Shown one piece after another: positions 1 to 60,609 of a stretch of 60,609 bases of DNA (position 1 is the first letter of the stretch; every line of letters begins with the position of its first letter). Source of the DNA: an uncultured Planctomycetia bacterium (GTDB lineage Bacteria > Planctomycetota > UBA8108); NCBI GenBank assembly GCA_964390645.1, contig CAYMLL010000010.1, positions 1 through 60,609 of the forward strand, in the 5' to 3' direction. The notes under the pieces were generated by a model. The model was not told where the DNA came from. It was given only the letters and a program-made list of their open reading frames with translations, and ran no database searches. Made by a program: the position numbers and the translations under genes.

Positions 1-387
1 CACGGCGGGGGCGCGTGCTCCGGCAAGGATCGCAGCAAGGTGGATCGCAGCGCTGCGTAGATGGGGCGCCATATCGCGAAGAACGTCGTTGCATCCGGCC
101 TGGCCTCGATTTGCGAGGTGCAGCTCTCCTACGCGATCGGCGTCGCCGACCCGGTGTCCGTCCGTCTGGAGACCGAGGGCACCGCGAAGGTTCCGGAGGC
201 CCATATCGAGAAGCTGGTGCGGAAGCTCTTCCCGCTGAAGCCGAAGAGTATCATCGAGGCTCTCAACCTGCGCCGTCCGATCTACACGGACACCGCGCGA
301 TACGGTCACTTCGGCCGCAACGTCGACAACCTTCCCTGGGAGCTTACCGACAAGGCCGCCGTTCTGCGGGAAGAGGCCGGACTCTGA
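1..387 (+). CDS. metK: S-adenosylmethionine synthetase, C-terminal part (5' truncated by the window edge)
   Basis: Frame 1 reads [34 protein letters not shown]...[10 protein letters not shown]...TARYGHFGR, matching the MetK signature [20 protein letters not shown]. There is an in-frame TAG at 58-60 where Tyr is expected (see findings). Confidence 0.93.
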
Positions 388-626
388 CGGACGGCGCCCG
401 GCTCGCCTCCGCGGGCTGACGGTGCTCTGCCCTGCTGGGGCAGCCCCGACGGGGTGGCCCCGTGACAGAAACCCGGGGTCTGCCCATGGGGCGACTCTGC
501 TCGTCGTCCTTCGGCCGAGCGATAGCACGAGTAGCCCGGCCACAGGAACCGTGCACGAGGGCGAAGCTGGAGGCCAGTCCGGATGTCTCACTCATTTCGC
601 AGCAGGAAGCGGTGAAGAAATCAGGA

Positions 627-2339
627 CTAGTCCGCCGCTGCGCAAGCGGCGTGCTCCTCGCAGCCGAGGCCGTTTGAGCTGATACCGCATTCCGGGAACG
701 GACTGGCGGGAGGATCCTCGCCGCGGAAGAGGAATCCGAGGAGACCGATGCCGTCGCTGAGGTCGAGGATCCTGTTGCCGTTCTTGTCGGCGGCGTCGAA
801 ACAGAGGGGCACGGTCGAATCGTTGCCGAGAAAGAGGTACTGGAAGATCTGCACGGCGTCGGCGATGTCGACCCGTCCGTCGCCGCTCACGTCCCCGCGG
901 CTGAAGAAGACGCCGACCCTGGCACACTCGGGCGAGCGCGGGTACATGGCGACATCGGGAAGGACGTTGACTGTGGCCGCCCCGGGGATGACGTCGAACT
1001 CAGAGACGATCTCCTTGTGGAAGTCGCCGATCTGTGGGTCCTCACGCGCCTCCTCGCTCATCGAGAAGCGCACGAAGTACTCGCCCGGCGGCAAGACCGG
1101 GAACGTGAAAGACCCTGAAGGTCGGATCGTCTCGGTACGGACGAACCCCGGCTCCAGCTCGACCGTGACACCCGGGAGCCCCAGGCCGGTTCTGGCGTCG
1201 AGGACGCGACCGGTGAGGCCGCCGTTCTGCAGGTAGATCTTGCCATCGTGGAGACGTGGCTCGATGCTGTCGCCCTCGCCGACGACGAACGCGCTGTTGA
1301 GCGCACGCGGCGTATCGAGCTGCTCGAGCCTCAGGTCGATGCTCTCGTTCGCGGCGCAGTCCACGCTGTCCCAGATCGGCTCGAAGACGTACTCCATGAG
1401 GATCTGGGTCACGTCCTCGGTGTGTGCATCGATCGTCCTCGGCGGCTCGTCGAATGGCGGTAGACTGTCGGGGATCACAGCAGTTCGGACGCGACAGCCG
1501 TCGTCGTCCGTGAGGAGAAACTCGATGCGGTCCACGCTACCGATCGCGGCGGAGGAGATCACACCCTGTCCGATGCGAGCCCGCGTGGGGTCGAACACCG
1601 CCTTCGTGCAGTCGTACGACGTTGCGATGGAGAACGCGACCAGTGGGTCGGGGTGGCGTGCGAGCGCACGGATGGTCACCTGGGGCGACGCGTCACAGAA
1701 CGCGAGCTTACGCTCCAGCAGCAGGATGTTCTCGCCGTTGATGTGGAGCCTGCCGTCGACGAGGACTGGCACGACTGCGCGGCCCCGGTTGGAGAACTCG
1801 TTCGTGATCGACCGCGTGCCGACACCGTTGACGAGTCGAATCGGGTAGACCCCTTCGCGCGCGTGGGGGTGCACGTCGAAGTGCAGGCGAGCGATGACTC
1901 GCGGGTGCTCCAGCGCTTCCTGCGGCTCCATGCGGACGTTGTCGCCGAGCTCCGTCACACGGATGACTACGGCAAGCGTTCCCCAGCCCAGCGCGTTGTC
2001 GATCAGCGGGGCCTCGAAGGCCGGCTCGAGCGGCTCGACCGACGAGCCGCACGAGTCGAAGCGGACGAGACTGACGACGTTGGCCGGAAAGGTCACGGCG
2101 AGGCTGTACGCATCGACGGGGACATCGTTCGTCGCCGTGATCAGCATCTCGACTCCGTTGGCGCCCCGGACGCCCTCCGCGTCGCGAATCCGGACCCGGT
2201 TCTCCGCGTTGCCCGTGCTCGCCGAGAGGAGGAGGAACGCGAGTAGCACCGAGCCGAACCGAGCGCCCCGACGTGCCGACACGAGTATCCGAGAGTCGAC
2301 TCGGGGATAGTTCGAGCTCATCTTCTTGATTCCTTTCAC
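627..2339 (-). CDS. Secreted protein with two cohesin-like beta-sandwich domains, a carboxypeptidase-regulatory-like domain and a C-terminal dockerin-like domain
   Basis: N-terminal hydrophobic signal (FGSVLLAFLLLSASTGNA). Cohesin-like segments (VPVDAYSLAVTFPANVV; PLVAFSIATSYDC). GRVLDARTGLGLPGVTVEL...GSFTFPVLPPGEY is CarboxypepD_reg-like. The C-terminus is RGDVSGDGRVDIADAV...DAADKNGNRILDLSD. The GTG start overlaps the upstream stop (GTGA). Confidence 0.75.
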   Translation of the reverse strand: MKGIKKMSSNYPRVDSRILVSARRGARFGSVLLAFLLLSASTGNAENRVRIRDAEGVRGANGVEMLITATNDVPVDAYSLAVTFPANVVSLVRFDSCGSSVEPLEPAFEAPLIDNALGWGTLAVVIRVTELGDNVRMEPQEALEHPRVIARLHFDVHPHAREGVYPIRLVNGVGTRSITNEFSNRGRAVVPVLVDGRLHINGENILLLERKLAFCDASPQVTIRALARHPDPLVAFSIATSYDCTKAVFDPTRARIGQGVISSAAIGSVDRIEFLLTDDDGCRVRTAVIPDSLPPFDEPPRTIDAHTEDVTQILMEYVFEPIWDSVDCAANESIDLRLEQLDTPRALNSAFVVGEGDSIEPRLHDGKIYLQNGGLTGRVLDARTGLGLPGVTVELEPGFVRTETIRPSGSFTFPVLPPGEYFVRFSMSEEAREDPQIGDFHKEIVSEFDVIPGAATVNVLPDVAMYPRSPECARVGVFFSRGDVSGDGRVDIADAVQIFQYLFLGNDSTVPLCFDAADKNGNRILDLSDGIGLLGFLFRGEDPPASPFPECGISSNGLGCEEHAACAAAD

Positions 2340-4672
2340 GGCGCGTCTACGGGTGCCGCGCAGCCGATCAGGTCCGTCGAGGGATCCTGGCCCTCCTCGG
2401 GGAAGGGGGCAGGAAGAGGATCGCTGCCAGGAACGAGAAGCGCGTACAGCGAGTAGACGGGATCACTGATCGTCACTCCTCCGTCGTCGTTCGCGTCGGC
2501 GGCGTCCTGGCAAGTCATCTCTTCACCATTGCGGAAGAGGTACTCGAGCGTGTGGATGGGGTCGCTGAGGTTGACGGTGCCGTCTCGATTGGAGTCGCCG
2601 CGCACGAAGCGGTGACGGTCCGCCACGGTGGTCAGGAGTCGAACGATCACTCCGAGTCGCGGGACGGTCACCAGAATCGTATTGGCCGAGTGCTGGATAC
2701 CGCCGAGGAAGTCGTCATCGCTGTGGTCGGGCCCGAGACTCTCGAGGCTGACAGCGAGGTCGGACGCCAGCGAACACTGACCCGCAGGACCTTCGGGAAA
2801 TACCTCCCGGATCAAGGTGTTCCCACCGTCGAAGATCGTCGCGAGGAGGGTCTCCTTCGTCGGCTCGTAAGAAACTCCGCACTGGATGTCCAGACGCTCG
2901 AAGAACACCGACTGGGGCGAGCAGCTGTGGATCAGTGTGCCGTTGGGCCGGAACAGGAAGATCTGCCCGCTGTTCTTCTCCACGACGACGAGACGCTGCT
3001 CGAGAGACGTGTCACCGGGGACGAACGTCATGCCGCCGATTCGCGGCGCGGGTTCGCCGTCACCGGTCGGGAGCTGCAGGCCGATCGTCGTGATGTAGTT
3101 GCGCTCGGGGTCGTTCAGGTCAACGATTCGAATCCGGTTGTCGCTCGTGTTGGCGACGGCGAGCAGGTTCGTGAAGTTCGTTGGCGGGAACCCGAACTGC
3201 ATCGAGGGGATGTACGTGATTCCGCCGGGATTGGACCAGGGGCTCAGGAATACGCCGGGACCTACAGGTTCGAGGTCGGAGCCAAGCTGGTGGATGTTGC
3301 CGCCCACCGGGTCCGTGACGTAGAGCTCGCCGGTTGCCGGATCCTCGGTCACACCGAACACGCTGTCGCCAGGGACGACTGCCCAGTTGACGAGCCCACC
3401 GATTCCGACGAATATCTCGCACGCGCAGCTGGTATCACTCTGGACTCCCGCGGCGTTGGACGCATGTACAGCGTAAGTCGAGCGACCCTCGACCGGCAAT
3501 CTGTCGATGAACTCGATGGCGTCGCCCGCGACGGACGCCAGCGCGACGCCATTGCGAATGACCGTCAGCGGGCCGTCGTAGGTGCCGTCGTCTTGCGAGC
3601 CGTTGTTCTTCCAGCTCAGCAAAACGTGGTTCGACGGATCGAGCGTGCAGCCGAGCTCGGTCGGTGGCACGACCTCCCCGACGGTCTGCTCCAGGTGGTA
3701 GAGCAGACACCTCTCGGCCAGGACGAGCATCCGGCCCTCGATCACCGGGGGGGCGTTCTGGACGATCTCCCGGTATGCGGAGATGCCGCGGACGTCGATG
3801 TGGGGAACGTGTTGCAACGACATCTCGATTCCGGTGCGTCTACCGAACTGGATGTCTCCGATACGTTCGCCGTCGGGCAGGAGCTCGACGATCTTCGTCG
3901 GTCCCGGGCTGAGGACGTCACCCCAGGTGATGTAGAGCGCCTGGACCTCGTTGTCGAATGTCAGCCCCGTGCCTCGAATCACCGCCTGCTCGTTGTGTTC
4001 GCCCGGAATCGTGAACCACGTCGTCACTTCCCCCGCGAGGTTGATCTTGACGATCTCTCCGCTGCGCAGATCGCGCGAGAGGAAGTTGTTCTCGAGCGAG
4101 TTGTAGGTCAGGCCGTGAAGATCTCGCCCCGAGTCCTCCGGTGGAAGAGCGAACCCTCCGGCCCGGGAGCCGTCTCGAGTCACGGCCTGGACCTCGTAGC
4201 GGCGGTTCTGACGGTCGCCGATATTCGACAGGATGTAGAGCCGGCGGAATGCGGTATGGACGGCGATGCCACGGTTCAGCGTCAGGTCGTTGGACGGGAT
4301 CGCGCCGGTCGGGTGGGGATTCGGAATCGTCCCGATCAGTTCGCCGCTGGTTCCGATGTGATAGATCCGGTGGTGGCGCTCCGCGCCTCCATGGGCACCG
4401 AGCACCCAGTGGGACCCGTCGCTCGGATCGGAGTCGACGTCGATCAGTTCGGGGCGGGGACCGGCGTCCTGGTGGACTCCATCTCCCAGGAACACGAGGT
4501 CCCCGTTCCCGGCGATCGCGGAGCTCGCCGTGAGCCCGACGAGAGCCGTGAATCCGACGAGAAGGGCGCGCCAATGGGAGCCGCGGGGAATCTCGGATGC
4601 GAGGAACAGAGGGCCGGAGGTTCGGCGCGTTTGCGCACGAGAGCCATGCCTTCTGCGGTCGCGGAAAAACAT
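2336..4672 (-). CDS. Secreted multi-domain protein (two beta-propeller-like regions, FN3/Ig-like domain, C-terminal dockerin-like domain)
   Basis: Long ORF with high GC3 and a signal-like stretch (RALLVGFTALVGLTASSAIAG). Propeller-type repeats (GLTYNS, GLTFDNE, GVTEDPATGELYVTD). C-terminal RGDSNRDGTVNLSD...DAADANDDGGVTISD. I chose ATG 4672 over the track's 4870 start; the start is uncertain. Confidence 0.75.
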   Translation of the reverse strand: MFFRDRRRHGSRAQTRRTSGPLFLASEIPRGSHWRALLVGFTALVGLTASSAIAGNGDLVFLGDGVHQDAGPRPELIDVDSDPSDGSHWVLGAHGGAERHHRIYHIGTSGELIGTIPNPHPTGAIPSNDLTLNRGIAVHTAFRRLYILSNIGDRQNRRYEVQAVTRDGSRAGGFALPPEDSGRDLHGLTYNSLENNFLSRDLRSGEIVKINLAGEVTTWFTIPGEHNEQAVIRGTGLTFDNEVQALYITWGDVLSPGPTKIVELLPDGERIGDIQFGRRTGIEMSLQHVPHIDVRGISAYREIVQNAPPVIEGRMLVLAERCLLYHLEQTVGEVVPPTELGCTLDPSNHVLLSWKNNGSQDDGTYDGPLTVIRNGVALASVAGDAIEFIDRLPVEGRSTYAVHASNAAGVQSDTSCACEIFVGIGGLVNWAVVPGDSVFGVTEDPATGELYVTDPVGGNIHQLGSDLEPVGPGVFLSPWSNPGGITYIPSMQFGFPPTNFTNLLAVANTSDNRIRIVDLNDPERNYITTIGLQLPTGDGEPAPRIGGMTFVPGDTSLEQRLVVVEKNSGQIFLFRPNGTLIHSCSPQSVFFERLDIQCGVSYEPTKETLLATIFDGGNTLIREVFPEGPAGQCSLASDLAVSLESLGPDHSDDDFLGGIQHSANTILVTVPRLGVIVRLLTTVADRHRFVRGDSNRDGTVNLSDPIHTLEYLFRNGEEMTCQDAADANDDGGVTISDPVYSLYALLVPGSDPLPAPFPEEGQDPSTDLIGCAAPVDAP

Positions 4673-5509
4673 CTCGAAATCAGTCTCCTCGGTACTTCGT
4701 TTTCCGGTGCGTCGGGCGACCGGCTGGCCGTTTCTGAGGTCCTTCGAGGGGCACCTCCGAGCCTCGTCGGATACCGGCTGATCTTGGCGAGCTGATTCGA
4801 CGTCACGAACGAAGCCGAACCAAGCTTGTGGGCTCACCCTGGGGAAACCACGAGACAGCCGGCCAAGCACCCCGCTCAGCGGGTCGTTCTGCGCGTGGCC
4901 GAGCGTCGTCGGGAGGACGAGTCTTGTGAGGAGATCTTGTTACATTCAACCCAGGAATCCCACCGAGATCTCGGCGGAAGCCGGAGTATAGCTCCTTACT
5001 CGAAATGATCCAACCATAATCCCACACTCTCAGGGGTCGGCGCCAGCGTCACGACCGTCGTCGACGGAGTCGCCTCGCACCGGACCTTCGACGGGCTCGA
5101 GCAGCCCGTTGAAAGCGTCAATCCGGCGTCAACACGGCCGTTTCGACCGGGCTCCTGGTGGCCAGAACTCGGCGATGCACGTCACCGTCCGCGTTCCGGC
5201 GTCTCGATCCGGGACGAAACGGCTCGCCGCGCATCGGAAGCACTTCTTCAACAGGCTGCCAGGTTATGGCAGAGTAGTATCGAACCCGGATTCACGGTCG
5301 ATTCACCGGCTGCGTCCACAGGACGCGCCACGCCCCGCCGGGCTCGCGTCGAACCTGTCCGGGGCCGGTGTCTCGGAAACGTCCGGGTCGAGAAACCTCT
5401 CCATCGTACCGTCTGGGAGCCCGGAATTGAGTCGCCTTGTCGTCAGTTTTTTCCCCCGGATCCGGCCTCGGGTTTGCCGCACGGCGCTGCCGACGCGCAG
5501 GGGGGCGCG

Positions 5510-6121
5510 GTGAGGATCGGGATCCTTGGCGGGACCTTTAACCCCTTGCACCTCGGTCACTTGTCGCTTGCCGAGGCGGCCTCAGGGGCGCACCGGCTGG
5601 ACCGGGTGCTCCTGGTTCCGGCCCGCGAGCCGCCGCACAAGCCGGGCCTGGAGCTCGCCGCGGCCGGCGACCGCATGGAGATCGTCGAGCGGGGCGTGCG
5701 CGGGCGTTCCGGGCTGGAGGCCTGTTCGGTGGAGCTCGACCGGCCCGGACCGAGCTACACCGTCGACACGCTGGAGGAGCTCGGGAGACGCTACCCGGGC
5801 GCGGAGCTCATGCTCCTGGTCGGCGCGGACGCCTTCGCCGACATGGGCTCCTGGAGAGATGTGAGCCGCATCTTCGATCTCGCCCGGGTCATCGTCGTCG
5901 ACCGGGCCTGCCACCCCCTGCCTCGGGTCCCACGGCTACCCGGGCTTTCGCAGGACGTGATCACTCGCTGTCAGCGCGATCGCGTGGCGATGGAGCCGGT
6001 CGCGGTGTCCAGCACCGGGGTCCGCGAGCGGATCGCTGCCGGAAGGTCGATCTCGGGGCTCGTGCCCGACTCGGTCGCCGCGTACATCGAGGAGCGGGGG
6101 CTCTACCGCGGCGCCTGCTGA
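5510..6121 (+). CDS. nadD: Nicotinate-nucleotide adenylyltransferase
   Basis: RIGILGGTFNPLHLGH (HxGH), PPHK, GPSYTVDTL, LVGAD, VSSTGVRERI motifs. GTG start at 5510. Confidence 0.95.
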   Translation: MRIGILGGTFNPLHLGHLSLAEAASGAHRLDRVLLVPAREPPHKPGLELAAAGDRMEIVERGVRGRSGLEACSVELDRPGPSYTVDTLEELGRRYPGAELMLLVGADAFADMGSWRDVSRIFDLARVIVVDRACHPLPRVPRLPGLSQDVITRCQRDRVAMEPVAVSSTGVRERIAAGRSISGLVPDSVAAYIEERGLYRGAC

Positions 6122-6225
6122 GCAGCCTCGCGCTCAAATCGCAAACTATTGTGCTGGCAACTCTTGCGTGTCCACCGGGCAGATTTCTCCCTTGCAGGGC
6201 GAAGCTCCACGGCTATCCTAACAGC

Positions 6226-7371
6226 GTGGTTTCCACCGTCGGCATCCCGCGCGAAATCAAGGAGGACGAGGGCCGCGTCGCCCTGGCGCCCGCGGGTGCC
6301 CATCAGCTCCGGCAGTCGGGGCACCGGGTGCTCCTGCAGAGTGGCGCCGGTGCCACCAGCGGCATCGCCGACGACGAGTTCGCGAGCGCCGGAGCCGACA
6401 TCGTCGAGAGCGCCGAGGAGATCTACGCGCAGAGCGACATCATCGTCAAGGTCAAGGAGCCCCTGTCGTCGGAGTACGCTCTCGTGCGTCCGGGCCAGAT
6501 CCTCTTCACGTTCTTTCACTTCGCCGCGTCGCGTGAGCTGACGGAGGCGATGCTTCGTAGCGGCGCCAGCTGTATCGCCTACGAGACGATTCGGGATCGT
6601 GGCGGGGGGCTGCCGATTCTCACGCCGATGAGCGAGGTCGCCGGGCGCATGGCGGTCTTCGAGGGCTCGAAGCACCTCGAGAGCCCTTCCGGCGGTCGCG
6701 GTGTGCTGATCTGCGGCGTTCCGGGCGTCGAGCCGGCGAAGGTGGTGATCCTCGGCGGCGGCATCGTCGGGCTCAACGCCGCCAAGATTGCCGCCGGCGT
6801 CGGTGCCCAGGTGTCGATCTTCGACATCTCGCACGAGCGACTGCGCTACCTCGATGATGTCCTCCCGGCAAATGTCACGACGCTGTATTCCAACCCCCTG
6901 GTGGTGCGCAAGAAGGTCTGGCAGGCCGACCTCGTCGTCGGTGCCGTCCTTCTGGCCGGAGCCAAGGCGCCCGTGCTGGTGACCCGGGACGACGTGAATC
7001 GCATGAAGAACCGCTCGGTGGTGGTGGACGTTGCCGTCGATCAGGGCGGCTGCATCGAGACGTGTCGTCCGACGACTCACTCCGACCCGACCTACATCGA
7101 GGAGGGGGTCCTCCACTACTGCGTGGCGAACATGCCGGGGGCGGTGGCCCGGACCTCGACCTTCGCGTTGACCAACGTGACCCTTCCGTATCTCGAGGTT
7201 CTCGCCGGGGACGGGCTCGGTGGGTTCCTTCGACACGGTCCTCATGTGGCCGAGGGCTTGAACGTGTACGCTGGCCGGGTATACCACGAGGGTGTGGCGA
7301 GCGCTTTCGGGATGCCGCTGGCGTCCACGAGCACACTCCTCGAAGCTGTCGGGTCTGCTCCCGGCAGCTGA
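6226..7371 (+). CDS. ald: Alanine dehydrogenase
   Basis: VGIPREIKEDEGRVAL, VKVKEP, FTFFHFAA, MSEVAGRM, GGGIVG, DVAVDQGGC, HYCVANMPGAV motifs. GTG start chosen at 6226. Confidence 0.96.
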   Translation: MVSTVGIPREIKEDEGRVALAPAGAHQLRQSGHRVLLQSGAGATSGIADDEFASAGADIVESAEEIYAQSDIIVKVKEPLSSEYALVRPGQILFTFFHFAASRELTEAMLRSGASCIAYETIRDRGGGLPILTPMSEVAGRMAVFEGSKHLESPSGGRGVLICGVPGVEPAKVVILGGGIVGLNAAKIAAGVGAQVSIFDISHERLRYLDDVLPANVTTLYSNPLVVRKKVWQADLVVGAVLLAGAKAPVLVTRDDVNRMKNRSVVVDVAVDQGGCIETCRPTTHSDPTYIEEGVLHYCVANMPGAVARTSTFALTNVTLPYLEVLAGDGLGGFLRHGPHVAEGLNVYAGRVYHEGVASAFGMPLASTSTLLEAVGSAPGS

Positions 7372-7396
7372 GCGAACGGAAACGGACGACGCGGCG

Positions 7397-8401
7397 ATGG
7401 GGACGAAAGCCCCGCTAGAGCTCAACACGATTTACTCTCCGGTCGAAGCCGACCTGAGGGCGCTCGACCGCTTCCTGGCGGCGGAGTTCGAGTCTCGCGA
7501 GCCGTTCATCCACGAAATCTTGCGACATATCGCCCAGTTTCGCGGCAAGCAGATTCGTCCCGCTCTTCTCTTTCTCTGTACACGTCTTGTCGGTGGAGAT
7601 GTCGGCGCTGACGCGATCAAGATCGGCGCCGTCCTCGAGCTCGTCCACACCGCCACGCTCGTTCACGACGATCTTCTCGACGGTGCGCTGATGCGTCGGC
7701 GTGTCAACACCGTCCACGAGCGCTGGGGCGATCGGCCGGCGATTCTCATCGGTGACTACATCTACTCGCGTGCCTTCGAGCTGTCGACACAGGTCGAGGG
7801 CATGGCGACAGTGCTGTCGCGCGCGACGCACACGATCTGCGAAGGTGAGCTGCTGCAGATCGGCTATCGACGTCGACCCGATGTCACCGAAGCCACGTAC
7901 TTCGAGATCATCCGCAAGAAGACCGCGATCCTGCACTCGGTGGCCTGTGAGCTCGGCGGAACGTTCGCGGGGCTCGACCGGGCTCTCAGCGTCGAGCTCG
8001 GGACGATCGGGCTCAAGCTCGGAATGGCTTTCCAGGTCATCGACGACTGCCTCGATTACGCCGGTGAGGAGGAGGTTGTCGGCAAGAGCCTCGGCACAGA
8101 TCTCCGGCAGGGCAAGCTGACGCTGCCTCTCATCTACCTGCGCGACACTCTCACGGGAGACGAATCGAGCTGGCTGCGCGATGCCATCGCGCGTCCGATC
8201 GACGCGGCGATCGAGCGCCGCATTCGCCAGCGCGTGATCGAGTCCGGGGTGCTCGCCTCATCCTTCGCCCGCGCCGAGGTCTTCGTCGAGGAAGCGCGTC
8301 AGACGCTTCGTGGGCTCGAGGCGGCCGGTATCGATCTATCTGCCGCGGCGAAGACGAGCCTCGAGCTTGCGGCCGGCTACGTGCTCAGGCGGCAGAGGTA
8401 G
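7397..8401 (+). CDS. Polyprenyl diphosphate synthase (IspB/HepT-like)
   Basis: GKQIRP, two aspartate-rich motifs (LVHDDLLD; FQVIDDCLD), RKKTA, GKSLGTDLRQGKLTLP. Confidence 0.92.
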   Translation: MGTKAPLELNTIYSPVEADLRALDRFLAAEFESREPFIHEILRHIAQFRGKQIRPALLFLCTRLVGGDVGADAIKIGAVLELVHTATLVHDDLLDGALMRRRVNTVHERWGDRPAILIGDYIYSRAFELSTQVEGMATVLSRATHTICEGELLQIGYRRRPDVTEATYFEIIRKKTAILHSVACELGGTFAGLDRALSVELGTIGLKLGMAFQVIDDCLDYAGEEEVVGKSLGTDLRQGKLTLPLIYLRDTLTGDESSWLRDAIARPIDAAIERRIRQRVIESGVLASSFARAEVFVEEARQTLRGLEAAGIDLSAAAKTSLELAAGYVLRRQR

Positions 8402-8431
8402 GCGATCGAGGCAGGCGACCCCCGCGAGAGC

Positions 8432-8935
8432 TCATGCTCCTCGCATCCACTTCCCCGACTTCCCGCCTTGCTTCTCCACGAGCTCGATCGCCTCGATCGA
8501 CATGCCTCGATCGATCGCCTTGCACATGTCGTAGACCGTCAGTGCGGTGACGGCAGCGGCGGTGAGGGCCTCCATCTCGACACCGGTGCGGGCCTGCACG
8601 CGCGCCTCGGTCGTGATCTCGAGGACGGAGTCGTCAGCTCGCACGCCGACGGTGTCGATCCACCGGAATACGACGTCGATATGATCGAGCCCCAGCGGAT
8701 GGCAGAGCGGAATCAGCTCGCCGGTACGCTTTGCGGCCTGGATGCCGGCGACTCGCGCAACGGCGAGGACGTCGCCTTTGGCGCTCTCGCCGCAAGTCAC
8801 GGCATCGTGTGTTGCACGCTGCATCCGGACACGGGCTCGAGCGCGTGCGCTTCGCGAGGTGACGGGCTTGCCGCCGACATCGACCATGCGGGCTTCACCG
8901 TCGGGCGAAATGTGAGAGAGTCCGGAGTCGTTCAC
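8432..8935 (-). CDS. moaC: Cyclic pyranopterin monophosphate synthase MoaC
   Basis: LSHISPDGEARMVDV, KGDVLAVARVAGIQAAKRT, LIPLCHP, TGVEMEAL, YDMCKAID. The GTG at 8935 overlaps the folD TGA. Confidence 0.96.
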   Translation of the reverse strand: MNDSGLSHISPDGEARMVDVGGKPVTSRSARARARVRMQRATHDAVTCGESAKGDVLAVARVAGIQAAKRTGELIPLCHPLGLDHIDVVFRWIDTVGVRADDSVLEITTEARVQARTGVEMEALTAAAVTALTVYDMCKAIDRGMSIEAIELVEKQGGKSGKWMRGA

Positions 8936-9789
8936 GATTCCTCTTCGAGCGTTTGCCGCGCACAGACGAGTGTGTTGCGCGCCAGCATCGCAACGGTGAT
9001 CGGTCCGACGCCACCGGGTACCGGCGTGATCCATCCGGCCTTCGCGGCGACGTCGTCATAGGCCACGTCGCCGACTATGCCCTCGTCGATGCGGTTGATG
9101 CCGACATCGATAACGATCGCTCCCTCGGAGATGATGTCGCCTGTTACCAGACCCGGTTTGCCTACCGCGACGACGACGACGTCCGCCTCGCGCGTGTGAC
9201 GTGCGAGATCGTGCGTCGCGATGTGGCAAGTCGTGAGAGTCGCCATCTCGCGCAGCAGGCAGAGTCCGACGGGCTTGCCGACGATGTCGCTGTGGCCGAC
9301 GATGCACACGTGCTTGCCTTCGATGTCGACGTTGGTCGATTCGATGGCCTCGAGCACGGCGAGCGCCGTGCAGGGGCCGACCGCGTGGCGGTTGTAGATC
9401 AGCCGTCCGAGGTTCGCGGGGTTGACTCCCTCGACGTCTTTCGCCGACGTGATGCGCTCCTGAATCGTGTGTGAAACGATCGCTTCGGGCAGAGGCATCG
9501 TCAAGATGATCCCCGACACCATCGGGTTCGAGTTCAGGAAGTCGATATGGGTGAGGAGCCCGTCGGCTGTTGTCGAGGCGTCGAGATGAAGAAAGGTGAA
9601 CTGGATTCCGAGGTCCGAGAAGCGCTTCTTCTGACGACGGACATAGACGCCGCTCGCCTCGTTGTCGCCGACCTGTACAGCCACGAGATGAGGAATCTTG
9701 CCGCGGTTCCGTAACTCGGCGACGCCGGCCTTGACGTCGGTGTAGATTTTCCGGGCTATAGCGTTTCCGTCGATAACCTTTGCGGGCAC
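8932..9789 (-). CDS. folD: FolD-family methylenetetrahydrofolate dehydrogenase (cyclohydrolase residues substituted)
   Basis: VIDGNAIA, LVAVQVGDNEAS, KDVEG, IVGKP, TCHIAT, VIDVGINR, GDV, ITPVPGGVGPITVAML. GTG start at 9789. Confidence 0.92.
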   Translation of the reverse strand: MPAKVIDGNAIARKIYTDVKAGVAELRNRGKIPHLVAVQVGDNEASGVYVRRQKKRFSDLGIQFTFLHLDASTTADGLLTHIDFLNSNPMVSGIILTMPLPEAIVSHTIQERITSAKDVEGVNPANLGRLIYNRHAVGPCTALAVLEAIESTNVDIEGKHVCIVGHSDIVGKPVGLCLLREMATLTTCHIATHDLARHTREADVVVVAVGKPGLVTGDIISEGAIVIDVGINRIDEGIVGDVAYDDVAAKAGWITPVPGGVGPITVAMLARNTLVCARQTLEEES

Positions 9790-9964
9790 GAGAGGATCTC
9801 CGGGTGAGGACAAGGAGGGAGTATAACGTAAGCGGGCGGACTCGTCGTCCTTGTTCGGTCCCGTCTCCGACGCGATCCGGGGTCGAGGCTTGGACACCCG
9901 CTCCTGTCGCGACTACAATTCCTCCGTTCCTTCCTTCCGAGCCGGTGGACTCTCGGTATCTACG

Positions 9965-11878
9965 ATGCCCAGGATCGAGCGATTGCCTCCCGAAGTCGTG
10001 GATCGGATTGCTGCCGGCGAGGTGATCGATCGTCCGGCGAGTGTCGTCAAGGAGCTCGTGGAGAACGCGATCGACGCGAACGCGACCGAGATTCTCGTCG
10101 ATCTCGAGGAGGGCGGCTCGAAACGTCTGACCGTGCGGGACAACGGGTGCGGCATCAGCGCCGAGGACTTGCCGCTCGCGTTCGAGAGCCACGCTACGAG
10201 CAAGCTACGTCCCGAGGATTTCGAGCGCAGCCTCTTCGGTGTTGCGAGCCTCGGTTTCCGTGGCGAGGCTCTGCCGAGTATCGCGTCGGTCGCGGACGTC
10301 GAGATCGTCTCGCAGACCCCTCGCGGCGAGTGTGCGCACCGCCTGCGCATCAACGCCGGCCAGGCTTCGGGCGAGGTCCAGCCAGCTGCGGGCGAGCCGG
10401 GAACGGTGATCGAGGTGCGCGACCTGTTCCACAATGTTCCGGCGCGGCGGAAGTTTCTTCGCAAGGGTAGCACGGAGCTGTCCCACGTCATTCAGAGGAT
10501 CACACGCATCTCGCTCGCGTATCCGTCGATTCGCTTCCTGGTGACGAATCAAGGCCGACGTTCACTCGACCTTCCGGCGAGCGAGGGTCTGCGCGATCGG
10601 TTGCTGCGAGTCGTCGGGCGTGACAAGGGAGGCGAGCTGCTCGAGGTGGGGCTCGAGCCTTCGTCCGACGACGACTCGACTCCGACTCTCCACGGTTATG
10701 TCAGCCCGCCGAAGCTGCGCCGGGGAGACTCCCGCATGCAGCACTTCTTCGTCAACGGCCGCTGGGTGAAGGACCGCCTCTTCACCGCCGCGCTGCGGGC
10801 GGCGTACCAGGGATTTCTGATCCCCGGGAATCACCCCGTCGCTTACATCTTTCTGGAGTTTCCGGACGACGCGGTCGACGTCAACGTCCATCCCCAGAAG
10901 TCCGAGGTTCGCTTTCGCGACCCGGGGTTGCTCTACCCGTTGATCTACGGCGCGGTGCGCCGTGCGCTCGAGGTCCGCGGGGTGGACGACGTGCCGCCGC
11001 GCGCGAGCGTCGAGTCGGACGACCGCCCGAGGGCCGGTGATGTCGATCGTGAGCGTGTCCGTCAGGCCGCGCTGGATTTTCTCTCCAGGCCCGATCGAGA
11101 GCCGGCGCGGCCGTACGCCACTGCTCGGGGGGCCGTGTCGCCGCCGCGTTCCCGCGACACGCCGTCGACGCCCCGTGACGAGTCCATCGAGCCCGTCGCG
11201 CCGGATCGAGCCGACATTGCCGCGTCGGATCGAGCCGATTCCGTCGCGTCGGAGCCGACGGGAGGTCCCCGGCGGGCGTTCCAGATTCTCGACTCGTACA
11301 TCATCGTCGAGTCCGGCGACGGCATCACGATGATCGATCAGCACGCGCTCCACGAGAAGATCCTCTTCGAGGAGATCCATGACCGTCTGCAGAGCGGCGA
11401 GGTTCTGAAGCAGAAGCTGCTGGTGCCGGAGATCGTCTCGCTGCCGGTGCACCAGACGCCGCTGATCGAGCAGGCGTGCGAGTTGCTCGCGGGTTGCGGT
11501 TACGATGTCGAGCCTTTCGGAGGCGGCGACGTGGCGATTCACGCGGTGCCGGAAATCTTCGAGCGCCGCACCGGCTCCTCGAGCGCGACCGAGATCGTCT
11601 GCGACGTGTTTCGTTGGCTCGACGTGGAGGGAGATCGAGCGCGTTCGCCGAACGAAGGCGAGAGCTCCGAGGTCGTCGCCGGGCGTCTGCGGGATCTGGC
11701 GAGCCTGATGGCGTGCAAGCGCGCGGTGAAGGCGGGCGCGCGGTTGAGCGATGACGAGATCGAGGCCCTTCTGGATCGCTCCGATCTCGCGGTCGACCCT
11801 CGGCACTGCCCCCACGGTCGCCCCACCACGGTGCGTCTGACGGCGCGAGAGATCGAGAGGAAGTTCGACAGGAAGTGA
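9965..11878 (+). CDS. mutL: DNA mismatch repair endonuclease MutL
   Basis: IAAGEVIDRPASVVKELVENAIDA, DNGCG, HATSK, LGFRGEAL, VDVNVHPQKSEVRF. C-terminal endonuclease motifs DQHALHE, ACKRAVK and CPHGRP. Confidence 0.97.
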   Translation: MPRIERLPPEVVDRIAAGEVIDRPASVVKELVENAIDANATEILVDLEEGGSKRLTVRDNGCGISAEDLPLAFESHATSKLRPEDFERSLFGVASLGFRGEALPSIASVADVEIVSQTPRGECAHRLRINAGQASGEVQPAAGEPGTVIEVRDLFHNVPARRKFLRKGSTELSHVIQRITRISLAYPSIRFLVTNQGRRSLDLPASEGLRDRLLRVVGRDKGGELLEVGLEPSSDDDSTPTLHGYVSPPKLRRGDSRMQHFFVNGRWVKDRLFTAALRAAYQGFLIPGNHPVAYIFLEFPDDAVDVNVHPQKSEVRFRDPGLLYPLIYGAVRRALEVRGVDDVPPRASVESDDRPRAGDVDRERVRQAALDFLSRPDREPARPYATARGAVSPPRSRDTPSTPRDESIEPVAPDRADIAASDRADSVASEPTGGPRRAFQILDSYIIVESGDGITMIDQHALHEKILFEEIHDRLQSGEVLKQKLLVPEIVSLPVHQTPLIEQACELLAGCGYDVEPFGGGDVAIHAVPEIFERRTGSSSATEIVCDVFRWLDVEGDRARSPNEGESSEVVAGRLRDLASLMACKRAVKAGARLSDDEIEALLDRSDLAVDPRHCPHGRPTTVRLTAREIERKFDRK

Positions 11879-11891
11879 CGGGACCGGTATC

Positions 11892-13187
11892 TTGGCCGCC
11901 GACATGAGCATCTCGAGCCCACCGAGCTTCGAGCATTCGGAGCTCCCTAACGGCGTCCGTCTCGCGACCAACCGCAATCACAAGCTCAAGACGATCCTCG
12001 TCAAGGCGTTCTTCACCGCCGACCTCGACGAAGAGGTGACGTGGCGGGCCCTCGTTCCGATGATTCTCCGTCGCGGCACTCGTACGCTGCCCGACATGCA
12101 GCAGCTCAGCCGTCGTCGCGAGGATCTCTTCGCGTGCAATCTCTACTCGAGCCTCTCCAAGGTCGCCGAGTGGCATGTCGTACGATTCACGCTGGACGTC
12201 GTCAACGAGACCTTCCTTCCCGGCGAGGATGGGGTCCTTCAGGGTGGGCTCGAGCTCATGCGTGACCTCGTCCACGACCCCCTCCTCGAGAACGGCGCTT
12301 TCCGGGCCGACTACGTCGAGCAGGAGAAGGAGAACCTGCGGCTGACGATCGAATCGCTCATCGATGACAAGGGACGCTACGCCGCCGTGCGCTGCGTCGA
12401 GGAGATGTGTCGAGACGAGCCATACCGCCTCGGTGAGAACGGCCGTGTCGAGGATCTTCCCTCGATGGACGCGGAGCGGCTGGCGCGCTTTCAACGAGAG
12501 TGGTCGAGCCGCTCGCCGCTGTCGGTCTATGTCGCCGGCGACATGGATCCCGAGCTCGCCGCGGAGCGTGTCTCCGAGGTGTTCGGTGGAGCGCGCGGTG
12601 AGCCGCGCGAGCTAGCGCCGCTGCCGGACCCTGTCGACGTCGCAGGGGTCCGCGTCATCGAGGAGAAGCTGGACGTCAATCAGGCGAAGCTCGTCCTCGG
12701 GTTCCGTCACGACATCCGGGTGGGAGACCCCGGCGACGAGGCCCTCGTGATGATGAACACCGTTCTCGGCGGCGGCGGAAACTCGCGCGCAAAGCTGTTC
12801 CAGAACGTGCGCGAGAAGGAGAGCATGGCCTACTCTGCCTACTCCTCGGTCGACCGCCTCAAGGGTCTGGCGTCGATCTCCTGCGGCATCGAGATCGACA
12901 AGTACGACAAGGCGCTGAACCTCTGTCTCGAGCAGATCGAGGCCATCCGTCGCGGTGATATCTCGGACGCCGAGCTCGACTCGGCCCGCGAGATGATCCT
13001 CGAGTCGAACCGCATGCTGGAGGATGACTTCTCGACGCTTGCCGAGCTCGACTTCGCGCGATCTCTCTGCGGCCAGTCACTCGATCTCGAGGGCTTCCGC
13101 CGGCGGATACGAGCGGTGACGCGGGATGACGTCGTTGCGGCAGCGGGTCGGCTGAGGCACGACACGACCTACTTCTTGCGGAACTGA
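11892..13187 (+). CDS. M16 family peptidase-like subunit, YmfF-like (no HxxEH, probably non-catalytic)
   Basis: KLKTILVK, ALVPMILRRGT, NQAKLVLGFR, SRAKLFQNVREKESMAYSAYS (M16 C-domain). No Zn-binding HxxEH. Start may be ATG 11904. Confidence 0.85.
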   Translation: MAADMSISSPPSFEHSELPNGVRLATNRNHKLKTILVKAFFTADLDEEVTWRALVPMILRRGTRTLPDMQQLSRRREDLFACNLYSSLSKVAEWHVVRFTLDVVNETFLPGEDGVLQGGLELMRDLVHDPLLENGAFRADYVEQEKENLRLTIESLIDDKGRYAAVRCVEEMCRDEPYRLGENGRVEDLPSMDAERLARFQREWSSRSPLSVYVAGDMDPELAAERVSEVFGGARGEPRELAPLPDPVDVAGVRVIEEKLDVNQAKLVLGFRHDIRVGDPGDEALVMMNTVLGGGGNSRAKLFQNVREKESMAYSAYSSVDRLKGLASISCGIEIDKYDKALNLCLEQIEAIRRGDISDAELDSAREMILESNRMLEDDFSTLAELDFARSLCGQSLDLEGFRRRIRAVTRDDVVAAAGRLRHDTTYFLRN

Positions 13188-13293
13188 TGGGTTTCTCGCG
13201 AGCCGGACAGCGCGTGCCGCTGAGTGCCGTCGTCCGGGCCGGCCTGACTGCAGTCCCGTTTCGCCCGGAACGTCGATGAAGAGCTGACGAACG

Positions 13294-14586
13294 ATGCAGA
13301 ACTCGAGCATGGAACACGTCGAGAGTCCTACTCTGCGTGAGGAGGTCTTTCACCTGCGGCTCCCGTCCGGCCTGACCGTCTCCTTTTGCCCCAAGCGGGG
13401 GTTCCAGAAGAAGTACGCGTGCTATTCCGCGGCCTACGGCTCCGTCGACAACGAGTTCATCGGCGCCGACGGTGAGCGGGTCCGGGTCCCCGACGGTATC
13501 GCCCACTTCCTGGAGCACACGCTGTTCGAGAACGAGGAGGCGAACGTCTCGGACCTCTTCTCGCTGAACGGCGCTTCGAACAACGCGTACACCTCCTTCA
13601 CGCAGACGACCTATCTCTTCTCGTCGAGCGATCACTTCTTCGACAACCTCGGGCTGCTCGTCGACTTCGTCCAGACCCCGGCCTTTCGCGCCGAGAAGGT
13701 CGAGAAGGAGCGTGGCATCATCAAGCAGGAGATCAGCGGTTACGAGGACGATTCGGGTTGGGTCGGCTACATGGGGCTGCTGGAGAACCTCTTCCAGAAG
13801 CACTCGATGCGGATCGACATCGCCGGCACGGTCGAGTCGATCGCCGACATCGATGTCGACACTCTGCAGCGCTGCTACGACCGTTTCTACCATCCATCCA
13901 ACATGCACCTCTTCGTCGCCGGTGACGTCGACCGCGACGAGCTGTTCCAGTTCGTGTCCGGTCGCTCTCGCGTCAAGGACGGCGTCGGCAGGCCGATCGA
14001 GCGCCTCTACCCGTCAGAGCCGGTCGAGGTGGCGAACGTTCAGACGCGGCGCAACATGGACGTCGCGATGCCGAAGCTGCTCGTGGGCTTCAAGCAGACC
14101 GATGTGCCGCGCAGCGGCAGGGAGTTCGTGCTGCGCGAGCTCGTCAGCCAGATGTGTCTGAGCCTGCTCTTCGGGCGCTCCAGCGACGCGTTCCTCGAAC
14201 TCTACGGCAAGCAGCTGATTCTCGACGACTTCTCGGCCGGCTACGACGCCGAGGCCGGCATCGGCTTCGCGATCATCAGCGGCGATACGCCGAGGCCGGA
14301 CGAGCTCCTGGAGGAGATCCTCCGCCATGCGCGGAAGGCGTGCGAGAGCGGGCTCGACGACGCCGACTTCGAGCGTGGAAAACGGAAGTTCATCGGCAGC
14401 TTCATACGGGGCTTCAACTCGCTGGAGTACATCTCCAACAACTACACGTACTACCACTTTCATGACTTCGACCTCTTCGAGACCATCGATATCCTCGCCA
14501 CGGTGCGTCGGGAGATGCTCGAGGAGCGCATGCGCCAGCTGCTTCGCCCCCGGGGCTGCGCCTCCTACGTGATCCTGCCGAGGTAG
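13294..14586 (+). CDS. M16 family zinc peptidase, YmfH-like
   Basis: YGSVDNEF, PDGIAHFLEHTLFE (HxxEH), SNNAYTSFTQTTYLFS, VEKERGIIKQEI, IDIAGTVESI, FYHPSNM. Confidence 0.9.
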   Translation: MQNSSMEHVESPTLREEVFHLRLPSGLTVSFCPKRGFQKKYACYSAAYGSVDNEFIGADGERVRVPDGIAHFLEHTLFENEEANVSDLFSLNGASNNAYTSFTQTTYLFSSSDHFFDNLGLLVDFVQTPAFRAEKVEKERGIIKQEISGYEDDSGWVGYMGLLENLFQKHSMRIDIAGTVESIADIDVDTLQRCYDRFYHPSNMHLFVAGDVDRDELFQFVSGRSRVKDGVGRPIERLYPSEPVEVANVQTRRNMDVAMPKLLVGFKQTDVPRSGREFVLRELVSQMCLSLLFGRSSDAFLELYGKQLILDDFSAGYDAEAGIGFAIISGDTPRPDELLEEILRHARKACESGLDDADFERGKRKFIGSFIRGFNSLEYISNNYTYYHFHDFDLFETIDILATVRREMLEERMRQLLRPRGCASYVILPR

Positions 14587-14622
14587 CCCGTCGCGTGTCG
14601 TAAGTCTTTTTTCCGCTTTTCG

Positions 14623-14651
14623 TTGGCCGCTTCGGTGGGGGATTCTACAAT
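14623..14651 (+). promoter_or_regulatory. Putative sigma70 promoter of the MoxR/vWA operon
   Basis: TTGGCC (14623-14628), a 17-nt spacer, then TACAAT (14646-14651), about 40 nt upstream of ATG 14690. Confidence 0.55.
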
Positions 14652-14689
14652 AACTCCCGATACCGGCACCCAGGATCCGGGCGGCAACG

Positions 14690-16570
14690 ATGGAACACGC
14701 TGATTTCCCCGCTTCCGGGAGTGAGGAACGGCCGCCCACGAGCGGCGGCAATCCCGGCCCGTCGCCCCTGCGGCGCGGAGATGACGGGCGCCGGCTGGTG
14801 GACAGCGAACCGGTGAGCCGGGATCTCCTCTCGTCGTCCCTCGGCTGTGTCCGGCGGCGACTCTTCCTCGGTCGTCTGCTGCGGGCCGCGAGTCTCGACG
14901 CCCTGATCTTCGGGTCCCTCTGGGCGCTGGCACTGGCGGCCGAGCGGGCCTTCTCCTTCGGGATCGACCCGCTGCTCGCCCTGGCGGGTTGCAGTGGGCT
15001 CTGGCTCCTTGTCAGCGTCTCGAGGACCGCCATCTTCGGACGTGTGGACGAGAGAGAGGCGGCGATGGCGACGGACGCCGGTCTCGAGCTCGAGGAGCGT
15101 GTCTCGAGCGCTCTCTATTTGCGCGATCACCCGGGGACGCGTGAGGACAGCGAGTGGAGCGAGCTCGTCTACCGGGACAGCATCCACGTCTTGCGCGACG
15201 CCGACATCCAGCGGCACTTTCCGCTGCGGCTGCCGCGCCTCATCTGGCTGTCGGCGGCACCCCTGCTCGCCGCCACGGCTCTGTGGATCTGGATGCCGGA
15301 CCTCGACCTGCTCGGTTACGACGCCGATCGACAGGCCGACGCCTCGATGCGAACGGATATCGCCGAGGCGAAGAAGGACGTCGTCGACGAGCTGCGCCAG
15401 CTGCAGGCGCAGGCCCGAGACCAGGAGAGCGCAGAGCTCCGGAAGATCATCGAGGAGCTCCGTGAGCAGATGGAGAGGACGGTGTCGCGGAGCTCACCGC
15501 GGGGCGAGCGGGTGGCGCCTTCCGGCGAGTGGGCGAAGAGACGCGCCCTGACGCAGGTCTCCAGGCAGATCGACGGGATCCGCAAGCGGCTCGCGGGCGA
15601 TCGGAGATTCCAGGACGCTCGCAAGGCTCTCGAGCAGACGCGGCGCGCGGGTCGCGACCTCCCGCAGGTCGCCGGGGAGCTCGACGAGCTCCGCAAGCAT
15701 GTGGGGAGACTCGCCGAGAAGAAAGACGGTTCGCCGGAAGGACTCGACGAGAAGGACAGGAAGCGCCTCGATCGGCTGTCCGAGGAGCTCCGGCAGCTGG
15801 CGCGCGGCATGAAGTCTCCACGCGGACTCGGTAGCGCCCTGAGTCAGATCTCCACGGGCCTCAGCGGCAACGACCTCCGGCAAGCGCTCGACGGTCTGCA
15901 GCTGTCGCGCCAGGAGCTCGAGTCGCTGGTCGAGGACCTCGACCGGATGGAGCTGCTCGAGAAGACCCGTCGCGCGCTCGAGAAGGCGCAGCAGAAGCTC
16001 GCGAAGATCAGCAAGCACGAATGCCCGAACTGCGGCAAGTCGCGCTCGCCGGAGCCGGGCCAGAAGCCTGGCGGCACGTGAAAGGGCGGCGCGGGCGGCA
16101 CGTGAAGTGGCGCTGGAAGCGAGGCTGGCGGTCGCCAGCCCGGACAGGGGCTCGGCAAGCTGACGCGGGCACCGGCCGCTGCGCAGGGTCGGGAGGGTGC
16201 TGCGGGTTCGTCGGTCGGCAGCCGGAGCGGACCGCAGGGCGGTCGCGCCACCGGGCAGCGCGGCGTCGGCTCGCGGACGCCTCACGACTTCGAGCTCCGG
16301 AAACCGGGCGCCAGGAGCGGTATGAGCCGGGGTCGGACGGTCGGCGATTTTCGGGTGGAAGGCGAGTCCGAGAAGGGCCAGGTCACGGTGCCGCGCTCAC
16401 CGGAGTTTTCGAGTGTCCTCAGGGACGCATCGGAGCAGGTGGACAGCGAGTCGCTTCCTGTCGAGATGAAGCAGATCGTGGAGCAGTACTACGATTCCCT
16501 TCTGCGAGGCGGTGCGGTCCGGAGCCGTGCGGTCGACGGTGGTGGGGACGGGAACGGAGCGGGGGAATAA
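14690..16570 (+). CDS. Membrane-anchored coiled-coil protein of the MoxR/vWA operon; candidate 626-aa selenoprotein with two in-frame UGA codons (codons 464 and 472)
   Basis: ORFs 14690-16081 and 16322-16570 are in the same frame. The only stops between them are TGA 16079-16081 and TGA 16103-16105, in ECPNCG...GGT*KGGAGGT*SG. The intervening frame is Gly-rich and open to a plausible helical C-terminus (ESLPVEMKQIVEQYYDSL) and TAA, 23 nt before the next gene. N-terminal TM helices and a long coiled coil. Confidence 0.8.
16070..16106 (+). repeat. 13-bp direct repeat GGCGGCACGTGAA, each copy containing one in-frame TGA
   Basis: Copies at 16070-16082 and 16094-16106, a 24-bp (8-codon) period. 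Confidence 0.95.
16094..16114 (+). promoter_or_regulatory. Candidate bacterial SECIS hairpin for the first UGA
   Basis: GGCG-G-CAC [GUGAA] GUG-G-CGCU: 7 pairs with one G.G mismatch. The loop starts with GU, 20 nt after UGA 16079-16081. Confidence 0.45.
16123..16140 (+). promoter_or_regulatory. Candidate bacterial SECIS hairpin for the second UGA
   Basis: GGCUGGC [GGUC] GCCAGCC: perfect 7-bp stem. The GGUC loop starts 24 nt after UGA 16103-16105 and matches the loop core of the E. coli fdhF SECIS. Confidence 0.65.
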
Positions 16571-16593
16571 GAGCCCCCTGCGTCGGTCGAGCA

Positions 16594-17601
16594 GTGAGCA
16601 TCACGGTTCATGCAGCCAGCGCGGCGACGTTGGTCGCCTTCGTCGTCCTCGCCGCGGGCGCCGGGTGCTCGAGGCGGTCCGTCGGCTCACCGGGCCGAGC
16701 TCCGGAGCTGATCGTCGGCTCCGTGGGTCGTGACCTCGGACGGTTCGAGTTTCCGCGCGCGATCACCGTCGACTCGCTTCGCGGGCGCTTCTGGGTCGTC
16801 GATCGGGCCGGCCGCATCCAGCTCTTCGACACGCGAGGTACCGCCGTCCGGGTGTGGGAAGTTCCCCGGACGGAGAACGGCGCGCCGGTGGGCCTTCACG
16901 TCGATCGCGACGGCACGCTTCTGGTCATGGACAGTCACTACCAGCGGGTTCTTCGCTATCCGCCCGAGGGTGGCGCGATTCTCGGCCGGTTCGGGACCAG
17001 CGGCAAGGGACCCGGGCAGTTCACGTTCGGACGGGACGTGGTCTGCGACCGCGAGGGGCACATCTACGCGGGAGATTACGGCGGCGACAACGATCGCATC
17101 CAGAAGTTCACGTCCGACGGCGGCTTCGTCCGTGAATGGGGTAGCCAGGGCGCGGGGCCCGGACAGTTCAACAAGATCCAGGGCATGACGATCGAGAGGG
17201 CCGAGGGCAGGGAGCTCATCCTCGTTGCAGATCAGTGCAACCATCGCGTGCAGCGTTTCGACCTCGACGGCAACTTCGTCGCCAGCTTCGGGACGCTCGG
17301 CACCGACCCGGGCCAGCTGCGCTTCCCGTCCGGCGTCGCGGTCGACGCTGACGGAGGGATCTACGTCAGTGAATGGGGCAACAACCGCGTGCAGAAGTTC
17401 GACCGCGACGGCAGCTCTCTCGGCATCTGGGGCGGCCCGGGGGAAGGCCCCGGAGAGCTGAAGACACCGTGGGACGTCGAGGTCGGCGCCGACGGCCGCA
17501 TCTACGTCGTCGATTACGGCAACCACCGCGTGCAGGTGTTTCGATGGGGTGACACGGCCGGCGCGAGCCAGGTGGTGACAGGCGGAGGCGATCAGCGATG
17601 A
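16594..17601 (+). CDS. NHL-repeat beta-propeller protein, probably a lipoprotein or exported
   Basis: Repeated NHL units (GRFEFPRAITVD, GPGQFTFGRDV, GQFNKIQGM, GQLRFPSGVAVD, GELKTPWDVEV, NHRVQVF). Hydrophobic N-terminus ending AGAGC. True start is probably GTG 16594; the track's 16021 extension overlaps the upstream gene. Confidence 0.88.
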   Translation: MSITVHAASAATLVAFVVLAAGAGCSRRSVGSPGRAPELIVGSVGRDLGRFEFPRAITVDSLRGRFWVVDRAGRIQLFDTRGTAVRVWEVPRTENGAPVGLHVDRDGTLLVMDSHYQRVLRYPPEGGAILGRFGTSGKGPGQFTFGRDVVCDREGHIYAGDYGGDNDRIQKFTSDGGFVREWGSQGAGPGQFNKIQGMTIERAEGRELILVADQCNHRVQRFDLDGNFVASFGTLGTDPGQLRFPSGVAVDADGGIYVSEWGNNRVQKFDRDGSSLGIWGGPGEGPGELKTPWDVEVGADGRIYVVDYGNHRVQVFRWGDTAGASQVVTGGGDQR

Positions 17602-20600
17602 GCGGGCTGTCGCTGGAGTTCGCGAGCGGGTGGTGGCTGCTGCTTCTGGCGCTCTTGCCGGTCGTCTACCTGCTGTCGCGCGATAGTCTGGCCGGTCTCG
17701 GCGGTGGCCGCCGCAGGGTCGCGGTGGCGCTGCGGACGATCTCGCTCCTCCTGGTCATCCTCGCGCTCTCTCGCGCACGCTTGCTGAAGCAGAGCGAGTC
17801 GCTGAGCGTCATCTTCGTCGTCGACCGCTCTGACAGCATTCGCCCGCAGATGCGACAGCAGATTCTCCGCTACGTGATGGACGAGGCCCAGCACGATCGT
17901 CGTGAGAGCTCGGGGGACCGGGTCGGCGTCGTCCTCTTCGGGAAGAACGCGGGCGTCGAGGTGTTGCCGGACGACCGCGCCTTCGACATCACGGACTTGA
18001 GAACGCTCGTCGACACCGGTGCGACCGATATGCAGGCGGCGATCCGTCTCGCGGTGACCGCCTTTCCTCAGGAAGTCGGCGGCAAGCGGCTCGTTCTCTT
18101 CACGGACGGCAACGAGACGCAGGGCGCGGTGCTGGAGGAGATCCGCAACGCCCGATCGCTCGGCGTCACCGTGGACGTGGTGCCGATCCACTCGAAGGTC
18201 GAAGACGAGTTCTGGGTCGAGAAGGTCATCGTCGACCCGGAGGTACAGGTCTCCGAGCCCTACGACCTCAAGGTCGTCGTCGGGTCGAACCGCCAGACGA
18301 CCGCGCGCATCACCGTTCACGAGAACGGCGTGCTGATCTCGGATCCGGACGACGTCCACGACCTGAAGAAGGGAAAGACCATCATCCCCTTCCGCGGCCT
18401 TCGTCGTGACAGGCCGGACTTCTACGACTACGAGGTGCGCGTGGAGCCGCTCGTCAAGGGTCTCGACGTCATCGATGAGAACAACAGGGGTACTGCGTTC
18501 GTGTTGATCAGGGGCGAGCCGAGGGTCCTCTTCGTGCTGCCGGGGGGCAGTGAGGAGGAGTTCCAGCGCCAGAAGGACCGTGACCGGTCGCTCCTGACGG
18601 CGCTGGCGACCGGGAAGATCAAGGTAGACGTCGTCCGCGCCGACTTTCTACCGCGCGAGTCGGGCGAGTATCTCGACTACGACGCGATCATCTTCTCCAA
18701 CGTCGGCGCCCATGAGCTGACGCAGGAGAAGATGAACCTGATCCACGGGCTGGTCTACGGCATCGGGACGGGCTTCGTGATGATCGGCGGCGAGCACAGC
18801 TTCGGCGCCGGCGGCTATCAGGGAACACCGATCGAGAAGCTCCTTCCGGTGGACATGGACATCAAGCAGCGCAAGGTTTTGCCGAACGGCGCGCTGGCCT
18901 TCGTGGTGCACTCGTGCGAGCTCGGCAACGGCAACCGTTGGGCGAGGCAGGTCGTGCAGCGAGCGATTCGCATCCTTTCGCCGCGCGACTATTGCGGTGT
19001 CCTCTATCACGACGACGTCGCGCAGGAGCAGTGGCTGTTCGACATGTCGCTCTGCAGCAAGAAGCCGATGATGCTCCGCAAGCTGCGGAACTTCAGTCCG
19101 GGCGACATGATGTCGTTCCAGCGGGTCTTCGAGATGGCCGCCACGGGCCTGGCGCGCGCGGACGCGTCGATCAAGCACATGCTGATCCTGTCGGACGGCG
19201 ATCCTGCCCGACCCCTTCCGGGGACCGTGCGTGATCTCGTCGACAAGGGGCAGGTGACGATCTCGACGATCTGCTACGGCGCGCACGGCGGGGGGCCGCC
19301 GCCGATCATGCAGGAGCTGGCTGCGGAGGGAAACGGTGAGTTTTACCACCTGAAGAATCCCGCAAAGCTCCCCGAGATCTTCATCCGCGAGGCCACCACG
19401 ATCCGTCGGTCGCTGCTCCTGAGCGATCCGTTCATTCCACGGCTCACGGCGATGGGACCCTTCACGGGCGTGTTCGAGGCCACGCTCGCCTCGGGCGGCT
19501 CGATCCCGCAGCTTGACGGGCTCGTCGTTACCTCCGCGAAGCCGCTCGCGACACTGCACCTCATCCGTCCCTCGAAGGAGGACGACCCGTCCGAGGATCC
19601 CTTGCTGGCCAGCTGGCACTACGGGCTCGGCAAGTCGGTCGCGTTCACGTCCGACGCGGGTGGCTCGTGGGGAAAGCACTGGGCGAACTGGAGTGGCCAC
19701 GACCGCTTCTGGCTCGAGACCGTACGCTGGGTCTCGCGCAGTCGCGGCGAGGCGCCCTTCCGTGTCAGTCGCCAGATCGAGGGCGATCGCGCCAGGGTTA
19801 TCGTCGATGTGATCGACGAGGCTACCGGACGGCTCGACAGCGACCTGTCGATCGAGGCCCGGGTCGTGGCTCCCGCGCCGGGACACGAGATCACGAGTGT
19901 CGACGCGCGGCAGACGACGTCTGGCCGCTACGAGTTCGAGTTCGCTGCCGGCGAGGAAGGCACGTACACGATCGGAATCCAGTACGAGCGTGAGGACGGC
20001 ACGCGAGGGAGCTACACGACGGGGCTGTCGGTCTCCTACTCGCCGGAGTTCCTCTACCGCGATGTCAACGAGGTGCTGCTCAGGCATGTTGTGGATGCGG
20101 CAGATGGACGCTACTTCGCAGGAAGCGACGACGACGAGGTCGATTTCTTCTCGCGGGACTTCATCGCGACGAAGAGCGTCCAGGACATCTGGAGCAGCCT
20201 GCTCGTCTTCGCTACCCTCCTCTTCTTCGTCGACATCTTCGTACGTCGTGTGATGATCGACTACTCCGCGGTGGCGTGGAGGTCGATGGCGTTCGTCAGT
20301 GGGCTCTTCAGAAGGAAGAGCCCGTCCGGGGAGGACGGCGAGCTGCTTGCCGCTCTGCTGCGGAAGAAGGAGGAGGTGCGTCGGAGCGAGGACCGCGCGG
20401 CTGTGGGGCGAACCCCTTCGGGGAAGCCGGCAGCGAGCTACGAGGCGAAGGAGGCGAACGAGTCGGACAGGTCCGTGGAGGCCACCGACGACGCGGGAGC
20501 CGCGCTCGAAGGGCGCGAGGGCCAGGGGCCCAGGAAGGCGGAGTCGAAGAAGCCGTCGAGTGAGGAGGCAGAGGAATCCGGGTACACCGGCCGACTTCTC

Positions 20601-20645
20601 GCTGCCAAGCGCCGTGCGCAAGGGAAGAACGAGAAGAAAGACTAG
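17598..20645 (+). CDS. Large membrane protein with vWA domains and a glutamine-amidotransferase-like domain
   Basis: N-terminal TM helices. MIDAS motif VDRSDS...TDGNET. GFVMIGGEHSFGAGGYQGTPIEKLLPV. Second vWA-like region (HMLILSDGDP). PLLASWHYGLGKSVAFTSD. C-terminal TM helix. ATGA overlap with the upstream gene. Confidence 0.85.
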   Translation: MSGLSLEFASGWWLLLLALLPVVYLLSRDSLAGLGGGRRRVAVALRTISLLLVILALSRARLLKQSESLSVIFVVDRSDSIRPQMRQQILRYVMDEAQHDRRESSGDRVGVVLFGKNAGVEVLPDDRAFDITDLRTLVDTGATDMQAAIRLAVTAFPQEVGGKRLVLFTDGNETQGAVLEEIRNARSLGVTVDVVPIHSKVEDEFWVEKVIVDPEVQVSEPYDLKVVVGSNRQTTARITVHENGVLISDPDDVHDLKKGKTIIPFRGLRRDRPDFYDYEVRVEPLVKGLDVIDENNRGTAFVLIRGEPRVLFVLPGGSEEEFQRQKDRDRSLLTALATGKIKVDVVRADFLPRESGEYLDYDAIIFSNVGAHELTQEKMNLIHGLVYGIGTGFVMIGGEHSFGAGGYQGTPIEKLLPVDMDIKQRKVLPNGALAFVVHSCELGNGNRWARQVVQRAIRILSPRDYCGVLYHDDVAQEQWLFDMSLCSKKPMMLRKLRNFSPGDMMSFQRVFEMAATGLARADASIKHMLILSDGDPARPLPGTVRDLVDKGQVTISTICYGAHGGGPPPIMQELAAEGNGEFYHLKNPAKLPEIFIREATTIRRSLLLSDPFIPRLTAMGPFTGVFEATLASGGSIPQLDGLVVTSAKPLATLHLIRPSKEDDPSEDPLLASWHYGLGKSVAFTSDAGGSWGKHWANWSGHDRFWLETVRWVSRSRGEAPFRVSRQIEGDRARVIVDVIDEATGRLDSDLSIEARVVAPAPGHEITSVDARQTTSGRYEFEFAAGEEGTYTIGIQYEREDGTRGSYTTGLSVSYSPEFLYRDVNEVLLRHVVDAADGRYFAGSDDDEVDFFSRDFIATKSVQDIWSSLLVFATLLFFVDIFVRRVMIDYSAVAWRSMAFVSGLFRRKSPSGEDGELLAALLRKKEEVRRSEDRAAVGRTPSGKPAASYEAKEANESDRSVEATDDAGAALEGREGQGPRKAESKKPSSEEAEESGYTGRLLAAKRRAQGKNEKKD

Positions 20646-20706
20646 CGTGGCGGCCGCGAGCACAGGGCGTGGACCGTGTTGATCAGTTTCGAGCAGGAGA
20701 CAGTGA

Positions 20707-21711
20707 ATGGCCACAGCAGCCGGTTCCATCGAAGAGAGGGCCGCCGGGTTTCGCGACAAGTTCAACGCCATCCGCGTTGAGATCGGCAAGATCGTCGTCG
20801 GTCAGGAGGAGATCGTCGAGCAGGTGCTGAGCACGCTCTTCGCCGGTGGTCATTGCCTGCTCGAGGGTGTTCCTGGACTCGGGAAAACGCTCCTCGTGCG
20901 CACGTTGAGCGAGGTTCTGGATCTCCGCTTCAGCCGTATCCAGTTCACCCCCGACCTCATGCCGGCAGACATCCTCGGCGTCAACATGGTCACCGAGGAC
21001 GATCGTGGCCGACGCCACTTCGAGTTCCAGAAGGGGCCGGTGTTCGGCCAGATCGTTCTGGCCGACGAGATCAACCGTGCAACTCCGAAGACGCAGTCGG
21101 CTCTCCTCGAGGCGATGCAGGAGAAGACCGTCACGGTCAGTGGCGAGCACTTCCGGCTCGAGGCTCCGTTCCTCGTCATGGCGACGCAGAACCCGCTCGA
21201 GATGGACGGAACCTATCCGCTTCCCGAGGCGCAGCTCGACCGCTTTCTCTTCAAGGTCCTCGTCGGCTATCCGTCGCGGGAGGATCTTTCCACGGTTCTC
21301 GACCGCACCGTGGACCCCTACTCGATGCGTCCGCGGCAGCTCATGGACGGCCCGGAGATCGAGGAGTGGAAGTCGCTGGTTCGCGATGTCGTCGTCGCTC
21401 CGCACGTCAAGGATTACGGCATCCGACTCTGTCTCGCCACGCACCCGGGGGGCGAGTTCGCCGTTCCCGCGGTGAACCGGCTCGTGCGCTACGGCTCGAG
21501 CCCGCGTGGCGCTCAGGCGATCATGCTCGGCGCGAAGATCCGTGCGCTGCTCGACTCGCGCTACAACGTCAGCTTCGAGGATCTGCGTCGCTGCGCGCTG
21601 CCGGTCCTGCGGCACCGCCTGCTGCTGAACTTCGAGGGGGAGGCCGAGGGCGTCTCCTGCGACACCATCATCGAGGAGATTCTCGAGAACACTCCCGTGG
21701 AGGAGAAGTAG
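20707..21711 (+). CDS. moxR: MoxR-family AAA+ ATPase
   Basis: Walker A GVPGLGKT, RIQFTPDLMPADI, Walker B LADEINRATPKTQSALLEAMQE, ATQNPLEMDGTYPLPEAQLDRF, VLRHRL. Confidence 0.95.
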   Translation: MATAAGSIEERAAGFRDKFNAIRVEIGKIVVGQEEIVEQVLSTLFAGGHCLLEGVPGLGKTLLVRTLSEVLDLRFSRIQFTPDLMPADILGVNMVTEDDRGRRHFEFQKGPVFGQIVLADEINRATPKTQSALLEAMQEKTVTVSGEHFRLEAPFLVMATQNPLEMDGTYPLPEAQLDRFLFKVLVGYPSREDLSTVLDRTVDPYSMRPRQLMDGPEIEEWKSLVRDVVVAPHVKDYGIRLCLATHPGGEFAVPAVNRLVRYGSSPRGAQAIMLGAKIRALLDSRYNVSFEDLRRCALPVLRHRLLLNFEGEAEGVSCDTIIEEILENTPVEEK

Positions 21712-22605
21712 GTGGCGCAGAAGCTCCTCGACGACGAGTTTATCGCCCGCCTCGAGAAGCTGGAGCTGGTGTCGAGAAAAGTCCTCGCCGGCACCTTCAA
21801 GGGAGAGAGGCGCTCTCGTCGCCGCGGCCACTCGACCGAGTTTGCGGACTTTCGCCCCTACGTCCATGGTGATGATCTTCGTCATGTCGACTGGAACATC
21901 TACGGGCGCCTCGACAGGCTCTTCCTCAAGGTCTTCCTCGAGGAGGAGGATCTGCGACTGGACATCCTCATCGACGCGAGCCCGTCGATGAAGTTCGGCG
22001 AGCCCGACAAGTTCACGTACGCGAAGAAGATCGCCACGGCGCTCGGCTACATCGGTCTCGTCAACCAGGACCGCGTCAGCGTGGGGGCCTTCTCGACACG
22101 CCTTCAGTCGACTTTCGGGCCGGCGCGCGGTCGGCGGCAGGCGCCTCGACTGCTCGACGCGATGCAGAGCCTCGAGCCCGAGACAGAAGGCTCGACGGAC
22201 CTCGCTCGGAGCTGCAAGGACTACACCGCTCAGGGCTCGCGCGGCGGCATCCTGGTCTTCGTCACCGATTTCTTCGACCGCGTGGGGTTCGAGTCCGCGC
22301 TGCGCTATCTGCTCGCGAGTCCTGGCGCGACGGAGGTCTTCGTCTTCCACGTGCTCTCGCCGCAGGAGGTAGAGCCGGATCTCAAGGGCGATGTGCGTCT
22401 CGTTGATGTCGAGGACGGTGCCACCTCGGACGTGACGATCAGCGCGCCGCTTCTGCGTCAGTACCGGAAGACCGTCGAGAGCTTCCGCCACGACATCAGG
22501 ACGTTCTGCTCGGCGCGCGGGATCAGCTACGTGTTCACCACGACCGATGTGCCCTTCGACGAGCTCGTGCTGAGCTACCTGCGTCGCAGAGGGCTCGTGA
22601 GATGA
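21712..22605 (+). CDS. DUF58 domain protein
   Basis: GHSTEFADFRPYVHGDDLRHVDWNIYGR, IDASPSM. Sits directly after moxR, the typical arrangement. Confidence 0.93.
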   Translation: MAQKLLDDEFIARLEKLELVSRKVLAGTFKGERRSRRRGHSTEFADFRPYVHGDDLRHVDWNIYGRLDRLFLKVFLEEEDLRLDILIDASPSMKFGEPDKFTYAKKIATALGYIGLVNQDRVSVGAFSTRLQSTFGPARGRRQAPRLLDAMQSLEPETEGSTDLARSCKDYTAQGSRGGILVFVTDFFDRVGFESALRYLLASPGATEVFVFHVLSPQEVEPDLKGDVRLVDVEDGATSDVTISAPLLRQYRKTVESFRHDIRTFCSARGISYVFTTTDVPFDELVLSYLRRRGLVR

Positions 22606-24554
22606 CGCCTGTCTGGTGGCTCCTCGCCCTCATTCCGGCGCTGGTGGCGCTCTACTTCCTGAAGTTGAAGCGCCAGGACGTCGCCGTTTCCAGCACGTAC
22701 CTGTGGAAACGTAGCATGGAGGATCTTCATGTCAACTCGCCGTTTCAGCGCCTGCGTCGTAGTGTGCTGTTCCTGCTGCAGCTGGTCGCTCTCTGCCTCC
22801 TCATACTCGCGATCTGGAAGCCGCGCTGTGACCGTACGGTACGAGGCGGGCGCGATCTGATCGTTCTCATCGACCACTCCGCGAGCATGAACGTGCGGGA
22901 GGGCGGCCGGACTCGACTGGAGCTCGCCCGGGCTCATGCGCTGTCGCTCGTCGACAGCATGGCTGTCGGTGACCGCATGCAGGTGCTGCGGTTCTCGTCG
23001 CAGACGATCGTCCAGCAGTCGCTGACCTCCGACAAGTCGGTCCTCGAAGCGAGCGTTCGTGCAATCGAGTCGTCGTCGCTGCCCACGGATCTGTCGCAGG
23101 CGCTGAGTATCGTCAACTCGATGGCCGCGACACTCGACGGCGTGGAGATTCACGTCATCGGCGATGGCTGCTACGGCGACGTGACGAGCTTGCCTCCCGA
23201 GGTGAAGCGCCTCGACCTGCGATTCGTGAACACGGGGAGCCCGGTCGACAACGTCGGCATCACGGAGGCGGACGTGCGCTGCAGTCTCGGGCGCGACAGG
23301 GTGACCGAGGTCTTCGCTCTCGTCGAGAACTTCTCGGGCGAGGAGAGGACCGTCTCCGTGACTCTCTTTCGGGACGATGTTCTGAAGCGGGCAACCGAGG
23401 TGACCCTGCCGTCCGGGAAGGGTGAGTCGGTGGTGTTCGACGTCTCGGAGATCGAGATGCCCGCGGGCGAGAGTCGCGTCCTGGGTCTGGAAATCGATCT
23501 CGTGGGTCCGGACGGGGAGAACATGGAGGCCGACGGGTTTCCTGACGATGACCGCGCCTTTCTCGGCGTCCCGGCGCCCAGGACCAACTCGGTGCTGCTT
23601 GTCGGGGAAGGAAACGTGTTCATCGAGAATGCCCTCTTATACGTACCGAACACGACCCTGGAGAAGATGACCCTCGCGGACTACGAGGCGACGCTCGTCG
23701 AGCCGGGCGACGGCGAGTCGTCGTCCGAGCCGAGGAGGTGGAATCTGATCGTCTTCGATCGGGGCGGCCCGCGGACACCGCCGCGGTCGCCCGCGATTTT
23801 CATCGGCTGCAAGCCGCCGTCGCTTCCCGGTGTTGCCGATCCGAAGATGGTGGAGAGCCCCGTCTACATGGACAAGGACGAGGCTCACCCGGTCAACCGC
23901 TTCATGAGCTTCGCGAACATCCACATCGAGGAGAGCCTGGTCTACGAGCCGTCACCGGCCTTTCATGCGCTGATCGAGTCGGAGGAAGGCGGGCTGATCG
24001 GCACCTTCACCTATCGTCAGGAGGGCGAGTATCCGGTACGCGTCGTCGTGGTCGGTTTCGACATCACACGCAGCAACTGGCCGATCCATCACCACTCGTT
24101 CCCGATCTTCTTCGTCAACGCCGTCACCTGGCTTGGACTGACGGACACGGAGTCCGTCCGGCGCTGGCGTACCGGACAGTCGCTCGTTCACTCTCCCGTG
24201 ACGGGTCCGGGCGAGACGGTGAGGGGGGGGGCGACCTTCGTCTCGCCGGGAGGCGAGGAGGTCAGCGTGCGGCCCGACCGCGGCGGCTCGATGGTCTCGG
24301 GCGTCGCGGACCAGATCGGCGTCTACCGCCTGCGGCGCGAGAGCGACCTCCTCGCCGAGTTTCCGGTGTCTCTCATCGATCGCCGGGAGTCGAGGTTGAC
24401 CCCGGCGGAGGAGATCGACATGGGAGACATCAAGATCTCGACCAGGACGCGGCTGGACTTCGAGTCGAGCGCTCTGTGGCACTGGTTCGCGCTCGCCGGC
24501 TTCGTCTTCCTTCTGATCGAGTGGTACGTCTACAACCGACGGGTCTACATCTGA
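22602..24554 (+). CDS. BatA-domain/vWA membrane protein
   Basis: N-terminal BatA-type segment (LLALIPALVALYFLKLKR...VSSTYLW...LQL), MIDAS IDHSASM, C-terminal TM helix ending LIEWYVYNRR. Confidence 0.9.
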   Translation: MTPVWWLLALIPALVALYFLKLKRQDVAVSSTYLWKRSMEDLHVNSPFQRLRRSVLFLLQLVALCLLILAIWKPRCDRTVRGGRDLIVLIDHSASMNVREGGRTRLELARAHALSLVDSMAVGDRMQVLRFSSQTIVQQSLTSDKSVLEASVRAIESSSLPTDLSQALSIVNSMAATLDGVEIHVIGDGCYGDVTSLPPEVKRLDLRFVNTGSPVDNVGITEADVRCSLGRDRVTEVFALVENFSGEERTVSVTLFRDDVLKRATEVTLPSGKGESVVFDVSEIEMPAGESRVLGLEIDLVGPDGENMEADGFPDDDRAFLGVPAPRTNSVLLVGEGNVFIENALLYVPNTTLEKMTLADYEATLVEPGDGESSSEPRRWNLIVFDRGGPRTPPRSPAIFIGCKPPSLPGVADPKMVESPVYMDKDEAHPVNRFMSFANIHIEESLVYEPSPAFHALIESEEGGLIGTFTYRQEGEYPVRVVVVGFDITRSNWPIHHHSFPIFFVNAVTWLGLTDTESVRRWRTGQSLVHSPVTGPGETVRGGATFVSPGGEEVSVRPDRGGSMVSGVADQIGVYRLRRESDLLAEFPVSLIDRRESRLTPAEEIDMGDIKISTRTRLDFESSALWHWFALAGFVFLLIEWYVYNRRVYI

Positions 24555-24590
24555 GCGGGGCTCGACAGCGGACGCGAACTTCGCGGGCCC

Positions 24591-24965
24591 TCAGCGGTTC
24601 CCGCCCCGGTTGCGGCCGGCCCTTCCGGAACACGTCAGGCATGCGAGAAGCACCACGGCGACGGCGAAGATCCCCCAACCGTAGTGCTGGAAACCCGCGG
24701 CGATCAGGAGCCCGAATGCGAGGATCAGCACCACGCTGCCTCCGACGAGGGCCCCGGCTCCCGAGATTCCCCTCGCCGTCAGTCGTGAGCTGCCCGGTGG
24801 CGGGGTGTGCGACCGCAGGAGCGCATCGTCGTCCTCGTCGTCCGGAAGATCGACCGACAGGTACTCGGCCTCGGGGTTCCACCCCGTCTCGTTGTCGCTG
24901 CCGCAGTGTGGGCAAGACGGAGCGTCGTCCGTGATGGGCTCGCCGCAGTGGGGGCAATAGTCCAT
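24591..24965 (-). CDS. Small zinc-ribbon membrane protein
   Basis: N-terminal CPHC...CPHC, an acidic linker, then two C-terminal hydrophobic helices. Confidence 0.75.
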   Translation of the reverse strand: MDYCPHCGEPITDDAPSCPHCGSDNETGWNPEAEYLSVDLPDDEDDDALLRSHTPPPGSSRLTARGISGAGALVGGSVVLILAFGLLIAAGFQHYGWGIFAVAVVLLACLTCSGRAGRNRGGNR

Positions 24966-24971
24966 ACCGAG

Positions 24972-24977
24972 ATTCTA
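24972..24977 (-). promoter_or_regulatory. -10 box (TAGAAT) placed for a leaderless transcript of the zinc-ribbon gene
   Basis: The minus strand reads TAGAAT-CTCGGT-ATG, so the A of ATG (24965) sits at the usual +1 position. No SD sequence is visible. Confidence 0.5.
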
Positions 24978-25798
24978 CGGCGAGCCGCGCGAAGCCGGGA
25001 AAAAATCGGGCGTCGCCCTGCAACCCCCACCTTCGCGGCGGATCCCGAAGCCTGCGCTCCGACTCCGAGGTCGCGAGAGTGGGCCAGATCGGGACCCGCC
25101 CCGGAAGGGCCGGCCGGCTCCGCTTGTCGATCTGGGCCGTGGCCACCGGGTCCGTGAGGAGCAGGGGCTATCAGCCTCTAGAGAGAGTCCATCCGGCGAC
25201 AATTCCGCCGGCCCGTCCGGGCCCCCGTCACCGTGGCTCGTGGTGCCAGAACTCGACAGGGCACCACATCGCCTCCCGTCCGGGGGCTCGATTCCCGACC
25301 GGATGACTCGCTCTCGCATCCGGAGAGTCTCCTGCTCGAGCTGTCAGCTCGGATGGCACCGACTTCGGGGAGGCCGGGATCGTGAGGGTCGGCGAGATCG
25401 AGAAGCGACGAGGACACGGTGTCCGGTGCGTATCGGGGAGCGGGAGCGACGAGGAACTGGAGCGAAAGTGCGGCTCTCGCGCCGTATGGACGTTCTCGGC
25501 GGGCCACCCCCCACGGCCGCATCGCCCCGCACCCGGAACAGGCTCCGGCGGAGTTCTTTCCCGGCTGGCGTCGCCAGTGTGGAGCCGGCGCTGGATGACG
25601 CCACCGCAGAGAGGTGACGCCGCCCGGAGAGAAACGTGCGACGACTCCGGAGGGGCACCACGGCCTCTCGACAACGTCGACCTGCAGCACGTGCGGGAAG
25701 CTCTGTCTGCGGGAAGGAGCCCGTTTCCGCGGGACCGACGGCGAGCCGATTCGACGACCGCGCATCGTGCCGGCCTTCCCTGTCGGGACCGGCTCACG

Positions 25799-26056
25799 TC
25801 AGTGCGGATTTCTCATCGATTTCGTGGCGAGGTTGCAAGTCGTGGCGTGGACCGCGTCGAGCTGCCCGGCACGCACGTCCTCGGGGCTCGCGACCTTCTT
25901 GTCGAGCGGCCTCCGGTTCGTCGGCGACAGCTCGAAGCTCCCGGGATAGAGCCGTAAGTATTTTCGAATGAATGCTTTGTATTCTACGGGAGAGTTGCCG
26001 GAGGCGGGTTCCGGGGAGCTCGGAGCTCGCCGGTGGAAGGGGATCCGGAGCGACAC
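25799..26056 (-). CDS. Possible small hypothetical protein (start uncertain)
   Basis: The 3' two-thirds (RLYPGSFELSPTNRRPLDKKVASPEDVRAGQLDAVHA) has strongly G/C-ending codons like the genes here. No family recognised. Confidence 0.3.
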   Translation of the reverse strand: MSLRIPFHRRAPSSPEPASGNSPVEYKAFIRKYLRLYPGSFELSPTNRRPLDKKVASPEDVRAGQLDAVHATTCNLATKSMRNPH

Positions 26057-26135
26057 GTCCTGCTCCGTGGGAGGCTGCGCTTCCCGCTCGAGTTTTATTT
26101 CCTCCCCGTTTGTTCTTTGGTGGACTCGGAGACTC

Positions 26136-26144
26136 TGGTATATT
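26136..26144 (+). promoter_or_regulatory. Putative extended -10 promoter (TGGTATATT) upstream of the large secreted protein
   Basis: TGn-TATATT in an AT-richer intergenic stretch, about 465 nt before ATG 26610. Confidence 0.35.
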
Positions 26145-26609
26145 CATTGCCGCGAGTAGCCGTGGTTTGGCGGCTGCTAGACGGAGGAAAAAAGTCGCTT
26201 CTGGACAGTCCGTGGCGCCCTTGGCGTTTGCTGACTGGGTCGGTCCGGAGGCGGAGAGGAACCGATAGGATTTCGATCCTGGTTGGAAGGGTGAGAGGCT
26301 GGCGGCGTCGCTGAATTTGACGACGGGTCGTCGTGGCCAGAGAGACAACCATCGAGTGTGCGAGGAGTCGGAGAGATCCGTTTCCCGGTCGCCGAACAGG
26401 CGCTGCTCGGAGGTTTGGCAGAACCGGAAGGAGGGTCCACCACAACAGTCTTCTCGGGCGGCCTCGTCGAGAGCCGCTGGGTGAGAGGGTTTGCCGAGGC
26501 GCGGGAAGGACTCGCAGCCTCGAGCGTTCGCCTCCGGGACGGACCGGAGCGAGCAGGTTTGGAGTTACAAGGTCTTTCGTCTCTTTTTTTTCAGGGAGGA
26601 ACGAGACAC

Positions 26610-29600
26610 ATGCATAGGAATGGTTTCAAGGTCCTCGGAGCCGTCATGCTCCTGACCCTAGCCACCACGCAGCGGGCTCCCGCTCAGGCTTACATCGACG
26701 GGGACGGGAGTATCCTTCCGGACGCGTTCAACATTCTGTTTCCGATCCAGAACCCGAGGGGTTGTGGCGGCGGTGGTCCTGGCGTGATGGCCCAGAACTG
26801 GCTGCCCCGTATCGACGGGGACGGCAACCTGCTGCCCAACTTCGCCGGGGATGTCACCTACAACCCGGCTCCGGGTGACGCCATCGGACCTGCTGGCGTC
26901 GACTGGGCGCAGAGCCCGGGAGATGGCTTCCGCTACGGCACGCTCCTGGATGAGGGTTTCGGTATCTGGTACGACTCCGGCTTCATCGAGGCCCAGCTCG
27001 GGTTCCGGCCGGAAAACGACGCGCACTGTATCAACTTCCAGGACCGGTACGTCAACGTCGTCAACGCCGAGACGGGTGCCGGCTGGCCCGGCGACAACGT
27101 TCTCGGAATCGCGGTCACCTGGGTCGAGAACGTCACCGGTGAGGCGATCGCCGTGGACATCTGCACCTCGGCCGATGACTCGGTCCAGTGCTGGGTCAAC
27201 AACAAGATGGTCACGAACGTCAGCGCGTGCCGCGGTGGCAACGCTGGCTGTCAGGAGACCCGGCCGGCGGTTCTTCCGGCAGGTGTCAGCAAGATCACGG
27301 GGCTCTGCTGGGAAGGTGGCGGTGGTCACAACATGACCATCGGCATCATCGTCGACGGCACCCGCGTCGGTCCCGACAACGGCATCGTCGAGTTCCTCGG
27401 CCCGAACACGGACGGCGACCTCGAGGGCCAGGAGCAGGCGCAGATCGTCCGCGCGATTCCGGCCGACGTGGGCAACTGCCCGGAGGGGTCGAAGACGGTG
27501 ACGCTGAGCGTCACCGGCCCTGATGTTGGTGCGACGGACCTCACCGAGAGAATCACGGGCGACATTGGCGACATCGAAGTCACGTCGGAAACCGCAGAGG
27601 TGGTCCTTGATTTCGCCGACGTCCCGACCGTCCTCGATGGAAGCGGGATGGAGGTCGTCTTCGTCGGTAACGACGCGGGCGGTGGCAGCGACGACATCGA
27701 CAACGGAGACGGCACCCGCACGTCGATATCGACGTCCGGTGGCGACATCTGGTCCGGTGGCGACGACTTCATCTACAATTACAAGGAGGTCGAAGGCGAC
27801 TTCGACATCTCGATCGCCCAGTCGGACTACACGCACGAGAACGGAGCCGGTCGCTGGGGCAAGATGGGCCTGATGGCCCGCCAGATGGACGATGGCGTCC
27901 TCGACCGCTGCCAGCGCTTCACGATGAACCAGTTCCACGGCCCGCACAACGATGACGTCGCGCGGACAGCTGGCCGCCGGAACCACGGGGAATGCGGCGG
28001 CGGCATGTACGAGCTCGGCCATCCCGGGCTCGCCGGCGGCAGCCCGGCAGGCGCTCGCCCCGGCTACCTCCGTATGACGCGTCGTGGCAACATCTTCCAG
28101 TCGTGGTACTCCTCGACCGAGCCCGAGGAGCCGCTCTCCGATGACAGCTGGATCGCGGGTCACGCCGAGAACTGGGGCGCCAGCGCGCCGGAGTCCGTCG
28201 CGATCGGTGTCGCGAACTCGGAGCACAACTCCGACGGTGCGCTCCCGCACAGCTTCGTCTACGAATTCCTCTCCCAGGGCGACCCACCGCCGCCGCCGCT
28301 TCTCGCGGTCCTGGTGAACTGGTCAGCAGTCTCCAACGACGATCTCGTGGCCGGGGTTTCCTACACGGTTACCGCCGGGTCGCCGAGCTCGCTGAACCTG
28401 TCCGCCATCCATGCCAGCGGCGGGGCCGCCGGCCCGGGCGGCCTGTGGCTGGATCCGGACGCGCAGTGCGCAAACCGCACGATCGCTGACGGGACGTGCC
28501 CGGCCGAGAAGGTCATCACGGGCAGCGCCGAGGGCGGTGGTGGCGCCGATGACGACGTGATCACCCTCCAGGAGACGATCATCAGCAGCGCGGCTCCCGC
28601 CCCTGCTGGAGGTCCCAACGATCTTGCCAACGACGCGTGTGAGGATGCGATCAGCGTCGCGATTCCTTCCGTGACGGCCGGCTCCACGACCGGCGCGACT
28701 CCTGACCCCAACGGTTGCGCCGACGGCAACAACGACAACTCGCCGGCGGTCTGGTACTCGATCGTCGGTGACGGCCACACGATCACCGTCAGCACGTGCG
28801 GCGACTCGGCCTACGACACTTCGGTGTCGGCGTACTCCGGCGGTTGCGGCGATCTCACCTGCATCGTATCGAACGATGACAACTGCCCGTCGGAACGCGT
28901 TCAGTCCACGGTCACCGTCGACAGCGCGGAGGGCGAGGAGATCCTGATTCGCGTCCACGGCTGGTCCGGGGAAAGCGGCGATTACACGCTCTACGTGTCG
29001 ACGAGTGCCCCCCACTTCGTGGATCTTCGCGAAATCTCTCACGACGGCGTCGTCGGGGACAAGCTCGGCCTCGGGCCGGGCCTCACAGAGACCGGCAACG
29101 GCAACTGGGCGTACCCCGCCGGGCAGCTCCTCTTTGGTCCGATCCAGCAGGAAGGTGGCAACGGCCACGCGCCTGGACACGATCGAGCCTCTGCCGACTT
29201 CCTCGACGATGGCGACACCAACGAGTGCAACGTCATGCCCGTCGAGGGCGATCTCCTCAACCCCGACTTCGACTCGATGACGCACGCCAGCGGTATCCAG
29301 AACCCGGCCGTCGGGACTGATGGCGCGGGCAACGGCATCTGGCGTTATGTCCCGAACACCGGGGGCGGGGGGCACTGCGGTGTCAACTACAACGAAGTCG
29401 GCGGCGGCGGTGACCAGATCATGCACGTCGCCGTGTTCTACCTGCATCTCGCGGAAGCCGCGGGCGTGCAGTTCGGTACCTCGAGCGACGACTCGGTCCA
29501 GCTGCTCGTCGGTTCGGGCGACTGCGGCGACGTCCAGGAGGTCGGCTACGTCAACGCCGGCCGTGGCTGGGCCAACTGCAACCAGCAGGATGTCTGGGCC

Positions 29601-30275
29601 CCGGTCTTCCTCGGCGCCGGTACTCACCGTGTGATGATGAAGGTCTTCGAGGGTGGTGGCGGTCACGGCGGGCAGGTCTTCGTCCGCGGGGCTGACGGCG
29701 GCATCCTCGGCGGTGCCTCTGCCGGTTTCGATCCGGACAGTCCGCCGGACGGGGACATCCCGGTCATCGGCAGCACGATCACCTGGGAGGTCAGCCTCGC
29801 TGACGCCCGGGATGGTGTGTCCTACATCGTCTCGGACGGTGATGATGATGGTGGCGGCGCCAGCCATGGCGGCACCGCGGCTGTCACAATCGGCGGTGCG
29901 ACCGCGGGCTTCATCGACGGTCCGTCGACGACCGTGGGCGATACCTCGACCACGGTCGAGGCCGGTGCCTGTGGTGTCAAGAACGCTGCGAACGACTGGA
30001 ACCGCGACGGTGCGGCCGACCTCTCCGACGCGGTGTCCATCTTCTCGCACCTCTTCCAGGGTGGCGACGGCTTCGCGTGTGGCGGACTGGACGCCGCCGG
30101 AACGATCGCCGTGCACGACTCCAACGGAGACGGTGGGGTCGACATGTCCGACGGAATCTCTCTGCTGCAGTATCTCTTCAGCGGAGGGGCGGAGCCGCAG
30201 CCGATCGTCCTTGCGGCCGGCGACTGCGTCCTGATGTTGGACTGCGCCGACGGCGTCGAGGACAGCTGCGAGTGA
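26610..30275 (+). CDS. Large secreted acidic multi-domain protein (two PA14-like domains, DUF1349-like beta-sandwich, PPC-like repeat, C-terminal dockerin-like domain)
   Basis: RBS AGGGAGGA, then ATG 26610 and a signal peptide ending RAPAQA. Duplicated motifs TSADDSVQ/TSSDDSVQ and WEGGGGH/FEGGGGH. GGDIWSGGDDFIYNYKEVEGDFD. NDACEDAI..AGSTTGAT. C-terminal DWNRDGAADLSD...DSNGDGGVDMSD. Confidence 0.85.
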   Translation: MHRNGFKVLGAVMLLTLATTQRAPAQAYIDGDGSILPDAFNILFPIQNPRGCGGGGPGVMAQNWLPRIDGDGNLLPNFAGDVTYNPAPGDAIGPAGVDWAQSPGDGFRYGTLLDEGFGIWYDSGFIEAQLGFRPENDAHCINFQDRYVNVVNAETGAGWPGDNVLGIAVTWVENVTGEAIAVDICTSADDSVQCWVNNKMVTNVSACRGGNAGCQETRPAVLPAGVSKITGLCWEGGGGHNMTIGIIVDGTRVGPDNGIVEFLGPNTDGDLEGQEQAQIVRAIPADVGNCPEGSKTVTLSVTGPDVGATDLTERITGDIGDIEVTSETAEVVLDFADVPTVLDGSGMEVVFVGNDAGGGSDDIDNGDGTRTSISTSGGDIWSGGDDFIYNYKEVEGDFDISIAQSDYTHENGAGRWGKMGLMARQMDDGVLDRCQRFTMNQFHGPHNDDVARTAGRRNHGECGGGMYELGHPGLAGGSPAGARPGYLRMTRRGNIFQSWYSSTEPEEPLSDDSWIAGHAENWGASAPESVAIGVANSEHNSDGALPHSFVYEFLSQGDPPPPPLLAVLVNWSAVSNDDLVAGVSYTVTAGSPSSLNLSAIHASGGAAGPGGLWLDPDAQCANRTIADGTCPAEKVITGSAEGGGGADDDVITLQETIISSAAPAPAGGPNDLANDACEDAISVAIPSVTAGSTTGATPDPNGCADGNNDNSPAVWYSIVGDGHTITVSTCGDSAYDTSVSAYSGGCGDLTCIVSNDDNCPSERVQSTVTVDSAEGEEILIRVHGWSGESGDYTLYVSTSAPHFVDLREISHDGVVGDKLGLGPGLTETGNGNWAYPAGQLLFGPIQQEGGNGHAPGHDRASADFLDDGDTNECNVMPVEGDLLNPDFDSMTHASGIQNPAVGTDGAGNGIWRYVPNTGGGGHCGVNYNEVGGGGDQIMHVAVFYLHLAEAAGVQFGTSSDDSVQLLVGSGDCGDVQEVGYVNAGRGWANCNQQDVWAPVFLGAGTHRVMMKVFEGGGGHGGQVFVRGADGGILGGASAGFDPDSPPDGDIPVIGSTITWEVSLADARDGVSYIVSDGDDDGGGASHGGTAAVTIGGATAGFIDGPSTTVGDTSTTVEAGACGVKNAANDWNRDGAADLSDAVSIFSHLFQGGDGFACGGLDAAGTIAVHDSNGDGGVDMSDGISLLQYLFSGGAEPQPIVLAAGDCVLMLDCADGVEDSCE

Positions 30276-30349
30276 TCCTCGTGTCCTGACCCTTGGCCCG
30301 AGGGTCCCTCCGGGGGATCCGCGGGCCGGGGGGAGGGTGTTCTGTCGAG

Positions 30350-30392
30350 GTGGGCCCGGGACTCTCGGTGAGTCTCGGGCCCGCTTTTTTTT
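30350..30392 (+). terminator. Rho-independent terminator
   Basis: GGGCCCGGGACTC [TCGGT] GAGTCTCGGGCCC followed by GC and a run of 8 T, 75 nt after the stop of the upstream gene. Confidence 0.9.
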
Positions 30393-30484
30393 GTCGGTCC
30401 GGATTCCTGCTGACCCGGCTCGGCGGGTTGCCGTCGACGCCGAACGGAACCCGTCCCCCCACGACTTTCCTGACTCCGCCCGTG

Positions 30485-30493
30485 TGGTACAAT
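30485..30493 (+). promoter_or_regulatory. Putative extended -10 promoter (TGGTACAAT)
   Basis: TGn-TACAAT between the terminator and the TPR gene start. Confidence 0.55.
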
Positions 30494-30548
30494 CACCCTC
30501 CGCGCTTCTGCGAGAACCCGGGTGAATGCCCACCTGACGAGAAACCCC

Positions 30549-31511
30549 ATGATCCAGCGCACCTCACGAGTGGCCGCGCTTCCGAGCGTCGGCGTGGCGA
30601 GCCTCGCGCTCCTCTTTCTCGGTGTCCCGGGTTGCAAACCGGTGGCGAACTCCCCGCAGACTGGCCCGGAGAAGACGCAGTCCAGGGGCTCCGGGTCCAG
30701 GTCCGTCGGGATCCCGCCACGGGAAGCTGGTGCCGACAGTCGCTCCGAGACGAAGCCCGAGACGAATCCCGGGGCGAAGCCCGGAACGAGTCCCGAGGAG
30801 AGTCCTTCCAGGACATTCACCGACGCCGACCAGGCCCGTGAGGCCTATCTGGCGCTGTCCCCGGAGGAGCGCCAGACCAGGATGCGGGACACTGCGCGCA
30901 AGCGCGGCGAGGCGCTCATCGACCTCAGGGAGGCGAAGCTGCACATGAGGGCCGGCGAGCCTCAGCTGGCGCTCGAGGCGCTCGACAGCTCGATCGAGCT
31001 GATACCGGGGGATGCCCGCGCCTGGAGCCTGAAAGCCGAGGTGTACCGCCAGATCGGTGAGTACGAGGCGGCCCTGGCCGTGCTGCGAGAGATGCTCGAG
31101 AGATTCCCGCCGCAACAGCACCACGACTACTACGGAGACATGGCCCGGATCGAGATCGCTCGCAAGGATCCGGGCGCCGCGCTCGAGATCCTCGCGAAGC
31201 CGCTGCAGGTCGAGCAGGGCGTTCCAGGGTTGAGGCTCTTGCGCGCCGAGTGCCTGGCCTTGCGCGGAGACACGGAAGGCGCCCTCGTCGCCGTGGAGGA
31301 CACCATTGGGAACGGCTATCTCAACGCGAAGAAGCTGCGCCAGAACGAGAACCTCGCCAGCCTGCGCGAGGAGCCCCGCTTCGAGGCCCTCGTCAGGGGG
31401 CTCGAAGAGCGCATGAACAAGAACCACGCCAGGGCCCGGGCGTCGCTCGCCGCGGAGAAAGCGGAGCAGGACGCGCAGAAGCGGGAGAGCTCCGCCGCAG
31501 AGCAGCGCTGA
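30549..31511 (+). CDS. TPR-repeat protein, probable lipoprotein
   Basis: Hydrophobic N-terminus ending VPGC, a Pro/Ser/Glu-rich linker, and TPR-like helices (ARAWSLKAEVYRQIGEYEAAL). C-terminal NENLASLREEPRFEAL. Confidence 0.8.
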   Translation: MIQRTSRVAALPSVGVASLALLFLGVPGCKPVANSPQTGPEKTQSRGSGSRSVGIPPREAGADSRSETKPETNPGAKPGTSPEESPSRTFTDADQAREAYLALSPEERQTRMRDTARKRGEALIDLREAKLHMRAGEPQLALEALDSSIELIPGDARAWSLKAEVYRQIGEYEAALAVLREMLERFPPQQHHDYYGDMARIEIARKDPGAALEILAKPLQVEQGVPGLRLLRAECLALRGDTEGALVAVEDTIGNGYLNAKKLRQNENLASLREEPRFEALVRGLEERMNKNHARARASLAAEKAEQDAQKRESSAAEQR

Positions 31512-31637
31512 CGTGTCGGGTGCGCCGGACCCCATGGGGCTGGGGCTTGTCGACGCGATCGTTCCGGACGTTCACCGCGGGCGAGAGGGACCGTCAACGC
31601 GAGCCGCGCGCGAGCAGAGCCGGGATACGACGGCCGA

Positions 31638-32120
31638 TCACGAGGACTTTCCCGGTCCGATCCTTCCGGAGCTGTCATCGAGCTTCGTCGCTCCGAGGGC
31701 GACCAGCAGCACGGCGACGAAGAAGAGCGCAGCGCCGACCGGCACCAGCAGTATGCCCAGCCCCGGGTCGCCGCTGTAGATCACGATGCCTCCCAGGAAG
31801 AACCCCCCGGGTAGCAGGACGCTCGACGCCATGAGGAGCGGCGAGGCGAATCGCTGCATCTTGACCGGCTCGAATGGTAACGCGCGCAGCGTCACGGCGA
31901 AGGCGACGTGTACCAGCGACAGCAGCGCGCCGTGAGCGTGAGCCAGGCGCCACATCAGTCGACGCGTCTCGTTGTCGGTGTCGAGATAGTAGCCGACTTT
32001 CAGGCCGTGAAGCACCTCGAGAACGACTCCCAGGCTGAGGAACACGAGCAGCGACCACCAGCCGAATCGCAGGTGGCGGATCGTGCAGCGAGTGCTGCGG
32101 TCGAGGTTGGCGGTCGGCAC
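31638..32120 (-). CDS. Four-TM hypothetical membrane protein downstream of the octaheme cytochrome
   Basis: Four hydrophobic segments, His-containing motifs (LEVLHG, RLAHAHGALL), 22 nt from the cytochrome stop. Confidence 0.75.
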   Translation of the reverse strand: MPTANLDRSTRCTIRHLRFGWWSLLVFLSLGVVLEVLHGLKVGYYLDTDNETRRLMWRLAHAHGALLSLVHVAFAVTLRALPFEPVKMQRFASPLLMASSVLLPGGFFLGGIVIYSGDPGLGILLVPVGAALFFVAVLLVALGATKLDDSSGRIGPGKSS

Positions 32121-32142
32121 GGTGGTCTCGCCGCGCGCCGTT

Positions 32143-34116
32143 CTATTGCTTGAGGTGAACCCGGACCTTGTTGCGCTGCTGCACGCCCCGCCGCCAGAGA
32201 CAGCGGTTCAGGCGCCCGTCGTCGCCGATCAGGACCTCCTTTCGGCGCGTCGCGACCGGCCCCCGGCCGTGCCAGAGGTTCATCACCTCGTTGACCTTGG
32301 ACTCTCTCTCCCCGGGGGGTAGGAGGAAGTCGTACTCGAACGAGTCGTATCCCGGAAGCGACCGCAGAGAGCGACCGGCGATGTAGCGGACCGCGTCGTA
32401 GGAGTCGTCGAGCGATGGAGCCAGGAGAGGGACCATCCAGTCCGTGCCCGAGGCCTCTTGAGCCTCCTTCCAGCCGTAGGCCCACGCCAGGAGCGCCCGT
32501 TGACCCGCGTCGCCCTTGAAGAGCCAGTACGCCGAGGCGGCGAAGTACTTCAGGTCGTCCGTCAGCTGTGGCTTTGCGACACCCCAGGACTCGTGGAGCT
32601 CGTCCGCGGCCCACTCGAGCGTGCGATCGAGATGACAGAGGTTGCACGCGTTCGGACGGCCGGTCGCGATCGACGCCGTCACCGTCGGAGTCGTGATCGT
32701 GTGGCTGCGAGTCGCCTTCAGCAGACCGTAGGTGGTGTAGGGCATGTGGCAGTTGTAACAGAGGCTGCCGGACGAGCTGACGTCGTGATGCGTGTGCGCC
32801 GCCAGGCGGGTCTCGTCTTCGAGCTCCTCGTGGCACGGCAGACACGCATCGTTGCCCCGCATTCCGACCTTCAGCTGATCGTCGGCCCACTCCTGCCACG
32901 GGCGCGGATCATCCGTACGCTGGTGCATCTCATGACAGGACAGACAGGACAGCGTCTCGTCGTCGCTCTTTGCGTCGGCGAAGCAAGGGGAGTCCAGATG
33001 AGCAGCGTACTCTCGACCGGTGATGCGAACCAGCCCATCCGCCCAGTAGCGATCCACGAGAAAGGTCGCGGAACCGCCGGCGGCGACCTGGATCGCCTTC
33101 ACACGGGGCTCGGGTATCGTCTTCCTGTGAATCGTGTACTTCGACTCCTCGAGCCGTTGTCCCGGACGGAACGAGAATCCCTCGCCCAGCGAACGCTCCG
33201 ACTCCGTCTCCGTCGTCGGTTGCCAGAGACTGTGGCACTGACCGCAGATGTCCGTCGCCAGGCGCGGGGAGAGCTTCGCCGGATTCACGATGCTCGTGTC
33301 GCTCTCGGCGCCGAAGTGCTGACCGTAGCGGTGGATCGGGTCCTGATTCGACGAGACATGCTCTGCCGCGGGACCGTGGCACGCCTCGCAAGCGATGCCG
33401 AAGTCGGCGACCCGCGTGTCCATCCCCGCGAGCCGTGGCTGCTGCCCCGTCGCGTGGCACTGCTGGCAGCCGGAGTTCCACTCGCCGCTCCTGTTGTCGA
33501 CGCTCGTCTGCCCGAGCTGCCGGTAGCTCTGCTTCAGGAACGAGGAATTCTCCGGAATCCAGCGCTCGCTTTCGCGCAGGTAGACGAAGGGCAGCAGTGC
33601 CACCGCACGCCGATCGCCGGTGGCGTACCAGTAGGCTTGCATGTGATGCGAGCCCGTCGTCATGACGATCTGCCTGCGGTCGGGCTTTCCGCCCGTTGCC
33701 GGCGACGTCTCGACGAAGAAGTCCTCACCCTCGCGCAGCAGACGGTACTCCCGATCGAGGAGCTTGCGGGGCGTGCCGTCGAAGTGGCCGATGACCGAGT
33801 GCGGCCCGGCGATCTGCGTCATCGTCCGGTGATACGAGCGGTTCCAGGTCCTCCACGGCTGCGGGTGGCACGCGCGGCACGTCGCGGAGGAGACGTAGCC
33901 GTTCTCCTCGACGCGGATCGGCCGGTTCACGACCTCCGCCTCGGAAGCCGGCACGATCCGTCCGGAGTGAACGATCCAGACCAGCCCCGCGGTGACGACG
34001 GCGATCGAGACACAGATCCGCAGCCCCACATCCCGCTGTCGCCAGGACACGAGGGCTCCGATCGCCAGAAATGTCCCGATCAGCGACACGAGGAGCTGGA
34101 TGCCTTCGACTCTCAC
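32143..34116 (-). CDS. Membrane-anchored octaheme c-type cytochrome (c554/c552-like)
   Basis: Eight CxxCH motifs (CRACH, CQQCH, CEACH, CGQCH, CLSCH, CLPCH, CYNCH, CNLCH) and two N-terminal TM helices. SD GGAGG and a minus-strand TAGAAT box at 34161-34166. Confidence 0.9.
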   Translation of the reverse strand: MRVEGIQLLVSLIGTFLAIGALVSWRQRDVGLRICVSIAVVTAGLVWIVHSGRIVPASEAEVVNRPIRVEENGYVSSATCRACHPQPWRTWNRSYHRTMTQIAGPHSVIGHFDGTPRKLLDREYRLLREGEDFFVETSPATGGKPDRRQIVMTTGSHHMQAYWYATGDRRAVALLPFVYLRESERWIPENSSFLKQSYRQLGQTSVDNRSGEWNSGCQQCHATGQQPRLAGMDTRVADFGIACEACHGPAAEHVSSNQDPIHRYGQHFGAESDTSIVNPAKLSPRLATDICGQCHSLWQPTTETESERSLGEGFSFRPGQRLEESKYTIHRKTIPEPRVKAIQVAAGGSATFLVDRYWADGLVRITGREYAAHLDSPCFADAKSDDETLSCLSCHEMHQRTDDPRPWQEWADDQLKVGMRGNDACLPCHEELEDETRLAAHTHHDVSSSGSLCYNCHMPYTTYGLLKATRSHTITTPTVTASIATGRPNACNLCHLDRTLEWAADELHESWGVAKPQLTDDLKYFAASAYWLFKGDAGQRALLAWAYGWKEAQEASGTDWMVPLLAPSLDDSYDAVRYIAGRSLRSLPGYDSFEYDFLLPPGERESKVNEVMNLWHGRGPVATRRKEVLIGDDGRLNRCLWRRGVQQRNKVRVHLKQ

Positions 34117-34457
34117 CGATCCTCCGTCTCGGTTGCGGTCCCGTACCTGCTTGCGCTTCGATTCTACGATCTCGCACGGTGGACGTAAACGGGCGGTGCA
34201 GGCTCCGGTGCCCGGATGTCGTGGAGACCCTGCCCGGCCCTCCGGCGACCGCGCCGATCATCCGGTCCTCCGTCGCTCCTGCTCGCCGTCGGGCCATCGA
34301 GATCGCGTCGTCGTCGCTTCTCGATCGCGTCGACCGCGCTCTCTTCTTCCGGGCGATCGCATGGCGGCGTCCGCCTGCGCTGTCGACGGGGATGCGGGCT
34401 TCCCCGTCACCCTCGCTCTCGTTGTCCCGGTCAGTCCTTCGATTCGAAGCCGGGTCG

Positions 34458-35480
34458 TCAGCCGATGGTCAGGACGAGCCTGCCGAGCACTTCACCGCCT
34501 CGCAGCTTCGCGTGCGCCTCGTTGACGGCCTCCAGCGGGAAACGTTCCGTGACGATCGACCGGGTCTTCCCGTCGGCCACGAGCCGAGCTGCGGCGGCTA
34601 TGTCGGAGCGTCCGCCGCAGCGTGTTCCGAGGAACTCGAGCTCGTTCTGCGCCATGCGCTTTCCTTCGAGCGTCCAGGAGTCGGGAGTGTAGCCGACGAG
34701 GACGAATCGCCCGCCGTTCGCCAGCGAATCGATGCCTGCTGCGATGGTCGTCTCGCTTCCCACGACGTCGATGACACAGTCGGCGCCCCAGCCCCCGGTC
34801 ATTCGGCGGACCTCGGCCGCGACGTCCGCCTCCGACGCGTTGATCGTCTCGTCCGCACCCAGCTCTGCCGCTCGAGAGCACTTCACCCGGGTGCGCTCCA
34901 CCGAGATCACGCGCGCTCCGGTGAACCGCGCGAACTGGACCACGAAGGATCCGACCCCGCCGGCGCCGACGATCACGACAGTCTCGCCGTCTCGGATCCG
35001 GGATCGATCGACCGAGTGGTATGCGGTGATCCCCGCGTCGGCGAGCACGGCGGCGTCCGCCCAGTCGATTCCGTCCGGTAGCTGGACGATCTGCTTCGCA
35101 GGCACGGTGAAGTACTCCGCGTACGCGCCTGCGATACCCTTCACGCCGACGATGCCGCCGATGTCGGGGCAGAGCTGAGTGCGCCCGCTGCGGCAGTTCC
35201 GGCACTCGCCACAGGTGACGAAGTTGTAGGTCGTGACCCGATCTCCGGGGCGGACGTCCGCGACGTTCGATCCGGTCCGCGCGACGACTCCCGCGGGCTC
35301 GTGGCCCATGACGAACGGCAGCTCCGCTCGGTAGCCGAAGCCGTCGAGCATCTTCAGGTCGGTCCCGTCGACGCCGCAGGCCATGACCTTGACCAGGACG
35401 TCGTCGGGACCGGGCTCCGGCGTCTCGATCGACTCGATCTTCAGCGCCTGTCCGAACTCGTGGAGAACAGCGGCCTTCAT
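34458..35480 (-). CDS. Zinc-dependent medium-chain dehydrogenase
   Basis: MKAAVLHEFG, ACGVDGTD, GHE, structural Zn cluster CGECRNCRSGRTQLC, GAGGVG Rossmann motif. Confidence 0.93.
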   Translation of the reverse strand: MKAAVLHEFGQALKIESIETPEPGPDDVLVKVMACGVDGTDLKMLDGFGYRAELPFVMGHEPAGVVARTGSNVADVRPGDRVTTYNFVTCGECRNCRSGRTQLCPDIGGIVGVKGIAGAYAEYFTVPAKQIVQLPDGIDWADAAVLADAGITAYHSVDRSRIRDGETVVIVGAGGVGSFVVQFARFTGARVISVERTRVKCSRAAELGADETINASEADVAAEVRRMTGGWGADCVIDVVGSETTIAAGIDSLANGGRFVLVGYTPDSWTLEGKRMAQNELEFLGTRCGGRSDIAAAARLVADGKTRSIVTERFPLEAVNEAHAKLRGGEVLGRLVLTIG

Positions 35481-35484
35481 GGAC

Positions 35485-36426
35485 TCAGACACCCGGGCGC
35501 AAACCGATGATGTCGCGAGCTTCCGTGACCGTCGCGACCGGACGTCCGACCGACTTCGCCATCTGCACGACCCGATCGACCAGGTCGGCGTTCGAGGACG
35601 CGTAGGAGCCGTCGGGATGCCGGCCGCAATCCTCGTAGCCGACACGGATGTGTCCGTCCTGCAGCACACCGCGGTTGATCTGCGCCCAGTACTCCTTCGC
35701 GCAACGAGACATGCACGACATCGACCAGTTGAGGCTCTCCGGCCGGTGGTAGATCTGGTTGAAGAGCGAGATGTCGGTCATCGGTTGACAGCTCTGTCCC
35801 GGCCAGCCGAAGAAAAACGTCGCCCAGAGCGGGTCGGCGAGGAGCCCCGTCTCCTCCTCCACCTCGTTCGAGTCGTTCCAGAAGATCCCGTCACGGATGA
35901 TCCGCACGGCGTCGAACGCGCCGGTGTCGAAGCACTCGAGCTCGGGCTTGACGCCGTGTTCCTTCGCCCACTGGAAGTACTGTCGCAGCTCGTCGATCGG
36001 GTGGACGGAGTAGCAGCAGATCGGCTTCACCTCGCGGGGGTAGGGGTCGAAGTACTCGTCGTGGGAGTTGAGGTTCAGCGAGCTCATGTCCGGCTTGATC
36101 TGCGCCCAGAGCTCCAGCTTCTGCTCCGGTCGCATGCTGGCGAGCCCCTGCTGGATCGCCGCGTTCGGGAACTTCTCGCGGATCTTCTCGACGATCGCGG
36201 TCGTGCCACCGATGTCGGGGATCTGGAGCTGCCGTCCGTCGGGCTGGACCACGGGATCCCGCGAGTAGATTCCGTGGATGTGGTTCATCACCGCGCCCGC
36301 CTCGTTGGCGTCGATGTACTCCCTGGCGATCGGGTCGACGGTTGTCAGCTCCTCGGTGCGAGGGTTCAGCGGATCCTGCAGCTGGGGGTCGCATGTGACG
36401 GTGATGATCAGCGGAGTCCATTCCAT
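35485..36426 (-). CDS. 3-keto-5-aminohexanoate cleavage enzyme family (BKACE/DUF849)
   Basis: PLIITVT, EAGAVMNHIH (HxH), KPELECFDTG, GHIRVGYED, SNADLV. Confidence 0.88.
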   Translation of the reverse strand: MEWTPLIITVTCDPQLQDPLNPRTEELTTVDPIAREYIDANEAGAVMNHIHGIYSRDPVVQPDGRQLQIPDIGGTTAIVEKIREKFPNAAIQQGLASMRPEQKLELWAQIKPDMSSLNLNSHDEYFDPYPREVKPICCYSVHPIDELRQYFQWAKEHGVKPELECFDTGAFDAVRIIRDGIFWNDSNEVEEETGLLADPLWATFFFGWPGQSCQPMTDISLFNQIYHRPESLNWSMSCMSRCAKEYWAQINRGVLQDGHIRVGYEDCGRHPDGSYASSNADLVDRVVQMAKSVGRPVATVTEARDIIGLRPGV

Positions 36427-36477
36427 GGGTCGATCCTCTCGGTGTCGTTTGCCGTCGTTACCCGGATCGCCGTCGCG

Positions 36478-37296
36478 TCATAAGGAAGCGAGCAGCTGAC
36501 GTAGAGCGGGAAGCGCCTCGCGTGCTCCCCGGTTGGGCAGCGGGTACTTGAAGAGGTCGAGCATCCAGCGACCCGCGAACCGGATGTCGCGCAACGCCTG
36601 CACGATACCGTCCATGTCGAGGCTGCCGCGTCCGGGAGGGAAGTGGAGCTCGGAGCTACGCCGGTCGCTGTCGCAATAGTGAACGATCTTGACGTGCCGA
36701 TCCAGGGTGCGAATCGCGTCGATGTAGCCGTCGGGCATGCCGACGCCAAAGTGACACGGATCGTAGCAGACGCCGAACTCATCCATGCAGACGCGATCGC
36801 ACAGACGCGTGAGGAACTCGATGTTCGTCCCCAGGGTGAAGGGGTGAACCTCGATGTAGACGTCGATGCTCCTCTGCGCCGCGTACTCGGTGCCTCGCTT
36901 CAGGAGCTCGGCGGTGTCGTCGAGCAGTCGACCGAGCAGGGTGCTCCCGGTCGTCCCTGGCGGAACACGCCCCTCGTAGGTGATCAGGTACTCGACCCCG
37001 AGATCCACCGCGATGTCGATGTCCCGCTGAAGGCCGGCGAGGGCGACCTTGACGTCGTCGCGACTGTTCAAGGCCTGGAAGTAGGGTGAGTCCGGAACAT
37101 TCGAGCCGACGAGCTTCATCCCGAGTGACTCGATGAACTCGCGCAGCTGCAGCCTGAGCTCCGGAGTCGGGAACCCGGCTATCTGGCAATGGCAGATCTC
37201 GATCTGGTCGTAGCCGAGCTCCGCCATGACCTCGAGGGTACGCTCCAGCGGTTCTTCAAGGTAGCCGATCGGGTTTCCGATGATCGGGATGGACAC
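36478..37296 (-). CDS. Sugar-phosphate isomerase/epimerase family TIM barrel
   Basis: LGYDQIEI, YIEVHP, GVCYDPCHF, HVKIVHYCD, HFPPGRGSLD, MLDLF. Confidence 0.85.
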   Translation of the reverse strand: MSIPIIGNPIGYLEEPLERTLEVMAELGYDQIEICHCQIAGFPTPELRLQLREFIESLGMKLVGSNVPDSPYFQALNSRDDVKVALAGLQRDIDIAVDLGVEYLITYEGRVPPGTTGSTLLGRLLDDTAELLKRGTEYAAQRSIDVYIEVHPFTLGTNIEFLTRLCDRVCMDEFGVCYDPCHFGVGMPDGYIDAIRTLDRHVKIVHYCDSDRRSSELHFPPGRGSLDMDGIVQALRDIRFAGRWMLDLFKYPLPNRGAREALPALRQLLASL

Positions 37297-37330
37297 GTTC
37301 GAGGCTCCTGTCTGGAGGTCGTTTCTCTGT

Positions 37331-37741
37331 TCAGGGACGTGCGCGCAGGCGAGACGGTCTCATCCCTGCGCGGAGCTTTCTCGGTGCGGAGATCTCTCGC
37401 TCCGGCGCCTGCTTTGCAGCCTTCGATGCGAGCCCGGACGCTGGCAGGCACACGACGTCGTCGGCGAGGACGCGCGCCGTCGCCCGATCCCGGTCGGCTC
37501 CCTGGGGCTCGTCCGGGGAGCGAGGGATCCTGTCGCCATTCGCCGCGTCGCCTTGTCGCTGACCGAACGCGTCCTCGCGGTGGTCCGCCATCTCGAGCAT
37601 CGGGGTGCTGATCAGCTCGCCGGATCCCATGACGGGTCCGGCGACGACGATGGCCGGTCCGAGCACGAGCATCGTCGGGAGGAAGCCGCGTGGCGACGAC
37701 CGGACCTCGTCGTGACCCGTCTCGGGAGGAGGGCTCTCCAT
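37331..37741 (-). pseudogene. Truncated Nramp-like transporter (N-terminal fragment only)
   Basis: LGPAIVVAGPVMGSGELISTP resembles TM1 of Nramp-like (GSGE-type) transporters. After about 47 codons the frame turns polar, has no further TM helices, and stops at 136 aa. Confidence 0.6.
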
Positions 37742-37743
37742 GA

Positions 37744-38811
37744 TCAGGCTTGCTCCGGCTCGATCGCGATCTCCAGTCGCTCGAGGACGGCGGCGATGCT
37801 CGACCAGCGGCCGGCGTCGATCGTGATGCCTCGCTCGAGCGACTCGCGACGACAGCGGGCCTCGATCTCGCCGGGAACGAGGACCTCGTCGAAGCCCCGG
37901 GTCGGGGGACACGACTTGGCGTGTGTGACGAGCGCGCTCGCCATCTCTGCGAAGCGTCGGGCCGAGACGAACGACTCGACGTCGAGGGCCAGAAGAAGCA
38001 CGCCGTCCGATCCGCCTGCGACCGGCGCGTCCGGGCTCCGGCACACTCCGGAACCGGAGAGAGCGCCGGCGAGGAGGTCGACGACGAACGCGAGGCCGTA
38101 GCCCTTGTGTCCCGCCGCGGGCAAGATGGCGCCTCGTGGCCCGCCGGGGTCGCCGTAGAGGTCGGCGGGATTCGTCGTCGACTCGCCGTCGGAGTCGATG
38201 AGCCAGCCGCTCGGAACCTGGTGACCACCGACCTGCATCGTTCGCACCTTGCCTTCGGGTACGACGCTGGTCGCGATGTCGAGGACGATCGGAAACGTGT
38301 TCTGGCGCGGCACCGCGAACGCGATCGGGTTCGTCGAGAGACGTCCCTCCCGTCCCCCGAAGGGCGCGACCCACTGGCCCGTGCCGCCCGCGTTGACGAG
38401 GACGATTCCGACCATGCCGCGGGCGACTGCCTGCAGCGCGTAGCTCGCGAGGCGGCCGGTGTGGCTCGTGTTCGTCAGGGTCGCCGCGCCGACTCCGCCC
38501 CGCCGGGCCTTGTCGATGGCCAGCTCCATCGCATCGTGGGCCATGACCGGGCCGAAGCCGCCGCCGCCATCGAGGACGCAGCAGCCGGATCGCTCGCTGA
38601 TGGTCGTCAGCGACCCGTCGAGCTTGATCTCCCCCGCCTCGATCGTGTCGATGTACTGCGGGAGGCGGATCAGCCCGTGGGAGACCACTCCGCTGAGCTC
38701 GGCCTCCATGAGGTGTGATGTGACGATTCGGGCGGCGGTCTCGGGGACGTCGCGGGCGCGGAGCGCCTCGTGCGTCGCGCGCTCGAGCTCGGAGGCCGGG
38801 AACCTGGGCAT
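37744..38811 (-). CDS. Ldh_2-family oxidoreductase (malate/L-lactate/sulfolactate dehydrogenase-like)
   Basis: AELSGVVSHG, LDGGGGFG, SHTGRLASYA, LSTNPIAFAVP, LDIATSVVPEGK, GHKGYGLAFVVDLLAGALSG, VLVPGE. Confidence 0.92.
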   Translation of the reverse strand: MPRFPASELERATHEALRARDVPETAARIVTSHLMEAELSGVVSHGLIRLPQYIDTIEAGEIKLDGSLTTISERSGCCVLDGGGGFGPVMAHDAMELAIDKARRGGVGAATLTNTSHTGRLASYALQAVARGMVGIVLVNAGGTGQWVAPFGGREGRLSTNPIAFAVPRQNTFPIVLDIATSVVPEGKVRTMQVGGHQVPSGWLIDSDGESTTNPADLYGDPGGPRGAILPAAGHKGYGLAFVVDLLAGALSGSGVCRSPDAPVAGGSDGVLLLALDVESFVSARRFAEMASALVTHAKSCPPTRGFDEVLVPGEIEARCRRESLERGITIDAGRWSSIAAVLERLEIAIEPEQA

Positions 38812-39436
38812 GGCGCGGAGCTTCCTGGGGTTGTTACGAAGAGGGAGGGAGCAGGGACGGTGCCGTGGTCGCATCCGTTGGGCCGCGTCCCGTCACGGCG
38901 CGCAGACGAGCGGTCGCGTCTCGCGCTGCTCGCCCCGACAGGATGGCGTCGGCCGCGTGCGACACGAAGCACATGCCGCGCCCGGTCCTTTTCTCGAGAG
39001 TGACCTCCCCCGGAACGATACCACTTTCTGATTCGGTCGCTGGTCGAATTCCAGCGTCGAGCCGCTCGCCTGTCGGCGCGTAACGTGGACCGGCGAGCAG
39101 CTCGGGATCGTCTCCGGCGCTGGGCGGCGGTAGCCCGGCGAGTCATGCGGTCGGACGTCGATCGAGGAGGCGATCCACCCGCGCGCGACCACGGACCTGC
39201 GGGATCGTCCGACCGCCTTCGTCCAGCCTGCCGGGCTCCGATCTCCTGAAGCCGGCTCGGGTCGTCTTATCGGGTGCTTTGTTCGCAGCGTAGCCGGGTG
39301 CCTCGACACTGCGGGGTCCCGGATTCTTCATGGACGGGATGGGATCGTATAGAATGAGCAGCGTACCGGGTCGAATGACGTCGTCGGGAGCCTTCCCGCG
39401 AGCGTGAGCAGCTGCCTTCATCGAGGAGAGAGAACC

Positions 39437-39955
39437 TTGAGCAAGTCTACCTTGAAATGGACCGTTGTCGGATCGACGCTCTTGCTGGCCTTCGGTTGGC
39501 TGCACGTCCTCGAGCCGGACCTACATGCCGGCGGGGGCGATTCGAGGCGAGGTTTCGACGTCGGCTCGCTGTACGGATCCTACGCCTCCGTCGGCAGGGC
39601 CGACGGCATCAAGTCCATGTCGGTCGGTGTCGCCGAGTTCGACGGGCGGGGCGGCGTCACCCGATTCGTGCGTATCAACGCCGACGACGGCCACGGCGGG
39701 CGGCGTCTGATCGACCTCACGTCCGTCGGGACCTACACCGTCGAGCGGGACGGCCTCGGCGTCATCGAGTTCACCAACACCGGCCTCGACGGTTCGACCA
39801 CCGACGTGAGCTTCGACTTCGTCATCTGCACCTCGAACGGCCGTGGCGAGCGGCGCGGTCCTCTGGCGCAGACCTTCGAGGCGGTGCAGCAGCAACGGGG
39901 ATTCACGGCGTCCCTGGTCGAAGCGTCGTTCACCCGACAGGTCGGTCGGCACTGA
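39437..39955 (+). CDS. Secreted hypothetical protein, probable beta-barrel
   Basis: SD GAGGAG, TTG start, signal peptide and alternating beta-strand patterns (GVAEFDGRGGV, GTYTVERDG). TTCATG-N17-TAGAAT at 39327-39355 upstream. Confidence 0.75.
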   Translation: MSKSTLKWTVVGSTLLLAFGWLHVLEPDLHAGGGDSRRGFDVGSLYGSYASVGRADGIKSMSVGVAEFDGRGGVTRFVRINADDGHGGRRLIDLTSVGTYTVERDGLGVIEFTNTGLDGSTTDVSFDFVICTSNGRGERRGPLAQTFEAVQQQRGFTASLVEASFTRQVGRH

Positions 39956-40016
39956 TGCGGGCGAAGCGGGGTGTCAGCTGTCCGATCGAGCCGGGCTCCT
40001 GACGCCTGCTGGGGTC

Positions 40017-43000
40017 TCAGGTGTCACGGCGCGAGATCTTGCCGCCGCCGATGACGTGGACGGGAACCCCGGGAGCCTGCTCGCGGAAAACCTCGACCAC
40101 CGTCGGGTGACAGGTGAAGAACAGGACCTGGCGGTGCTTGGCCATCTGCAGGATGCCGCCGACGGCGGCAGCGGTTCTCGTCGGATCGAAATTCACCAGG
40201 ACGTCGTCCATCAGGATCGGCAGGGCCTCGGTGTCTGTCGATTGCGCCGAGATGTAGCCGAAGCGGATGGCGAGGTAGAGCTGCTCCATCGAGCCGCGGG
40301 AGAGATTCTCGGCTTCCTTGCTGCGTCCGTCGCGGTCGGTGACCTGCATGGAGTTCCCGCCCGGGGGAGCGAAGACCTTCGTGTAGCGGCCGCGGGTGAT
40401 GGTCTCGAAGTACGTGCAGGCCTCCCGGATGACCCGGGGCTGGTTGGCCTGGGCGTGGCGGTCCTTGGCGGTATCGAGAAGATAGCTGGCGACGGCGTGG
40501 CGGGCCCAGTCGCGGGCAGCCACGGCCAGATCCTCGAGGAGTCCCTCCTCCTCGGTCCGCAGCCGCGCCACCCGGTCCTCGCTGTCGAGGGCCTGCCGAT
40601 GGTTCTCGGCGGCGCCCCGCTTCTGGAGGGAATCATCCTGGGCGGCTTCCAGCTCGTCGACGCGGTCGCTCAGCTCGTCCTTCTCGGCGACGAGACGGTC
40701 GCGGCTCTCGCCCGTCAGCTCGTCTCTGAGAGCCGGGAGGTCGGGTGTGCCGGCCACCTTCTTGATGGCGGACTCGTGTGTGGCGATTCTCGTGCGGAGG
40801 TCCCGGAGCTCCTCGTCGGCCTTGCCTCGACGCCGGAACTCCTCCTCCCCCTTCGCGTCGCCTGACTCGATGAGCTCGTTGCGCTCTGTCTCGGCTTGCT
40901 GGAGTCGCTGCCGGCGGATACTGCAGCGAGCCTCGGCCTCGGAGATGTCGCTGGAGAGCTGCTCGTGGCGAGTGCGACGGGTCTCTTGCTCCGCCCGGTC
41001 CTCTTCCAGGCGGCGGATCTCCACGAGAAGCTCCCGTTCCTGCGGTGAAGGACGGTCGAGGGTTGTGAAGACGTTGGCGACGCGCTGCCGGTAGTCCCTC
41101 GCCACCTTCTCTGCGCGGGCCACATCGCTTGCGGCGGACTCTCGATCGCCCGTGATCTCGGCCAGCCGGATGACGCGATCGAGCGCGTGGCCGGCGGTGT
41201 CGGGCGACCAGCCGGGATCCATATCGTGCTCTTCGAGCCACTGCTTCCAGGCGTCCTGGGCCGCAAGCCGCTTCGTTTGCAGAGCCGCCAGGTCGGCCTC
41301 CGCCTCCTCGCGCTTGCGGTCGGCGACGGAGGTGCGGCGCTCCACGTCTTCGAGGGCGGATCGAGCGCTCTCCAGGTCGCGCAGCCGCTCCTCCTGCTGA
41401 CCGATCTCGGCCAGGAACTCGCCGAGCCCGGCGAGGATGGCGTCGTCCTTGCCGTCCACCAGCTGCGCCAGGCGCGGCACCTTCGCCATCGTCTTCAGGT
41501 AGCCGGCCCGGGTGGTCTTCATGGCCTCGATACGGACGAGGAGCTCATCGGCGCGGCGCTGGTCGACGCGGGCCTTCTCGACCTTCGGGAAGACCAGTCC
41601 GGCCGCGCGCGGGCTGGTGTCCGCGGGCAGACGCAGGGCTTGCACATGCTCCGCCCACTCCTTGGCGGTGGAGGCGGCCTTTTCCTGCGCCTTACTCCAG
41701 GTGACCTGCGCGGCGTTCAGCTCCTTCTCTGACTGCGCCAGACGGGCGGAGAGCTCGTCGATGGACTGCGCGTCACGCAGTCGCTCGTCGCTCTCGTCGG
41801 CGAGTCGATCGACGGTCGCCAGATCGAGTGCGCCGCTGAACCCCAGCTGCTTCCGGAGCTCGTCGATGGCGGCGTTCTTCTCGCCGACCCGGTCCCGCAG
41901 CTTCTCCGCGCGCCTTGCTGCCCCGGTCGGATCCACGTGGGAGCGACGGCTGCCGGTGAAGACTCTGCGGACGAGCATCAGCGCGGCCGCGAGCAGGACC
42001 CCCAGTGTCGCGGACGCACCGCCGGCCATCGCCTGATCCAGGCCGACGAGGACGCCGGCCGCGAGCAGCCCGACGACCGCGACGCTCACGGCGCAGAACA
42101 ACAGCAGCCGTCCGACATCCGGGCCGGCGACCGCAGCCGCTCCCGCCGCGGCCATCTCCTGCTCCTGCTGCGCGAGAGCCAGCCGTCCTTCCGCCACGTC
42201 GCGGTCGCGCACCGCCTGTCGGAGCTCACGGGTGCGGGCTCGGCGGGCCTCGAGATCGACGGTCCTGGCGACCGTGCCGCCGCCGGCCTCCAGCGGCGCC
42301 TGCTTCTCCTTCAGTGTCCGCCGGATCTGCTCGACGACAGCCTGGGCGGTCTTGACGCCTGTCCTTGCATCGTGGACTGCAAGTTCCGTCTCTCGAATCG
42401 CTCTGTCGAAGCGCTCGATCTTCTGCTGGGCGGGAATGGAGACATCCAGCTCCCCGAGGGTCTGCGCGGTCCAGTCCGGGTCGATCTCGCGCAGGGTGCC
42501 GGTGAAGGCTGTCGACGCGTTGGCGTGCTCGGCCTCGCGCAGTGGAAGGTCTTTGAGCACGCTGGAGAACTGATCCCTGCCGTTGCGCAGACCGTCCAGC
42601 GTCGGGCGGTCGATGTCCAGACCGGCGTCCTCGAGCTTCTCGACCCGTTCGCGGACCTGCTTCTCGTCGTCCCGCGCGTCGCCGAGTGCCGTGGTCCGGC
42701 TGTTGAGTTCGGCGGAGAGAGTCGTGGAGCGTGCTTCCCACCGCGTCAGAGTCTTCTTGTGGCTGGCGATCTCCTCCTTGACGTGTGCCGACCGGTCCAG
42801 CGCCAGCGCGCGTTCCTCGGTCCAGCCGCTGCCGAGCTCGGTGAGCCCACGGGCCACGTCGGCGTCGCGCTGCTGGACGCGAGACTTGAAAGCGGGGATG
42901 CTCTGGATGCTGGTCTCGTAGGTTTCGAGACTCTGTACCAGACCTTTGATCTCGGCACCCTGGTGCAGCAGGGCTTCGTCGAAGCTCAGACTGTTCAGCT

Positions 43001-43913
43001 CCTCGCGCTTGTTCTCCAGGACACCCTCGGTGTCCTGGAACTCGTCCCGCTGCTCCGTGATACTCCGGTTCAGGTCGTTCAGCTTGGCCAGGCCTTCGTC
43101 GGGGAAGTCCTCGACCCTGTCCTGTAGCTCGTCGAGTCGGGTCTCGGCCTCCTGCAGAGCGACCCAGTCTTCCCAGAGCTGCAGCAGCCCGTCGACGCGG
43201 GACTGGCGCTCGCGGGCCTCACGGAGCTTTTCGCGGGTCGCGTGGATGGCAACGGTGAGCTCGGCGATCTCCTGGCCGGCGGTCTCGTACTCGCCGACGC
43301 CCTTCCGGGCTTCCTTGAGCTGCTTCCGCGTGTCCTCGAGGCTCTTCAGGAGCGCGTTGATCCGGGGTTTGGAGCCGCGGGGTGTGAAGAGTTCGCCCAT
43401 CCTCCTGTCCAGGCGCTTGCGAGCCTCGGGCAGGGTCCGCACGCCGCTGCCCAGGCTGGCCCCGTAGATCACATCTCGCACGTCCTCGTTCGTCAGGGTC
43501 TCGATGGACTGGAGCTCGGAGAGGCTGAAGCCGTAGAGATTCCGGAAGAGCTTGCGGTTGGTGCCGCCGAGAATCTTCTCCAGGGCGCCGGCGCCACCGG
43601 TCTCGCCGTCGTTGAAGGTGATGCTGACCTTGCCACCCTTCGCCCCCTCCCTGCGCTCGACGGTCGCGAGGCCGTGGGAGTCGGTATCGAGCACGAGGCG
43701 GCCGCCTGCGGTGCCGCCGTTGAGAGGCGGGTAGTGCTTCTCGCTGGAGCGGCCGTCCGGGTAACCGAAGAGCACCGTGTGGACGAAACCCAGGACGGTC
43801 GACTTCCCCGTCTCGTTGTCGCCGAGGAACAGAACGAGGCCGGGGGGGAGGTCCTCGACGGTGACGCCGTTGAAGACCCCGAAGCCGTCCATCGACAGGC
43901 GGGAGATCCTCAC
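40017..43913 (-). CDS. YhaN-like SMC/Rad50-family ATPase (AAA_27) with an internal TM hairpin
   Basis: Walker A GDNETGKST, a very long coiled coil, signature LSRG, Walker B/D-loop ILMDDVLVNFD, H-loop FFTCH. Hydrophobic pair of helices mid-protein. Confidence 0.9.
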   Translation of the reverse strand: MRISRLSMDGFGVFNGVTVEDLPPGLVLFLGDNETGKSTVLGFVHTVLFGYPDGRSSEKHYPPLNGGTAGGRLVLDTDSHGLATVERREGAKGGKVSITFNDGETGGAGALEKILGGTNRKLFRNLYGFSLSELQSIETLTNEDVRDVIYGASLGSGVRTLPEARKRLDRRMGELFTPRGSKPRINALLKSLEDTRKQLKEARKGVGEYETAGQEIAELTVAIHATREKLREARERQSRVDGLLQLWEDWVALQEAETRLDELQDRVEDFPDEGLAKLNDLNRSITEQRDEFQDTEGVLENKREELNSLSFDEALLHQGAEIKGLVQSLETYETSIQSIPAFKSRVQQRDADVARGLTELGSGWTEERALALDRSAHVKEEIASHKKTLTRWEARSTTLSAELNSRTTALGDARDDEKQVRERVEKLEDAGLDIDRPTLDGLRNGRDQFSSVLKDLPLREAEHANASTAFTGTLREIDPDWTAQTLGELDVSIPAQQKIERFDRAIRETELAVHDARTGVKTAQAVVEQIRRTLKEKQAPLEAGGGTVARTVDLEARRARTRELRQAVRDRDVAEGRLALAQQEQEMAAAGAAAVAGPDVGRLLLFCAVSVAVVGLLAAGVLVGLDQAMAGGASATLGVLLAAALMLVRRVFTGSRRSHVDPTGAARRAEKLRDRVGEKNAAIDELRKQLGFSGALDLATVDRLADESDERLRDAQSIDELSARLAQSEKELNAAQVTWSKAQEKAASTAKEWAEHVQALRLPADTSPRAAGLVFPKVEKARVDQRRADELLVRIEAMKTTRAGYLKTMAKVPRLAQLVDGKDDAILAGLGEFLAEIGQQEERLRDLESARSALEDVERRTSVADRKREEAEADLAALQTKRLAAQDAWKQWLEEHDMDPGWSPDTAGHALDRVIRLAEITGDRESAASDVARAEKVARDYRQRVANVFTTLDRPSPQERELLVEIRRLEEDRAEQETRRTRHEQLSSDISEAEARCSIRRQRLQQAETERNELIESGDAKGEEEFRRRGKADEELRDLRTRIATHESAIKKVAGTPDLPALRDELTGESRDRLVAEKDELSDRVDELEAAQDDSLQKRGAAENHRQALDSEDRVARLRTEEEGLLEDLAVAARDWARHAVASYLLDTAKDRHAQANQPRVIREACTYFETITRGRYTKVFAPPGGNSMQVTDRDGRSKEAENLSRGSMEQLYLAIRFGYISAQSTDTEALPILMDDVLVNFDPTRTAAAVGGILQMAKHRQVLFFTCHPTVVEVFREQAPGVPVHVIGGGKISRRDT

Positions 43914-45169
43914 TCGTCGTCCTCCAGCAGGTCCAGGCAGAGGAGCTCGGCTCCGGCGAGAATCTCCCGGATCTGGTCCCGGTCCAGCCCGGCCAGGGCC
44001 TTCCTGGCACGGTTGTTCTGCCAGAGGGTATCGAGAGCTCCGGTCTCGATCCGGTCGAGACCCTCGGGGCTGGCGCCGTGCTCTTTCGCGACGGTCAGCA
44101 CCTCGGCCAGGAGGTCTCCCTGCTGCGCGCGCTGCTCCAGGTCCACTTCGGGGCGGCAGTCGAGCTCGATGCGCTGTACCCAGACGAGCGGGTCGGAGGA
44201 CGCGAGGCTCTCCCGGACGCGCGCCAGGAGATCGTCGTCGGCTCCCTCGGCGCGGAGATCCTTGTAGAGGGCGCCGCGGCCTTCGATGCGTACGCGGCAG
44301 ACGACGTCCCGTCCCGCGGCAGCGGTCAGCAGCGCCTCCAGCGTCTCGCCGAGCCGGCGATCCAGCGCGTCCAGGGTGTCGAGGTCGTCGATCGATACCG
44401 AGATCTGACGCCAGCGGACCACGTCGAGGGGGAGGAACTCGAGCTCCGCCTTGCCCTGCGCATCCACCCGGACCAGGTAGCAGCCGCGGGCGTCCTGCTC
44501 ACGGATGGAGCGACCCTGGATGTTGCCGGGGTAGACCACCAGCGGGTCCTCGCTGAGCGTCTGGCGGGTATGGACGTGGCCGAGCGCCCAGTAGTCCATA
44601 CCGGAGGACCTCAGCTCGGCGAGCTCGCACGGGGCGTACGACTCGTGGCCGGTGTCCGAGCCGACGTTGCAGTGCAGCAGTCCGATTCGATAGAGACCGG
44701 GAGGGCCGGGCTCGAGCTTCTTCGCGAGGTTGCTGTGAACGTCCTTCTTCGGGAAGCTGATGCCCGAGACGGTGGCCACCGCATCGCCGTCGACCTCGAC
44801 GGTGACGGTCTCCGCGGTCTTGCCGAAGACGTGCACCTCCTGCGGCCACTCCAGGGAGCTGACGCGACCGTCGAGGGGGTCGTGGTTGCCGTGCACCACG
44901 AAGGACCGGATTCCGCCATCCGCGAGGCGCTTCAGACCGCTGTGGAACAAGAGCTGCGCACCGAGGCTGCGGTCCCCGCCGTCGTAGACATCGCCGGCCA
45001 CCAGGAGGAAGTCCACCTCGTGAGATGTGCAGGCTTTGGTGAGAGCCTCGAAGGCGCGAAGCGTCGACTTTCGCAGCCGTCCGGCGACGTCGGGGGAATC
45101 GGCGCTGACGCCCTTGAACGGGCTGCCGATGTGCAGGTCCGCCGCGTGGATGAAGGAGAAGGGCTTCAA
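43910..45169 (-). CDS. YhaO-like Mre11/SbcD-family metallophosphoesterase nuclease
   Basis: HAADLH, VAGDVYD, VHGNHD, GLLHC, WALGHVH, YPGNIQGR. The stop overlaps the ATPase start. Confidence 0.93.
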   Translation of the reverse strand: MKPFSFIHAADLHIGSPFKGVSADSPDVAGRLRKSTLRAFEALTKACTSHEVDFLLVAGDVYDGGDRSLGAQLLFHSGLKRLADGGIRSFVVHGNHDPLDGRVSSLEWPQEVHVFGKTAETVTVEVDGDAVATVSGISFPKKDVHSNLAKKLEPGPPGLYRIGLLHCNVGSDTGHESYAPCELAELRSSGMDYWALGHVHTRQTLSEDPLVVYPGNIQGRSIREQDARGCYLVRVDAQGKAELEFLPLDVVRWRQISVSIDDLDTLDALDRRLGETLEALLTAAAGRDVVCRVRIEGRGALYKDLRAEGADDDLLARVRESLASSDPLVWVQRIELDCRPEVDLEQRAQQGDLLAEVLTVAKEHGASPEGLDRIETGALDTLWQNNRARKALAGLDRDQIREILAGAELLCLDLLEDDE

Positions 45170-45688
45170 GGGGTGAGCCTTCGGGGGGACCGCGCGTCTG
45201 CCATGGAGAGGACCCGGGTGAGGGCAGCCGGGATGACGAGTCGTCGAAGAGTGACGGGCGGTACGATCCGGCGTCAGCGGGGCGGCTGCGGGAACCGGGG
45301 TCGAGCATACATCTCACGGCGCTCGTCCATCAACGACGGGACCGCGGAACCACGCCGCAGCGGTGTCGTGTCGCGGCCCGTGGCAGGCTCTCCTCGATGA
45401 CGGACGGGCGACTCCGTGCCGCGGTGCAGGGGCTCGGCTCTTCAACCTGCCGTACCTCGTCCGGCGATGAGGGGCCGCCGCGGTCGCGGGTCGAGCTCGA
45501 AGCGTGTCGTCGCCTCGGGCGCCTCCGGCGAAGGCGCCGACGGGCCCCATCGTCGGCCTCCGGCGGTGGGTACGTCCCCGAGAGCGGGATGTGCCGGTGC
45601 GCGCCGTTCTCGAGCTCTCCTCGGATTCGGTGGGGCACAGCCGGCGATCCACGAGGATCGCCGTGGCCGGTTCGTCAGCGTCTTCTCG

Positions 45689-45730
45689 GCTCGCCGGTCC
45701 CGAGAGCAGCAGGCGCTCGCCGGTCCCGAG
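45689..45730. repeat. 16-bp perfect direct repeat GCTCGCCGGTCCCGAG
   Basis: Copies at 45689-45704 and 45715-45730 (26-bp period) in an intergenic region. Confidence 0.85.
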
Positions 45731-45779
45731 CGTCGAAGCCGGCCCTTTTCACGATCGAGCCTCGTTGACCGGGTGAGGT

Positions 45780-47180
45780 CTACCGCGCTCCGCGGACCTC
45801 GATGACGCTGCCACCCGAGGTGAAGCCGGCGCTACCGGGGCCGGCGGTCTCCGTCTGCTTGCAGTACTCGACGATGTAGAGCTTGCCGTGAGCGACGCAG
45901 ATGTCGACGGGCCGCGCCAGGCGATCCAGGAAGCGCTCGCAGACTGCGGCGACGCGCCCGTTCTCCTCGGAGAGTCGCACGTTCAAGACGTCGAAGCCGA
46001 TACGATTGTAGTTGACGAGGTTTCCGAAGCGCGCAAGAAAGAACGTGCCGGCGTAGCGTGCGGGAAGCTCCCCGGCCGAGTAGAACGCGAGCCCGGTGGG
46101 ACACGCGTGCGGGGTCAGGCTGTACATGGGTTTCTCTCCCAGGATTCCGCCGGGGCCGTCGTTGCGGATCGGCGGCTCGAACGTCATCCCCGCCGGCGGA
46201 GCCGGGCTGTCCGCATAGTCGGGCTTCTCCCCATCGCCGAAGACGTAGGGGAAACCGTAGTGCTTGCCCTCGCGGATATGGTTCAGCTCCTCGGGGTGGT
46301 CGGCCATCGGGCCGTTCTCCGCGTCGATCAGGCGTCCCTGGTCGTCCCAGTCGAAGCCGAACGGATTGCGATTGCCGCGTGAGAAGACGAACGGCTCCTG
46401 CTGACCCTGCGCCGGATCGAAGCGCAGAATCGACGCCGTGAAATCGCCACCGGCGAAGCCCGGGCCACCGGGGACGTCGGGGTGGGCACCCTCGCCGAGT
46501 CGGCTCACGTTCGCATCCTCGCCGGCCTCTCCATGGTCGGTTCGCGAGCCGCTGCCGAGGTAGATCATGCCGTCCGGGCCTTGCGCGATGCGACACGCGC
46601 CGTGGTTGAACCCGCCGACACCGTAGGGATAGCTGAAGGTTGTCCACAGCTTCGGAGCAGTCGGTCGGCCATCGCTGCCGATCCGGGCCGTGCGGTAGAT
46701 ATCGACGCGGTTGACGAAGACGTCGCCGGGAATCTGGACGTTCACGACGATGTACAGTCGCGCGTCGCGGTCGAGGGTCAGGCCGAGGCAGAGCGTCGCC
46801 CGCAGCGTGATCGGCGAGTTGACCAGGAGCGGGTCGACCGGCAAGGAGATGTTGACCTCCTGACGTTCCGGCTGATCGATGTAGCTCTGTCCTCTGAGCG
46901 CGAGAGTACGGGCGCCGCTCGTCGGGTTCAGCAGCCAGACGTCGCCGCCGTCACCGAGCACGTAGAGGTGCTCCGTGAGCGGATGTGCGCCGATGCGCAC
47001 GGGTTTCTGCTCGTCGCTCGAGAAGTCGGCACATCGACGAAGCTCGACGCCTTGCGGCGCTCGCGGCAGGGTCCGGGCGGGAACCCGGTCGTCGCGCCAG
47101 TTGTCGTCGACGGCGGTGACGGAGCAGCCGCCCAGCGCCAGGGTGATCGACGCGCCAAGAAGGGAGTTTCGGATGGGCAT
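45780..47180 (-). CDS. PQQ-dependent glucose/sorbosone dehydrogenase family lipoprotein
   Basis: Lipobox LGGC, FNHGACRIAQGPDGMIYLGSG, SRGNRNPFGFDW, EELNHIREGKHYGFP, PTGLAFY, RPVDI. Confidence 0.88.
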   Translation of the reverse strand: MPIRNSLLGASITLALGGCSVTAVDDNWRDDRVPARTLPRAPQGVELRRCADFSSDEQKPVRIGAHPLTEHLYVLGDGGDVWLLNPTSGARTLALRGQSYIDQPERQEVNISLPVDPLLVNSPITLRATLCLGLTLDRDARLYIVVNVQIPGDVFVNRVDIYRTARIGSDGRPTAPKLWTTFSYPYGVGGFNHGACRIAQGPDGMIYLGSGSRTDHGEAGEDANVSRLGEGAHPDVPGGPGFAGGDFTASILRFDPAQGQQEPFVFSRGNRNPFGFDWDDQGRLIDAENGPMADHPEELNHIREGKHYGFPYVFGDGEKPDYADSPAPPAGMTFEPPIRNDGPGGILGEKPMYSLTPHACPTGLAFYSAGELPARYAGTFFLARFGNLVNYNRIGFDVLNVRLSEENGRVAAVCERFLDRLARPVDICVAHGKLYIVEYCKQTETAGPGSAGFTSGGSVIEVRGAR

Positions 47181-47483
47181 TCGGCAACTCGCTCGTGGGT
47201 GGAAGATGGACGCTCGCATCCTGCGATGCAGATCGAGAATCGACAAGGGGTACGGCTCTCCGCGTGCCGCTCTTTTCCTTCTCGAGGAGCCCGAGTGGTG
47301 CCGAGCTCACAGCTTCGGTCGTTGTCTCGAAAGCTCCCCGCGGACGTGAAGACGCCGCTTGCGCCGTCGGCTGCAGCTCACCGTCTCCTCGTCTGCATCT
47401 CGTGGCGGCGTCGAACGCGGTGGTCCGTTCGCCGAACGACAGCGTCAGGCCGTCCCGTGCGAGAGGGTCCAGCCCGGTTCCGG

Positions 47484-47642
47484 GTGGCCGCCGGCACCAG
47501 GGACGCCGTCGAGGAAACCGCCGCGAACTTCTGCCGGGGCTGCGGCGCCGCGCTCGCCAGGCCCCGGCCCTGCGGCCGCTGCGGCGAGCTCATTGATCCC
47601 GACGCGCGCTTCTGCGACAACTGCGGCATGCGGATCGCGTGA
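47484..47642 (+). CDS. Small double zinc-ribbon protein or fragment (start uncertain; GTG 47346 also possible)
   Basis: FCRGCG...CGRCG...FCDNCG followed by TGA. The track shows it only as the tail of the shadow ORF 46482-47642. Confidence 0.6.
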   Translation: MAAGTRDAVEETAANFCRGCGAALARPRPCGRCGELIDPDARFCDNCGMRIA

Positions 47643-47780
47643 CCGCCATGATGGACCGGTTAGGGGGCCGGCCCGCGCACGGCGGAGCTTCGTGGCGACG
47701 AGGGAGAACGCGCCGTGGTCCGCACGGATCTGTTCACCTCTTCGCGCCGTGCAGTTCGACGATATCCGGAGTGCTCCGTC

Positions 47781-48584
47781 ATGATCGACCGTCCGATCGT
47801 CGCCTTCGACATCGAGACCATTCCCGATCCGGACGTCGGCAGACGCATCCTCGGTCTTTCAGGTGACGACCGGACGGTCGTCGAGGCGATGGTCGAGCGA
47901 CGGCTCGAGGAGACCGGAGGGGCCGGCAAGTATCCGCAGCTCCCTCACCACCGTGTCGTCACGGTGGGGGTGGCCCGGCTCGATCCGTCCACGGGTCGCT
48001 TCGACCTGGGAACGACGGGCGGGGCGGCGCTCGACGAGGCGAGCCACCTGCTGGGCTTCTTCGAGACCATCGCGAAGGCGGAGACTCCGCCGCGGCTGGT
48101 GTCCTGGAACGGGTCAGGCTTCGACCTGCCCGTGGTGCGCTACCGTTCGATGCTGCACGGGATCCCGGCGCCGGCGCTTCACGGCGGGGTCGGCGGTGAC
48201 AGCGCCGCGCCAGGCGACTACGGCAGGCGCCACGGCGATCTGCACATCGATCTGATGGACGTGCTGTCGGGCTACGGCGCTTCGCGCTGGGTGGGGCTGG
48301 GGACACTGGGCCGGCTCGTGGGGTTGCCGGAGATGTCGTTTCTGCAGGGCGAGGTCTACGAGCATGTCCTGAGCGGCGAGGAGGAGCGCGTGCGCGAGTA
48401 CTGCAAGCTCGACGTGGTCCATACGCTGCTGCTCTTCCTGCTGTGGCTCCTCCACCGGGGCGACCTGAGCCGCGACCGCCTCACGGAGCTCGTCGGCGCG
48501 GTCGCCGACCATCTGCAGGAGCACGACCACGCCGGCTGGAAGGACGTCGCGACCGGGCTGCGGAGCTGGCCAGGCGCGCGGTAG
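47781..48584 (+). CDS. PolB-related stand-alone 3'-5' exonuclease (DEDD)
   Basis: ExoI AFDIETIPD, ExoII SWNGSGFDLP, HIDLMD, ExoIII YCKLDV. Confidence 0.88.
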   Translation: MIDRPIVAFDIETIPDPDVGRRILGLSGDDRTVVEAMVERRLEETGGAGKYPQLPHHRVVTVGVARLDPSTGRFDLGTTGGAALDEASHLLGFFETIAKAETPPRLVSWNGSGFDLPVVRYRSMLHGIPAPALHGGVGGDSAAPGDYGRRHGDLHIDLMDVLSGYGASRWVGLGTLGRLVGLPEMSFLQGEVYEHVLSGEEERVREYCKLDVVHTLLLFLLWLLHRGDLSRDRLTELVGAVADHLQEHDHAGWKDVATGLRSWPGAR

Positions 48585-48751
48585 GGGCGCTACGAGGGAG
48601 CCCGGGTCGGGCTTCTCCCGGTCGTCGGTCGGTCGTCACCTGCAGTCGGTCGCGATTCCACCGTCTGCCGGGTCGCGCCGCGAGCGCGTCGCCGGATCGT
48701 CTCCGACTCGTGTGCTGCCACCGCGTCTCGACGGTCTGCGCACTTCTCCCC

Positions 48752-49936
48752 TCAGATCTCCAGCTCCGCGTACCGCGCGTTGCACGCGGTGTCGTAGGCG
48801 ATTCGCATTCGACGCGATCGCGGGAAGAGCTGCAGCGTCGCGGTCGTGTACCAGTACGACCCGTGGGTGCAGATCGTGTGGTCCCCGGCGACCCCGTCGG
48901 GCCCGTGATCCGCGAGCAGCGCGGCGAGGTCGTCCGCGCCCAGCGGCGCCGTCCCGTCGAGCAGCTCGGTGAAGCGTCGGTCGCGCCCCTTCGACGAGTC
49001 GTGCACCCGGCAGCCACGCACCGCCGTGGGCCCGCCCTCGGAGAACACCGCCTCCGGGTCGACCTCGACCGTCCTCATCGCCGCGGCGCGGAAGCGATTC
49101 GTATGGACGATCAGGTCCTCGCCCGCCTCCGGGCGCCTCAGCGCGCTGCGCGTGTTGGAGAGCTCCATCGACGCGATGTCGCCGCTCGCGTCCGCCAGCA
49201 TCAGGATGCCCCCGCCCCAGCGCGGCAGAGTCTCGAGAAGCTCCGCCGCCGCCGCCACCGTGCGGCAGCGCTCGAGCACCGTCGAGACCGCCATCGAGAT
49301 CGTCCCCGACCAGGTCGGCCGGTCCCGCACGTAGGCGTAGTCGTAGGTGACACAGAGCCCGTGCTCGTTCATCCCGTCCACCGCTCCGCAGAGCGCCGCG
49401 ATCGTGAAGTCGAGGGAGCGGTATCCACCCTGCGGCCGGCTGTCCCGGATCACGTAGAACGGCTGGATGAGCGGCAGGTAGTCGAAGTTCCTCGCGATCA
49501 CCGGCTCCCCGTCGGCCGACCTGGTCCCCCGCACCGCGATCGCCGAGCAGGCTCCGGGCGGCGGCACGACGGTCTTTCCCTCGACCGTCGCGACCAGCGG
49601 CTCCAGCGCGTTCAGGAGCCACACGGACCCTCGCGACAGCCCCGAGCCCGCCACGAGCCCGTCGAGCTTCCGCGACATCCCGTCGTGGTCCTTCCCGAGG
49701 CCGGACCAGGCCTTGCGGACCCTGCGCTCCGCCAGGCGCCGGAACAGGGGGAAGGGCAGCCACGCGGGACTCTCGAGCCGAAAGGCCTCGAGATCCCGCA
49801 GCGAAGCCAGCGCCCCGCGGATCTGCGTCCGCAGCGCCAGCCCCTGCTCGAAGCCCATCTCGTGGGGGCTTCCCCGGCAGACGACGTCCACCGAGGGCGC
49901 TCCGCGGCTCGGGCTCGTCGGTGGGGGTTCGGGCAT
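48752..49936 (-). CDS. C45-family Ntn-hydrolase/acyltransferase
   Basis: GSPHEMGFEQG, nucleophile context GACSAIAV, IARNFD, DGMNEHGL, HTNRF. Confidence 0.85.
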   Translation of the reverse strand: MPEPPPTSPSRGAPSVDVVCRGSPHEMGFEQGLALRTQIRGALASLRDLEAFRLESPAWLPFPLFRRLAERRVRKAWSGLGKDHDGMSRKLDGLVAGSGLSRGSVWLLNALEPLVATVEGKTVVPPPGACSAIAVRGTRSADGEPVIARNFDYLPLIQPFYVIRDSRPQGGYRSLDFTIAALCGAVDGMNEHGLCVTYDYAYVRDRPTWSGTISMAVSTVLERCRTVAAAAELLETLPRWGGGILMLADASGDIASMELSNTRSALRRPEAGEDLIVHTNRFRAAAMRTVEVDPEAVFSEGGPTAVRGCRVHDSSKGRDRRFTELLDGTAPLGADDLAALLADHGPDGVAGDHTICTHGSYWYTTATLQLFPRSRRMRIAYDTACNARYAELEI

Positions 49937-50528
49937 GACCGTGCGGCGCTCCCGTCGGGACGGACCTTCTCGGCCGCCCGGCCTGCCGGTCGGAAACGGC
50001 GCCTCGACCGGGACGGCGGCGACCCCGGACGACCGGCGATGCTATCGCAGGTGAGCGGCGGAAGCCACGGGTCGAGTCGTCGCCGGCCGGGAACGGTCCC
50101 GGCCGCCGGCTTCCGGCGCCGGCTGCGAACGACGCCTGGCGGTGTCGAGGAAGGCTCTCCCGCGTCTTCCCTTGCGGGGATCCTGCGGTTAGAACGGATA
50201 CGCGCGAGACGGGTCGCGGACTGCGGCGGTCGAGCCTCCCTGCAGCGATCGCAAGGCGAGCGAGCAGGGAGGGCCAGAAGAACGACGGCACTGCAGATCG
50301 GTATCCGCCTCGGCATCTGCGAGATCCTCTCGGCGCGGGCGCCATCGGCGAGGTGTACCCGGCGCGGGACACAGCTATCGAGCGCGAGGCCCGGCTGTCG
50401 GCGGCCCCGGACCCCGAGGCCCGAGGTCCCGGAGAGAATCGTCCCGGGTGACCCCTGACGTGAGACCGGTTCGGTGTTGTCACCGGACGCGGTTGCCGCG
50501 CGACCGGCTCCTTCTCGGAGGATGATCC

Positions 50529-51542
50529 ATGTCCAGTCGATCGACTCACGGTCCGGCACGAGAGCGGCCCGCCCGCCGGGACTTCATGCGGTCGGCAGCG
50601 GCCCTCGGGGTCTCCCTGGCGTTGCCATCTCCGATCACCGCGAACCTCGGTCGGCTGGAGAAGCCGGTCAAGCTCGGCCTGATCGCCGACCTCCATCACG
50701 ACGTCATGCACGACGGGCCGGAGCGTCTCGCCGCATTCCGCAAGGCCATGCAGGACGACCGGCCCGACGCCATCGTGCAGCTGGGCGACTTCGCCTACCC
50801 GAGCGCCGCGAACCGACCGCTCACCGATGCCTTTCGCAAGTCCCATCCCCGTGCGCTGCACGTCCTCGGCAACCACGACATCGACGGCGGCCACAGCTTC
50901 GAGCAGGTCGCCGGCCTCTGGGGCATGAAGGGCCGCTACTACACGGAGAGCATCGGTGGCTTGCAGCTCCTCGTGCTCGACGGCAACGAGAAGCCGCCGC
51001 AGCACCGCGGCGGCTATCCTGCCCACATCGGACCGCGGCAGCTCGACTGGCTGCGCTCGGAGCTCGCGCGGCTCGACGCGCCCGTGGTCGTCGTCTCTCA
51101 CCAGCCGCTGGCCGGCCCGTCTTGCATCGACAACGCCGAGGAGGTGCAGAAGGTCCTCAACGCGGCGGCGGACAAGGTGCTCCTGAGCGTCAACGGCCAC
51201 ACGCATATCGATCACCTCGTGCGTGCCGGCAAGATCATCAACCTGCACGTCAACTCGGCCTCCTACTACTGGGTCGGCGGGTCGCACCGGCACAGGAGCT
51301 ACCCCGAGGAGGTCCACTCGTCGCACCCCTACATCGAGTACACGTGTCCCTACGACAGGTCGCTCTTCACGACGCTGACCATCGATCCCGCCGGTGGTCG
51401 GATCCACCTGAAGGGCAGCGAGGCGCGCTGGGTCGGCAAGTCGCCCGCTCAGCTCGGGCTGGACTCCCACCCCGACCTCACCGACGGAGAGGAGATCTGT
51501 CCGCGAATTCGCGACCGCAGACTGCTGCGGCCGCCCGTCTGA
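50529..51542 (+). CDS. Tat-exported calcineurin-like metallophosphoesterase
   Basis: Tat motif RRDFM, ADLHHD, LGDF, LGNHD, SHQP, NGHTH. Confidence 0.88.
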   Translation: MSSRSTHGPARERPARRDFMRSAAALGVSLALPSPITANLGRLEKPVKLGLIADLHHDVMHDGPERLAAFRKAMQDDRPDAIVQLGDFAYPSAANRPLTDAFRKSHPRALHVLGNHDIDGGHSFEQVAGLWGMKGRYYTESIGGLQLLVLDGNEKPPQHRGGYPAHIGPRQLDWLRSELARLDAPVVVVSHQPLAGPSCIDNAEEVQKVLNAAADKVLLSVNGHTHIDHLVRAGKIINLHVNSASYYWVGGSHRHRSYPEEVHSSHPYIEYTCPYDRSLFTTLTIDPAGGRIHLKGSEARWVGKSPAQLGLDSHPDLTDGEEICPRIRDRRLLRPPV

Positions 51543-51572
51543 TCCGCCGGGCGCCGCCCCTTCACCCCACCG

Positions 51573-52736
51573 TCACCACAGACGCTCCGAGGCCAGCCGG
51601 GCGCCCTGCGCGAGGCTGCGAAACTTCTCCCAGACGATGCTGGGGTGGATCTCCTGCTCGGTGGCGGCGAAGGACGCGAAGCCGCAGTCGCTTCCGGCCA
51701 TGAGGTTCTCCCTGCCGACGACGCCGGCGAAGCGCACCAGGCGCTGGGCGATGAGCTCGGGGTGCTCGACCAGCGGCGTGGAGTGCGAGATGACGCCCGG
51801 GATCAGCGTCTTGCCCTCGGGCACCTCGACGTCCTCCCAGACCTGCCACTCGTGCTCGTGGCGCGGGTTGGCGGCCTCGAAGAGGTAGGCGCCGGCGCGG
51901 ACCTCGAGCACGATGTCGACGATGTCCGCGAGGTTCATCTCGTGGACGCGCGGGCCGATGTTGATGCCGTAGCAGGTGTGAAAGCGGACGCGGTCCTCGG
52001 GCAGCCCCTCGAGCGCGTGGTTGAGCGCCTCGACGCGCAGCGCCGCCCACTTGCGGCAATCCGCCACGCTGAGGTCGGGTCGCGAGATGTAGTAGGTGAG
52101 CAGGCGCGGGTCGTCGATCTGCAGCAGCAGGCCGGCGTCGACGATGGCCCGGTACTCCTCGCGCATCGCGGCGGCGATGGCGAAGAGGTACTCCTCGTCC
52201 GACCTGTAGAACGCGTTCGGCTGCTGGCCCTCCACGTCGGACGGCGAGACCGCGGTCATGAACATCTCCTCGACGCCGGTGGCAGCTGCGGCCGCCTGGA
52301 CGTTGGCGATGTCGCGCTCGAGGGCAGCGTGCCCGTCGTACTTCACCGGCCCCGTGCAGACGAGCTTCACCGGCGTCGCGACGAGCCCCTCGCGGGCCTT
52401 GCGGTGCGCGTCGTAGAACTCCGGGAAGGCGATCGTCTCCCGTGACTGCACCCACAGATCCTCGCCCTGGCGGTCGCTCGGCGAGAAGCCCTTCAGCCGC
52501 TGCGCGATGTAGGTGAGGAAGCTCGACTTGCTCTGCTCGCCGTCACAGACGATGTCGATGCCCGCCGCGGCCTGGCGCTCGACGCTGTCGGCGACCGCGT
52601 CGCGCACCAGAGACTCCAGCAGGTCGGCGTCGTGAGGCTCCCGCCGCTCCTTCGCGAAGAGGAGATCGAGGACGCCGCGCGGCCGCGCCAGGCTGCCGAC
52701 GTGGGTGGTGAGGATGCGGTCCGTGCTGCGCTTCAT
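51573..52736 (-). CDS. Cobalamin-independent methionine synthase II family protein (MetE C-domain-like)
   Basis: TTHVGSLARP, GIDIVCDGEQSK, LLQIDDP, Zn ligands HTCYG, EAANPRH and SDCGF. Confidence 0.9.
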   Translation of the reverse strand: MKRSTDRILTTHVGSLARPRGVLDLLFAKERREPHDADLLESLVRDAVADSVERQAAAGIDIVCDGEQSKSSFLTYIAQRLKGFSPSDRQGEDLWVQSRETIAFPEFYDAHRKAREGLVATPVKLVCTGPVKYDGHAALERDIANVQAAAAATGVEEMFMTAVSPSDVEGQQPNAFYRSDEEYLFAIAAAMREEYRAIVDAGLLLQIDDPRLLTYYISRPDLSVADCRKWAALRVEALNHALEGLPEDRVRFHTCYGINIGPRVHEMNLADIVDIVLEVRAGAYLFEAANPRHEHEWQVWEDVEVPEGKTLIPGVISHSTPLVEHPELIAQRLVRFAGVVGRENLMAGSDCGFASFAATEQEIHPSIVWEKFRSLAQGARLASERLW

Positions 52737-52793
52737 GACCGGATGGTCCCGATGGTCTCTGGTGATCGAGGGGAGGCGGACCGCGACCCGGCG

Positions 52794-54188
52794 TCAGGCG
52801 AGCAGCTCGTTGATGACCTCGCCGCCGAACTGGGAGAGCTGCTTGAAGCGGCCGCCGTGAAAATAGGTGAGCCGCTTGTCGTCGAGCCCGAGCAGGCGCA
52901 GGATCGTCACGTGCAGGTCACGGATCGGGTGGACGACGTCGACGGCCGCCTCGCCCATCTCGTCCGTGGCGCCCACCACGGCGCCCGCGTTGACGCCGCC
53001 GCCGGCGAGGAAGATCGGCATCGCCTTGTTGTTGTGGTCACGGCCGATGCGCTCGCCGCCACCCCGGATCCCGTTGTCCGGCGTGCGACCGAACTCCCCC
53101 GTCCAGACGATGAGGGTCTCGTCCAGCAGGCCGCGCTCCTCGAGATCGCGGATGAGGGCGGCGATCGGCCGGTCCACCGAGCGGATGCGCTCGGCGTGGG
53201 CTCGGGCGATGTAGTCGTGCGAGTCCCAGCCCGCGGTGTAGACCTGCACGAAGCGGACGCCGTTCTCGACCAGGCGGCGGGCCAGCAGGCAGCGGCGGCC
53301 GAAGTCCGCGGTGCGCCGGTCGTCGAGCCCGTAGCTCTGCCGCGTGGCCGCGTTCTCCCGGTCGATGTCGAGGATCCCCGGCACCTGCATCTGCATGCGG
53401 AACGCCAGCTCGTAGCTGTCCATGCGGGCCGCCAGCTCGTCGTGTTCCGGATGTTTCGCGGCGTGGACGCGGTTGAGGCTCGCCAGCAGGTCGAGGTCGG
53501 CTCGCTGCTGCTCGCGCGTGACGCCCGGCGGCGGCTGCAGATCGAGGATGGGCGAGCCCTCCGCGCGCAGAGTCGTGCCCTGGTAGTGCGGCGGCAGAAA
53601 GCCGCTCGACCAGTTCGCCGCGCCTCCCTGCGGAGACGCGACCTCGGGAAGGACGACGAAGCCCGGCAGGTCGCGATTCTCGGTGCCGAGGCCGTAGCTG
53701 ACCCACGACCCGATCGCCGGGTCGCCGCCGAAGCGGTTGCCGGTGTTCATGTGGTAGTTGGCGGTCGGGTGGTTGATCGACTCGCCCTGGCAGCCGCGGT
53801 AGATGCAGAGCCGGTCGGCGACGGTGGCGAGGTGCCTCCAGTGCTCGCAGAGGTCGATGCCCGCCTTGCCGGCCTTGCGGAACTCGAACGGGCTCTTCAC
53901 CCAGTAGCGCTGGCCGGAGCCCATGCCCGAGAGAAACTTGCTCGAGCGCTTGAACTTCTGCAGGTGCACCTCGGCCAGCTTCGGCTTGGGGTCGAAGGTG
54001 TCGATGTGACTCGGCCCGCCGGCCATGTAGAGGAAGATGCAGCGCTTCGCCCTGGCGTTCTCGAAGTGCGGCGGTCTGGGTGCGAGCGGCCCGGCGGAGT
54101 CCTGCTCGGCGCGCAGCATCGAGTGGAAGGCGACGGCTCCGAGGCCGCCGGTGAGCCCGTAGAGAAACTGTCGACGATCGAGCATCAC
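52794..54188 (-). CDS. DUF1501 domain protein (Tat signal)
   Basis: DRRQFL, AKRCIFLYMAGGPSHIDTFDPKP, LLARRLVENGVRFV, WDSH, GEFGRTP, DLHVTILRLLG. Confidence 0.93.
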   Translation of the reverse strand: MMLDRRQFLYGLTGGLGAVAFHSMLRAEQDSAGPLAPRPPHFENARAKRCIFLYMAGGPSHIDTFDPKPKLAEVHLQKFKRSSKFLSGMGSGQRYWVKSPFEFRKAGKAGIDLCEHWRHLATVADRLCIYRGCQGESINHPTANYHMNTGNRFGGDPAIGSWVSYGLGTENRDLPGFVVLPEVASPQGGAANWSSGFLPPHYQGTTLRAEGSPILDLQPPPGVTREQQRADLDLLASLNRVHAAKHPEHDELAARMDSYELAFRMQMQVPGILDIDRENAATRQSYGLDDRRTADFGRRCLLARRLVENGVRFVQVYTAGWDSHDYIARAHAERIRSVDRPIAALIRDLEERGLLDETLIVWTGEFGRTPDNGIRGGGERIGRDHNNKAMPIFLAGGGVNAGAVVGATDEMGEAAVDVVHPIRDLHVTILRLLGLDDKRLTYFHGGRFKQLSQFGGEVINELLA

Positions 54189-54191
54189 GGA

Positions 54192-56912
54192 TCAGTACCG
54201 GTAGACGAACTCGTTCGAGTTGAACAGCACCAGACAGAGATCGGCCAGCGCCCGCGTCCGTGCATCGACGTCCCAGGGCTGCAGGTCGGGCACGTAGCCG
54301 TCGGCGTACAGGTCGAGGTCCTCGACCCACCAGAAGTCGAGCCCGGTCATCTCCTCGACCATGCGGCGGACGACGTGCTTCGGCGGCTCCGTCCTCACGG
54401 GCGGTCGGGCCTCGTGCCGGGCGGTCGCACGGTCCACGTGGGCGAGGCAGTCGTCGAGCTCCCGGGCAGACGGGGCGCGCTGATAGGCGAGCCGGAAGGC
54501 GCGGACCACCCGGGCGCGGCGATCGCCGGGCTTCTCCTTGCGCAGTCGCGCCGCGAAGGCGAGGGCCCGGGCGCGTACGATCGGGCTGTTGAGCAGGGTG
54601 AAGGCCTGCGGGGCGACGGTGGAGCTGTCGCGACGCTCGCAGGAGAGATCCGGGCCGGGCTTGTTGAAGACCTCGAGCAGGGGATCGGCGAGCGTGCGGG
54701 TGCGCTCCGCGTAGATGGTGCGGCGGTTTCGCCGCGAGGGGAGGGCGTCGGCCTGGTAGGCGGGGCCGACCGAGCCCATGATGTGCCGCGGCTGCATGGC
54801 GACCTCCTCGTTGATCTCGGGTCGCACCGGGATGCCGCCGAGCTCGCGCTCGAGCTCCCCGGAGACCGCCAGCATCGCGTCGCGCAGCTCCTCGGCCGCC
54901 AGGCGGCGCGGTCGGAACACCGCGTAGCTGACCCCCCGCGGGTCGAGCTCGGCGAGCTTGCCGGGATCGGGATGGGAGGAGGCGCGCCGGTAGGCGGCCG
55001 AGGAGAGGATCAGACGGTCGAGCCTCTTGAGGGACCAGCCGCGCTCGATGAAGGCTCCGGCGAGCCAGTCGAGCAGCAGCGGATGGGACGGCCGGGCGCC
55101 CTGCGCTCCGAAGTTGTTCGGGTTGGCCGCGAGCGCCTGCCCGAAGCGCCACTGCCAGAGGCGATTGACGATGACGCGGGCCGTCAGCGGGTTCTCCCTC
55201 GACGCGATCCAGTCGGCCAGCTCGCGGCGGCGGCCCTCGGTGGCGGTGGTCAGCGCCGAGCCTCCGCGCGAGCCCGCGAAGAGGCTGAGGACGCCCGGGT
55301 CGATCTTCTCGCCGGGCGACTCGAGGGAGCCGCCCGCGAGGATGTGGACGTCATCCGCCCTGGCGCCCCGGCGCTCCTTCTCCGGCGGCAGCCGGTGGAT
55401 CAGCTGGTGCGAGCTGCGCCGGGCGTTCTTGCCGCTGTAGACGCTGAAGGCCAGAGGCCGGTAGCGCTTGAGCTCGCGTCCGAGCTGCTGCGAGCGCTTC
55501 TTGAGGACCTTGGCGTGGCCCTTCTTCTCGCTGTCCCGGTCGAAGTCCGCGACCGGCTGCTCGCTCGCGGGCAAGGTGAGGATGCTGCGGATGCCCTTCT
55601 GCTTCGCGAGCCTCGCGAAGCGCGCCTTGCCCGCGGCCATGCCCTTGCGGTTCTCGAAGGCCTGGTAGGGCACCTGGCGGTCGACGAACTGCACCGGCGC
55701 GAACACCGCCTGCATGCGGTAGTAGTCGCGCGTCGGGATCGGGTCGAACTTGTGGTCGTGACACCGGGCGCAGCGCAGCTCGCTGGCGAGGAAGGTGACG
55801 CCGACCGAGTTGACGACATCGTCGAGGAACTGCTGCCGCGTCACCGCCTCGACGCTCATGGCCGTGTGCTCCCACGGCCCCATGCGCAGGAAGCCGACCG
55901 CGATCAGATTCTCGGGGTCCGCCGGATCGATCTCGTCCCCGGCCAGCTGCTCGCGGACGAACCGGTCGTAGGGCTTGTCGGCGTTGAACGAGCGGACGAC
56001 GTAGTCGCGGTAGCGCCACGCGTTCGGTCGCGGGTAGTCGTTGGAGAAGCCCGCCGAGTCCGCGTAGCGCACGATGTCCAGCCAGTGACGGGCCAGCTGC
56101 TCCCCGTAGTGGGGACTGTCCAGCAGCCGGTCGACCAGCTCGCTCCAGGCCCGCCCGGGATCCTCCCTCCACGCTGCGACGAAGGCGTCGACCTCGGCGG
56201 GGGCCGGCGGCAGACCGGTGAGGTCGAAGGTCGCGCGCCGCACCAGGACCCTCGCGTCCGCCTGCGGTGCCGTTCCCAGCCCCTCGGGAAGCCGCGCGTC
56301 GATGAAGGCGTCGACGGGATGGGCCGCCCCCGGACGGGCCGTGCCCGCGGGCACCTGCGGCTGCTTCAGTGGACGGTAGGCCCAGAGGCCCAGCGGGTCG
56401 TACTTGCGGCGGCTCCATGCGTCGGTCAGACCGCCGCTGGTCTTCACCGCCGCGCCGGGCTCGGTCGCCCAGGGATCCTCGCCTTCGAGCAGCTTCGCCC
56501 GGCGCGCCGCATCCGGCCACGGCGCGCCGGCGGTGATCCAGTCCTCGATGTAGGCGATCTCGACCGCGCTGAGCTTGTCGTTCTCCTTCGGCGGCATCGC
56601 CGCCCAGTCGTCCTCGTGCTCGCGGCTGACCGCGAGGTACAGCGGGCTGCGCAGCGGCTCGCCGGGCACCAGGGCCGGCTCCTCGCTCTCGCCGCCCCGC
56701 AGCAGGCCGGCGCGGTTGCCGAGGTCGAGGGACGCCTTCACCTTCTTCGACCTGTCCCCGTGGCACGCGAGGCACCGTGCCGTGAGCAGAGGCAGCACCT
56801 TGCGTGCGAAGAGCACGTCGGCGTCGACCTCCTGCGGAGCCGCACCGCTCGCCGGTCGCAGCCCGGGAAGGAGGCAGAGAAGGCAGGCTCCGATGAGGCC
56901 GGTTCGACTCAC
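54192..56912 (-). CDS. PSD1/planctomycete cytochrome c domain protein (DUF1549/DUF1553)
   Basis: Signal peptide, CLACHG heme motif, HPVDAF, LDSPHYGE..ARHWLDIVRYADS, CARCHDHKFDPI, NPLTARVIVNRLWQ, RRLAAEELRDAML. GTG 56912 chosen as start. Confidence 0.93.
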   Translation of the reverse strand: MSRTGLIGACLLCLLPGLRPASGAAPQEVDADVLFARKVLPLLTARCLACHGDRSKKVKASLDLGNRAGLLRGGESEEPALVPGEPLRSPLYLAVSREHEDDWAAMPPKENDKLSAVEIAYIEDWITAGAPWPDAARRAKLLEGEDPWATEPGAAVKTSGGLTDAWSRRKYDPLGLWAYRPLKQPQVPAGTARPGAAHPVDAFIDARLPEGLGTAPQADARVLVRRATFDLTGLPPAPAEVDAFVAAWREDPGRAWSELVDRLLDSPHYGEQLARHWLDIVRYADSAGFSNDYPRPNAWRYRDYVVRSFNADKPYDRFVREQLAGDEIDPADPENLIAVGFLRMGPWEHTAMSVEAVTRQQFLDDVVNSVGVTFLASELRCARCHDHKFDPIPTRDYYRMQAVFAPVQFVDRQVPYQAFENRKGMAAGKARFARLAKQKGIRSILTLPASEQPVADFDRDSEKKGHAKVLKKRSQQLGRELKRYRPLAFSVYSGKNARRSSHQLIHRLPPEKERRGARADDVHILAGGSLESPGEKIDPGVLSLFAGSRGGSALTTATEGRRRELADWIASRENPLTARVIVNRLWQWRFGQALAANPNNFGAQGARPSHPLLLDWLAGAFIERGWSLKRLDRLILSSAAYRRASSHPDPGKLAELDPRGVSYAVFRPRRLAAEELRDAMLAVSGELERELGGIPVRPEINEEVAMQPRHIMGSVGPAYQADALPSRRNRRTIYAERTRTLADPLLEVFNKPGPDLSCERRDSSTVAPQAFTLLNSPIVRARALAFAARLRKEKPGDRRARVVRAFRLAYQRAPSARELDDCLAHVDRATARHEARPPVRTEPPKHVVRRMVEEMTGLDFWWVEDLDLYADGYVPDLQPWDVDARTRALADLCLVLFNSNEFVYRY

Positions 56913-57176
56913 TCCGATGTCCTCGATACGCGTGCGACTCTCGCCGTCAGCGGCCGAACGGCACCCGGTCGTGTGCCTCCATGATAACCGCTCGCCATCC
57001 TCGGGCGACAGCAAGTTGACGGCGGGCGCTCTCGCGGGGCGGGTGTGGGCGCGCATTGACCTCGCTCCCTCGATGGACGAAGGGGACCGCGCACGGTGAG
57101 CCGCTCCACGCGCTCCGGACCCGTCGGTCGTCGCCGCCGCGACGGCCGTGCTCTCGTCGATACGCGGCCGGCGGCC

Positions 57177-58613
57177 TCAGCGCGGCGCGTGCGCCAGTCC
57201 CTTCGAGAGATCGACGCGGACTCCCGGTACTCCCGTCGGGTCGATGAGATACGCGACAGCTTTCAGGCTGTCCTCCTCGGGCGCATCGGCGGCCGCCGGG
57301 ACGTCGAGCCCGAGGTCGGCGGGGGCCGTGGTCAGGTCCGCCGTGACGGCGAAGCTCTCCGCATCGAGTCGGCGGTAGGTGAGTCGGGCCTCGTCGGGGC
57401 CGGCGTCGAGTGCGCCCGGCCGGCGCCGGAGGAGCTCCTCCGGCGCGAGCGGCAGCGCCTCGCCGCGCCTCGAGTCCAGGATCAGGCACGCCGCCAGGCG
57501 CAGGGCTCGGTGACGGCCGGAGCTCTCGACCATGTGCTGGCGGCTTCGCGGGGACAGCTCCGTCATCTCCCCGAAGCGGGTCCAGCACCGCTTCCCGATG
57601 TAGCCGGTCCGTTCCAGGGTCACGTCGTGATCTCCCCGCAGGCGGCGCTCGACGCGGTACGTTCTCTCCGCGACCAGCGCGGCATCTCGCGGCAGCGCGG
57701 CCCACGTCCACGACATCGTCGCGATCTTGATCGGGGACAGGGCTGTTTCAGCGGTCGTGAACGTCGGAATCTCGGCGGGGCCCGATCCGGAGAGCGTGCG
57801 GGGAGAGGAGGACAGGATACGGTGCGCGCGCAGGCCGTCCGCGAGCCACTGCCGGTGCTGTGTGCGCTCGGACATCCACGCATCTCGTCGAACCGCGCCG
57901 ATGTTGCCCCGCAGCACACAGGAGAGATAGGCCTCGTCGCGGATGTCGGAGACGACGAAGAGAATCGTCCAGTCCTGGATGCAACCGCTGGGGAGCTGTC
58001 GGTCGACCAGGAGATCCAGATCGTTCAGGAACGGATCGGCGCAGTCGGCGGCCAGGGCCTCGGCCCACAGCCAAATCGCCGTCGCCCTGAGCCGCAGGAA
58101 TGACGGCAGACGCAGGCCCTCCGTTTCCACCAGCGTCGACTCCGACGTCAGGTCGAGGCTCGCCCAGCCGTGAGCGGAGAGCACGAGCTCCGGACGTCGC
58201 AGGAACGGCAACACGCCGCACAGCACCGGCCGGTGCTGCTGCAGACGCTCCGACAGCGCGGTGGGAAGCGCCGTGCCGTCGGGCAAGGCGAGCCAGGTCC
58301 GCACGGCCTCACCGGGCTCGTCGATCGTCGGCAGCTCCGTCCCGGTCATCCACGCCCAGCAGGCCTCCTGAAGATCGCGGTCGATCTCCACGGCCCCGAG
58401 GTAGTCGTCCAGGGTGCTCCAGTCGCCGTTCGCCATCGCCGTCTCGGCCAGCGCGTGCGCCTGGCTCAATCCCTGGTGTCGCAGCGCCGTCAGGAACACG
58501 ACCGGGACGACGACCGCCAGAACGATGCTGAACGGGACGACGCTGAACGGGGCGACGCTGAACGGGGCGACGCTGAACGAAGCGGCGCCGAACGGGACGC
58601 GCGTTCTGCTCAT
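57177..58613 (-). CDS. Hypothetical membrane-anchored protein with N-terminal pentapeptide repeats
   Basis: Purine-rich SD-like run before ATG 58613, a hydrophobic N-terminus with VAPFS repeats, and a long ORF with coding-like codon bias. No family recognised. Confidence 0.7.
   Translation of the reverse strand: MSRTRVPFGAASFSVAPFSVAPFSVVPFSIVLAVVVPVVFLTALRHQGLSQAHALAETAMANGDWSTLDDYLGAVEIDRDLQEACWAWMTGTELPTIDEPGEAVRTWLALPDGTALPTALSERLQQHRPVLCGVLPFLRRPELVLSAHGWASLDLTSESTLVETEGLRLPSFLRLRATAIWLWAEALAADCADPFLNDLDLLVDRQLPSGCIQDWTILFVVSDIRDEAYLSCVLRGNIGAVRRDAWMSERTQHRQWLADGLRAHRILSSSPRTLSGSGPAEIPTFTTAETALSPIKIATMSWTWAALPRDAALVAERTYRVERRLRGDHDVTLERTGYIGKRCWTRFGEMTELSPRSRQHMVESSGRHRALRLAACLILDSRRGEALPLAPEELLRRRPGALDAGPDEARLTYRRLDAESFAVTADLTTAPADLGLDVPAAADAPEEDSLKAVAYLIDPTGVPGVRVDLSKGLAHAPR
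58530..58601. repeat. 15-bp tandem repeat, about 5 units (GAACGGGGCGACGCT consensus)
   Basis: Units start at 58530, 58545, 58560, 58575 and 58590 (partial). They encode (V/A)(A/V)(P/S)FS pentapeptides on the minus strand. Confidence 0.92.
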
Positions 58614-59074
58614 ACCCTTCCCTCCCTCTCGCTGCCGGGAAGTCTCCCGGCCCGGTTCACCGTGAAGACGGCATCCGGCGCCGAAGTATACAACGGCAAG
58701 TTCGGCGCGTCCGACGACTCGGATCCTCCGTCGCGAAGGCTCCGTGAGCCGACTCTCCTCGCGTCAGACTGTCCATCGCGTGGACGTCGTCGACGAGCCT
58801 GGACGGGTCGTCGAGCCCGGACGGCGGATCGCAGACGGTACCCCGGCCGGGACGATTCGCGACGCTCCTGCCGGCAGCGAGTATCCGCCCTGTCTGGACG
58901 GTCTCGCGACGACCGCCTCGGTGCTCGACCGGTGTCTCGCGCATCGCCGCTTGACTCGCGGGATGATGCCGGAGAAAATCCTTCCGTTGGGTATCGTGTG
59001 CCGCGTGACGCCACTGCCATGCGGCGGCAATGTACAAGGAAAGCTGGGGTTCCAGAGAGAACCGGGAGGTTCCT

Positions 59075-60609
59075 GTGAGAGATGGGTACTGTCCACTTCG
59101 CGGTCGTTCGCGGGGCCGCGTCGCCCTGATCTGTGTTCTCGTTCTGTCCTGGCAATCCGCGGACGCCGCGGAGAAGGTTCGCTCCTATCCCTGCGGCGAG
59201 GCCGACGACGACGGCGAGGTCGGCGAGATCGTCCTGGAGACCCTGGACGTCACCAGCCCGCCGACCGAAGATGCCGCGGGCAGTCCTGTGTTCGACGGGC
59301 AGGGTGAGTTCGTGTCGCTCGTCGCCGAGAGCGAACCGATCTACACCGAGGGTCGCGATGAGGACGGCGTCGCGATCCAGTTCGACGGTATCGACGATCA
59401 GCTGACGTCCGGTCCCTTCGACCCGCGCAACTTCGGCAGCTTCGCGGCGCTCAGTCAGGCCTGGGTCAAGCCGGACGGGGCCGGCTCGGGCACGCAGCAG
59501 GCGATCTGGAGTCTCGGCAACGACAACGGCGGTGCCGGCATCTCGGCGGACGGTCGCTGGGAGCTCATCGCCGTGAGCCTCGTCCCCGACACGGTCTCGG
59601 ACGTCGAGGTGGAGTTCGATACCTGGACTCACGTCGCCGTCCTGCGCACGGGCAACACGGGGCGGCTGTTCATCAACGGTGAGCTGGCGACTTCCGGAGA
59701 CCACTGGTGGAACGGTGTCGGCCTCGTGACGGTCGGAAACCGGTCTTCCGGTGGCGGGTTCTTCAGCGGCGCGATCGACGACTTCTCCATCTCCGGGTTC
59801 TCGGACGGGAGCTTCAACTCCTTCGTCGACATCGACTTCTTCGAGGGAGAGTCGAGCGATGTCTTCGGCGACATCAATCAGGACCGCCTGGTCGACGAGG
59901 CAGACTACGCGATCTGGTCGGAGAACTCGGGATTCGACAACGGGCTCGGCGCCGGAGACGGCAGCACGATGCTGAGGGGCGATGTCGACCAGAACGGTCG
60001 CGTCAACTTCTTCGACTTCTGGCTCATCCAGAACGAGGTGAACGACCCCGTCGAGGTCGAGATCGGTCCCGACGGCCTGATCGTCGCCGAGGACTTTCTC
60101 TACAACCAGCCCGACAAGGTCCTGGGACCGGGAGGCGGCTTCACGCTGCAGGACTACGGGGGGGGCCAGGGCGCCTGGTCCGCACGGTGGGGCTCGATCG
60201 GCAACGGCATCATCACCGGCATCGACTTCGAGCCGCCGGAGCACCGTCTCGCGGGGCTGACGACCACGGGTCTCAGCGCGAACTCGCTCGATCGCGACTT
60301 CGACCTCGGCGGCGTCTCGGAGGATCAGCCGATCTTCTTCGGCGTCCGGTTCATGACGCTGGAGGGTCAGGAGCCCATCGGCAGGCTGGTGCTCAACTCG
60401 CGAGAAGACGAGCTGTTCGAGATCAGCATCGGCATCGACCCGGCCTTCGGCTTCATGGCGGTGCTGGGAGTGATCGCCGAGTTTCCCTTCGATCTCGTCG
60501 AGATAACCCCTGGCGAGTTCCATCAGCTGGTCGGGAAGCTCGACGTCAACTCGAACGGCGATCTCGAGCTCCTGTCGGTCTGGCTGGATCCGGACGACGA
60601 GGAGTCGGC
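59075..60609 (+). CDS. Secreted LamG/concanavalin-like domain protein with an internal dockerin-like domain (3' truncated; missing from the ORF track)
   Basis: SD GGGAGG, GTG 59075, signal peptide (RVALICVLVLSWQSADA). LamG motifs IQFDGIDDQL, AWVKP, WTHVAVLR, LFING, FFSGAIDDF. FGDINQDRLVDEAD...RGDVDQNGRVNFFD. The frame is open to the window end. Confidence 0.88.
   Translation, partial: MRDGYCPLRGRSRGRVALICVLVLSWQSADAAEKVRSYPCGEADDDGEVGEIVLETLDVTSPPTEDAAGSPVFDGQGEFVSLVAESEPIYTEGRDEDGVAIQFDGIDDQLTSGPFDPRNFGSFAALSQAWVKPDGAGSGTQQAIWSLGNDNGGAGISADGRWELIAVSLVPDTVSDVEVEFDTWTHVAVLRTGNTGRLFINGELATSGDHWWNGVGLVTVGNRSSGGGFFSGAIDDFSISGFSDGSFNSFVDIDFFEGESSDVFGDINQDRLVDEADYAIWSENSGFDNGLGAGDGSTMLRGDVDQNGRVNFFDFWLIQNEVNDPVEVEIGPDGLIVAEDFLYNQPDKVLGPGGGFTLQDYGGGQGAWSARWGSIGNGIITGIDFEPPEHRLAGLTTTGLSANSLDRDFDLGGVSEDQPIFFGVRFMTLEGQEPIGRLVLNSREDELFEISIGIDPAFGFMAVLGVIAEFPFDLVEITPGEFHQLVGKLDVNSNGDLELLSVWLDPDDEES

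Follow-up and report, generated by a model that had tools for sequence, protein, structure and literature searches.

In E. coli fdhF, the SECIS element is a coding-sequence hairpin that lies directly downstream of an in-frame UGA, and its stem contains a bulged U. Models of the bSECISearch type expect the apical loop roughly 16 to 37 nt from the UGA, with a G among the first two loop bases. Serial decoding of selenocysteine (Sec) is familiar from eukaryotic selenoprotein P, in which two SECIS elements in the 3' UTR act at long range via SBP2 and eEFSec and cut-short products are expected when decoding fails. Predicted double selenoproteins of bacteria include an FmdB-family regulatory protein (UxxU), the metal-binding protein MbdU, a putative mercuric reductase (UxxU), and TsoB (UxxxxU) (Table 1 of PMC13188914); in these, two Sec residues lie close together, 2 to 4 residues apart, in a Cys-rich motif that is probably metal-binding. 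The same table holds no selenoprotein entry for clusters of MoxR AAA+, DUF58, and VWA (BatA-type) genes.

The gene described here sits in the conserved order of such a cluster, in a 60,609-nucleotide stretch of DNA (the window) from an uncultured Planctomycetia bacterium (contig CAYMLL010000010.1). It contains two TGA codons, both in frame with the ORF start at 14690; once both are read as sense, the ORF ends at a TAA at 16568-16570. All gene callers end the protein at codon 463, that is, at UGA-1. From the sequence and its comparison across lineages, we consider it probable that a single protein of 626 residues is encoded at 14690-16570 and that, in the Planctomycetota family to which it belongs, two UGAs are read as Sec, each with its own local hairpin. 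Most likely the gene represents a new family of double-selenocysteine proteins whose SECIS-like elements stand in tandem. Searches of NCBIfam release 20 and Pfam with the full-length protein and seven full-length homologs gave no significant match, and the table of 119 prokaryotic selenoprotein families (Table 1 of PMC13188914) contains no comparable family; NCBI labels the cut-short forms "hypothetical protein." The coordinates of the features are collected in the table below.

Features of the predicted selenoprotein gene and its candidate SECIS elements (window coordinates)
Feature	Position	Strand	Remarks
Full ORF of predicted selenoprotein	14690..16570	+	626 codons, predicted Sec at codons 464 and 472; from translation
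N-terminal region	14885..15295	+	Three hydrophobic segments: residues 66-84, 90-110, and 184-202 (Kyte-Doolittle)
CPNC motif (Cys445 and Cys448)	16022..16033	+	Both Cys invariant in 23 homologs
GGCGGCACGTGAA x2 (peptide repeat GGT-U)	16070-16082 and 16094-16106	+	Copies 24 nt apart; direct sequence reading
UGA-1, predicted Sec codon 464	16079..16081	+	Context PGGT-U-K; TGA in 14/14 lineages
Hairpin 1, GGCG-G-CAC[GUGAA]GUG-G-CGCU	16094..16114	+	Minimum-energy fold; candidate SECIS for UGA-1
UGA-2, predicted Sec codon 472	16103..16105	+	Context GGT-U-SG; in hairpin 1 apical loop
Hairpin 2, GGCUGGC[GGUC]GCCAGCC	16123..16140	+	GGUC loop 16130-16133; candidate SECIS for UGA-2
Conserved C-terminal domain	16307..16567	+	Translated only if both UGAs decoded

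The full-length product would consist, in order, of an N-terminal membrane anchor, a charged and probably helical segment, a Cys/Sec knuckle (C-P-N-C ... U ... U), a Gly-rich linker, and a C-terminal domain. The three hydrophobic segments predicted to form the anchor lie in a region that is kept across the family, and the long charged segment that follows looks helical or coiled-coil by composition. The C-terminal domain follows the pattern ...G.VG...EGE..KG......PEFS.......E.VD.E.LPVE.K.IVE.YY.SLL. A profile search of PDB sequences with this domain gave no match, and an AlphaFold model of the domain alone had a low-confidence pLDDT of 55.7 and was not taken into a fold search.

The reading of both UGAs as sense is supported by their conservation together with the frame downstream. 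TGA occupies site 1 in 14 lineages, most of them without a taxon label and the labeled ones Planctomycetota; because these lineages are related, their counts of conserved TGAs represent non-independent events. Downstream DNA is available for 13 of the 14, and the contig reaches the C-terminal domain in 12 (that of L004 stops early). In all 12, the frame remains open for about 150 to 190 codons beyond, to the conserved C terminus. Twelve of the 13 lineages also have TGA at site 2, located 7 to 11 codons past site 1; L004 has TGC (Cys) there instead. Lineages L016, L021, L027, and L035 were found in four Planctomycetota genomes by a genome scan with a hand-made DNA pattern, and although this pattern left the second codon free, TGA was present at site 2 in all four matches. 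A genome scan using an alignment of close homologs returned no match, and a metagenome scan returned no lineage beyond those already in the set. Complete assemblies with the gene include OZ244999.1, CBDCXR010000004.1, and GCA_016928605.1.

Among the called proteins, 25 of 26 cluster representatives (50% identity) and all four initial homologs stop at ...CPNCGK...PGGT, and P0023 alone runs full length. Separately called fragments (P0005 to P0007) match the C-terminal domain, which is conserved without a break in frame both in the 12 TGA lineages whose contigs reach it and in 13 full-length homologs with Cys. The recurrence of both TGAs in independent assemblies led us to reject a pseudogene or sequencing error. 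We also rejected genome-wide reassignment of TGA: this codon is the stop of 12 of the 21 other genes in the window (67% GC), and the code is therefore not reassigned.

At both sites, Sec is matched by Cys in relatives of the protein. Alignment with X in place of U puts site 1 opposite Cys (GG.C) in 12 full-length homologs and site 2 opposite Cys in P0023, and the Cys-bearing full-length homologs hold both halves in a single polypeptide. P0023 is an all-Cys ortholog found in the same gene order (M16, M16, gene, NHL, VWA). More distant homologs carry CxxC-x3-CxxC at the position of CPNC, where the Sec forms have CPNC...U...U. We suggest that CPNC and the two Sec residues stand in for the CxxC...CxxC knuckle of Cys-only relatives, and the two Sec and two Cys residues may together form a metal-binding or redox site.

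In this respect the protein resembles the known double selenoproteins, which also have two close Sec residues in a Cys-rich, probably metal-binding motif; in the wider family here, Sec would replace half of the CxxC...CxxC knuckle. No sequence relationship to them was found, and NCBIfam, which has models for those families, gave no match. The host protein also differs, being roughly 600 residues long, membrane-anchored by prediction, equipped with a long charged and apparently helical region, and found in Planctomycetota. Finally, its Sec residues are 7 to 11 residues apart rather than 2 to 4, which leaves room for a separate hairpin for each UGA.

The original prediction was that each Sec-UGA has a SECIS-like hairpin of its own, and the coordinates, pairings, and spacings that it gave are exactly those we find. 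The loop of hairpin 1 is separated from UGA-1 by 20 nt, or by 23 nt if the distance is counted from the U of that codon to the loop start; for the loop of hairpin 2 and UGA-2, the two values are 24 and 27 nt. The conserved TGAs, the open frame, the Sec/Cys pairs, the compensatory stem changes, and the SECIS-like distances all argue for this arrangement.

Covariation in TGA-containing homologs had been proposed as a check on both stems, and it is found in both: in six of the seven pairs of hairpin 2, and in hairpin 1 by an arm-swap test. Across 13 lineages, 95.6% of hairpin 2 cells are paired, and both members of each of those six pairs have changed. Its covariation score is 0.636; shuffles score 0.219, with none of 500 attaining the native value, and slid controls do not exceed 0.134. 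All 13 lineages share the loop sequence GGUC, which begins 24 or 27 nt past the U of UGA-2, and in 12 of the 13 the hairpin falls within the best 0.9% of sliding windows of the same genes. The peptide encoded at this position varies (GGR, RGR, SGR, SGQ); protein constraint therefore does not explain the conservation. No other GGTC-loop hairpin in the window is preceded by an in-frame TGA, and a covariance model matched only the 13 known sites in 151,750 bases. We looked for hairpin 2 in the all-Cys ortholog (P0023/L055) and did not find it; L004, which has TGC at site 2, still keeps it.

As had been claimed at the outset, the GGUC loop is indeed present in E. coli fdhF, where it starts 21 nt after the U of the UGA, compared with 24 or 27 nt for hairpin 2. 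The two elements share this apical loop; in place of a stem with a bulged U, hairpin 2 has a perfect 7-bp stem. The loop of hairpin 1 is different from that of fdhF and is not conserved. Unlike fdhF, this gene has two candidate elements, 8 nt apart, the first of which encloses the second UGA in its loop, and in contrast to selenoprotein P it has a local coding-region hairpin for each UGA.

Hairpin 1 is the weaker and less uniform of the two elements. UGA-2 was predicted to lie in its loop, as it does in the window, and UGA-2 is in or beside this loop in 12 of 13 lineages, with stems that differ between lineages. The exception is L027, in which the UGAs are 36 nt apart and hairpin 1 lies just 5' of UGA-2, with its loop about 28 nt from UGA-1. 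Across lineages, the start of the loop varies by about 9 nt (23 to 32 nt from the U of UGA-1). The loops themselves also differ (GUGAA in the window; UGACAG, UGAAGC, and UGAC elsewhere), and a G.G mismatch in the stem occurs in 7 lineages. As for a G or GpU at the start of the loop, hairpin 2 has its invariant GGUC, and hairpin 1 has GpU in the window (GUGAA) and lacks it in 4 lineages.

RNAalifold on a MAFFT alignment recovered hairpin 2 and returned hairpin 1 as weak and shifted, because the register of hairpin 1 differs among lineages; alignment to the covariance model brought no improvement over MAFFT for this hairpin. We used the alignment-free arm-swap test in place of RNAalifold. Native hairpin 1 arms had a mean of -15.9 kcal/mol, compared with -10.95 kcal/mol for between-lineage chimeras, and 0 of 20,000 permutations were as low as the native mean, L027 again being the exception. 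Hairpin 1 is within the best 1.7% of sliding windows of the same genes in 9 of 13 lineages, and that of the window itself ranks at 7.3%.

Folding of the window sequence gave a mixed result. In a fold of 16079-16160, the region singled out for this check, hairpin 1 formed with a mean pair probability of 0.89, and hairpin 2 reached only 0.26 because of a competing fold, GCCAGCCC/GGGGCUCGGC; with downstream sequence included, the ensemble probability of hairpin 2 is no more than 0.1 to 0.26. A counterpart of the GCCAGCCC/GGGGCUCGGC pairing was not found in L001 by reading of the sequence. When a 111-nt region was compared with dinucleotide shuffles, z was 0.58 and 142 of 200 shuffles folded as well or better. 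By the thermodynamics of the window sequence alone, the hairpins are therefore not beyond chance, whereas by comparison across lineages they are clearly beyond chance. Rfam returned chance-level matches only and no SECIS family, either for the whole window at the gathering score or for 16040-16200 at up to E = 10; this miss counts for little, since sequence conservation among bacterial SECIS elements is low (PMC13326102).

Decoding would follow the standard bacterial route, in which SelB, with GTP and Sec-tRNA(Sec), is tethered to a coding-sequence hairpin just 3' of the UGA. With UGA-1 in the A site, hairpin 1, whose apex is about 25 nt downstream, would supply the first Sec. The ribosome would then advance eight codons, melting hairpin 1 and releasing UGA-2 from its loop, and the second Sec would come from hairpin 2, whose GGUC loop lies 27 nt beyond that codon. 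Should either UGA fail, RF2 would terminate translation, and the resulting chain of 463 or 471 residues would keep the membrane anchor and lack the C-terminal domain. We infer SelB binding and the order of these events from the arrangement of the gene, and the ratio of products may in turn depend on selenium. A stronger proposal, that UGA-2 lies inside the loop of the SECIS of UGA-1 as a selected coupling device, appears unlikely to us. It would have SelB shield UGA-2, so that the insertions are obligatorily ordered, and would make the gene a steep selenium sensor whose 463-residue and full-length forms have different roles with MoxR/VWA.

The contribution of hairpin 1 could also be read differently, with hairpin 2 as the only SelB-binding SECIS and UGA-1 decoded either by a long-range action of hairpin 2 or in some other way. 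Hairpin 1 would then be otherwise employed, as a ribosome pause, as a means of hiding UGA-2 from release factor 2 before the ribosome gets there, or as a by-product of the self-complementary GGT-U-SG codons. Several properties of hairpin 1 would fit: it has no conserved loop, its position follows UGA-2 more closely than UGA-1 in 12 of 13 lineages, and just 73 to 74% of its cells pair on a sequence-only alignment. The retention of hairpin 2 in L004, which is left with UGA-1 alone, would also suit a hairpin 2 that serves UGA-1. We nonetheless hold this account to be distinctly unlikely, since the GGUC loop lies at a variable 48 to 60 nt from UGA-1, a spacing far beyond the range tolerated by the E. 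coli SECIS. Moreover, the arms of hairpin 1 co-vary among lineages, and in L027 hairpin 1 is shifted upstream in such a way that it holds its distance of about 28 nt from UGA-1.

Two further explanations dispense with Sec altogether. Near-cognate tRNAs might insert Trp, Cys, or Arg at the UGAs, helped by the hairpins and by weak contexts, to yield an extended isoform at low level. UGA followed by A or C is a weak termination context in E. coli, and the nucleotide after the UGA site is A or C in 25 of 26 sites (24 of 25 TGA codons plus the TGC of L004). Counting against Sec, a Pfam search of the 30 other ORFs of the 60-kb window found no selA, selB, or selD, and a tRNA scan of the window found no tRNA gene of any type, selC included; a full selA, selB, selC, and selD set has been reported for some Planctomycetes (PMC4807772). 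Such readthrough is very improbable in view of the Sec/Cys correspondence at both sites, which extends to an ortholog of the same gene order, the fdhF-like GGUC loop at a fixed SECIS-like distance, and the loss of the hairpin where Cys replaces Sec. Two UGAs in series would, in addition, be read through very inefficiently, yet the C-terminal domain is kept. Alternatively, UGA-1 might be a real stop that ends a 463-residue protein, followed by a separate small gene or noncoding DNA, with the hairpins arising by GC-rich chance or as an intergenic signal. The uniform end of called genes at UGA-1, the presence of a downstream ATG ORF (16322-16570), the frequency of long open frames at 67% GC, and the failure of the region to fold better than shuffles would all be expected in that case. 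The probability we give it is nonetheless minimal: full-length Cys homologs unite both halves in one chain, the stop is invariably TGA and is followed by a second conserved in-frame TGA, conservation of the C-terminal domain begins well 5' of the ATG at 16322, and the stems covary.

As to lineage, the window encodes a PSCyt1/PSCyt2/PSD1 protein, and relatives carry the label Planctomycetota. The gene order is kept: two M16 peptidases, the gene itself, NHL, VWA plus GATase1-like, MoxR, DUF58, and BatA.

If the double-Sec reading is true, it adds one double-Sec family to the roughly 119 catalogued, and it does so in a phylum with few described selenoproteins and in a MoxR/VWA cluster whose function is poorly understood. 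The cut-short signature is present in at least 25 clusters at 50% identity, and public annotation would err alike throughout: all examined called proteins end at UGA-1, and annotation either omits the C-terminal domain or assigns it to a small gene of its own. The hairpin 2 stem with its GGUC tetraloop 24 or 27 nt after the UGA could seed searches for other planctomycete selenoproteins, and the tandem arrangement would offer a natural system in which to study how SelB handles closely spaced Sec codons.

The open reading frame that starts at 14690 runs for 463 codons to UGA-1 and continues in the same frame through UGA-2. The peptide across this junction reads ...KHECPNCGKSRSPEPGQKPGGT-U-KGGAGGT-U-SGAGSEAGGRQPGQ..., where U is predicted selenocysteine (Sec). 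Each UGA has one of two exact copies of GGCGGCACGTGAA, 24 nt apart, and GGT-U is encoded twice; this repeat may record a small internal duplication. Because TGA ends 12 of 21 other genes in the window (67% GC), the codon is not reassigned. The stop of the full-length frame is the sole TAA among 21 stop codons checked. Three hydrophobic segments near the predicted N terminus suggest a membrane anchor. No part of the predicted selenoprotein has a sequence match in Pfam, NCBIfam, or PDB, and the AlphaFold model of its C-terminal domain is of low confidence.

Features of the window discussed in the text
Feature	Position	Strand	Description
Predicted selenoprotein ORF	start 14690, TAA 16568-16570	+	626 codons, reading through both TGAs
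UGA-1 (site 1)	16079-16081	+	
UGA-2 (site 2)	16103-16105	+	in loop of hairpin 1
Direct repeat GGCGGCACGTGAA	16070-16082 and 16094-16106		13 nt
Hairpin 1 (candidate SECIS for UGA-1)	16094-16114	+	GGCG-G-CAC[GUGAA]GUG-G-CGCU
Hairpin 2 (candidate SECIS for UGA-2)	16123-16140	+	GGCUGGC[GGUC]GCCAGCC
Gene cluster	9851-24554		MutL, two M16 peptidases, selenoprotein gene, NHL repeat, VWA + GATase1-like, MoxR, DUF58, BatA
NHL-repeat protein	about 16600-17601		neighbor of selenoprotein gene
526-aa ORF	16021-17601		NHL gene over-extended into selenoprotein 3' part, other frame
VWA + GATase1-like protein			1015 aa; beyond NHL gene
AAA_27/AAA_23 ATPase, then calcineurin-like phosphoesterase	40017-45169	-	ATPase of 1298 aa
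PSCyt1/PSCyt2/PSD1 (DUF1549/DUF1553) protein	54192-57056	-	planctomycete-type domains

A word-indexed search returned four homologs (44 to 97% identity), all ending ...PGQKPGGT or ...PGGS, and an exhaustive profile search returned 779 relatives, of which 29 had E < 1e-30. Twenty-five of 26 retrieved cluster representatives terminate at ...C..CGK...(K)PGGT or the variants PGST, SGGT, and GGGG; only P0023 continues past the motif, to 594 residues. We obtained DNA for 14 lineages (the window, L001, L002/3, L004, L008/9, L016, L021, L027, L035, L049, L050/51, L052, L053, and L056), and every one has TGA as the stop that follows PGGT. Among the 13 with downstream DNA, the 12 with long enough contigs keep an open frame for approximately 150 to 190 codons beyond site 1, ending in a conserved domain (...DG....GEA.............E.VE.E.LP.EY...V..Y...L), and a second in-frame TGA lies 7 to 11 codons past the first in 12 of 13, the codon in L004 being TGC. 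A genome search that allowed any T[AG]N at site 1 and left site 2 unconstrained gave four matches, each with TGA at both sites. Of the 26 sites read, 25 (24 of 25 TGA codons plus the L004 TGC) have A or C immediately 3' of the codon, one has G, and none has U; A and C after UGA are weaker RF2 termination contexts in E. coli.

When homologs were aligned with U masked as X to prevent a pull towards Cys, the site 1 column was Cys in 12 full-length homologs (GG.C: GGTC, GGLC, GGNC, GAGC, and others), and site 2 aligned with Cys in P0023 and L004. P0023 (locus L055), the all-Cys form, is an ortholog by gene order (M16, M16, this gene, NHL, VWA/GATase1-like). Distant relatives carry CxxC-x3-CxxC at this position (e.g., NCKQCQGAGCKMCQ); together with the aligned Cys residues, this makes CPNC...U...U of the Sec forms look like a four-ligand knuckle whose second pair has turned to Sec, which could be metal binding or redox active. 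One subgroup (P0018, P0026 [L056], P0028, and P0030) has an extra Cys-rich insert ahead of PGGT-TGA (CPxCGTPYCxDCGKPxCxCKPG.KPGGT, then the stop), suggesting a bigger metal-binding module in some lineages.

Direct reading places both hairpins where the original prediction had them, with UGA-2 inside the hairpin 1 loop. Thermodynamics alone is insufficient to make the case for them: the predicted fold of the 111 nt surrounding the site is no more stable than those of dinucleotide shuffles (z = 0.58). Within 16079-16160, mean pair probability is 0.89 for hairpin 1 and 0.26 for hairpin 2 (0.10 with more downstream sequence), the latter facing a competing pairing, GCCAGCCC/GGGGCUCGGC; folded alone, 16092-16145 forms both hairpins at a probability of ~1. 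Dominance of alternative folds, which would have counted against the prediction, is thus seen in part for hairpin 2 in this one sequence, and a reading of the L001 sequence found no counterpart of the competing pairing. Comparative data are needed to decide.

These data favor hairpin 2. In a gap-free alignment of 13 lineages anchored on GGUC, the loop never varies, and pairing holds in 95.6% of cases over the seven stem pairs, six of which change on both sides (e.g., GGCUGGC/GCCAGCC, GGGCGGC/GCCGUCC, GAGCGGC/GCCGCUC, GGCCGC/GCGGUC, GCUCC/GGAGC, and GGGCUCU/AGGGCUC), which is the covariation in TGA-keeping homologs that had been proposed as a check. The covariation score is 0.636 versus 0.219 for shuffles (none of the 500 scoring as high) and at most 0.134 for slid controls. 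Protein constraint does not explain this pattern, as the encoded peptide varies by lineage (GGR, RGR, SGR, and SGQ) and the covarying bases lie in different codons. All lineages place the first loop G 24 or 27 nt downstream of the UGA-2 U. On both strands of the window there are only nine GGTC-loop hairpins of at least 5 bp, and hairpin 2 alone has an in-frame TGA 18 to 30 nt upstream. The all-Cys ortholog has no GGUC-loop hairpin at the equivalent place; a covariance model of the two hairpins has no match in its locus and, in 151,750 bases, matches only the 13 known sites. In L004 (4054-4117), where site 2 is TGC, UGA-1 is retained, as is hairpin 2 with its GGUC loop and a perfect 7-bp stem; either Sec gave way to Cys recently in this lineage, or hairpin 2 has a role beyond UGA-2.

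Every lineage has a hairpin near UGA-2, but these differ in stem, bulges, and register (GGCG-G-CAC/GUG-G-CGCU, GGAG-G-CACC/GGUG-G-CUCC, GGAACC/GGUUCC, GGCGCC-A-CC/GG-GGCGCC, CCUGGC-G-GC/GC-G-GCCAGG, and GGAAGGAC/GUUCUUCC), so a single consensus is only 73 to 74% paired on the sequence alignment and RNAalifold detects it poorly. Two alignment-free tests support hairpin 1 and its conservation in TGA-keeping homologs. Chimeras combining the 5' half of one lineage's hairpin with the 3' half of another's averaged -10.95 kcal/mol versus -15.9 kcal/mol for native hairpins, whose mean was reached in 0 of 20,000 permutations. Ranked against sliding windows from these genes, hairpin 1 falls within the top 1.7% in 9 of 13 lineages and at 6 to 8% in three, including the window (7.3%); in this comparison it is absent from L027. 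Its loop starts 23 to 32 nt after UGA-1, and UGA-2 lies inside or adjoining it in 12 lineages. In L027 (minus strand, ~701-761), the two UGAs lie farther apart (36 nt) than in any other lineage, and only here does the hairpin not enclose UGA-2; GGAGG[GCGG]CCUCU, within an outer UCCGG/CCGGA stem, ends at the U of UGA-2, just upstream of that codon and ~28 nt from UGA-1. That this distance holds despite the wider spacing suggests that the constrained quantity is the distance from hairpin 1 to UGA-1. Nesting of UGA-2 would then be a consequence of the 24- to 33-nt spacing of the two codons, unusual yet explicable.

The cluster order recurs in L001, L049, L053, and L055, and relatives are labeled Planctomycetota in genome matches and NCBI records. 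The PSCyt1/PSCyt2/PSD1 domains (PSCyt1 is Pfam "Planctomycete cytochrome C") support the window's taxonomic assignment. Elsewhere in the window, the ATPase and phosphoesterase look like an SbcC/SbcD-type nuclease pair.

Conserved TGAs, an open frame, Cys pairs, and covarying stems together support two predicted Sec-UGAs with tandem SECIS-like hairpins. By analogy, both hairpins would act in the manner of bacterial SECIS elements. Hairpin 2 is close to the E. coli fdhF element in loop and spacing; in NC_000913.3, fdhF has the same GGUC loop, at 21 nt rather than 24 or 27 nt. Predicted double selenoproteins of UxxU, UxxxxU, and CU types are known (PMC13188914), none resembling the window protein, which also has no match among NCBIfam selenoprotein models; public records name the shortened forms hypothetical proteins. 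A complete Sec system occurs in some Planctomycetes (PMC4807772). Comparative sequence evidence supports a previously unannotated family of predicted double-selenocysteine proteins with tandem SECIS-like hairpins. UGA recoding at E. coli fdhF is reported at 30 to 40% (PMC4513850); if that rate held here, two serial UGAs would yield roughly 10 to 15% full-length product.
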